Shown one piece after another: positions 1 to 42,445 of a DNA stretch of 42,445 nt. Under the pieces are notes generated by a model, which searched no databases, had not been told where the DNA came from, and worked only from the letters and a program-made list of their open reading frames with translations. This stretch comes from Nemertoderma westbladi (Eukaryota > Animalia > Xenacoelomorpha): contig JAUCBJ010007928.1 in assembly GCA_032718475.1 (NCBI GenBank), forward strand, positions 1 to 42,445, read 5' to 3'. Every line of letters starts with the position of its first letter. The first letter of the stretch is position 1. The position numbers and the translations under genes were made by a program.

Positions 1-602
1 TAGTGAAGCACCATAGGTCTATTACAGGCACTAGGGCTCAAGTTAAGCGAGTCCAAGTGATGGCTGTAAAACAGCAACAGTACCCGAACCGAGAAGTTAT
101 TTCTCAACTACGTAGTAACTCTAGTTCTGACACCGAAGAGTTAATGCCCGAGATCGGATCAAGGATGGAAGAAGTGGTTTAGCCTGACCCACTTTTGATT
201 CTTCCTGGGGCCGTGCTCACTAGAGTACTTATAGCCGTAGAAGAACATCAAGCGGACTGGATGAGAAATAAGAGATCAACCAGGGACAGTCATGCCAGAT
301 ACCCGTTGGAAGAACTAAGGTCTATAGTAGAGACTCAATGGAACTTCCCCTGACCCGGACTCCCGTTTAACTTATCGGAAGCTGCCTGGGAAGACTTATA
401 TCAAATGGGCATAGTTAGAGACACCCGAGATCCCGCTGTATGGAAGAGGTCAGCAGCCGGATATGTCCAGGGATTCTTCAACTCCTTGGGACGAATAGAA
501 ACACAGTTATTTCAACAACCACAGGGACCTCAAGAGCGGGGAGAGCTGCTTTACCAACTGAGAGAACGTATATTGAGGATCAGATTAATCATTCAAGCAT
601 TT
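1..602 (+). pseudogene. Element A gag N-terminal remnant
   Basis: Encodes DPAVWKRSAAGYVQGFF...QPQGPQE, matching the element B ORF around 9050-9660. In-frame stops near 180 and 351. Confidence 0.9.
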
Positions 603-2419
603 TACCTCTATGGATGGAGTCGAATGCCTTCTTGAAGTCCACAAAAGTCATGACTGCGGGGAGATTCTTTGACTTAATTCCTTCAATCAGTCTCCGTAGC
701 GCAAGTATCTGAGCTATTGTTGATCTACTTGGTCAAAATCCGTTTTGGCTCTTACGCAGTAGTTTCTCTATGTGAGGCCTAATCCTATATAGAATCATTT
801 TATTGTATATTTTGGCAGCTACCACAAGCAGACAGATCGCACGATAGTTTGTTGGTATGTCTCCTTTCTTGGGGAGAGGCTTTAGTTGACCTTTAGTCCA
901 AATTGGTGGTGGCTTTTCCCCTTTTAACATCCGGTTGCAAACATTCAATAATGGTCTATTTAGCACTCCGGTTTTCCATACCTCCGCTGGGATTTCATCT
1001 AATCCACTCGCTTTAATATTGGACATGCTTTTAATGCTTCTTTGGAGTTCGGCAGGTGTGAAGTCCCCTGTTTCTATAGGTAGTGTCTTGTCATATATTT
1101 TCCTTGTAGGGCTGACCTCGATGTTTGGTGGCTGCCCAAGCAAGTTGCTGAAGTGATTTTTCCACTTCCCAACACGTTCTTCAGGACTATCGGCTTTGAG
1201 GCGCCCCTTTGCACAACTTTTCCGACCAGATACCTCATTTACAGTTTGCCAGGTAAGTCTTGATTGTTGCTGTATGTGAGCAGTTGTAATTGCTTCAGTT
1301 TTATCCTGTATGTACTTTTCCTGGCTGATGTTGTAGGCCAATTTAAGATCGTCCTTAGCTTTCTCAACCTTGTTAATGTTTTCGGTTGTTGGTTGTTCGG
1401 TTTTAAATTTGTAGGCTATCTTAAGATCTTCTCTCTTACAAGTAACCTCAGAGTTTTGCCATGGCACATACTGTTTTCGTTTAGGTTTCTGGGGGATATG
1501 CCTCTTAGCTGATTCCTTGTGGGCTGTTATTATATTCTGGTATATTGAATCGGTGGATTGGTCTTCATCCATTGACTGAAGTGCTTCAAAGCGGTTTTGA
1601 ACTTCTACTGTATAAGCATCCTTTACAGCATTGTCAGTTCTGAGTTTCTCCCAGTCATAGTTGATTTGCTTGCTTGTCCTGGGTTTGCTGGCTCTCAAAC
1701 TGAGTCTGATCTCTGCAGTCACAATTCTGTGGTCAGAACCAATTCGGTTGAACGAGCTGTATGCCTCGCAGTTGATCATGCTATTTCTCCACTTTTTGTT
1801 TATAAGGATGTAATCCAGTTGTGCTTTGGTTCCATTAGGGTATTGAAAGGTCCATAGCTTCCCCTTACTCTTTTCGAATGTGTTGTTTGTTGGTATCAAT
1901 TCACATTCTTCCATTAGGTCTAAAAGTAAGTACCCATTTCTGTTAGAACTGGTGTTATAGGTCTAACCCTTGATGTCTTCTGGGCCAATTTGCGCATTCA
2001 GGTCACCAGCAATGACTTTAACATTGTGTTTCGGGATATCCTTAATAAGTCCAGTCAGTTCTTCATAAAACTTGACTGCTTGTTCTGGCTCTGATGCATT
2101 GGTTGGACTGTAGCAACATATAACTGTTGTCTTGGGATTCCCATCAAATGTTGCGATCATAACCCTGGAATTTATAGATTCGATGTTGTTTAGGGTCTTA
2201 AGTGCAAATGGGCTTAGCAGAATTCCTACTCCACCAATTGATGCATTGGCCGAGTTTCTTACTGCTGAGCTTGTTACTAACGTCCATCCATTTCCAATGT
2301 CATTGTACTTCATGGCAGTGTCTTCATGACAAATCCAATGTTCTTGGATGCAGATGATGTCGATGTTATATTCCATTGCCAGAGTGACCATGTCACCCTG
2401 TTTGCTCTGTGCTTTCAAC
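603..2419 (-). mobile_element. Internal fragment of an RTE-like non-LTR retrotransposon (AP endonuclease + start of RT), degenerate
   Basis: ORFs 1963-2421 and 733-1914 carry endonuclease motifs IQEH, YSPT, GDLNAQIG, LDYIL, SDH, then NYRAICLL and QNGF. Past the stop the frame continues ...FVDFKKAFDSIHRGK to ~603. No tail or TSD. Confidence 0.9.
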
Positions 2420-5400
2420 ACAGGTAAAGGTAATAAATCTCGTTCAAACAGACGTAGAAGAGCGCCACACAGACATAAGTTGCCTAACTTACCCCATACG
2501 GGGAGAAGGGAGCTAGCTAATGTAAACTTAAGTAATAGAGAGTCAACAGACCAAATTATAAGAGTAGAAAGACTCCCTAATATAGTAGATGAGCCAGAAA
2601 TAATTAGGCCTGTTAGCGAAGCTACTCCTTTAATAGAGACCCCTTTGCTCCCAGAACCTAACCTTTACACAGTACCAAAACTACCTATGTCCAGTAGACA
2701 ACTGCCAGAATCTCAGACTGTTATTGACGCCGAGCAAGAGATAATAACCGAACTGTCCCCTGTCGTCCCGATATGCCATCCAGCTACGCTGTTGGCGACT
2801 CCTGCTTCCGCGGTTGAGTGGATGTAGGAAGGACGACGGGGGATGGATGAATTACTCGGGCAATTGGAGGAGAACAAAATACAGTCCTCTAAACAAGTCC
2901 AAGAATTGGAAGGGACTGTTCAACTGTTAAAGGGAACAGTAAGAGAGAGTAAATTAGAGCTGCAAGAAGTACAGCAGCATATCACTCTCGAATGCGATAA
3001 ATTAGTAAATATACAAATGGGTATACCACCACCCTCTGTAACAATGTGTCAGCCCATTAGCTCTGAAGTATTTCATGCGCAAGGTGTGGAGCCTACACGC
3101 ATCTATACTGCTAGTGAAGTAGAAACTCCTATAGTAAACCCTATTAAAAGTATTAATAAGCCTGTCGATAATGATATCCCATACCGATCTGATAATAATC
3201 CGAGAAATTTATATACCAATAATTTGATATTAAATAGTACGATGGCTCAAGAAAGCTTCACACGTCAGATGGCTAGAACGGAAGCCCGTCAAGCGGTAAA
3301 GGTGGGAGAGGTTGTCAAGTTTAATGGAGATGAGATGAAATGGTTACTTTTTAATGAATATTACAAGGATAACATACAAAACTCCGTGCTATCCAGCGGA
3401 GATAATTTGCGATTCCTCATCGAGTGCTTGGAAGGACCTCCCAAGATAATGGCGTTAAAGTTTATTGGACATCCGGACGGATTGAGACAAGTTAGGGATA
3501 CACTTAACATCACGTATGGTAATAGGACTAACATATCTAGATATCTGTATGCAAAATTAGAAGCGCCCAGAAAGTTTCTTAGCAGCGGGATTATAGAGTT
3601 TTCCGATGAGATTCAGGAGATCTGTAGACAGTTAAACTGGTTGGGTAAGTCTCATGAATACGAGAGTTCTATGGTTGTAGGAGCCGTAGCATCAACTTTG
3701 CCAAAGGGCGGAGTAGGTACTCGCTGGGACAAAAAGGTTCTCTATTTGATGGACCAACAACATAGAGATCCAACCATGGCTGACCTTATGTCGTTCTTAA
3801 ATGGAGAGGTAAGATTACAGCTCATAAAACAGTAACCAAGGTAAGTGAAAAACCCATTACTAGGAGAAAGGTAACACCAGTGTGTTATACGAATAATTAT
3901 GAAAGTCAAACGTTCATAACGAAAATAGTGGCAAAGACACCGAGACATCTTATTACACGAATAAGGTCAAGAAAGACGTAAGTAAATCTAAGGCTCGAAC
4001 CAGTGGCAAGAGAGAACAGATAACAACCCCCCCCCCCCCCCCCCCTACATCTCCCAAGAGAATTCATGGTAGGAAGCCCGAAGAAAGAGCTAGTGTACAA
4101 AATAACATGCAAGTTAAGGTAAGTAACATCAAATCTAAGTGTGTATTGTGCGACGGGCCACATCGCTTGAGTGGGTATGAGGAATTCTTGAAGAAAGAAC
4201 TAAAGGACAGACGTGATGTCATGTGGGATAAACGATTGTGTTATAATTGCCTCAGACGAGGACATCAAAGGAAAACCTGTTACTCAGACGTGAGGTGTGC
4301 TAAGTGTGGAGCGAAACATCATATCTTGCAACACACCGAGTTTGATAAGACTCGGACGAGTCCGGTAAGTGAGCCCAAACTAGATGTACAATTCAGTGAT
4401 GTAAACGACACTGACCATGGTTCGGAGATGGAAGGATTCTATATACATGAATTTTCCAACGAAAATGAATCTTGTTATATGATCAACACAACGGTATATC
4501 GAGCCCTTACATATGAGACCGAAACGGAGGGAGAAGAACACCAACTATCTATTCCAGATAGACAGCTTTCATGGAAAATTTCAACACAATCTGTCGGTAT
4601 CCGAGAGTTCCCAGTGGTACAACTGAGAGTACATGGAAAAGGGAAGAGCTTAATAGTGAATGCCCTCCTTGACTCCGGTAGTACAGGCACCTTTATTGAC
4701 AAGGACCTGGCCGAAGATATCTTTGCTGATCAACCAAAGTTCCGAACCAAACTGAACCTTTCCGGGATTATGCAGGTTTGGAAATCTACGGTATCCACAG
4801 ATTTTTATGTTGGATCATTGTCTACTCCCCAAGATGAACTAGGTGAGAACAGTATAAGGTCAGTTAAATGTTGACGATAAAGAACTTTGCTACTAGCCAA
4901 GTAGAGCGTTACAACTGGGATGAAGACCATTTTACCCAGCAATACAACATACCTAGATTCACTATAGATTACCCAGGTGTACAGATACTGCTCGGCCAGA
5001 ATGCGCACGAGGCACTTGAGACCCTAGAGAAACGGCCTGCTCGACCGCGACCACTACAGAGTAGGTTGGTATTTCACGGGACCTTCCCACAGGACTTTGC
5101 AGGAAAGATCTAAGGGAGAGCAAGTCCATCAGGTAAGGTAAGGTGAGGAAGTCGTGAGCAAAGAGGATATCCCAGCTGAGGAAACTCTATGCTCATCAGA
5201 CAACGACAACATCCAGACTCTATATGACGAGGAGAATACCATTGAACTCCTCACTGAGAATCAAACTTGGTCAAACCAAGTTAATTTGTGTAACCTTATC
5301 TGTCAAAACAACAGACTGTTGACATACGATGACGAACTCAATGAGGTAGTAGAGCGATATAATGATAAGATATGAGATGAACACGCGGTACGATTCTTTA

Positions 5401-5491
5401 CTCAAGAAGCTGTAGAGCCTAATTCCTACGACAAAGCATTATCCATCGAGGAAGAGAGAGCTAAGCAAATTCAGGAAATGACCACTCGTTA
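2420..5491 (+). pseudogene. Element A gag (capsid, 3 zinc knuckles) and aspartic protease, disrupted
   Basis: ORF pieces 2843-3835, 4107-4874, 4868-5113 and 5154-5375 parallel element B. Motifs CYNCLRRGHQRKTC, CAKCGAKHHILQH, ALLDSGS. Several stops and frameshifts. Confidence 0.92.
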
Positions 5492-6652
5492 TGTAAAAGC
5501 TTTTGTGGGATAACTGATTCGTTTGCCTTGTTAACCAGTTCCCCCCCAGGCGCTGAATACTCTAAAAGGGGATCTATAACTCGAATAGCGCAAGCTACCG
5601 GCTGATTGGCTGATTCGCTGTGCGAAGGGATCTGGGCTACGTTTGATTGTCCAACCAGCTTGGGAAAGTATCTGCCAATAGGATTTGAGTTGATTTTGAT
5701 TTCGACCTATCACAGATCTACTGAACTGAATTTTCCTATCTGTATGCTCTTTCTCTGTGTTGGGTGGAAGCCTTTGTAAATAAGGTTATTCTTATCAGTT
5801 TTCAGTGTTGTTGGTCTTTCTTTCCTAAGCCAGGAGAGAACGGCTTGGAAATATTTTGTGCCTTTCTGTTTTAATCTAACACTAGTAGGCTTAATTATAA
5901 GGACATATATCCGTTATCAAAACAAACCAAACAATCCATACCAAACTTAACACACACTGAATCACTGTGCATACTTTTATATTGTTATACTGCTATTTAC
6001 TGTCAGTTCTTCATAATATGGTTGATGAATTATTATATTTGGAATAACGATAAATAACCCCGAAACCCAATATTCTTGATATACCGAAGGTAAGAGAGAA
6101 AGGTTACATATAACGATTGTGACTTATGTTAAAGTGGTTTGAAGTGAATCTAATGTTATTTGATAGACCCTACATGAGTCGGTCCGTGTTCCTTTTATAT
6201 ATAACTAAAATCAGTGAAGATCGGCAGATCAGTGTGCAGTATTGTGCAGCATTGTGTATGAGTGAACCTGATAACGAAGCATTTCCTAAAGAATGCGCCA
6301 TATATGTGAATTATAACTAAGCCATATCGTTGTGAGTAGTTTAAGTCATAACTCTGTTTGTATAGATAGAGCGCCACGTCCTAAAGGAACTGTTAATATT
6401 CCCCGAAGGTGAATAATATTGTCAGAGATTATATAATACTGTCAGTCGAATAATACATTAGGCTTACATAGCAATAAGATTAAGCCGTCGAACCCAATCT
6501 CCCGGGTATATCCAGCGGGTGAATGATCGCGCACAGATTGGTTTCGACTAGTGTAGTGAATTAAATACTTGTCATAGACTAAAAGTGATTTATTATCTAG
6601 AAGACATTCTAATTTGGCGGGTTAAACTGCCAAAGGTCTGAAAGCGCGAACA
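5492..6652 (+). repeat. 5' LTR of element B
   Basis: TGTAAAAGC...GCGAACA; direct repeat of 20172-21332 with differences seen only at 6443 and 6646. Confidence 0.97.
6087..6095 (+). promoter_or_regulatory. Candidate splice donor inside the LTR (AAG|GTAAGA)
   Basis: Near-consensus 5' splice site, conserved as GAG|GTAAGC at 32509-32517 in the diverged LTR of A. Confidence 0.5.
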
Positions 6653-6663
6653 ATAACGGATAT
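6653..6663 (+). promoter_or_regulatory. Non-canonical primer-binding site complementary to LTR 5907-5917
   Basis: ATAACGGATAT directly follows the LTR-terminal CA. There is no TGG/tRNA-type PBS. It is the exact reverse complement of ATATCCGTTAT at 5907-5917. Confidence 0.55.
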
Positions 6664-6718
6664 TCTTCTTTATTGCAGTAAGCAATAAAGTTGAAAGTAC
6701 CGGTCAACCGGTAAACCT

Positions 6719-6850
6719 GAACGGTACATCTGTAGGTCAGTAGGCCCAACCGCCAGAACCGGTACTGCCGTAGGTCCGTAGGTCCAACTGCCAGAACCGG
6801 TACTTCTGTAGGTCCGTAGGCCCAACTGTCCTAACCGGTACTTCCGTATA
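6719..6850 (+). repeat. 38-bp tandem repeat (~3.5 copies) in the leader of B
   Basis: Unit ~AACCGGTACTKCYGTAGGTCCGTAGGYCCAACTGCCAG; AACCGGTA starts at 6757, 6795 and 6833. Confidence 0.9.
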
Positions 6851-7020
6851 AGTACACTAGTATTATTCGATTTGATTGTTGTATACCGGTAGGCTGTTTA
6901 AGAGATTAGGGACTGTGCACCCCTTGTTTCTTTTGGAGCTTACTTATTTCTGTCAGTTTTATTTATTTGTAGGCCAGTATTGAGCAGAAGGCGTGTAAGC
7001 CTGATCAGATTGTGCAGACA

Positions 7021-7591
7021 ATTTGTAGGTTGAACTGTTGTCTGATTGCTGTTAAGTCTGAACGGATTGCAGTGTGTGTAGGTCACCTGTCCGATAAAGA
7101 ACGGTTAGGAAGTAGGGGCAGCGAATGCTGTAAGGTAAACCCCCAACTAAAGAATAAGTCGTACTACTGGGTTAGAACGCATACTACCTAATCATTTCGG
7201 GGTCTGCATGTCCTGTAGTTTATTTAGGCTTGAGAGTAGTCTGCCATCGTTTAGTCTGTACTTTGTTTGTGTAAGTCTGTACGGGTAGCGTATAATATTT
7301 ATTTAGATAATTTGTAGGCTGGATAGTTGTCTGGCTGTTATTAGGTCTGAACGGATTGCAGCGTGTGTAGATCACTTGTCCGATAAAGAACGGTTAGGAA
7401 GTAGGGGCAGCGAATACTGTAAGGTAAACCCCCAACTAAAGAATAAGTCGTACTACTGGGTTAGAACGCATACTACCTAATCATTTCGGAGTCTGCATGT
7501 CCTGTAGTTTATTTAGGCTTGATAGTAGTCTGTCAGTGTTTGGTCTGCATTTTGTTTGAGTGGTTTGTACGCGTAGCGTAATATTTATTAT
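7021..7591 (+). repeat. 289-bp tandem duplication in the leader of B
   Basis: CGATAAAGAACGGTTAGGAAGTAGGGGCAGCG at 7092 and 7381; the copies are highly similar throughout. Confidence 0.92.
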
Positions 7592-8528
7592 TCAGAGTTT
7601 ATGCGATTATTCGCAACATTCATTCCCCAAGTTTGTTCCTACAATAATTGTGTTTGTTATACATACCGCTATAGTTAAATTAACCCCGGTACTACACGGG
7701 CTGCTTGGCGTAGGTAAAGACTGGTGATTTTGTGCATCGGTCACTCCAGCAGATGCCGTGGTTCTTTTAGCTGTTCAAGTATATTTAACTACTGATTATC
7801 TGTTGTACAAGTACTCGTACCTAATTTAGGGTTTAGTGTACAGTGCTTTCCGAGAGTAATTAGTGTAGGCATTATATTTGTGTTGTAAAGTGGTTGATAG
7901 GCACGTTCGATTAGCTCTATTAACTTCTAGGTAGGAACACTCCGTGATACATAACGTAGAACCTATAGCGATACGGCTAAAGGTCGTCAGGCGGTGGTAT
8001 TTTCCTATCTGGACAACGCAGTGTATTTACTACTACGTATTATTTTCAAATACCGCAGTACCCTGTCCGTTGTAATAACCAGATTTCTAACCCTTTGTTA
8101 GGCTGGTTTGTAGACTTCTTGTAAAATTACCCTGAAAATTCGTATTTTGTGTTTTTGTAAATTTTTGTGTTTATTTAGAGATTGTAATCTCACCCGAATT
8201 GTACGTAATTTGTAGTATTAAGTAACTTAGGTAAATTAGTATTATTTGTTTTAGTGTCCTATAAGTAACACTTCACTGAAAGCGCACCGCTTTGTGTAGT
8301 GATTACCCCTCAGAAATAATAACATTTATTTCAAACATTGACAAAACCCATTAAAACGGGTATATATATATTATAAATCAAATCTAACGATTTATAAATC
8401 GTAGGCCTACCATACAACCATTAGGTCTCAATATCAGTTGGATTACTGCTCAAATAACGGTAATAAAGTAAGTAAAGTAACAAAGTAACCCTAAAATTCA
8501 GTAATTTAATTATTTAAAATAATTGATA

Positions 8529-8821
8529 TACCGGTATTTACGATAGGCCTATTATCTTTATTTCTATAAATCTAGGCTGAAATTATACCGGTACTTGTAA
8601 TTAATTCTATTCCAGAATTATATATACTATAAACTGTAAGCTGTATACCGGTATTCCCGATAGGCCTATTATATATTTATATATATTTGTGCTAAAATTG
8701 TACCGGTATTCTGTGATAAACCTAGTCTGTAATAAAACTTATAATAGTTATATATACTATAAGCATACCGGTATTCTAATATATTATATATATCACGCTA
8801 CACTGAGTAGCAGTACCGGTA
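8529..8821. repeat. Degenerate ~58-bp repeat carrying six TACCGGTA palindromes
   Basis: TACCGGTA at 8529, 8586, 8646, 8701, 8766 and 8814 in AT-rich spacers. Confidence 0.8.
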
Positions 8822-8909
8822 ATTAATTACTAGGCTATCAGTTAATACTGAGTTACTAGACTTGCTCAGACTGTAATACAGCAGTAGACATTCAACTGTA
8901 CACATAAAC

Positions 8910-11900
8910 ATGTCTGATACTAAGCAGAACCTGTCAGACAGTTTATTAGATGTAACTATCTGCGACTCAGATAGAGGCGTAGAACCGTCTAGTCGTAAGT
9001 TCAGTTCACCTCCCACTGTGAGGAAGGTCATCCCTCCAGTAGTAATAACAGAACCTAGGCTGGTCCAACATCGTAGGTCTATCATAGGCACTCGAGCTCA
9101 GGTCAAGCGGTACCAAGAAGCAGCGGAACAGCAACAACCCGCGAGCCAAGAACTTACTTCTCAACGGCCCAACAGCTCCAGTAGTGAGGATACGGTAGAA
9201 CTGACACCAGAACGCGGAGCAAAGATGATGGATGCGGTTTATTCGGATCCCCTTCTCATCCTTCCTGCAGCCGTACTCACTAGGTTATTGATCGCTGTGG
9301 AAGAACACCAGATCGATTGGGCGAGAAGCCAGCGTTCAACTAGAGATAGTTATGCTGGATACACAAGGGAAGAACTGAAGTCCATGGTCGAGTCGCAATG
9401 GAACTTCCCCGGACCCGGACTCCCGTTTGATTTATCAGAAGCTGCCTGGGAAGACATACACCGGATGGGAGTAGCCAAGGAAACCATCGATCCCGCTGTG
9501 TGGAAGAGGTCCGCAGCCGGATACGCACAGGGATTCTTCAGCTCTATGGAGCGAGTAAAAGGACAACTGTTTCAACAACCACAAGGACCTCAAGAGCAGG
9601 GACAACTGCTTTATCAAGTGAGAGAAAGAATTCTACGAATCAGGCTAATATTATCGGCCTTTGAAGAGGCTTCTAAACGAAGGCAAGACACGTCGTTGCA
9701 AGTTGCCGTAAAGACTTGGTTTCAAAGGGTGAGTCGCCAGGTTCAAGGAGCAGCTCAGTGGAAAGCTCAATTGGAGGAGCGCTCAACCCATGGAGAATCA
9801 ACGGACGCTATTTCTTCCCAAGTGGAAAGTGAAGCGACGGCAGAGAAACCGCATAAGAGGGATGCCATTGACATCTATCTGTCAGACTATCAACGTTTTT
9901 TAGGTGATGACGAGTTGAGGAGAAGGTTAGAGGGACTTAGCCCTAATAGTGAAGGAACCAAGCTTGTGTTGGATGCCATCGATGTGGAAATGAGGGCTGC
10001 GAATCAGGCTAAATTTGATGAACAACTCCGCATCACACGAGTCCAGGAGGAGCAAGTAAAGAAAAAACGTATAGAAGACAGAAAGAAAGCAGCAGTGGTA
10101 GCTGCAGAAGCAGAAAGAAAAGCGGCAGCGGCAGAGGCAGCGGCAGAGGCAAAGGCGGCAGAGGCAGCGGCAGAGGCAAAGGCGGCAGCGGCAGTGGCAG
10201 AAGCAAAAGCGGCCGAAGCTGAAAGAAAGGCGGCAGAGGCAGCGGCAGAAGCAAAGGCGGCAGAGGCAGCGGCAGAGTCAAAGGTGGCAGCGGCAGCGGC
10301 AGAAGCAAAAGCGGCCGAAGCCGAAAGAAAGGCGGCAAAGGCAGTGGCAGAAGCAGAACGGAGAGCGACTGAAGAAATCACCCAATTAGAATTGGAAAAC
10401 ATTCAGGAGAATCAAGACTGCATAAATAAACAGTTAACAGCTAGTAATATGCAGATGATGAATCGATCTACTCCCAAAAGACAGGGATATACATCATCTG
10501 AGGAAGGCGATACCACCGATACTGAAGGCAAAGGAAATAGATCTCGTCTAAGCAGACGTAAAAGAACATTCCACCGTCAGAAATTGCCTGATTTGCCTCC
10601 AGCTGTTAGAAGGCAACTAAATAACACCAACTTAGGTAGTACAGAGCCCACAGACCAAATAATTAAAATAGAAAGACTCCCTACTATAGTAGATGAGCCT
10701 GAAATAATTAGGCCTGTTCTTGAAATCACCCCTTCGGTGATAGATACACCGGTGCTCCCTGAAACTACCTCTAAATTCCCTCTGCATAGCACTAAGCTAC
10801 CTGTGCCCCGTAGAACTGCCCAGGAGACAGTTCAGGTCCTGGACCCCGAGCGAAATATTCCTGATTTGTCGCCCGTTGTCCCTCGTCCGCTCGCTACAAC
10901 GTTGGCGACTCCCGCTTCGGCGGTCGAATGGGTGGACGAGAGACGGCGGGGGATGGATCTCCTGCTCGGGCAGATGCAGGAGACGGTTCAGCAATTCAAG
11001 GGCACAGTAAGGGAAAGTAGGCTTGAGTTGCAAGAAGTGCAGCAAAGTATCGCGCTAGAACGCGATAAATTAGTAAATACCCAAAAGGGTATACCACCAC
11101 CCTCTGTAACAATGTGTCAACCTGTTAGGTCTGAAGTATCGCATGCGCAAGGTGTGGAGCCTACACGCATCTATACTGCTAGTGAAGTAGAAACTCCTAT
11201 AGTGAACCCTATTAAGGGTAATTATAGACCTGTTGATAATGATATTCCATATAGAACTGATCATAATCCGAGAAATTTATATACCGATAACTCGATATTA
11301 AATAACACGATGGCCCAAGAAAGTTTTACGCGTCAAATGGCTAGAACCGAAGCCCGGCAAGCGGTAAAGGTGGGAGAGATCGTCAAGTTCAATGGAGATG
11401 AGATGAAATGGTTACCTTTTAATGAATATTACAAAGATAACATACAGAACTCTGTACTATCTAATGGAGAAAAACTTAGATACCTCATCGAGTGCTTGGA
11501 AGGATCTCCCAAGTTAATGGCGTTAAAGTTTATTGGACATCCAGACGGATTAAGACAAGTTTGGGATACACTAACTACTACTACTAGGATCGGCATGCTG
11601 CATTGCAGCTGCATTTTTAAGAATGCTGTGCCGGCTTGTCAACAAAATTGCAGCGGAATTATCGAGTTTTCCGATGAGATTCAGGAGATCTGTAGACAAT
11701 TAGATTGGCTAGGTAAGTCTCAGGAGTATCAGAATGCCATGGTTATTAGAGCAGTGGCTTCTACTTTACCGAAGGGTGGAGTAGGTACACGCTGGGATAA
11801 GAAAGTGTTATATATGATGGAACAACAACGACGAGACCCTACCATGGCTGATCTCATGTCCTTCCTAGATGGAGAAGTGAAATTACAGCTCCTGAAACTG

Positions 11901-14501
11901 TCCAGAGAGAAGACACCGGAAAACAAGGTAAGTGAAAAACCCGTCTCTAGGAGAAAGGTAACACCACTGTGTTATACAGACGACGGCGAAAGCCAGACTT
12001 CTCAAGGAGAAGATAGCGGGAAGGACACTGATAGATCTTATTACGTGAATAAAATGCCTAAAGATCAGGTAAGTAAATTCAAGTCTCGAACAAATGACAG
12101 GAGAGAACAGGTAAGAAAAACTCCTCCCATGTCTCCCAAGAGAATTCCGGTGAGAAAGCCCGAAGAAAAGGCAAGTGTACACAATGTGACTCAAAATAAG
12201 GTAAGTAACATCAAACCGAAATGTGCGCTGTGCGACGGGACCCACCGTTTGAATATGTGTGATGAATTCCTGAAGAAATCATTATCAGAGAGACGAGAAG
12301 TCATGTGGGATAAGCGGTTATGTTATAATTGCCTCAGACAAGGACACCAACGGCGAACCTGTTTCTCTGACATAAGGTGTGCAAAGTGTGGTGCGAAACA
12401 TCATATCTTGTTGCACGCTGAATTCGAGCGAAATAGTCCGAATCAGGTAAGTGATTCCGAACTACATGTCCAATTCAGTGATGTGAACGACACTGATCAA
12501 TCTGAGATGGAAGGATTCTATACGGACGAGTTCTCCGACGAAAACGAATCCTGTTATATGATAAATACCGCCGTGTATCGAGCACTCACCTATGAAAAGG
12601 ATACAGACAACGACTTCACTCTAACTACTTCTGAGCGACAACCATCTTGGAAAGAGCCATCTTCCAATGTAGGGATCCGAGAGTTTCCTGTGGTGCAAGT
12701 AAGGGTTCACGGACCTAAGAGGAGTTATGTAGTGAACGCCCTCCTTGACTCCGGTAGTACAGGAACATTCATCGACAAAGAGCTAGCCGAAGATATATTT
12801 GCTGGACAACCCAAGTTCCAAACTAAGCTCAACATGTCCGGCATTATGCAAGTTTGGAAATCTACAATAACAGCAGATTATTATGTAAGAGCGTTGTCCA
12901 CCCCCCAGGACGAACTAGGAGAACATAGCATAAGGTCAGTGAAAATGGTGGCTATAAAGAACTTCGTTACTACTCAAGCAGACCTTTATAATTGGGACGA
13001 GGATGAGAGCATCCAACATCTTAACATACCTCGATTCCAGACTGATTATCCTGGAGTGCAAATACTCATCGGCCAAAACGCGCATGAGGCGCTGGAGACA
13101 TTAGAGAAACGGCCTGCTCAACCGCAGCCACTACAGACCTATGCGGTAAGAACTAGAGTAGGTTGGTACTTTACTGGCCCTTCCCGTAGAACACTCAAAG
13201 AAAGACTACCGCAAGAGCGCGTCTGCCAGGTGAGTGAATGGGAAGATGATACTAGTGAAGGAGACGATTTAACTGAGGGAACTCCATACTCCTCAGATAA
13301 CGACGACGTTCACCAGCTTTTTGATGAGGAGAATACCATCGATCTCCTTAAGGAAAACGAGGCTTGGCAAAACCAAGTGAACTTATGTCAACTTCTCTAT
13401 CCATCTGAACGAGAAGCTTATAACGACGAGTTAAATGACGTCATTGAGCGTTGCAATGCCAAGACTCGAGATGAACATGCCGTAAGATTCTTTACGCAAG
13501 AGGCGGTAGAGCCCAATTCCTACGATAAAGCCTTATCGGTGGAAGAGGAAAGGGCCAAGCAGATCCAAGAGACAACTAAAAGTTTCCTCAAAGATCAAGG
13601 TAGGTATGAAGTCGGTCTACCTTTCCGCAAGAGAGAACCGAAGTTCATCAATAACAGACCCTTGGCGGAAAAAAGAATCGCGCAACTCCATCGACGCCTT
13701 ACGGCTAATTCTTCAGCTAAAGCAATGTATCAAACACAGCTGGAGAAATTTATTAGTAAGGGATACGCGGAGAGAGTACCGGAAGAAACACCTGTGACTG
13801 AAAGAACGTATTACTTAACTCACCATTACGTTCCTAAACCCGGTAAGCCACATGAAGTGAGAGTAGTGTTTGATGGCTCCGCTCTTTACATGGGTCAATC
13901 CCTTAACTCTGAATTGTTACCCGGACCCAACTTACTTCAATCTTTGTTGGGAATTCTTTTAAGATTGAGACAATATTCGATTGCTTTCGCCTCCGATATA
14001 GAAGGCATGTTCTTGCAAGTCAAAGTGTTGGATAGGGATCGAGATAGCTTACGATTTCTATGGTGGCCCGAAGGAGACCTCAACCAGAAACCGGTGGAGT
14101 ACTGGATGACCATCCAGGCCTTTGGGATAATCTCAAGCCCTTCCAACGCCTGTTCGGTAGTGCGTACCACTGCAGAGGACAACCGAGAGGCCTTCTCTAA
14201 GGAAGTGATCGACAACATCAAGAGAGACATATACATGGACGACAATCTGAAGTCCCTTCCATCAGTTGAGGAAGCCATTGAAGTCGCTAAAGGAATGGTA
14301 GAGTGCTTAAAAAGAGGTGGATTTCGATTAACCAAATTCACCAGCAACTCCCGTGAGTTTCTGGAGTCGATCCCTGCGGAAGATCGAGGAGCGAAAGATC
14401 TCGATTTGATCAAAGATGATCTGCCAGAAACCAAGACACTCGGCTTGAAATGGGACACAGAGCGAGATATCCTGTTTTTTCCAGCTAAAACAGCGAAATA
14501 A
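8910..14501 (+). CDS. Element B Gag-protease-reverse transcriptase polyprotein (1863 aa; cut short by an extra T at ~14475-14480)
   Basis: Capsid-like region, knuckles CALCDGTHRLNMC / CYNCLRQGHQRRTC / CAKCGAKHHILLH, ALLDSGS, RVVFDGS, DIEGMFLQV, YMDD, LGLKWD. Element A reads through the equivalent site with one T fewer. Confidence 0.95.
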   Translation: MSDTKQNLSDSLLDVTICDSDRGVEPSSRKFSSPPTVRKVIPPVVITEPRLVQHRRSIIGTRAQVKRYQEAAEQQQPASQELTSQRPNSSSSEDTVELTPERGAKMMDAVYSDPLLILPAAVLTRLLIAVEEHQIDWARSQRSTRDSYAGYTREELKSMVESQWNFPGPGLPFDLSEAAWEDIHRMGVAKETIDPAVWKRSAAGYAQGFFSSMERVKGQLFQQPQGPQEQGQLLYQVRERILRIRLILSAFEEASKRRQDTSLQVAVKTWFQRVSRQVQGAAQWKAQLEERSTHGESTDAISSQVESEATAEKPHKRDAIDIYLSDYQRFLGDDELRRRLEGLSPNSEGTKLVLDAIDVEMRAANQAKFDEQLRITRVQEEQVKKKRIEDRKKAAVVAAEAERKAAAAEAAAEAKAAEAAAEAKAAAAVAEAKAAEAERKAAEAAAEAKAAEAAAESKVAAAAAEAKAAEAERKAAKAVAEAERRATEEITQLELENIQENQDCINKQLTASNMQMMNRSTPKRQGYTSSEEGDTTDTEGKGNRSRLSRRKRTFHRQKLPDLPPAVRRQLNNTNLGSTEPTDQIIKIERLPTIVDEPEIIRPVLEITPSVIDTPVLPETTSKFPLHSTKLPVPRRTAQETVQVLDPERNIPDLSPVVPRPLATTLATPASAVEWVDERRRGMDLLLGQMQETVQQFKGTVRESRLELQEVQQSIALERDKLVNTQKGIPPPSVTMCQPVRSEVSHAQGVEPTRIYTASEVETPIVNPIKGNYRPVDNDIPYRTDHNPRNLYTDNSILNNTMAQESFTRQMARTEARQAVKVGEIVKFNGDEMKWLPFNEYYKDNIQNSVLSNGEKLRYLIECLEGSPKLMALKFIGHPDGLRQVWDTLTTTTRIGMLHCSCIFKNAVPACQQNCSGIIEFSDEIQEICRQLDWLGKSQEYQNAMVIRAVASTLPKGGVGTRWDKKVLYMMEQQRRDPTMADLMSFLDGEVKLQLLKLSREKTPENKVSEKPVSRRKVTPLCYTDDGESQTSQGEDSGKDTDRSYYVNKMPKDQVSKFKSRTNDRREQVRKTPPMSPKRIPVRKPEEKASVHNVTQNKVSNIKPKCALCDGTHRLNMCDEFLKKSLSERREVMWDKRLCYNCLRQGHQRRTCFSDIRCAKCGAKHHILLHAEFERNSPNQVSDSELHVQFSDVNDTDQSEMEGFYTDEFSDENESCYMINTAVYRALTYEKDTDNDFTLTTSERQPSWKEPSSNVGIREFPVVQVRVHGPKRSYVVNALLDSGSTGTFIDKELAEDIFAGQPKFQTKLNMSGIMQVWKSTITADYYVRALSTPQDELGEHSIRSVKMVAIKNFVTTQADLYNWDEDESIQHLNIPRFQTDYPGVQILIGQNAHEALETLEKRPAQPQPLQTYAVRTRVGWYFTGPSRRTLKERLPQERVCQVSEWEDDTSEGDDLTEGTPYSSDNDDVHQLFDEENTIDLLKENEAWQNQVNLCQLLYPSEREAYNDELNDVIERCNAKTRDEHAVRFFTQEAVEPNSYDKALSVEEERAKQIQETTKSFLKDQGRYEVGLPFRKREPKFINNRPLAEKRIAQLHRRLTANSSAKAMYQTQLEKFISKGYAERVPEETPVTERTYYLTHHYVPKPGKPHEVRVVFDGSALYMGQSLNSELLPGPNLLQSLLGILLRLRQYSIAFASDIEGMFLQVKVLDRDRDSLRFLWWPEGDLNQKPVEYWMTIQAFGIISSPSNACSVVRTTAEDNREAFSKEVIDNIKRDIYMDDNLKSLPSVEEAIEVAKGMVECLKRGGFRLTKFTSNSREFLESIPAEDRGAKDLDLIKDDLPETKTLGLKWDTERDILFFPAKTAK
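10090..10365 (+). repeat. Coding minisatellite in Gag (AAAEAKAAE-type, predicted helical/coiled coil)
   Basis: Iterated GCGGCAGAGGCA/AAGGCGGCA units translating to Ala/Glu/Lys repeats. Confidence 0.85.
11574..11652 (-). mobile_element. ~78-bp 3' end of the RTE-like LINE inserted antisense in B gag
   Basis: The reverse complement matches 29487-29562 exactly, with a (TAG)n tail one unit longer. Absent from element A at 3504-3583. Confidence 0.95.
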
Positions 14502-14556
14502 TCCAGTTCGAACCAAACGGATTTGCTTAAGTATACTGAGCACTTATTTCGATCCA

Positions 14557-16791
14557 TTGGGATTTATTAGCCCAGTTATATTGATTGCTCGTAGTTTGGT
14601 ACAACAAATGTGGCTTGAAAACCACTCATGGGACGATCCACTTAAGGGAGAATTATTGAAGAAGTGGATGAAATGGGAAGATTCTCTGCCAGCTATCGAG
14701 GATTTTATAATTTCCCGTTCATATTTTGGTCATGTTCTCCCTACGTATTCCTATCAACTCCATGTGTTTGGAGACGCCAGCGATATGGGAATAGGTATAG
14801 TAGCCTATCTAAGAGTGGAAACTCCGGATGGAATCAAAGTCGCCTTGGTTACTTCTAAGGCATTAATCAACAACAAGTTGAAAGTTCCTCGAGCGGAGTT
14901 AAAAGCGGCTCTATACGCTACAGCCATCGGCCGGAATGTAACAGAACAGATTGACTATCCATTAGAGAAAACTGTCTATTGGACCGACGCTTTACTCGTG
15001 TTAGAGTATATAACCAATGAAGTCTGTCAGTTCAGCGTCTTCGTTACCAACAGGGTAGCCATCATACTTAGTCGCACGACGATGGACCAATGGAGACATT
15101 GCCCCGGAACGATTAATCCAGCAGACATCGCTTCCCGAGGAGCGACTCCAAAGGAATTGGTAAATACTCCCGAGTGGTTAGGTGGACCTGACTTTCTCTA
15201 CAGAGAAGAAGAAGAATGGCCTCCCCATCTCACAACAGCAGAGATCAGACAGGCCAAGGGAGCGGAGAAAGTTAAACCCAAAACTCGAGCGAGTAAATCG
15301 AAGTTGTTTAAACCTGCGGTTGATCTATCTGTATTATTTACTTCCGGAGAGGATGCTTTGGATCAGAAACCCACCGCCACGACTAAAGAAGTCTTGGAAA
15401 TCCGTGACAAGGATTGGAAATCTGGAATACCAGATATCGCACAAGGACTCTCACCCCTCTTGCAGAGAGCGATATGTCACTACAGTTCCTGGAATCGGCT
15501 CTGCAAAGCCGTCACCTATTTAAAACGATGTTTTCATCATCGTTACTCCGGGACAAAGACCAATGGTGATGATGCTCCATCAACATCTGCACGAGTCCAT
15601 GTTGTTAAAGACCTTCCCCAATACAAGATATCCGACAGGTTTCTAAAGGAGAAGATCAGTTACCAGGAGCATGATGAAACCAACAAACAGATGCTGAGAC
15701 TCCTACAATGCTATGAGGATCCTGATAAGTATTTCCTGTTGTTAAGAAATCCGCAGATGCGCTTAAGGGATCGCTTCTCTAGTACCATGATAGATGGGTT
15801 AATACGTGTTGGAGGCAGGCTCACCAACGCCCCCTTATCCTTTGACACTAAGTTTCCCATACTCATTAGAAATCTTGACATACAAATCAAGATGATTGTA
15901 GATGTTCATAGCAAACTGTACCATGCTGGTAGAGAACGAGTTCTGAGCGAAATTCGAACTCGCTACTATTTTTATAAACCCCGTAGGGCTCTGAACCAAG
16001 TTCTTAGGAACTGCATACCCTGTAGGAAAGCATTCAGTAGGCCTTTAACACAGCGAGAGGCAGAATTACCTAGGGAAAGAGTAAGCTTCTATGAACCACC
16101 CTTTACTAATACCGGTGTGGATTTATTTGGCCCTATTGAAGTATATCGTGCCCGGACTATAGTCAAGAGATGGTGTGTCATCTTCGTTTGTATGACTTGT
16201 AGAGCTATCCATCTCGATATGGTAAACGATCTATCCACCAACAGCTTCGTGTTGAGTTTACGACGACAGATCGCTCGCTTCGGAACCAGTAACACGATGA
16301 GATCGGATAAGGGAACGAACTTCATTGGCGCCAACAACGAAATTCAAGCTTACGTAAAGGACTGGAACAAAAGACAGGTGGACGATCAGCTAAGGATAAC
16401 AGCGTCTAGCTGGACCTTCAACGCCGCCGACGCCCCTTGGTGGGGAGGAAGTTGGGAGAGATTGATTAGGAGCGTGAAGACTGCGTTCCACTTTATTGTA
16501 CCTTGTCGCGCTTATCTCACCGACGAACTATTGCGGACGTTAATGGAGGAAATCGCCGCCTATCTCAACGAAAGACCGCTTATGCCAGTCTCTTCAAATC
16601 CTGATTCTCTGGAAGCGCTAACACCCGCGCACTTTCTACTGAAGAAGCCCGTAGCCATGCTCCCACGATCGGAGATCACAGACGGAGACGAGTACTGCCG
16701 TCGAACCTGGCAACTTATGCAGTTGCTATCCCGTCGTTTCGCTGACAAATTTCGAGAAACATTACCTGCCCACTCTACAACTTCGAACTAA
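14557..16791 (+). CDS. Element B RNase H and integrase (continuation of pol; frameshifted at ~16750)
   Basis: RNase H: FGDAS, PRAEL, WTD, NPADIASRG. Integrase: HSKLYH...CIPC, GVDLFGP, SDKGTNF, WERL. Confidence 0.95.
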   Translation: MGFISPVILIARSLVQQMWLENHSWDDPLKGELLKKWMKWEDSLPAIEDFIISRSYFGHVLPTYSYQLHVFGDASDMGIGIVAYLRVETPDGIKVALVTSKALINNKLKVPRAELKAALYATAIGRNVTEQIDYPLEKTVYWTDALLVLEYITNEVCQFSVFVTNRVAIILSRTTMDQWRHCPGTINPADIASRGATPKELVNTPEWLGGPDFLYREEEEWPPHLTTAEIRQAKGAEKVKPKTRASKSKLFKPAVDLSVLFTSGEDALDQKPTATTKEVLEIRDKDWKSGIPDIAQGLSPLLQRAICHYSSWNRLCKAVTYLKRCFHHRYSGTKTNGDDAPSTSARVHVVKDLPQYKISDRFLKEKISYQEHDETNKQMLRLLQCYEDPDKYFLLLRNPQMRLRDRFSSTMIDGLIRVGGRLTNAPLSFDTKFPILIRNLDIQIKMIVDVHSKLYHAGRERVLSEIRTRYYFYKPRRALNQVLRNCIPCRKAFSRPLTQREAELPRERVSFYEPPFTNTGVDLFGPIEVYRARTIVKRWCVIFVCMTCRAIHLDMVNDLSTNSFVLSLRRQIARFGTSNTMRSDKGTNFIGANNEIQAYVKDWNKRQVDDQLRITASSWTFNAADAPWWGGSWERLIRSVKTAFHFIVPCRAYLTDELLRTLMEEIAAYLNERPLMPVSSNPDSLEALTPAHFLLKKPVAMLPRSEITDGDEYCRRTWQLMQLLSRRFADKFRETLPAHSTTSN

Positions 16792-17119
16792 GTGGTTTGC
16801 GCAGCAAGAAAACGTCAGCGCTGGAGACATGGTGCTTATTGTGGACCCCGATCTCCCACGTAAGCGATGGCAAACAGGACGTATCATCGAGACTCATATC
16901 TCGAGCGATGGTTTGGTGCGATCAGTAGAGCTCGTCGTAATGCGACGTAACTTTAAGAAACCAGGGATAGTCTTTGAGACTCAACAGCTCAATCGCCCAG
17001 TGGGTCGTTTATGTTTACTGGAAAGAGACAGAGAGCTCTCCGGAAACTATGGAAGGCAAGAAACTCTTCCCACGACCACTTCCCTAATCCAACCGACATC
17101 TAGGGACTCCCCAACTTAA
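16753..17119 (+). CDS. C-terminal integrase domain of B pol
   Basis: Removing one T at ~16750 restores EKHYLPTLQLRTKW...GDMVLIVDPDLPRKRWQTGRI...DGLVRSV, as in A (24520-24880). Confidence 0.85.
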
Positions 17120-17329
17120 TGTCGTTCGGAGTGGGCGTGTGACTCTATTATTTTATATTATTTTATTATTTTTATATTTATGTATGTATTACTATGTAAT
17201 TTTATTATAATCGTTTTATTTAATTTAGTAGAATATTATTTAGTGATTATTTAGTAGAATAGTGCAATATGTTCGTGTTCATTGCGTACGTAATTACTTA
17301 TATTATATTTAGTGCGACGGCGAGAAATA

Positions 17330-18686
17330 ATTCTTTTTCTCTTTCCTTACTGTCCGTATTATATTATAAATACGTAACTACAGTAAGATGAAATGTCCGT
17401 ACTTATTAAAGTACAATAAAGCCACTACTATATTTAAGTATTATTGGTAGGCAGAGTATTAGGAATGCAAAGTTCAGATCCTCGTGTCTCGGCTAAACCA
17501 AGCTCTGGGTAGACCTTGGAAACGACTTGCCTCTTCACACTGACATTGCTTCGTGCGATATTGCTCTCATACCGTATATTAAATAATACATATAGTAGCG
17601 TGATGTCCCTTTAACCGTAGCGTATAACGCAAAATAAATCTGTTAAACCCTTTGACCATCTGTAATTCTAGTCGATTAAGATATCGCGGCACCCACCGAT
17701 ATACTTGAAAGACAAATTCTAGAATCAGTGGTTAACGTCCCCAGACAAGTTCTGGAATAAATCGGTGCCCATCTTAAATATTAATTATTTAATATTTGCA
17801 AATCTAATAAGTCAAAATCTGTAAAATTCAGATCCTTCAACAATTCTAGTCAATTAAGATATCGTAGCATTTACCGATATTCTTAAAAGGACAATTTTCA
17901 TAGAGTTAAGGATCTTGTGTCCCCAGACATATTCTAGAATCAAAATATGTCCATCTAATTAGTAAATAATAAAATTTCAGGGAATAATTTAAATTCATGC
18001 CTTTTAATGAATTTAATAAATTGCCATTTTTGCGCAATTTATAACATTCCCAAAATTCCATTAATTAATAGATCAAGGGAGCGGAGATTTATCTTATTAT
18101 GCATATGAGTGTGCGAAAGTCTCCCAAACATAGTCAATAGCCGATAAAATTCATAAAGTCATGTATAAAACAGAGCATTGACTATTAAAGAATACTATTA
18201 AATAACATCCCAGATCTGTATGCATTGGAATTACCCTAATTCTACCGCTAGCTTTGCATAATGTCACCATAGCAACAACCACGCTAGAATTAGAATTGAG
18301 TTAAAAGAACAATAGAAAGCTTGTCCCATTGAATAGCATAGGGAATAAATAGCGCACTACTAGTATCCAAGGATACATAATAATACAGTGACATTCTGGA
18401 AGGCATTGACTAAAGGACAAATGGCCCGAATGTGCGTAGTTGTGACCAGTTGTGTGGTATTTGTGAGTTTATAGGTGAATGTTACTGCTAAAGTGTGTTT
18501 ACAGTAGCTAGTCGCAATCGTAAAAGTAACCTAACTCTCCAAGGAAAACCTGAAGTACATCTAAGCCTTTGGGACGGACAGTCGAGTGACTTGTGCCGGT
18601 TGTCGTTGTCGTTGTGCGGCTACGTCGTTGGCGAAAGTACAGCGGCGACGACACATCGGCGCTGAGGATCTCGTACTGTCCGGGGG
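17330..18686 (+). other. Conserved structured non-coding region between pol and the extra-ORF cassette (paralogue 25100-26607)
   Basis: High A/B similarity without a shared ORF. Several hairpins keep their stems while loops vary. Repeated AAATCTGTTAAA-headed units. Confidence 0.65.
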
Positions 18687-19886
18687 TTGATTGGGGTAGG
18701 CAGCGACGCCCGCTCGCCTAAATATAAACTCATTATAATATGGATAAACTCATATATAGCAGATATGACGGAGTTGATAGAAGATGGTCTTGGTATCGGG
18801 GAGCGATATACTCTACTTTTACAAGCGTTTGTTGATAGCTTAATACGCGGCGACGTTAGTCCAACTGCTGCGGAGGACGATGGTCGTTATATCGAACCGC
18901 CAATGTCCCAAGAGCAGCTCGCGCGAGTTGGACTATAGAAAATTCGCTGCTCGATATACGCAGCGTAATGGTACGTATATGGGCTTTTTAACTACTGATC
19001 ATCCTATCGATTTACACAATACGGACTATGTCGACTATATATCCTGCCCAGCGGAGTCGGAACCATAAACTGAAATTTGAATGCGAAAATTCTATTCGAA
19101 ATCGGCTCGAAAGAAAAGACATTAAAGAAACAAATAAACGCGGTAACTCCAGCATATATTTGGAATTCTTGATAGAAGCATTGTAACAACAAATAAATAT
19201 CATCCGCGTTTCCCCTACCAGACGTGCGTCTTTGGTATTATTACGGTAAATGCCCTAGACCCAGCCAATAAACGGAAAGACATAAACATCCACGGAAACG
19301 TTGTGTTAAACACAGTTGTGTTCGTTATATTTACTGGAGTTTCGAGCGAAACTTGTTTGACGTATCACCTATGCTCACTCGGCTCTAACGATCCTAGAGT
19401 AAACCTACGATCAGAGTCCCGGAATACTCGGTCAAACCTCCTCATTCCTTAGTTGGACCTCAGACCTGCGATCCTGGTGGTGTCGCGGATCCTCGCGGAC
19501 GGTATTCACTGTTCAAGATCTAGTGCTACCCTAACAATTAATCGGTAACACTCCGGCAGTGATTTCTAGCTAGCCGCCCATCTTTCCTAGCCGGATTATG
19601 ACGCAGACACCTAATATCACTATCCAACCGTATGGTCGTCCCATTTAACGCGATACAACCCTTCATCAAGGTGAAGGAGAGCGTTGTACGAAACGAGTTA
19701 AACGCTATTCTATAAAGATCAAAAAAGAAACCTGCGTTTGTTCAGATAAACGTAAGTTATAACAGTAAGTCCAATCGATAAACGAATTGGCCTTATCTCA
19801 GTTCGATTGGGAAACCTCGAATCTCAAAGAAGATATCAAGCTTAGAAAACCCTATTCTCTGCGAGAGTTTTGGACGAACGTATCCC

Positions 19887-20093
19887 ATGACAAGCGGAGG
19901 AAAATCAGCTCGAGGAGGAGCATATCGAAATGGACGAGACACCGACCGTAAACCCAAACCTTCTAATGCAATCATATTGCACCCTTCACCCAGGAGTTAT
20001 GGCCCTCCTAGTAAAGTGGCTCCCCCCAAAGAGAAAAAGACTCTGGCTAACTTTAAAAAACTGCGTAAACGCCGTCCGCGCAAGAAAGACTAA
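19887..20093 (+). pseudogene. Remnant C-terminus of the extra ORF in B (basic NLS-like tail)
   Basis: KPKPSNAIILHPSPRSYGPPSKVAPPKEKKTLANFKKLRKRRPRKKD aligns with the end of ORF 30009-31895. Confidence 0.75.
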
Positions 20094-20163
20094 CTGTTTA
20101 GAGTATTTATGTATATTAGAAATTGTGATTTTGTATATTTTATAGACTTAAATCCCATTTTCT

Positions 20164-20171
20164 GGGAGCGG
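20164..20171 (+). promoter_or_regulatory. Short polypurine tract of B
   Basis: GGGAGCGG abuts the TG of the 3' LTR. The same site in A is altered (TAAATATTTGCGG). Confidence 0.65.
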
Positions 20172-21332
20172 TGTAAAAGCTTTTGTGGGATAACTGATTC
20201 GTTTGCCTTGTTAACCAGTTCCCCCCCAGGCGCTGAATACTCTAAAAGGGGATCTATAACTCGAATAGCGCAAGCTACCGGCTGATTGGCTGATTCGCTG
20301 TGCGAAGGGATCTGGGCTACGTTTGATTGTCCAACCAGCTTGGGAAAGTATCTGCCAATAGGATTTGAGTTGATTTTGATTTCGACCTATCACAGATCTA
20401 CTGAACTGAATTTTCCTATCTGTATGCTCTTTCTCTGTGTTGGGTGGAAGCCTTTGTAAATAAGGTTATTCTTATCAGTTTTCAGTGTTGTTGGTCTTTC
20501 TTTCCTAAGCCAGGAGAGAACGGCTTGGAAATATTTTGTGCCTTTCTGTTTTAATCTAACACTAGTAGGCTTAATTATAAGGACATATATCCGTTATCAA
20601 AACAAACCAAACAATCCATACCAAACTTAACACACACTGAATCACTGTGCATACTTTTATATTGTTATACTGCTATTTACTGTCAGTTCTTCATAATATG
20701 GTTGATGAATTATTATATTTGGAATAACGATAAATAACCCCGAAACCCAATATTCTTGATATACCGAAGGTAAGAGAGAAAGGTTACATATAACGATTGT
20801 GACTTATGTTAAAGTGGTTTGAAGTGAATCTAATGTTATTTGATAGACCCTACATGAGTCGGTCCGTGTTCCTTTTATATATAACTAAAATCAGTGAAGA
20901 TCGGCAGATCAGTGTGCAGTATTGTGCAGCATTGTGTATGAGTGAACCTGATAACGAAGCATTTCCTAAAGAATGCGCCATATATGTGAATTATAACTAA
21001 GCCATATCGTTGTGAGTAGTTTAAGTCATAACTCTGTTTGTATAGATAGAGCGCCACGTCCTAAAGGAACTGTTAATATTCCCCGAAGGTGAATAATATT
21101 GTCAGAGATTATATAATACTGTGAGTCGAATAATACATTAGGCTTACATAGCAATAAGATTAAGCCGTCGAACCCAATCTCCCGGGTATATCCAGCGGGT
21201 GAATGATCGCGCACAGATTGGTTTCGACTAGTGTAGTGAATTAAATACTTGTCATAGACTAAAAGTGATTTATTATCTAGAAGACATTCTAATTTGGCGG
21301 GTTAAACTGCCAAAGGTCTGAAAGCACGAACA
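20172..21332 (+). repeat. 3' LTR of element B
   Basis: Direct repeat of 5492-6652, followed by TSD CGTTA. Confidence 0.97.
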
Positions 21333-21337
21333 CGTTA

Positions 21338-24300
21338 TCTGAAGGAGGAGGGTCGCTATGAGATTGGTCTGGCTTTTAGGTGGAGAGAACCCAGCTTCGT
21401 TAATAACCGACCTTTAGTGGAAAAGAGAATCGCACAGCTACATCGGCGCTTAATGTCCAACGTTCGAGCCAAAGAGATATATAAGACGCAACTAAAGAAA
21501 TTCATCAACAAGGGATACGCGGAGCGAGTTCCGGAAGAAACACCCAGAACAGAAAGAACGTATTACTTGACACACCATTACGTTCCCAAATCCGGTAAAC
21601 CAAACGAAGTCCAGGTAGTGTTTGATGGCTCCGCCCTTTATATGGGACAATCCCTAAACTCAGAACTGTTGCCAGGACCCAACTTACTCCAATCTTTGTT
21701 GGGAATATTATTACGATTGCGGCAATATTCAGTCGCCTTTGCCTCCGACATTGAAGGCATGTTTCTACAAGTAAAAGCATTAGATAGGGATCGAGATAGC
21801 CTACAATTTATGTGGTGGCCTGAAGGAGACCTCAACCGAAAACCGGTGGAATACTGGATGACAATCCAGGCTTTCGGGATCATATCGAGCCCCTCGAACG
21901 CTTGTTCAGTAGTGCGCACCACTGCCGACGATAATAGAGATGCCTACTCTAAAGCGGTTATCGACAACATCAAACGGGATATTTACATGGACGACAATCT
22001 AAAGTCCCTCCCATCGGTGGAAGAAGCAATCGATGTTGCCAAGGGAATGGTAGAGTGCTTTCAACGAGGTGGATTTTGCCTAACCAAATTCACTAGTAAC
22101 TCACGTGAGTTCCTGGAATCGATCCCAGTAGAAGACCGAGGTGTTAAAGATCTTGACCTCATTAAGGACGATCTTCCAGAAACGAAGACCCTTGGACTGA
22201 AATGGGACACGGAGAGAGACATTTTATTTTTCCAACTGAAACAACGTGATAATCTCGTTCGAACTAAACGGATTTTCCTGAGTATTCTGAGCGCTTTCTT
22301 CGATCCATTGGGATTCATTAGCCCTGTAATCCTAGTTGCTTGGAGCTTGGTACAACAAATGTGGCTCGAAAACCAATCGTGGAATGATCCACTCCAGGGA
22401 GAACTGCTAAAGAAGTGGATGAAGTGGGAGGATTCTTTACCATCTATCGAGAACTTTAAGATTTCCCGCTAGTATTTCAGTCACGTTCTCCCCACGTATT
22501 CCTATCAACTCCATGTTTTTGGAGACGCCAGCGATATTGGAATAGGTATAGTAGCCTACCTGAGGGTTGAAACTCCCGATGGAATTAATGTTTCATTAGC
22601 CACCTCTAAGGCCCTAATGAACAACAAACTGCGGGTTCCCAGAGCGGAGTTAAAGGCAGCACTATACGCTACAGCCATCGGCCGGAATGTAACGGAACAG
22701 ATCAACTATCCACTAGAGAAAACTGTCTATTGGACTGATGCGTTACTCGTTCTGGAGTATATAACTAATGAAGTCTGTCAGTTCAGCATCTTTGTTACCA
22801 ACCAAGTAGCTATTATACTCAGTCGCACTAATATAGATCAATGGAGACATTGCCCTGGGACAATTAATCCAGCCGATATCGCTTCCAGAGGAGCAACTCC
22901 TCAAGAACTGATAGACACTCCAGATTGGTTAGGTGGCCCCGACTTCCTAGGTAAAGAATAGGAGGAATGGCCCCCTCATCTCACCACGGCGGAGATCAGA
23001 CAACACGGCGGAGAAAGTCAAACCGAAAACCCGGATGAGTAAATCAAAGTTGTTTAAGCCAGCGATTGATCTGTCTGTGCTACACACCGCCGGTGATGCC
23101 ACTGTGGATCCGAATCCATCTTTGGATGTTACTCAAACCATAAGTAAATCCGTCATAGAAATAAGGGAAAGAGATTGGAAATCTGGAACACCAGACATCT
23201 CCCATGGACTCTCTCCTCTCATCCAAAGAGCGATGGCTCATTATTGCTCCTGGAATCGGCTTTGCAAGGCCATTGTGTATTTAAAATGATGTATTCTAGG
23301 ACGAAGATTGCTAATGATGCCACTTCAGTAGTAGCTGAAAAGGTCCATGCTACCAAACACCTTCCCACTTATCGGCTGCCTGATAGGTTTTTTGACAGAG
23401 AAATATCAGTTACCAAGAACATGATAATACCAACAAGCATATACTGAGACTCCTGCAATGTTACAAGAATTCAGAAAAGTATTTCCTGTTGTTGAGAAAT
23501 CCACAGATGTGCTTAAGGGATCCTTTCTCTAGCATAATGATAGATGGGCTAATACGTGTCGGAGGAAGATTAACCAATGCTCCATTTTCCTTTGACACTA
23601 AGTTTCCCATACTCATTAGAAATCTTGAAATACAAATCAAGATGATTGTAGATATTCACAGTAAGCTTTACCACACTGGTAGAGAATGAGTTCTTAGCAA
23701 AATTCGAACTCGCTATTATTTCCATAAGCCCCGTAGAGCTCTAAACCAAGTTCTTAGGAACTGTATACCCTGTAGGAAAGCATTTAGTAGGCCTTTAACA
23801 CAGCGAGAGGCAGAATTTCCTAGGGAATGAGTCAGCTGTTATGAACCACCCTTTACTAATACTGGTGTGGATTTATTTGGCCCAATTGAAGTATATCGTG
23901 CTAGGACTATAGTCAAGCGATGGTGCGTCATCTTTGTCTGTATGACTTGTAGAGCGATCCATCTAGATATGGTGAATGATCTATCTACCAACAGCTCCAT
24001 ACTGAGTTTGCGCTGACAAATCGCTTGTTTTGGGACTAGCAACACTATGAGATCTGACAAAGGAACTAATTTCATTGGCGCCAATAACGAGATTAAAGCT
24101 TACGTAAAAGATTGGAACCAAAGACATGTGGATGATCAGTTAAGAGTAACAGCATCTAGCTGGACCTTCAATGCCGCCGACGCCCCTTGGTGGGGAGGAA
24201 GTTGGGAGAGACTCATATGTAGCGTGAAGACTGCATTTCACTTTATAGTGCCGTGCCGAGCGTATCTCACCGATGAACTTGATGAACTTGAACTTGAACC

Positions 24301-24880
24301 GATGAACGGAGGAAATCGCCGCTATCTCAATGAGAGACCGCTTATGCCAGTCTCATCGAGTCCCGTCTCCCTAGAAGCGCTAACACCCGCGCATTTCCTA
24401 CTAAAGAAACCTGTAGCCATGCTCCCGCAGTCAGAAATAACGGACAGAGACGAGTACTGCCGACAAACTTGGCAACTTATGCAGTTATTATCCCGTTGTT
24501 TCTCTGACCATTTTGAAAAATATTATCTTCCTACGCTACAACTTCGAACAAAGTAGTTTGCGCAGCAAGAAAACGTCATTGCCGGAGTCGTGGTCCTTAT
24601 CGTGGAATCAGATCTTCCCCGTAAGAGGTGGCAGACAGGTCGTATCATCGAGACTCATATATCCAATGATGGTTTAGTGAAATCGATGGAACACGTCGTC
24701 ATGCGACGTAACTTCAAGAAACCTGGAATTTTGTTCGAAACTCAACAACTTAATCGCCCGGTTGGTCGTTTATGTTTACTGGAAAGAGACCGAGAGTTAT
24801 CCGGTAACTATGGAAAACAAGAGACTCTTCCCACGACCACCTCCCTAATCCAACAAACATCTAGGGACTACCCAACATAA
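21338..24880 (+). pseudogene. Element A RT-RNase H-integrase, disrupted
   Basis: YMDD, NPADIASRG and SDKGTNF present. About ten stops/frameshifts, several being CGA>TGA relative to B (23287, 23687, 24014). Confidence 0.93.
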
Positions 24881-27109
24881 CAGCGTTTGGAGTGGGTGTA
24901 TGACTACATTATTTCATTTGTTTATTTTTATATTTATGTATGCATTATTATGTAATTTATATTATTATGATCGTTTTCTTTAATTTTATTTAGTAGAATA
25001 ATATTTTTAACGATTATTTAGTAGATTAGTGCAATATATTTCGTATTTTATTACTCAATTACTTAGTATAATATATTTCGTTAACGGCGAGAAATAATTT
25101 TGTTTTCTCTTTCCTTACTGTCCGTATCATACTATAAATACGTGACTACAGTAAGATGAAATGTCAGTACTTATTAAAGAACAATATACCGCTCCTACTA
25201 TACTTAGGTATTATTGGTAAAGTAGAGTATTAGGAATGCAAAGTTCAGATACTCGTGTCTCGGCTAAACCAAGCTCTGGGTAGACCTTGGAAACGACTTG
25301 CCTCTTCTCACTGACATTGCTTCTTGCAATATTGCTCTCATACCGTATCTTAAATAATACATATAGTAGAAAGATGTCCATTTAACAGCAGCGCTGTCAA
25401 AGTAAATCTGTTAAAATCTTTGACCCATAAATCTGTTAAACCCTTTGACCATCTGAAATTCTAGTCGATTAAGATATCGCGGCACCCACTGATATACTTG
25501 AAAGACAAAATTCTAGAATCAGTGGTTAACGTCCCCAGACATTTGTTAAATATTCACAACGTTTGTTATAACAAATGTTAAAGTAAAAGAAATAGGGAAA
25601 ATCTGTTAAACCCTTAGATCCTTTAAAGATCTAGTCGATTGAGATATATAAAGATATATCTTATTACAACAGGTTGTTAACCTGAGAAAAATCTGTTAAA
25701 ATTTTACAGCATTATTATAATAAAATGCTGACAAATCTTTTAAACCCTTAGATCCTCTAAAATTTTAGTCGATTAAGATATAGTAGTACTTACCGATGCC
25801 CTTAAAAGACAAAATTTCTGGAATCAAGGATCAGTGTTCCCAGACATGTTCTGGAATAAAACTGTGTCTATTTTAATATCAAATAATAAAATTCACAGGA
25901 ACAAATTTTAAATTCATATCCTCTCATGAATTTAATAAATTGTCATTTTATACAATTTATAAACATTCCCAAAATTCCGTTAATTAATAGATCATGGGAG
26001 CGGAGATTCATCCTATTAAGTATATCAGTGTGAAAGAATCTCCAGTGTACAGTCAATAGCCGAGAAAATTCATAAAATCATGTATAATGGGAATATAGAC
26101 AATTAAAGAGTCACTATTAAATAGCATCCCAGATCTGTATGCATGAAAAATACCCTAATTCTACTGCTAGCTTTGCATAATGTCACCATAGTAACAACCA
26201 CGCTAGAATTAGAAGTGAGTTAAAAGAACAATAGAAGGCTTGCTCATTGAATAGCATGCGGAATAAATAACACCTTGATAGTATCTAAGGATACATAATA
26301 ATAACGTGGCATTCTGGAAGGCATCTGACTAATGGACAAATGGCCCTAATTTGTACAAATTGTGGCAGGAATGTGGAATTTGTGTATTTATAGGTGAATG
26401 TTACTACTAAAGTGCAGTTACAGTTGCGAGTCGCAATTGTGAAAGTTACCCTACATCTGTATCAAGTACCTCCAGTATATTCGAGCCCTTGGGACGGACA
26501 GTGGAGTGACTCGCGCTGGTTATTGTTGTCGTTGTGTGGCTACTACATTGGCGAGGGGCACAGCGACAACAGTACATCAGCGCTGTCCGGGCTGGGCTGT
26601 CCGGGGGCAGAGAGGGGAAGACAGCTACGCATTCGAACTCGCGCAGTGTTATGTTACCGATACCGAGCGCAAACCGGCCATGGGTATAGATGGGATAGTT
26701 GGAAATTAAGCACACAATCAAACACAACCAAAAACACACCCAAACACAATCAAACACAGTCCAAATGTTAACCAATTTTGTCAAACACAGTCCAAATCGG
26801 AAAGCCAAGGTAAATCTACATCAGTTTGTATAAAAATTATTTTCAAAATGTCCGCACAATGCCACTATTATTGCCAATTTGTATCTCAACGCACAGCTAG
26901 ACTGGTTGCTAGGCGCTAGTGAGTGACGTTGGCCTTATATCCCTTGCACACTGTACTGTACAGCCTACTCGGTAGGGGTAGGCAGGTAGGCATATTGCAG
27001 TATTGCGATCACATACCGGCTGGCCGGTGATGTAGTGAGGTAGGTACCGTACCAATAGTTAGTTCTTTAAATCATTGTATTTTATTCCGCTATTTGTTAT
27101 GGTACCCGT

Positions 27110-29563
27110 CTCTGGATCCATCTCTCGTATCTCTGGAAATGGATTGTTTTCGGCTGGAACCCAGTTCAAGAAGCGAACTGGAAAGCTATGGACTCATAGT
27201 GGACCCAGTGGTCACAAGTCCCAGATAGACCATATTCTGTTTCGTAGGAAATACAGGAGCTCTATACAAGACTGTAATGCATTTACACTTCGACCCTTCT
27301 CCAGTGATCACCGCCTTATTGTGGCCAAGGTAAGACTTAGACTGCCTGCTAGCAGAACAACGAAATCTGCCTTACCGCGGCATGACTAGTCCTCTCTGTT
27401 GCAACAGCCAAGTGTGAGATCCAGCTTCACACTACAGCTGAGCAACAGGTATGAGGCTCTTGCCTCTGAGGCGGCAGATCACTGTGAGGGCTATACTGCC
27501 TTTACAGAAGCAGTTAAGTTAGCAGCTGCACAAACAGTTCCTGTATACCCTCGAAACAGGAAAAGGGCCCCCTGGACTGACAACAAAATTCAGAAGTGCC
27601 GAAATGACCTTCATAAAGCGCAGAAAGAGTCCCAACTCAAACAGACTACAGCGACCAAGAATGCAGTTAAGGCTGCATCTAGGTCCCTGAACAGGCAGTA
27701 CTCTGTTAATCTACAGGAGCTAATAAACCAACAGGTTGATGCCATCAATGATGCAGAAGATAGCAGGCAATCATCCCAGGCATGGAAATCGATCAATCTG
27801 CTTACTGGGCGGAAAAGCCAACCAACCACCAAGGTTAAGGCTGAATAACCAGCCGATCGCCTCAATGGTTGGAAAGCCCACTTTGAAAAGCTCCTCAATA
27901 ATGACAGGGTATTGCCTGATAACTTTATAGAAGTAAAAGTGTCTGAGTCTGTACTCCCAGATATTCCCATTGGCGATATCTCCTTTGCAGAAGTGAAGGC
28001 TGCTGCAAAGAGCATTAAGACCAATCGTGCCAGTGGAGTAGATGGTGTTCCCCCTGAGGTCTTTAAAATACCTGAGTGTTTAAAGCTCATCTATCCCATC
28101 ATAGTAGACATGTACCGAACAACAAGAGTCCCACAAGAAATGAAAACAAATAAGTTGGTGCCAGTTCCCAAGAAGGGCAACCTAACACTCTATGGTTCTT
28201 TTCGGGGAATCTCATTGATCTCGATTGCTGCAAAGTTATACAATAGGATTCTATTAAATCGCATCAGGGATCCCATTGAGAGACTGCTACGTGGAAATCA
28301 GAATGGGTTCCGCAAAGGTCGTGGGACCATGGAGCCCATTTTGGCACTTAGAAGGATAATTGAAGAATTATCAAAAAAGAAAGACAGGCATCTGGCTGTT
28401 ATCTTTGTTGACTTCTTCAAGGCTTTTGATTCAGTCTCTCGGTCACGTATGTTCAGCATACTTTCATTATATGGGATTCCTGATGAAATTATTGCAGCAA
28501 TCAGATCAGTATACGATGGTTCGACAACATTTGTGTCTACTGTTGATGGTGACACAGAACCATTTGAAGTGTTTTGGGGCGTCCTCCAAGGAGACACACT
28601 TGCACCATTCTTGTTCATTATTGTGGTTGACTATGTTCTACGCATGTCCTTAGATCATCATAATGATGATGGGGTGATGATAACTCCACCTACTGGCTCC
28701 AGAAGTCGAGGAAATCCTGCCAAGTACCTAACTGATCTAGACTTTGCTGATGACTTAGGAGTACTCTCAGAATCATTAGAGGGAGCCCAACGGCTCCTCA
28801 GCTCATTAGAACATGCTGCTTCTAGTGTTGGTCTTTTTATTAACTCCAGAAAGACCAAAATTCTGACAGTTAACTTTGAAAGTCCTCAGCAAGTCTCTGA
28901 TCGGATGAGCATAAGCTCAAAGGATGGTATGCTTGAGCATGTGGACGACTTCTGTTACCTGGGATCATGGATCCGGAAGTCAGGTGAGGACCTTCGAATA
29001 AGTAAGGGAAAGGCATGGGCAGCCTTGAATAGGCTTTCCAGGATTTGGAAGTCACCTAGAATTAATCGGAAACTTAAGGTCCGATTATTTAGAGCAGCAG
29101 TAGTTCCAGTACTCCTCTACGGGAGTCCATGCTGGGCTCTAACTGCTGAGGACACCAAATCTCTGGATGGCACATTCACAAGAATGCTACGCCGGGTTCA
29201 TTGTGTCAAGTACAATGCACACATCTCCAACCAGACACTATATAACATTGGAGGTGTCTCATTGGTTCCCCCAAGCTTGACACTAGAACAAAATCGCCTC
29301 CACTTTGCAGGACATTGCTTTCGCCGTGAGGAACAGCCAGTGCATAATCTTGTACTTTGGCAGCCTCATGGAGTGAATAAGCATGGTGGACAGCCCATGA
29401 CTTTCTTGAGACGCATCTTAAAGGACACTGGCCTTAAAGATGCGGATGATCTAGCAAATGTCATGGGTGATAGGGAGTTGTGGCAGTGCAATTTTGTTGA
29501 CAAGCCGGCACAGCATTCTTAAAAATGCAGCTGCAATGCAGCATGCCGATCCTAGTAGTAGTA
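27110..29563 (+). mobile_element. 5'-truncated RTE-like LINE
   Basis: 11-bp TSD ATGGTACCCGT (27099-27109 and 29564-29574), (TAG)n tail, very short 3' UTR, endonuclease remnant QIDHIL...SDH, stops at 27387 and 27846. Confidence 0.94.
27912..29522 (+). CDS. LINE reverse transcriptase domain (open part of a disrupted ORF)
   Basis: FRGISL, QNGFR, FVDFFKAFDSV, GVLQGDTLAPFLF, LDFADD, FCYLGS. Confidence 0.92.
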   Translation: MPDNFIEVKVSESVLPDIPIGDISFAEVKAAAKSIKTNRASGVDGVPPEVFKIPECLKLIYPIIVDMYRTTRVPQEMKTNKLVPVPKKGNLTLYGSFRGISLISIAAKLYNRILLNRIRDPIERLLRGNQNGFRKGRGTMEPILALRRIIEELSKKKDRHLAVIFVDFFKAFDSVSRSRMFSILSLYGIPDEIIAAIRSVYDGSTTFVSTVDGDTEPFEVFWGVLQGDTLAPFLFIIVVDYVLRMSLDHHNDDGVMITPPTGSRSRGNPAKYLTDLDFADDLGVLSESLEGAQRLLSSLEHAASSVGLFINSRKTKILTVNFESPQQVSDRMSISSKDGMLEHVDDFCYLGSWIRKSGEDLRISKGKAWAALNRLSRIWKSPRINRKLKVRLFRAAVVPVLLYGSPCWALTAEDTKSLDGTFTRMLRRVHCVKYNAHISNQTLYNIGGVSLVPPSLTLEQNRLHFAGHCFRREEQPVHNLVLWQPHGVNKHGGQPMTFLRRILKDTGLKDADDLANVMGDRELWQCNFVDKPAQHS

Positions 29564-30008
29564 ATGGTACCCGTAATCCAGTAGGCCTAATCTATTCTGT
29601 CTGTCTGTAGGGCTAGGCAGCTAGGGCTACTGCAGTACTGCAAATTTCGATTACCGCAAATTACCGGTCAGCCGGTATGTGATAGCAATACTGAAATATG
29701 CCTTGCCTACCTCTACCAGAGGCTGTACTGTACGTACATCAGTGTACAGGGGATATAAGGCCAACGTCACTAGTGCCTAGCAACCAGTCCAGCTGTGCGT
29801 TGAGATATAAATTGGCAATAATAGTGGCATTATACGGACATTTTGAAAATAATTTTTATACAAACTGAAGTAGAATTACCTTGGGTTTCCGATTTGGACT
29901 GTGTTTGACAAAATTGGTTAACATTTGGACTGTGTTTGATTGTGTTTGGGTGTGTTTGGTTGTGTTTGATTGTGTGCTTAATTTCCAACTATCCGTATAG
30001 ATGGATCT

Positions 30009-31895
30009 ATGCTACCCCAGCCAGTCCTTGAGATGCTGTTTGACGAGAGAATAATTAAAGTCGGTTCAGCTGTTTATGGAGATTTCCCAAATGACTTTAG
30101 AAATATGGAGAATATCCCATATCCTTTCGTAGACACCCAACTGATTGCACCATGGGCAGAAGGCCGAGGTTTCTTCCGAACTATGTATGCCAATACACCG
30201 AGGGGAATCAATAAAGTACAAAGAACCTCTATCGGACATCTTGCCTTCCAAGAATACGGATGGAATTTTAAAGTTGGAAATCCTGTCAGTTATCAACAAA
30301 TATATGGCGACCCTTATTCTCGATTATATTTCGATGGACCATTAACAGCGCCCCGAGTCATTTATAGCTTTATGAGTGTTCCACTCCGTCCCTCATTAGC
30401 TATATATACCATCTTCGAGAATGCCGCACTTGCCAGTTGGCTAGCCGATGTGTGCAGTCGAACTATACGCGCTCATCCCTTAGTGCTTGGAACTAAACTC
30501 GCTAAGTTAGATGAACACAATAAATTCATCAGATTCGAATGCTTTAGGCGCTCTCTGACTCCGTTCCGTAACGTTGACAGTCAGTTTAAAGACCGCGATT
30601 TGACCAAACTCAGCCTGAGAGATTACGCTGCTGAGAAGTTGGACAGCGCTGGATTTGCCATTCGTTTGTATGACGTTTGTATACAGAATCTACATTCATC
30701 TGTTATACAAAGACCCCAAATCCCCACAGGTTATTCTATTGTGGAAGTTCAAACGGTGGGTTCCCTTGAGAAAACAGCTACATCTATCGCAGCTAAGCAA
30801 GTTGAAGAAGAACCAATTTGCTTGGAATCTGAAGACATTCAACCTGCAGCATCCAGGAGTAGCGATAATGATTATGTGTTGGAATGGTATCAAGGTCCAC
30901 AATGTCTCACGGCATATGATTATCGGCATGCCAATTACATTTCTAGGAAATGTTGCCGATTATGTGCATCACGGGATCACTTTACCCCAACGGATTCCAG
31001 CAAACCCTGCTCCTACTTTAAAGACCAACCTATTATGGAGATTTATTGTGCTTATTGTAGACTCAATAATCTACACATTTTTGCAGTTTGTCATCAATTT
31101 ATGACTCAATGTCACCACTGTCAATTCAAAGGACATGCAAGTTTCGATTGCCCTCTCAATCGAGATCTAGAAAGCGTAGATGAAATAGTTACCTTGTGTT
31201 ACATCAGATCTTGGGAAGCATTATCAGATCTTACATCAGATCTCCATTGCGAATCACGTCACCGATACTATCCAGGACGTATATATGAAGGAGTTTATGC
31301 ATTTCACCCATACCTCTTTTCCTCCGTTGAACAAAAATATCGCACCCCCAGTTACGAACTGATGAAACGTGTTGGTGAGAACATTTCAACCAAATACGTT
31401 CGCAAATATCTGAGGAATATTAATCCCAATAACCCGGATTCTTATAACTTGATCAACTTCATCCGCCAAGATCCGGAATACGGTGACTTGTTCATAAACT
31501 CACATCCTGAGTTACAAGAAGTTCATAGAAGACCATATGAATATAAAGCCAGAGAACGCGAATTAGAGAGAACAATCAAACCGAGGAAATTTCTCGCTAC
31601 ACACGGTCAACCTACCGCTGTCGTGCAAACGACCCATCAAGGACCAGTAAGAGCTGCCATCCTGAAACGAGCTCTAAAGGTTGTTCACCCTCGATCCACC
31701 GATGTCGACATCGATCAACTGGGTACCGCGACCGGCGGATATACTGATTGTAATCCAAAACCTTCTGATGCTATCGTATTGCACCCTTCCCCCAGGAGTT
31801 ATAGCCCTCCTAGTAAAGTGGCTCGCCCCAAAGAGAAAAGGACTCTTACTAGTCTTAAAAAACTCCGTAAACGCCGTTCGCGAAAGAAGGACTGA
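30009..31895 (+). CDS. Extra ORF of element A: DEDDy/RNase D-WRN-like 3'-5' exonuclease-like domain + CCHC zinc knuckles + basic tail
   Basis: LPQPVLEMLFDERIIKVGSAVYGD...FVDTQLIA...SIGHLAFQEYG resembles the Exo II region of WRN/EXD/Mut-7-type domains. Also CRLC..H..C, CAYC-x5-H-x4-C, CHHC-x4-H-x4-C and KKLRKRRSRKK. In frame with 26506-26692 once the MULE-like insertion is removed. Confidence 0.75.
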   Translation: MLPQPVLEMLFDERIIKVGSAVYGDFPNDFRNMENIPYPFVDTQLIAPWAEGRGFFRTMYANTPRGINKVQRTSIGHLAFQEYGWNFKVGNPVSYQQIYGDPYSRLYFDGPLTAPRVIYSFMSVPLRPSLAIYTIFENAALASWLADVCSRTIRAHPLVLGTKLAKLDEHNKFIRFECFRRSLTPFRNVDSQFKDRDLTKLSLRDYAAEKLDSAGFAIRLYDVCIQNLHSSVIQRPQIPTGYSIVEVQTVGSLEKTATSIAAKQVEEEPICLESEDIQPAASRSSDNDYVLEWYQGPQCLTAYDYRHANYISRKCCRLCASRDHFTPTDSSKPCSYFKDQPIMEIYCAYCRLNNLHIFAVCHQFMTQCHHCQFKGHASFDCPLNRDLESVDEIVTLCYIRSWEALSDLTSDLHCESRHRYYPGRIYEGVYAFHPYLFSSVEQKYRTPSYELMKRVGENISTKYVRKYLRNINPNNPDSYNLINFIRQDPEYGDLFINSHPELQEVHRRPYEYKARERELERTIKPRKFLATHGQPTAVVQTTHQGPVRAAILKRALKVVHPRSTDVDIDQLGTATGGYTDCNPKPSDAIVLHPSPRSYSPPSKVARPKEKRTLTSLKKLRKRRSRKKD

Positions 31896-31979
31896 TAGTT
31901 TAGAGTATTTTTGTATATTAGAAACTGTGATTTTTTATATTTTATAGACTTAAATCCCATTTTCTGTAAATATTTGCGG

Positions 31980-33074
31980 TGTAAAAGCTTTTGCGGACAT
32001 AACAAGTCATTTTTATGCAATGCACTGAATACTCTAAAAAAGGCCTAAAATTGTTCAACTACGCGTCGGTCAGAAATTAGAACCAAGATGACGAAATCTG
32101 TCAGCTGATTCTTTGTGTACGTGGAGGTTTCTTTGTTTGGGCCTATTCAGCCAATTAGAGCAATCTTCCCAGTTATGCCAATAGAGACCTACCTGTGGAA
32201 ATTGGCGCATGCGCAGTTATAGTTTTTCTGAGAATCCTATTCCTTTCGGGAATCAGTACTAAGTACAGACGTTTCAGACTTTGGCCCAAGAATATCTGAT
32301 GGCTGGAGTTATAAGAACGTAAATCTATTAACTGAACATCGGCACAAACCGCACCTTATCATACTGAACTTCATGAACACATACTGACTGTTCACCGCAC
32401 TGTTTTAATGCTGTTTTATATTGTTGTTAATTGCTGTTTATATTAATGGATGTTATATTTGGAGAATACAGATAAATAATCGTAAACCCCTCAAGTTTCT
32501 TAATTACTGAGGTAAGCAGAAGGGTCTACCGGTAGCAACTGCGACTCAAATTATAGTGGTTTTTGTGTGGATTAAATGCTATTTCATAATCCCTAAGTGT
32601 GTCAGTTGCAATCCTCCTTATATATGATCAGAATCAGTGACGGTCGGCAAATTAGTGTGAATTAGTGTGGAGTAGTGTGAAGTCGTGTGAAGGTTAATAA
32701 AGCAACTCCTAAAGAATGTGCTATTTACGAGATTCCATAGCCATCTAGTTGTGATTAGTGTAAGTCATAACTCTGTTTTATACTTAAAGCGCCACGTCCA
32801 AAAGGAACTGTTAATATTTCCCCGAAAGTAAATATAGTTGTTGGAGATTATATAGTAGCGATCAATCGAATAATACAAAGTAGCCTACACCGCAATAACT
32901 TTCTCTGGACCCGAATCCAGTCTCCCACACAGTGGGTCATACGCCGTGCACGGACTGGCTTCGGCGGATGTAAATTCAATACACTAGGTAATTGGTAAGG
33001 GCAAAAGTCGATTTATAATTAAAAGGACATTTAAATTGGCAGGTTAACTGCTAAAAGGTCTAAAAGCGCGAACA
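31980..33074 (+). repeat. 3' LTR of element A (1095 bp)
   Basis: TGTAAAAGCTTTTG...AAAGCGCGAACA, same termini as the B LTRs. The 3' two-thirds is alignable and the first ~330 bp is largely diverged. Confidence 0.93.
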
Positions 33075-36000
33075 CTTTTTTGGTTTTTCGAATTAATTAT
33101 TAGTAATCGAAAGCAAAATTAGAATAAAATCATCATTGTTTATTTTATAATAAACACTAAAAGAGCACCAAAAAATTAAAAGTAGCTCGAAATTTTCAAA
33201 TAGCCGAAAGTGGTAAATTTGGTCTTATAGTTTGGCTACTGAGGTTTTAGAATGTGCTGATTTCATTGGCAAGGTTTATAAAATTGTGGTATTTTCAAAA
33301 ATGGCCAATGTGTCAGTCGAAAATTTTAAGTGCAAGCCAGTGCACTTCTATATCAGTACAGCTGGTACTGGTCCGATAATGTAGTGGATTTTTCAGTAGT
33401 AGTACCACTACCACTACCACTATGTGGTGGTGGTATGTGCATTGTACTGCACTACTGCGTTAGGCATTACATTACTGCTGAGTGATGACTGCATTATGCT
33501 GTTACTGTGTTATGCATTAAATGCCTTATCATTATTACATTACCTGATTACGTCCGTACGTGTTTTTATATGACTATTTATTATCACCTCTACACACGGG
33601 CTGGTAGCCACGGTGCCACGGGGGCCTATTCTTGGTATGGACATAGTAGGCCTAGGCTCTCTGAATCTGTATGCAGGCCGTAGCAGTTATAGTTGGAAAG
33701 TGCTGTGTGTATAGATGCGGCTCGCGCGCTTGGCCTACAGTGGCACTTACTTAGTTCGACTCGTCAGGGGTCTTCTTCAAAACAGATAACACCAGGACCT
33801 TCCGGTTCCACTAACATTTGTAAATTTCGACGGGCGATATATATTCTGTAAACCCGGAATCTGTTCCGACTTAAGTGTGCTAAATACCTCAAATTCCTCG
33901 GAGACCGCCAGTAAAAAGAATATACTGTCCATCCTCTATCGAAATTCATGAAGGAGAGTAAAATTAGTTTATCTGATGTAGAGATGAAGGAGGCTACTGC
34001 TGGACTTGGGGTTGGAGGGGCCGGTTATTCTTTAAGAACCATCATGCTAGGTTTATTATCCTGCCTAAACCGGCGTGACTCCTATCTGAGTCCCCGGAGG
34101 ACATATCGGCCCTTTCAGAGGATATCAAGAAGACATGCGTGGCCAACTTAACAGTGTCCGCTTCTTACTGTCTTGGATTTAATAGACAAAGGTTATTGAT
34201 ACATAATAGATATGCTGAGATAAATTAATATTACGACTTCAATATAATGAGGAACTGATATAAATATTTAGGGGAATTATTATTAACTATCCTGGAATAT
34301 AGTGTCGTTTAATGATTTGAGGAAGTGATACTTTATTTTACTCTACTCTACTATGTGTTTGATGCTCAATTAAGAGATTATAATCGTAATCCTGAGTTAC
34401 CGGAACGTTTAACTCTATCTACTATCTGGACCGGGCTATATTACTACAGTACTTAATTGGCCCGTGGGGGGGGGGGGGGGGGGGGGGGGTTAGATCTTGG
34501 CCCAAAAATTACAATTTTGCTGGTATAAGGGATTTCGGGGACGCTGATCACGATAAAACTTGTTAAAACATTTTCTGGCAATGCATCAATCATTTTTGGT
34601 CCCCAGGACGAAAAGTATAAGTCAAAAATTGTTAGCAAGTCGTTAGACTTGATTACTGTAAGAAAAAAAAGCTACTGGCTACTGGCTACTGGCTACTGGC
34701 TACTGGCTACTGACTACTGACCTAGAGCAAAAACGGCTCTAACGATTTTGATGAAATTTTGCATGGACAATGAAAATGGATTTCTAAGGGTACTTGTGAA
34801 ATCGCGGTTTAAATTGAAACATCTCAACTTGTTTTATTTCGAAAAATAGCCCCAAAACGCTAAAATTGCCATAGGCGCAATGATAAAACACCAGCTGGCA
34901 CTCATGAAAAATGTATAGAGATGGCCTGGTAATGCATTCAATAGGAAGGCCAACTAACAAAGAAGTACTTTCTCTGCCAAGTTTTATTATCACTCTACAA
35001 TACAACCCAGACAGTAAGCAAACATTAATTTGTTTAACTGGCTATTACAGTTTCAGCTGAATAACTCTTCCCAATGCATCCTTGCTATGTTAATTAATTG
35101 GCGTGCAAGCTAAATGACTGTTAGTTAAACAGTGTGTTGGCTACACAGTGTATTGTACTATGCTCTCATCGCATTATTGCTTTATTTTGAAATCTTTGTG
35201 CCAACATTAATACTGTGGAGGCTGCATGCTTATAAGGCTAAATATTTACTCATCCTCAAAATGATTCTCCATAAGGCTAACATTATTATTTGAAATATAA
35301 AAATCTGTTATAATAATAATATAATTGTTATATTTAATTAATATCGTGGTTTACATTGAACAGTGTAAATTGTTAATCGCGGTTTACATTGAAACATCTC
35401 AACTTGTTTTATTTATTACAAAAATAAGAACGAATATGTCTTATCACTTCTTGTGCGCGATTGTATTGAATTCATGACAACTGCTGTTATTGTTATTAAT
35501 CAATTGACACCTCGACTCCTTTGTGAGACTCCGACTACTCTATCCGATAGAATAAAATAATCATTTCGCTAACTGCTCTCTATCTTCTATAATCACAACA
35601 GCTTTTATAATTCATTAGATGATTACAACATAATAATTATAGTTTGGAGTTGTCTAGAAAAATTTTCGTACACCACCGGGACTAGTCTCACACTAATTGA
35701 TTTATCAGACAGAACAAAAAGCTTTTACTTGATTCGTACTGTCTCCTACGACTTGCTTCACGGGCCGCTAGGCCCGTCTCTAGTCAAACTAAACATTTTG
35801 TGTTTGGTTTGATAATTCAGAACGTATACGGGTTTTCGAGGCCACTGATCACGATGAAAGTAGTTATAAATATTTTCATTATGTGCAAACCCAATTTTGG
35901 TGCCATTCTGTTATGGTGCTCCAGAACGAAAAGTACAAGTAGCTAAAGTTTCAAACTGTTAAATATTGCATTTGGTATTGTAATTCTGAAGCTATACTGG

Positions 36001-36694
36001 TTTTCAAAGTCGCTGATAACGATACAACTCGTTAAAAATAATTCGTGGTAACGCAACTATCGTTTTTGGTGTTTGTCTGCTGGGACGAAAAATGAAAAAT
36101 ACAAGTAGCATAAAATTTCAAACGGCAAAAATCTAATTTGGTTGGATAATACAATATTCATGAGTGTCATATTCGTGATCAGCATCCCAGAAAACCCATA
36201 ATGTCATAAAATGTGTGCTAAGACTTGTAATTTTCGTGCCGCACATTGACATTGACACGTATCCAAAGAAGCTTTTTATCAACAAGTTAGGATACTTTTT
36301 CAGGGTCATATTCGTGATCAGCATCCCAAAAAACCTACATGGTCATAAAATCAATTTGTTTTCGTGGTGATTTTTTATTATCATATTTCCACTACTTGTT
36401 TTGTTTTTTTCGTTCTCCAGGGGCACAAATAACTGACTAATAACTAACATAACAACATGCCTATGTTGTTATATTACACAACTCTTCGATATGTTTGATG
36501 TAGAGGAATAAACCTTCCCAATGAAATCAGCACATTCTAAAACCTCAGTAGCAAAATTGTATGGCCAATTTACCACTTTTGAAAAAAGTGCTACTTGCAC
36601 TTTTGGTGCTCTTTTAGTATCTATTGATAAATGATGCTTCTAATCTTGCTTTCGATTACTAATAATGAATTAAACTAAACAAAAAAGCATAGTA
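33075..36694. mobile_element. Old non-autonomous TIR DNA transposon whose left TIR was the target of element A
   Basis: 33075-~33279 is an imperfect inverted repeat of ~36508-36687. Internal motif GGTTTT..GCTGATCACGA occurs at ~34529, 35830 and 35999 and inverted at ~36166 and 36305. Superfamily and exact end uncertain. Confidence 0.65.
34631..35783 (+). mobile_element. Helentron-associated / DINE-1-like non-autonomous element
   Basis: Sub-terminal IR AGCAAGTCGT (34634) / ACGACTTGCT (35748), partial 5' IR CAAGTC-GACTTG, (GCTACTG)n microsatellite 34671-34720, 3' hairpin ACGGGCC-GCTA-GGCCCGT (35760-35777), inserted at a TT site without TSD. Confidence 0.72.
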
Positions 36695-37596
36695 TGGTTT
36701 CATGGTTATACCCAAGTCTTTGAAGGGTGATGTATTCTATGTAATTTTATCAATTCCGAAAGGTGTTTATCAACATCGACATGGTATGGGTTCCAGGAAC
36801 TCCTCATATCTCGAAAACTACTGGACCTATTACATTCTCTCTCTGTCTCATTTGAAGGTGGACATCATTTTAGTTAGGGACAAGTCATTTCGACGCGCTA
36901 GATATATTGTTTCAGGGGTTCTATCCAAGAGAAATAACTGGCCTACTAAATTTAGGGGCTTTGCAGGAGCTTGGCGGATCGTACCTATAGTAGGTCATAT
37001 GCCATAGACGCAATGGTAAAATAACACTAATAATTACAGCTTGTGTTCATGATGAAAAATGGCTTATGTAATGGATTTCTATACAGGCTTAGTATAAATC
37101 GATAAGGTTGCCAAGTAATTAATTTATAGGAAGTGTTCTGAAGATTGACGATTTACATCCCGCTTGCTTGCACGCCACTAGTTAACAGTAATTAGTTTCA
37201 TTAACACAATTTATTATTATGCATTACAGTATCTTCACACATTATCCAATTGGACCAACCTTCCACGACGCGAGGAGTTGCAAGATAACCGTTAATTCGA
37301 TATACCCCAGTCGACATATGAACAATGGCGCGCGGAGGATTGAATTCTACTGAACTAACGGCACACACGGAATAGGATTCCATTGAACTTACAGTAATAT
37401 GTTTAAAACGTAATTTTATTTACAATTGGTTGGTTATATGGTTACCCAAAAAAATTGAGTACTGTATGTGTTACAAACGACTTTATTTTATTCAGAATAG
37501 TACAGTATGTGGTTTTCATTCCTGAATCATTTCAAACACAGAGTAATGGAAAAAACAGCCTTTGTTAGAAGCGATCACAACACAATGTCCTGTGGG

Positions 37597-37800
37597 GCGA
37601 GCGACGAAAGTAAGCGAGCTTAGCATACAGGTACCACTAACTCAATCGGTGTGTCTGTTGTTCTGTCGTGTCCAATTTTAAACGTTAATAACTCAGCCAA
37701 ATATTAATGAAATTTAACCAAACTTGGTACACATATAGTCTGACCAAAGTTTAGAAATTTTCCAAGTTGAATTTTCGCGTGGCCTTCGAGAAGCTAAGAT
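37597..37800 (+). mobile_element. Possible second Helentron/DINE-1-like fragment
   Basis: GCGAGCG..GCGAGC start, degenerate (GTCT)-like tract, then AATTTAACCAAACTTGGTACAC core-like motif. Ends not resolved. Confidence 0.35.
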
Positions 37801-38583
37801 AATAGCAGTTAATTATTTTATTAAGTTGATTAGGGTAACAACATCAATTTCAACCTGCCTCCTTAAATGATATTAATCATTTTCTAGTATAAGATTTAAA
37901 TAATTATACTTAAAAGTTATACAGCTGTAATCCCCATACAACATTCCATTATAGTTTTTAATTAGTTCAAGCGATTTGCTTTAATAAATGTGTCTTTAAT
38001 TGATCTAAACGTAATTAAAGCGGCACAATTATTGAGTACAAATTTAATCCTTCCCATTATTGGTCAACATAGTCTCTGCGGGGGTGTAGAGCTGCTAGCT
38101 GGCACCAGGGCAGAGGGGAATTGTACTGTAATATGCAGCCAGTAGTATTGCTATAGCAACACAGACATAACTCCAACCACACTGCCTGTATTTCAATTCC
38201 TATTGACTCTATACTATAAATGTTGTATTACTTACTATCTCAGGTGACAGAAGATATAATGACATAAATACTCATGACTGTTGTAGGCTTATATCTGAAA
38301 TAGTTTATTCCGCAATATATTTGTCTGGATATTTTTTAATTGAATTTTTGCAAAGTAGTAAAATTAATGTTCTTAAAAATAATATTATTATTTTATATGT
38401 AACCTAGGAAATTAGCTACATATTTTCGCTGCAGCTTTAAGAGTGTACATTGATTTAATATTATTTCAATACCCATATTACTACACATCGGCATACGATG
38501 CGTTGGCGTTGTATCACACATCTCCACATAGATGTATCAGCAGTTACTCGCGCAGTTTCGAAACTTCGCATAGTTATAACTGT

Positions 38584-38866
38584 ATAAAGATCGTCAGTCT
38601 TTGTTTAGGAAAAATATTTTAATGCAAAACAGGACGAGCGACGAGCGCAACGAGGCATATAATGAAGACCAGTACTGCGTAGATTAAATTCCTATAAACC
38701 ATACCTGGCTTCGCCTATTGAAGGCATCGGTAGTTATAAAGATCGTCCGTCAGTCTGCGTTTAGGAAATATGTATAAATACAAAACAGGACGAGCACAAC
38801 GACTTTTATAATAATGAAGACGAGTACTGCACTGCCTACTGCGTTGAAGGCATCGGTAGTTATAAA
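38584..38866 (+). repeat. Degenerate ~150-bp tandem duplication
   Basis: TATAAAGATCGTC...GTTTAGGAAA...CAAAACAGGACGAGC...ATAATGAAGAC.AGTACTGC...TTGAAGGCATCGGTAGTTATAAA occurs twice. Confidence 0.75.
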
Positions 38867-39341
38867 TTACTGGTGGGTGGGAAGGGTGGGGGGGGGGGGG
38901 GGGAGATTAAAAGGGGTGAACACGTACTGTCCCCCTTTCTTTGATTGATTGGTGGTGTGGGTACATTTCTCAAAACCTGATTTTGTGATACAGTCGCTCA
39001 ATTTTAATCTGTATCTGATAACTGAGCCTAGTGCTGCGCGATGGCCCCACGAACGTTTTATTCGTAACCTATACTTTTTAGATGATAAGAGAACCAATCA
39101 CTCCAACGCCTACTACTAATTGTTTTGATGGTGTCAAAAGCCTTTAACCCTTTAACTTTCACTACAAGAAGGCCTTGTCCAAAAAATCTGAAAATTGTAT
39201 GGTTTGATACTTAGTGTCCATGGATCCTAAAACTGAAAAAAAAAAATTTTTATCTTTAGTAGTTTTGTGCCGACAGTAGTAATAGTATGCCACCCTCGGC
39301 GACAGTTGGACCCACTTCACACCTTGGGTGTTAAGTAGATC

Positions 39342-39448
39342 ATTAATTAATTAACCAATTAATTAATTGGTCGATTAAACAATTAATTAATTGTTTAATC
39401 AATCGACTCGTATCAAATAATGTTGCCAAAGGCAATTTAATTTGATAC
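39342..39448. repeat. Cluster of adjacent palindromes/hairpins
   Basis: Perfect palindromes 39354-39371 (18 bp) and 39373-39400 (28 bp); hairpin 39410-39448. Confidence 0.9.
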
Positions 39449-39888
39449 AAATCAATCAGATAGGGACGCGGGATGAATAAATTGTACTATAACAAACGAA
39501 ATATACAATACAATAGACACTGTGCAATACAATATACAGTACATTTGTATTATTTTTGCCATACAGTAGGTAAAGATAGAATTAAATATAAAGATGCAAT
39601 CGAGGCCCAAAACATAAATATACCCTCACTCGAAAATAAAATGGCCCCAGTTTAGCCCCGAGTCATCCCTCAATAATCTGTGGCTGCTCGGGCTCTTATT
39701 AACCGTATAGCATGACTAACCCATTCATCAATGCGTGAATGGGGCCTGCGTGAATGGGGCCTGCCACAGAGCTTAAATTATTCATACCCACAGCTTCGTT
39801 ATTATATCAACTCATCCAAGAAATTATAATAAACATCTGGTATGGCAATAGATTATTCTTCTTTCACAACTCCATTCTAACCTCCCTC

Positions 39889-39924
39889 TATAAAAGCCCC
39901 CAGTCACCGCATTCCCATTCATTC
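39889..39924 (+). promoter_or_regulatory. TATA box + initiator for ORF 40036
   Basis: TATAAAAG at 39889, with TCATTC ~30 nt downstream and an AT-rich leader to the ATG at 40036. Confidence 0.6.
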
Positions 39925-40035
39925 TCTAATTTTTATTTTTAAAAGTTTTATTTATTTTCATAAAAGTTTTATTTATTTAAAATTATGTAAAATCATTTAT
40001 CGAAAACTCATAATATCAATTGACATTGCTATATA

Positions 40036-41085
40036 ATGCCTAGTTATGAAAAATGTTTGGTTTGTAATAAAGAAATGAGACAAGACAATCTATCTCGTCA
40101 CATGGAAAGACATAGAAAGGATAAACTAATGGATCCATTACCAAAGAAATTTAAAAAATCCGAAGATATTTTTAGTGAAGATGAAAAGAAAAAGAGAGTT
40201 GAGCGTGATATATTAAAGATAAAACAGACAACAGAAAATAAATTTCATAAAGTTATGAATATTTTGAAAAGGATACAAAAACAGTTACCCCTAGAAAATG
40301 ATGAAAATTTGAGTGAGGAAAGTGAAGAAGAAGAGGACGATGAGATGGAGAATGAAAATAGTGAGGGTCAAGATGAAGTTGAAGAGAGTGAAGTTGGGAA
40401 CGAAGTGAGTGAAGGTCAGGAAGATGACGAAGAAAGTGAAGGTCAGGAAGAGGGTGAAGATAGCGAAGGTCAGGAAGAGAATGAAGAAAGTGAAGAACAG
40501 GAAGAGGATGAAGAAAGTGAAGAACAGGAAGAGGATGAAGAAAGTGAAGAACAGGAAGAGGATGAAGAAAGTGAAGAACAGGAAGAGGATGAAGAAAGCG
40601 AAGGTCAGAAAGAGGATGAAGAAAGTGAAGGTCATGAAGAGGACGAAGAAAGTGAAGAACAGGAAGACGACGAAGAAAGTGAAGGTCAGGAAAGTGAAGA
40701 AGATGATGAAAATGATAATAATAAGGAAATATTGAGACAATTACTTGGAAATAAGAATAAATTGCGGAAAATTATTAAACATTTAGAAGAGAATGGTGAA
40801 AATAAAGAAGAGATATTGAGACAAATATTAGGAAACAAAAATCAAATGCGGAAATTTATTAAACAAATGGAAGAAAATGAGGAAAATAGAGAAGAGATAT
40901 TAAGACAGGTTCTGGGAAATAAAAGTAAATTACTGAAAATTAATGAACAATTGAATAAAATTAAGAAACTGTTGGTTAATGAGGAAGATGAAATTAAAGA
41001 AAATCAACCAGCTTTTACTTATTTTCGAAGACCTATGACAACAAACTCTCGTACAGTATTTGCCCGCGCAGGAGGACACTATTGA
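40036..41085 (+). CDS. Intronless protein: N-terminal C2H2-type zinc finger, acidic 9-aa repeats, three helical repeats
   Basis: CLVC-x12-H-x3-H, PLPKKFKK, ~10 copies of 27-bp EEDEESEEQ, 3x EILRQxLGNKxxxxK; upstream TATA/Inr. Confidence 0.7.
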   Translation: MPSYEKCLVCNKEMRQDNLSRHMERHRKDKLMDPLPKKFKKSEDIFSEDEKKKRVERDILKIKQTTENKFHKVMNILKRIQKQLPLENDENLSEESEEEEDDEMENENSEGQDEVEESEVGNEVSEGQEDDEESEGQEEGEDSEGQEENEESEEQEEDEESEEQEEDEESEEQEEDEESEEQEEDEESEGQKEDEESEGHEEDEESEEQEDDEESEGQESEEDDENDNNKEILRQLLGNKNKLRKIIKHLEENGENKEEILRQILGNKNQMRKFIKQMEENEENREEILRQVLGNKSKLLKINEQLNKIKKLLVNEEDEIKENQPAFTYFRRPMTTNSRTVFARAGGHY

Positions 41086-41113
41086 CATTTGTTTGTTTGA
41101 GTTCTTTTCATAA

Positions 41114-41270
41114 TAGTATTAAAACTATTTATCCATAACAATTATATTAGTATTAGGACTATTTATCCATAACATTTATATTAGTATTAGGATTACTTAT
41201 CCCTAATTATTATATTAGTATTATAAATGTATTTGCCAACAATATTTATTACTATTAGGTCTATTTATTC
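41114..41270 (+). repeat. 34-bp tandem repeat (~4.5 copies)
   Basis: TAGTATTAGGACTATTTATCCATAACAWTTATAT-like units start at 41114, 41148, 41182, 41216 and 41250. Confidence 0.85.
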
Positions 41271-41491
41271 AAGAAATTATATGTTTTTATAATATATTTT
41301 GGAAAATTAGTCGACTAAGTCATAATTTTTAAAACTTTAAATAAGGGTGGAGTTATTTTATAAAGTTAAGAAGAGTGAATCAATGGAGGCAACATGAAGT
41401 CTAATCTCTTGACATTTACTCGTAAGACCGCACATTAACTCCCAAGGTTGCATACTATCACTATAGCTGGGAGAGTCAAAGCTAGTATACA

Positions 41492-42445
41492 GAAGTGAGG
41501 GAGTGAGTGAGGGAAGTGAGGGAAGTGAGGGAAGTGAGGGAAGTGAGGGAGTGAGTGAGGGAAGTGAGGGAAGTGAGGGAGTGAGTGAGGGAAGTGAGGG
41601 AAGTGAGGGAAGTGAGGGAAGTGAGGGAAGTGAGGGAAGTGAGGGAGTGAGTGAGGGAGTGAGTGAGGGAAGTGAGGGAAGTGAGGGAAGTGAGGGAAGT
41701 GAGGGAAGTGAGGGAAGTGAGGGAGTGAGTGAGGGAGTGAGTGAGGGAGTGAGGGAAGTGAGGGAAGTGAGGGAAGTGAGGGAAGTGAGGGAGTGAGTGA
41801 GGGAAGTGAGGGAAGTGAGGGAAGTGAGGGAAGTGAGGGAAGTGAGGGAAGTGAGGGAAGTGAGGGAAGTGAGGGAGTGAGTGAGGGAGTGAGTGAGGGA
41901 AGTGAGGGAAGTGAGGGAAGTGAGGGAAGTGAGGGAAGTGAGGGAAGTGAGGGAAGTGAGGGAAGTGAGGGAGTGAGTGAGGGAGTGAGTGAGGGAGTGA
42001 GGGAAGTGAGGGAAGTGAGGGAGTGAGGGAAGTGAGGGAAGTGAGGGAAGTGAGGGAAGTGAGGGAGTGAGTGAGGGAAGTGAGGGAAGTGAGGGAAGTG
42101 AGGGAAGTGAGGGAAGTGAGGGAAGTGAGGGAAGTGAGGGAAGTGAGGGAAGTGAGGGAAGTGAGGGAGTGAGTGAGGGAAGTGAGGGAAGTGAGGGAAG
42201 TGAGGGAAGTGAGGGAAGTGAGGGAAGTGAGGGAAGTGAGGGAAGTGAGGGAAGTGAGGGAGTGAGTGAGGGAGTGAGTGAGGGAAGTGAGGGAAGTGAG
42301 GGAAGTGAGGGAAGTGAGGGAAGTGAGGGAAGTGAGGGAGTGAGTGAGGGAGTGAGTGAGGGAAGTGAGGGAAGTGAGGGAAGTGAGGGAAGTGAGGGAA
42401 GTGAGGGAAGTGAGGGAAGTGAGGGAAGTGAGGGAGTGAGTGAGG
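41492..42445 (+). repeat. G-rich satellite of GAGGGAAGT with 12-nt and 8-nt variants, running off the window
   Basis: Uninterrupted array of GAGGGAAGT / GAGGGAGTGAGT / GAGGGAGT units. Confidence 0.97.

Follow-up and report, generated by a model that had tools for sequence, protein, structure and literature searches.

How does a BEL/Pao retrotransposon of Nemertoderma westbladi prime reverse transcription? A candidate self-primer in its LTR

Animals have three main LTR superfamilies, among them BEL/Pao, which is formally described as tRNA-primed (PMC8742986). We analysed a stretch of 42,445 nucleotides from Nemertoderma westbladi (GCA_032718475.1, contig JAUCBJ010007928.1), here called the window, which contains an element whose 5′ LTR is followed by a segment complementary to that LTR. 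This raises the question of what primes reverse transcription in this element. A preliminary description of the locus had suggested self-priming, and had stated that BEL/Pao elements are regarded as tRNA-primed. The latter agrees with the ICTV account of Belpaoviridae, which gives an 18-nt primer site served by tRNA-Arg or tRNA-Gly, a genome of 4.2–10 kb and LTRs of 0.2–1.2 kb (PMC8742986).

Self-comparison of the window revealed two nested LTR elements. Element B (5492–21332, 15.8 kb) is inserted in an older related element, A (Table 1). B inserted recently, because its two LTRs differ at only 2 positions, have TG...CA ends and are flanked by the CGTTA duplication; it is a young element. These ends, the duplication and the purine tract are found in BEL/Pao elements, and so is the gag-protease-RT-RNase H-integrase order with BEL-type domains. 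Pfam matched, in this order, DUF1759, RVT_1 (weak, E 0.0025), Peptidase_A17, Integrase_H2C2 and DUF5641, with pol spread over three reading frames. PF05380 is present in nearly all of the 82 protein matches to B, whose closest protein relatives show only about 37–49% identity. Three acidic residues of the RNase H region, D109, E150 and D180, do not vary in alignment A1, which includes B, and we take them to be the catalytic residues. No chromodomain was matched in B by Pfam, and B lacks the chromovirus reverse transcriptase of Ty3/gypsy joined to a chromodomain integrase that defines the Tf1/sushi group. Judged by its protein domains, B is a BEL/Pao retrotransposon. It shares with the Belpaoviridae of the ICTV the gag-PR-RT-RH-IN order, the BEL-specific Pfam families and an LTR within the size range, but differs in its length and in having no tRNA site (PMC8742986).

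Table 1. Features of elements A and B in the window
Feature	Position	Strand	Remark
Target-site duplication CGTTA, left copy	5487..5491	+	inside element A
Target-site duplication CGTTA, right copy	21333..21337	+	
5′ LTR of B	5492..6652	+	1161 bp, TG...CA ends, terminal ...GAACA
3′ LTR of B	20172..21332	+	2 differences from 5′ LTR
TATAA, possible TATA box	5896..5900	+	conserved in A at 32310; would place the start near 5924 (presumed spacing)
Candidate self-primer ATATCCGTTAT	5907..5917	+	near U3/R-like boundary
Splice-donor-like GTAAGA inside LTR	6090..6095	+	conserved in A; 3′ of primer; contiguous match outscores all junctions
6-nt segment complementary to 6664-6669	6599..6604	+	could form a pretzel-type duplex; disrupted in variants
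U5 hairpin, 8 bp	6613..6634	+	7-bp hairpin predicted at same place in A (33036-33054)
Primer-binding position ATAACGGATAT	6653..6663	+	adjoins CA of 5′ LTR; without TGG
Leader hairpin, perfect 9 bp	6668..6690	+	family contigs: no listed substitution; one-base deletion at 6669 in a few
ORF, 1874 aa	8877..14501	+	Gag (DUF1759, Cys/His knuckles), protease motif LLDSG, reverse transcriptase (YMDD)
ORF, 780 aa	14449..16791	+	Peptidase_A17 (BEL RNase H region) and Integrase_H2C2; frame differs from upstream ORF
ORF with DUF5641 (pol end)	16655..17119	+	frame changes again
Purine-rich tract GGGAGCGG, short	20164..20171	+	before 3′ LTR of B
3′ LTR of older element A	31980..33074	+	5′ LTR of A precedes window
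A's site homologous to self-primer, AAATCTATTAA	32321..32331	+	7/11 identical to B

As the preliminary description had reported, 6653–6663 is the exact reverse complement of LTR positions 5907–5917, no TGG follows the LTR end at 6652, and 5917 pairs with 6653, the first base past the LTR (offset 0). Since the 3′ end at 5917 faces this base, extension would begin on the last base of the LTR. The match is exactly 11 bp long and cannot be extended at either end, and the complement of 6653–6663 occurs only at 5907–5917 and in the 3′ LTR copy (20587–20597). When the LTR was shuffled with its dinucleotides preserved, the exact 11-mer appeared in 14 of 20,000 shuffles (0.07%), and under a looser definition, 10 bp at any offset from 0 to 5, 185 of 20,000 (about 1%) qualified. 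Outside the LTRs, 19 of the 38,977 11-mers of the window have a complement in the LTR; these 19 include that at 6653 itself and another at 6860, within the leader of B. The 11-bp complement is unlikely to be due to chance. B thus has what typifies Tf1, a site complementary to an LTR segment of at least 10 bases (11 of 11 at offset 0). The 18-nt tRNA primer-binding site of the ICTV description was not found in B, and neither B nor the family variants listed carry the TGG. A tRNA encoded by the element itself was rejected as the primer: no tRNA gene was found in the window and no Rfam match in 5400–9000.

RNA folding predictions agree with the pairing. The 11-bp helix is present in the minimum-energy and centroid folds of 5907–6760, and its inner pairs have predicted probabilities of 0.86–1.0 when the RNA starts at 5895, 5902 or 5907. 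Eight pairs remain (probability about 0.8) with a predicted RNA starting at 5910, and the helix has a predicted probability of 0.0 for starts at 5850 and 5492. Two flanking structures had also been proposed: seven further pairs between 5897–5903 and 6667–6673, one of them G-U, and a competing 9-bp hairpin at 6668–6690. The hairpin forms with a probability of about 1.0. The seven pairs are possible as an isolated duplex, but have a probability of 0.0 in the folds because the hairpin forms instead; as this leader hairpin outcompetes them, we discarded them as part of the primer duplex. A pretzel of three duplexes is described for Tf1 (available part of 10.1101/2022.12.06.519325). The predicted counterparts in B are the central duplex, the U5 hairpin and a 6-bp flank duplex between 6599–6604 and 6664–6669. 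Family substitutions at 6664 and 6665 disrupt the last of these, and no change that would compensate for them is listed.

The best reading is that B probably primes reverse transcription with its own RNA, like Tf1. By analogy with Tf1, the transcript would begin at 5907 or slightly upstream of it. For RNAs that begin at about 5895–5910, 5907–5917 is predicted to fold onto 6653–6663, and this helix would close R-U5 into one domain beside the U5 hairpin and the leader hairpin. The RNase H of the element would then cut between 5917 and 5918, and the reverse transcriptase would elongate the 3′ end so formed by copying template base 6652, both as in Tf1, so that the minus strand would begin with the complement of the CA of the LTR. 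The primer would be one stretch in B, and in most of the relatives examined it would be put together at an LTR splice junction. The earlier suggestion of self-priming is thus strengthened by the rarity of the match, the predicted fold, family variants without TGG, the pairing in 9 of 16 relatives and the comparison of two of these (L082 and L085); the 7-bp extension does not support it, and the site in A fits poorly.

Several known systems resemble B. Tf1 and Tf2 of Schizosaccharomyces pombe, Tj1, Tosmo1-3 and the Tf1/sushi group likewise have no tRNA site, and an 11-base LTR segment complements the site after the CA of their 5′ LTR. B differs from these systems in its BEL/Pao domains, in the lack of a detected chromodomain and in its 1161-bp LTR. 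It also differs from them in the about 735 nt between primer and site, in a three-duplex pretzel that is not conserved in its family, and in having no evident TATA box 30 nt before the primer. By its domains B falls outside the Tf1/sushi group; in its priming it most likely works as these elements do. The preliminary description had assigned self-priming to chromovirus-type Ty3/gypsy elements. This is right for the Tf1/sushi group, for which the mechanism is described, but self-priming is not confined to chromoviruses, because it is predicted for the plant Ty1/copia TAR elements; a prediction exists for Tcn1 as well (available parts of PMC6317226 and PMC4600332). TAR elements (Houba, Osr-1) and Tcn1 of plants are predicted to self-prime because at least 10 bp are complementary to a segment that begins 0–5 bp past the 5′ LTR (PMC6317226, in the part available), a feature that B shares; they belong to other superfamilies and hosts, and there too self-priming is a prediction only. 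The titles and beginnings of abstracts listed in literature searches contained no report of self-priming in BEL/Pao, although subscription papers, Repbase/GyDB notes and supplements could contain one. A term search of the available text of three BEL/Pao surveys (PMC3118150, PMC554778, PMC6238403) returned no mention of a PBS or tRNA, and the accessible parts of PMC13524379, PMC6934838, PMC3601003 and PMC3286476 hold nothing on self-priming in BEL/Pao.

Comparison with the LTR of A bears on where the transcript starts. It had been stated that the A and B LTRs switch from unalignable to alignable at the primer. The switch is real but modest: identity in 40-column windows is 0.23–0.42 over 5572–5890 and 0.47–0.62 over 5871–6041. 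Identity climbs to about 0.55 near 5890. The self-primer lies about 12 nt inside the rise point, and the BLAST alignment of the two LTRs begins only at 6033. Both copies have T-A at about 5907, presumably an initiator-like motif, and no conserved TATA about 30 nt upstream of 5907 was seen in the A/B comparison. In the Tosmo elements of fission yeast, the block of U3 divergence ends 9 bp from the U3-R junction (available part of 10.1101/2022.12.06.519325). The site in A homologous to the self-primer, previously put at about 32324–32334, actually lies at 32321–32331. Its predicted pairing with the primer site of B has an energy of −2.6 kcal/mol, against −12.0 kcal/mol for B's own pairing. Base 32331 of A is an A, the partner required by a 6653 A>T variant in the family of B; base 32327 fits neither B nor a 6657 C>A variant, and 32322 is mismatched.

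The TATAA at 5896–5900 had been called conserved, and it was indeed found in A. A CA follows 28 nt after it in both B (5923–5924) and A (32337–32338), and the two motifs together fit a transcript start past the primer. The promoter is thus the chief weak point of the self-priming reading. The complement would then be due to chance or a relic, transcription would start near 5924 from the TATAA, and some other RNA would prime. This explanation, which also draws on the poor partner in A and on the shuffles that pass the looser definition, is unlikely. The match at the exact offset is far rarer in shuffles and also falls at the U3/R-like boundary, and the same pairing is found in relatives far above controls (see below). 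In Tf2, furthermore, a downstream start omits the primer and an upstream start gives competent RNA (PMC5341516, in the part available). Since Tf2 has both starts, self-priming would be compatible even with evidence of a downstream start, and both could coexist.

We also searched for the pairing in distant BEL/Pao relatives. RT scans retrieved 79 metagenome loci and 10 genome loci. The 3′ end of the 5′ LTR was fixed by a direct repeat in 19 loci, and the other 70 were without a usable LTR end. Near-duplicates (L009, L052 and L053) and a second LTR pair of L086 that does not flank the RT were dropped, which left 16 relatives. Perfect pairing was scored at offsets 0–3, either contiguous or across a GT-AG intron, and the same rule was applied to 960 control windows; the splice rule was chosen after the first pairing results were seen. 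For 13 loci with only an LTR start, scanning for the best LTR end is circular, and they were kept out of the counts. Self-pairing of at least 10 bases (10–15) was found in 9 of the 16 relatives, as against 2 of the 960 control windows; these nine represent about six independent groups. The remaining 7 relatives were below 10 bp. TGG is absent after the LTR in 14 of 16. L024 is the sole contiguous self-pairer, and the other eight (L003, L008, L010, L058, L078, L082, L085 and L086) pair across a predicted GT-AG intron of 71–451 nt inside the LTR. L082 and L085 are 79% identical, and between them two bases before the aligned donor and their two partner bases in the primer site differ, which amounts to two compensatory changes. 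At the level of sequence, self-pairing is thus a common signature among BEL/Pao elements. A quick RT tree, whose labels clustered no more than in shuffles, was used just to show that B is distant; in it B forms a long branch (1.39) outside all other 86 rows; because of this position, the relatives support the phenomenon and not its inheritance by B. No relatives were found in viral contigs by protein scans.

Two relatives carry a TGG just after the LTR. L075 (843-865) does not self-pair and lies among self-pairing elements in the quick tree; its site resembles one for tRNA-Tyr and may be such a site. L073 (56-75) pairs too, across a junction whose donor is non-canonical. The BEL/Pao RT query also matched ten contigs (L080–L089) assigned to bacterial metagenome-assembled genomes. 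Several of them have intact LTR pairs, and they are likely animal DNA binned into these genomes.

The relatives suggest another way to read the pairing. In eight of the nine self-pairing relatives the partner exists only after the predicted splice, and the LTR keeps its intron, so that primer and template could be different molecules. The distance from TATA-like motifs to the primer start is also not constant among the relatives. The pairing would then be real and selected without being a cis 5′-end primer: it could be an internal or in-trans primer from a second RNA, or a packaging or dimer switch. We consider this improbable, as the register in B ends exactly at the LTR boundary, 11 bp is the length used by Tf1 (PMC7175516, in the part available), and the predicted fold works only for RNA starts close to 5907. 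Returning to priming by the element's own RNA, the chances seem to us about even that it is widespread in BEL/Pao in two builds, contiguous in the family of B and in L024 and with an intron-spliced LTR primer in eight relatives. The abundant family of B would then represent the contiguous build on a deep branch, with joint changes of primer and site among its subfamilies, and the Tf1 solution would have been reached independently.

Copies of the family of B were examined in sequencing runs, six of which contain part of B; no RNA run is listed among them, which says nothing about expression. Contigs of X1–X4, from three studies, were aligned to 6590–6705; X1 and X2 derive from the same sample, and the window itself possibly comes from one of them. 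No substitution is listed in 6590–6652. At the primer site, 6653 A>T makes up 49, 32 and 34%, and 6657 C>A 43, 39 and 49%, of summed contig depth in the DNA runs X1, X2 and X3, where depth does not equal copy number. Substitutions 6664 T>A and 6665 C>G are likewise listed, and further primer-site types are joined to the same leader hairpin among the loose ends listed (22 of 70). A normal TGG site in other copies, which the preliminary description had counted as evidence against self-priming, was looked for, and none of these 22 starts with TGG after the LTR. One of the four primer-site changes predicted from A is present (6653 A>T); 6657 changes to A and not to T, and none is listed at 6658 or 6662, but the positions are unlinked and A-type copies are possibly absent. 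The LTR of A itself belongs to a high-copy, variable family in the aligned contigs, and 32321–32331 has no entry among the 40 of 253 rows listed for it. The family of B is abundant and young. Variability at the first base of the primer site would fit an element-borne primer better than one fixed tRNA. Priming by a host tRNA fragment of the half-tRNA type, known for several Ty1/copia lineages (available part of PMC6317226), or by another small host RNA, with the LTR complement incidental, is very unlikely, because several different tRNA pieces would be needed for a family in which large shares of the contigs differ at the first and fifth site base, with more types among the listed loose ends; the searches for tRNA genes and Rfam matches described above also speak against it.

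If B self-primes, the mechanism would occur in a third superfamily, probably with more than one origin. Such an element would not depend on the host tRNA supply, and would lack the site used by 3′ tRNA fragments to silence LTR elements (PMC12853362, in the part available). LTR finders that need a tRNA site would also overlook or mislabel it. If self-priming is widespread, tRNA would play no part in the replication of a large share of a superfamily that is described as tRNA-primed.

Other observations concern the LTR of B and the rest of the window. In addition to the GTAAGA in Table 1, splice-donor- or acceptor-like motifs are present at 6332, 6409 and 6365, downstream of the primer. The part of the LTR most conserved relative to A is at about 6320–6420 (85–88%), and a short conserved exon may be flanked by introns within the LTR. 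A splice-made primer was considered for B and rejected, since it scored below the contiguous match even with junctions and G-U pairs allowed. Searches of metagenome and viral contigs with a conserved LTR motif gave 0 matches.

Between pol and the 3′ LTR, element A carries an additional ORF of 637 aa (29982–31895, +) with a Cys/His-rich part. Pfam gave no match above threshold for it (zf-CCHC_3, E 0.35), and B matches only residues 588–625, at 19941–20054 (74%). A also contains an insertion (26693–29994) with terminal inverted repeats of about 340 bp around an RT frame at 27849–29522 (RVT_1, weak DUF6451). A 77-nt stretch of the gag of B (11576–11652) is present as an exact inverted copy at 29487–29563, inside this insertion. 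Another element (33075–36687) has imperfect inverted ends of about 200 bp and starts at the first base past the 3′ LTR of A. Finally, 40300–42445 consists of arrays with 9-nt and 27-nt periods and a strong GC skew.

What the first reader, a model, noticed from the sequence alone, without database searches (positions are those of the whole stretch)
26506..31895. BEL element carries an extra ORF with a DEDDy-like exonuclease, zinc knuckles and NLS in the env position
Seen: a 628-aa ORF between pol and the 3' LTR of A. Removing the MULE-like insertion and one TSD joins it in frame to upstream ...CYVTDTERKPAMGIDGS-MLPQPV..., which supplies an Exo I-like D-x-E (DTERKP). An Exo II-like KVG..V..D follows. 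The Exo III-like site reads YSFMS (no Asp), and the Exo I-II spacing is unusually short, so the domain may be inactive or partly deleted. Three CCHC-type clusters and a KKLRKRRSRKK tail follow; no obvious transmembrane segment, so it is not env. Known: DEDDy proteins such as Mut-7/Nibbler, EXD1, Egalitarian and Rrp6 act in small-RNA trimming, RNA transport and decay. Inference: a captured nuclear RNA-processing or anti-silencing factor, or a primer-processing partner for the unusual PBS. Precedent in other BEL lineages was not checked.
Basis: partly seen in the sequence, partly recalled or inferred. Interest (0 to 1): 0.8.

Follow-up and report, generated by a model that had tools for sequence, protein, structure and literature searches.

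The report
BEL retrotransposon carrying exonuclease-knuckle gene
A broken copy of a many-copy animal retrotransposon of the BEL/Pao group carries, where an envelope gene would sit, an extra gene whose product resembles RNase D-type RNA-trimming enzymes joined to zinc knuckles and likely helps the element handle or protect its RNA, a gene type already described in rotifer retrotransposons.

Summary
The ORF is real (628 aa from ATG 30009). Upstream it is cut by a TIR element with a 9-bp TSD and flanks in one phase. It lies between pol and the 3' LTR of a decayed BEL element.

A DEDDy/RNase D-like domain is supported, though each test is weak or moderate: ESM features 0.91, NCBIfam RNase D E 0.004, above all 500 shuffles, hhalign 92.7% together with relative P0001. 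Folding failed, so the fold is not shown directly.

Exo I is unresolved, and this copy's exonuclease start is short or replaced.

Public DNA runs hold many diverged copies, and the TIR insertion is rare in them. Young sister element B lacks the gene, so it is accessory.

DEDDy ORF3s are published for rotifer LTR elements, and this scan noted a similar case in another genome. The BEL host, knuckle fusion and swappable slot are what is new. Function is inferred only.

The parts
1..5491 (+). Element A gag-protease region, decayed, with an antisense LINE inserted at ~600-2420; A's 5' LTR and PBS lie before the window
5492..21332 (+). Younger BEL element B nested in A; LTRs 5492-6652 and 20172-21332 99.8% alike; 5-bp TSD; lacks the exonuclease gene
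18710..19947 (+). B's alternative filling of the same slot: 16-28 stops in each of six frames, no Pfam match, no significant tblastn match to the A gene
21333..24880 (+). Element A RT-RNase H-integrase, decayed (stops and frameshifts)
24881..26630 (+). Leader shared by A and B (79-84% alike); includes a conserved TTTATAG/G at 26387-26394, a possible splice acceptor (inferred)
26631..26692 (+). 5' piece of the exonuclease gene; holds ELAQ (26635-26646) and DTE (26659-26667); 26630/26631 is a junction where copies diverge
26693..29994 (.). Non-autonomous TIR element (MULE-like by ~340-bp TIRs and 9-bp TSD; no transposase seen) that breaks the gene in this copy
27099..29563 (+). 5'-truncated LINE (EEP remnant + RT, 11-bp TSD) nested in the TIR element; the LINE-free joint is present in runs X2, X3, X5
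30004..30470 (+). DEDDy/RNase D-like domain, 3' part: Exo II KVG..D 30057-30083, DTQ 30132-30140, Exo III-like PL..YTIFE 30381-30419
30954..31151 (+). Three Cys/His clusters, the last a canonical CCHC knuckle
31750..31895 (+). Basic tail shared with element B (dN/dS 0.34 in this frame on 8 synonymous and 10 non-synonymous changes)
31980..33074 (+). 3' LTR of element A; the purine run before it differs from B's

Best explanation
This is a broken copy of an accessory third gene of a many-copy BEL/Pao retrotransposon family, whose product has an RNase D-like exonuclease domain plus zinc knuckles and likely binds the element's RNA and trims RNA 3' ends to shield it from host silencing or decay. 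Shown: the ORF, its place, the insertion that breaks this copy, many diverged copies in other individuals, and a young sister element without it. Supported by sequence profiles but not by a fold: the DEDDy assignment (about 85%). Inferred: expression from a spliced subgenomic RNA through the shared leader; RNA binding by the knuckles and basic tail; metal-dependent 3'-5' trimming with a D-E-D-E acidic set in whole copies; small guide RNAs or decay-tagged element RNA as the target. This copy is unlikely to make a working enzyme, because its exonuclease start is cut by the TIR element and is about 20 residues short or replaced.
For: ESM Atlas: 26 of 30 hits PF01612, best 0.91, 162 of 256 features shared. 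NCBIfam: the only hits are the two RNase D models, E 0.0044 and 0.04. An own profile of 30 PF01612 domains (mostly RNase D) gives the ORF piece 11.4 bits and P0001 14.2 bits, with 0 of 500 shuffles as high. hhalign of P0001 plus the ORF piece: probability 92.7, score 50.6 against a best of 20.7 in 60 column shuffles; the global alignment maps Exo I (P0001), Exo II, DTQ and Exo III. The best of 2 hits among 1.84 billion proteins, P0001 (E 9e-7), has the same order of exonuclease-like domain and CCHC knuckles and keeps D, E, D, E. P0001's knuckles match retroviral nucleocapsids (E 1e-4). Family-wide presence: dozens of allele-bearing contigs per site, summed depth about 50,000-160,000 over the exonuclease part against about 70-1,800 in the TIR element. 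One X5 contig, about 8% diverged, bridges the ORF body, tail and 3' untranslated part. Indels listed near 30660-30671 pair up by depth to a net 3 bases. Dispensable in cis, as accessory genes are: B lacks it.
Against: No Pfam PF01612 hit for the ORF or P0001. No PDB sequence hit to any exonuclease. The profile of 40 stand-alone bacterial PF01612 proteins did not score the ORF piece above shuffles (11 of 500 as high). The tool states that shuffled proteins reach 0.9 in the Atlas 4-10 times in 100. The local matches cover only about 45-48 residues around Exo II. Exo III has Glu, not Asp, and Exo I is unresolved, so catalysis may be lost. Of 24 listed differences from other copies, 19 are non-synonymous and 5 synonymous (a selected subset of 496 rows), a neutral-looking ratio. 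Nothing here tests substrate, expression or localisation.
Confidence: 0.38

Rival explanations
1. The protein is a catalytically dead DEDDy fold that serves as an RNA adaptor, in the manner of Egalitarian or EXD1 (roles recalled; EXD1 and Maelstrom are named as inactive RNA-binding derivatives in PMC5408684). It would carry or localise element RNA, or act as a decoy for host small-RNA machinery.
For: Exo III Glu for Asp. Exo I spacing in this copy is far outside 70 of 70 references. No indel is listed between 26631 and 26692 in other copies, so the short DTE-to-break spacing is not private to this copy. Knuckles and a basic tail suit RNA binding.
Against: P0001, only 31-33% identical, keeps an acidic residue at all four aligned positions. 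Rotifer ORF3s also carry one D-to-E swap (DEED) and are read as possibly active (PMC5408684).
Confidence: 0.25
2. The enzyme works inside the replication cycle, trimming a primer, the genomic RNA 3' end or the cDNA 3' ends (the first reader's PBS idea; proposed for rotifer ORF3s and, for DNA ends, for Dada transposons).
For: B's sequence after the 5' LTR does not begin with TGG, whereas the ICTV profile describes an 18-nt tRNA-complementary PBS (PMC8742986). Nucleocapsid-like knuckles could bring it into the particle.
Against: B moved recently (LTRs 99.8% alike) without the gene. The shared tail is several times deeper in public runs than the exonuclease part (about 380,000-650,000 against 50,000-160,000), which suggests that gene-less copies are common. 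Supply in trans is not excluded.
Confidence: 0.15
3. The ORF is a passenger: a piece of another mobile element or host gene caught by template switching into a tolerant slot and amplified with the family, without serving it.
For: Sharp junctions at 26630/26631 and ~31750, with a different non-coding filling in B. Neutral-looking differences. P0001's genomic context is unknown.
Against: 630 codons without a stop, while A's gag-pol has 14 stops in 2314 codons and about 11 frameshifts (Poisson 0.02 for stops alone, 0.001 for both). Frame-preserving indels. Copies 11-14% diverged exist.
Confidence: 0.14
4. The N-terminal domain is not DEDDy at all, and the motif matches are chance.
For: Both AlphaFold2 models failed (mean pLDDT 32 and 35). 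No Pfam or PDB sequence hit.
Against: Four methods point to the same family and region, and P0001 has canonical Exo I to Exo II spacing (60).
Confidence: 0.08

Closest known systems
DEDDy-type ORF3 of bdelloid rotifer LTR retrotransposons Juno and Vesta (Rodriguez, Kenefick, Arkhipova 2017, PMC5408684; passages read)
   Same: Extra ORF downstream of pol in the env position; RNase D-like DEDDy domain; no transmembrane segment; family-specific presence; one D-to-E change in the motif; activity never shown.
   Different: The host here is a BEL/Pao element; the clades named in the passages are Juno, Vesta, TelKA and Mag (gypsy-type from recall). The swap here is at Exo III (D-E-D-E) against DEED. 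The domain is fused to three CCHC-type clusters and a basic tail.
DEDDy ORFs of Terminon/Athena retroelements (PMC6431247, PMC5408684) and of Dada DNA transposons (PMC3706591); passages read
   Same: Mobile elements that carry a DEDDy exonuclease as an accessory function.
   Different: Different element classes; in Dada the domain lies inside the transposase.
Nematode BEL/Pao elements with an env-like third gene (Tas, Cer7, Cer13, Atlas; PMC554778, PMC9094657, PMC8742986; passages read)
   Same: BEL/Pao elements that captured a gene between pol and the 3' LTR.
   Different: Those genes are envelope-like; this one has no transmembrane segment. I recall, without being able to check it (paper not held), that an exonuclease domain may have been noted in a C. 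elegans Cer element; if so, BEL precedent exists.
RNase D / Rrp6 / EXD1-Egalitarian branch of PF01612
   Same: LL.D..i.K....D, P..DTQ and W...PL...Q..Y motifs.
   Different: Exo III Glu, an insertion of about 20 residues before Exo III, and knuckles in place of HRDC domains. No tree was built, so the donor is unknown.
P0001 (unnamed 648-aa protein from an ENA assembly)
   Same: Same domain order; 31% identity over 150 residues in the exonuclease part and 33% over 43 in the knuckles; Exo III Glu.
   Different: Has a complete Exo I region; single-member cluster; genomic context unknown.

Membership tests
DEDDy 3'-5' exonuclease (PF01612) | Score over the family's curated cut-off | tested here: not met
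   No PF01612 hit at E<=1 or E<=10; RNase D models hit only at 16 bits, far under cut-off
DEDDy 3'-5' exonuclease (PF01612) | Remote profile similarity above shuffled controls | tested here: met
   0 of 500 shuffles for two of three own profiles; hhalign 92.7%, 0 of 60 shuffles; Atlas 0.91
DEDDy 3'-5' exonuclease (PF01612) | Exo I D-x-E at proper spacing | tested here: inconclusive
   DTE aligns to the Exo I column but lies 29 residues from the Exo II Lys against 49-61; alternatively ELAQ is the conserved L.Q strand (34, within 32-44) and Exo I is missing from this copy. Met in P0001.
DEDDy 3'-5' exonuclease (PF01612) | Exo II Asp | tested here: met
   D of YGD falls in the invariant column
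DEDDy 3'-5' exonuclease (PF01612) | Exo III Y-x3-D | tested here: not met
   Y-x3-E in both the window ORF and P0001: Tyr and an acidic residue are kept, Asp is not
DEDDy 3'-5' exonuclease (PF01612) | RNase H-like fold | tested here: inconclusive
   Models at pLDDT 32-35; fold searches uninformative
DEDDy 3'-5' exonuclease (PF01612) | Metal-dependent 3'-5' nuclease activity | not testable with these tools
   needs an assay
BEL/Pao LTR retrotransposon (host element) | Gag (DUF1759)-PR-RT-RNase H (Peptidase_A17)-integrase order | tested here: met
   Pfam on B: DUF1759 1e-6, Peptidase_A17 3e-36, Integrase_H2C2 3e-7, DUF5641 3e-18; A is 73-81% identical in DNA
BEL/Pao LTR retrotransposon (host element) | TG..CA LTRs and a target-site duplication | tested here: met
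   B: 1161-bp LTRs and 5-bp TSD; A: 3' LTR 31980-33074 only, 5' end outside the window
BEL/Pao LTR retrotransposon (host element) | 18-nt PBS complementary to a tRNA 3' end | tested here: inconclusive
   B lacks TGG after the LTR; no host tRNA set to compare; A's PBS is not in the window
env gene | Transmembrane anchor | tested here: not met
   best hydropathy window 1.19
Rotifer-type DEDDy ORF3 pool | Grouping with Juno/Vesta/Athena DEDDy ORFs in a tree | not tested
MULE (the interrupting element) | Long TIRs and 9-bp TSD | tested here: met
MULE (the interrupting element) | MuDR-type transposase | tested here: not met
   the only long ORFs inside are the nested LINE's; about 840 bp remain without it, so it is non-autonomous

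The most novel reading that the evidence does not exclude
This BEL family has a swappable cargo slot between a shared spliced leader and a shared basic tail. One cargo is an element-encoded suppressor of small-RNA silencing, a D-E-D-E exonuclease guided by nucleocapsid-like knuckles, that works in trans for the whole family and stays under selection even in copies whose gag-pol has decayed. It would belong to an old, undescribed mobile exonuclease-knuckle gene family (P0001).
Probability: 0.12. Interest if true: 0.8.

Novelty: new variant of a known kind. Interest (0 to 1): 0.45.

Why it matters
DEDDy ORF3s of LTR elements have been known since 2017, but in the passages read their activity and purpose are stated to be unproven. 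A many-copy BEL family with and without the gene in one genome is a natural comparison: copy number, age, small-RNA coverage and dN/dS can be set side by side. If the gene counters piRNA or siRNA silencing, it would be a rare animal retrotransposon-encoded suppressor. As it stands it extends a known arrangement to another LTR clade and adds a knuckle fusion.

Tried and rejected
No whole genome was held, so no uninterrupted copy could be read.

Searches that found nothing useful: word-index protein searches with the ORF (0 of 4628 candidates), with P0001 (self only) and with the two-sequence profile among longer proteins (self only). Locus scans of metagenome and viral contigs found nothing. 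PDB sequence searches gave no exonuclease. Phage and plasmid tblastn gave only E 3-10 rows, several in family A DNA polymerases; not counted. PHROGs gave nothing named. Rfam found nothing in the window. P0002 (ankyrin repeats, E 6e-4) was dropped as spurious.

AlphaFold2 failed twice, and Foldseek and VIA searches on the second model were uninformative. No RNA holder was listed.

Rejected: YSFMS as Exo III; env; a one-off insertion; my own early idea that the 26394-26771 frame is the conserved upstream coding frame (dN/dS 0.97); B's middle as a decayed copy of this gene.

Uncovered part: 29995-30039 has low depth although 30040 onward is deep. Most copies may differ there, but no contig joins across it, so it is not used as evidence.

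Literature: searches listed no paper with a DEDDy ORF in a BEL/Pao element. The term 'BEL Pao' scored no occurrence in any listed row and probably misses the slash spelling; one search used whole-word 'Pao'. 'Exonuclease' occurs 0 times in the main text of PMC3118150, PMC8742986, PMC554778 and PMC9094657. Supplements, Repbase, GyDB and subscription papers were not seen.
Full report
ANATOMY. The window holds an old BEL/Pao element A (gag from before position 1 to 5491, pol 21333-24880, 3' LTR 31980-33074). A younger relative B (5492-21332) is nested in it, with 1161-bp LTRs 99.8% alike and a 5-bp TSD. Pfam on B gives DUF1759, Peptidase_A17, Integrase_H2C2 and DUF5641. A and B are 73-81% alike in gag-pol DNA, with dN/dS 0.04-0.16. 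After pol they share a leader up to A 26630 = B 18709 and a tail from A 31750 = B 19948. Between these points A has the ORF in question. B has 1.24 kb with 16-28 stops in every frame and no Pfam or significant tblastn match.

THE OBSERVATION. The frame 29982-31895 is open for 637 codons; shuffles reach at most 205 (2000 shuffles). It is cut upstream by a TIR element at 26693-29994 with ~340-bp arms, a 9-bp TSD and flanks in one codon phase. That element holds a truncated LINE with an 11-bp TSD; the LINE-free joint is present in 3 of 4 runs.

IS IT A DEDDy DOMAIN? Pfam and PDB sequence searches are blank. Both structure predictions failed at pLDDT 32-35, so the fold searches mean nothing. Four weaker lines agree.
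- The ESM Atlas gives PF01612 for 26 of 30 hits, best 0.91; the tool says shuffles reach 0.9 in 4-10 of 100 cases.
- NCBIfam's only hits are RNase D models, E 0.0044 and 0.04, on the Exo II region.
- I built profiles from 70 bacterial PF01612 domains: 40 stand-alone proteins picked by length from the matches, and 30 from the loci, mostly RNase D. The 30-domain and combined profiles score the ORF piece at 11.4 and 8.3 bits with 0 of 500 shuffles as high; the stand-alone profile does not separate it (11 of 500).
- A full HMMER scan of 1.84 billion proteins returned 2 hits, one spurious. The other, P0001 (E 9e-7), has the same domain order. The pair aligns to the combined profile at hhalign probability 92.7, score 50.6 against at most 20.7 in 60 shuffles.
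I put the DEDDy assignment at about 85%.

CATALYTIC SITES. Exo II Asp falls in the invariant column. Exo III is PL-x6-Y-x3-E (YTIFE, 30405-30419), matching P0001's YIYCE and the references' YAA.D; a forced MAFFT alignment did not place it there. Exo I is open. DTE at 26659-26667 aligns to the Exo I column, but it lies 29 residues from the Exo II Lys, against 49-61 in all 70 references and 60 in P0001. Alternatively ELAQ is the conserved L.Q strand (34 residues; references 32-44), and Exo I would lie 17-20 codons further up, beyond 26630/26631. At that point other copies diverge: loose ends before 26631 in 9 contigs of X2 and 6 of X3, and B-type sequence behind 26630 in X5. On either reading this copy lacks about 20 residues of the domain's start, or has them replaced.

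OTHER COPIES. Three of 6 listed DNA runs hold 23-33% of the ORF's 31-letter words (two studies; X1 and X2 are one sample). Laid contigs give summed depth of about 50,000-160,000 over 30040-30660 and 74,000-164,000 over 26650-26689, against about 70-1,800 inside the TIR element in X1-X3. Depth is not a copy number, but the contrast and the dozens of allele-bearing contigs per site show a multi-copy gene in which this insertion is rare. Pieces 11-14% diverged exist, and one X5 contig bridges 31476-31927, from the ORF body through the tail into the 3' untranslated part. No contig spans a whole copy, so linkage to both LTRs in other copies is not shown. The shared tail is deeper still (380,000-650,000), which suggests that gene-less, B-like copies are the commoner kind.

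SELECTION. A's gag-pol has 14 in-frame stops in 2314 codons and about 11 frameshifts, while the ORF has none in 630 codons (Poisson 0.02 for stops, 0.001 for both, 0.009 if the insertion counts as one lesion). Lesions are uneven, though: the RT part has 0 stops in 293 codons. Indels near 30660-30671 pair up to a net 3 bases. Against this, 19 of 24 listed differences are non-synonymous (a selected subset). A late swap of the cassette into an old copy, or longer selection on this gene, would both explain it. This remains unexplained.

MECHANISM. The gene is dispensable in cis, since B moved recently without it. It has no membrane anchor, and it joins a 3'-end-binding fold to nucleocapsid-like knuckles (P0001 against HIV NC, E 1e-4). 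I therefore favour an accessory RNA-binding 3'-5' trimming enzyme that protects element RNA from silencing or decay (0.38). Rivals: a dead RNA adaptor (0.25), a primer or cDNA processing enzyme (0.15), a passenger (0.14), a wrong fold call (0.08). Expression through a splice acceptor at 26393/26394, conserved in A and B, is inferred. None of the functional steps is shown.

COMPARISON WITH WHAT IS KNOWN. PMC5408684 (passages) reports RNase D-like DEDDy ORF3s, with DEED for DEDD, acquired at least twice by rotifer Juno and Vesta LTR elements and shared with Athena elements, activity unproven. PMC5718144, PMC6431247 and PMC6338049 repeat this (passages), and Dada DNA transposons carry a DEDDy domain (PMC3706591, passages). 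For BEL/Pao, the passages seen describe only env-like third genes; PMC11662393 and PMC3985635 added nothing on this (passages). Ten searches listed no BEL case, with the limits given under Tried and rejected; an exonuclease in a nematode Cer element is a recollection I could not check. An earlier unchecked note of this scan describes Rrp6-like genes in two LTR families of another genome.

VERDICT. A real feature and a new variant of a known kind; this copy is broken. Interest 0.45.

Noticed in passing
window 11576-11652: A 77-nt antisense copy of the nested LINE's 3' end (100% identical to 29487-29563) sits in B's gag without breaking the frame: a very recent truncated LINE insertion.
   Followed up: partly
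window 18710-19700: B's non-coding slot filling is CpG-rich (observed/expected 1.44 over 18710-19947) and folds into a long hairpin (z -2.9 on 20 shuffles). No Rfam match. It could be a structured RNA cargo or a source of double-stranded RNA.
   Followed up: partly
window 6653-6680: The sequence after B's 5' LTR does not start with TGG; the primer is unknown. B also has a long (~2.2 kb) leader with a 289-bp tandem duplication at 7016-7589.
   Followed up: no
window 31960-31979: The purine run before A's 3' LTR differs from B's, and A's and B's LTRs are alike only in their last ~620 bp (70%).
   Followed up: partly
window 33075-36687: A second TIR-bounded element (arms 77-89% complementary) begins right at the end of A's 3' LTR.
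   Followed up: no
window ~600-2420 (- strand): Another truncated LINE (EEP + RT remnants) is inserted antisense in A's gag.
   Followed up: no
window 40024-42445: An ORF with a weak C2H2 finger match and 9/27-bp repeats, followed by a long 9-bp-period repeat array.
   Followed up: no
P0001: Unnamed 648-aa singleton with a complete DEDDy-like motif set (Exo III Glu) and three CCHC knuckles, invisible to Pfam PF01612; it may mark a wider undescribed family.
   Followed up: partly
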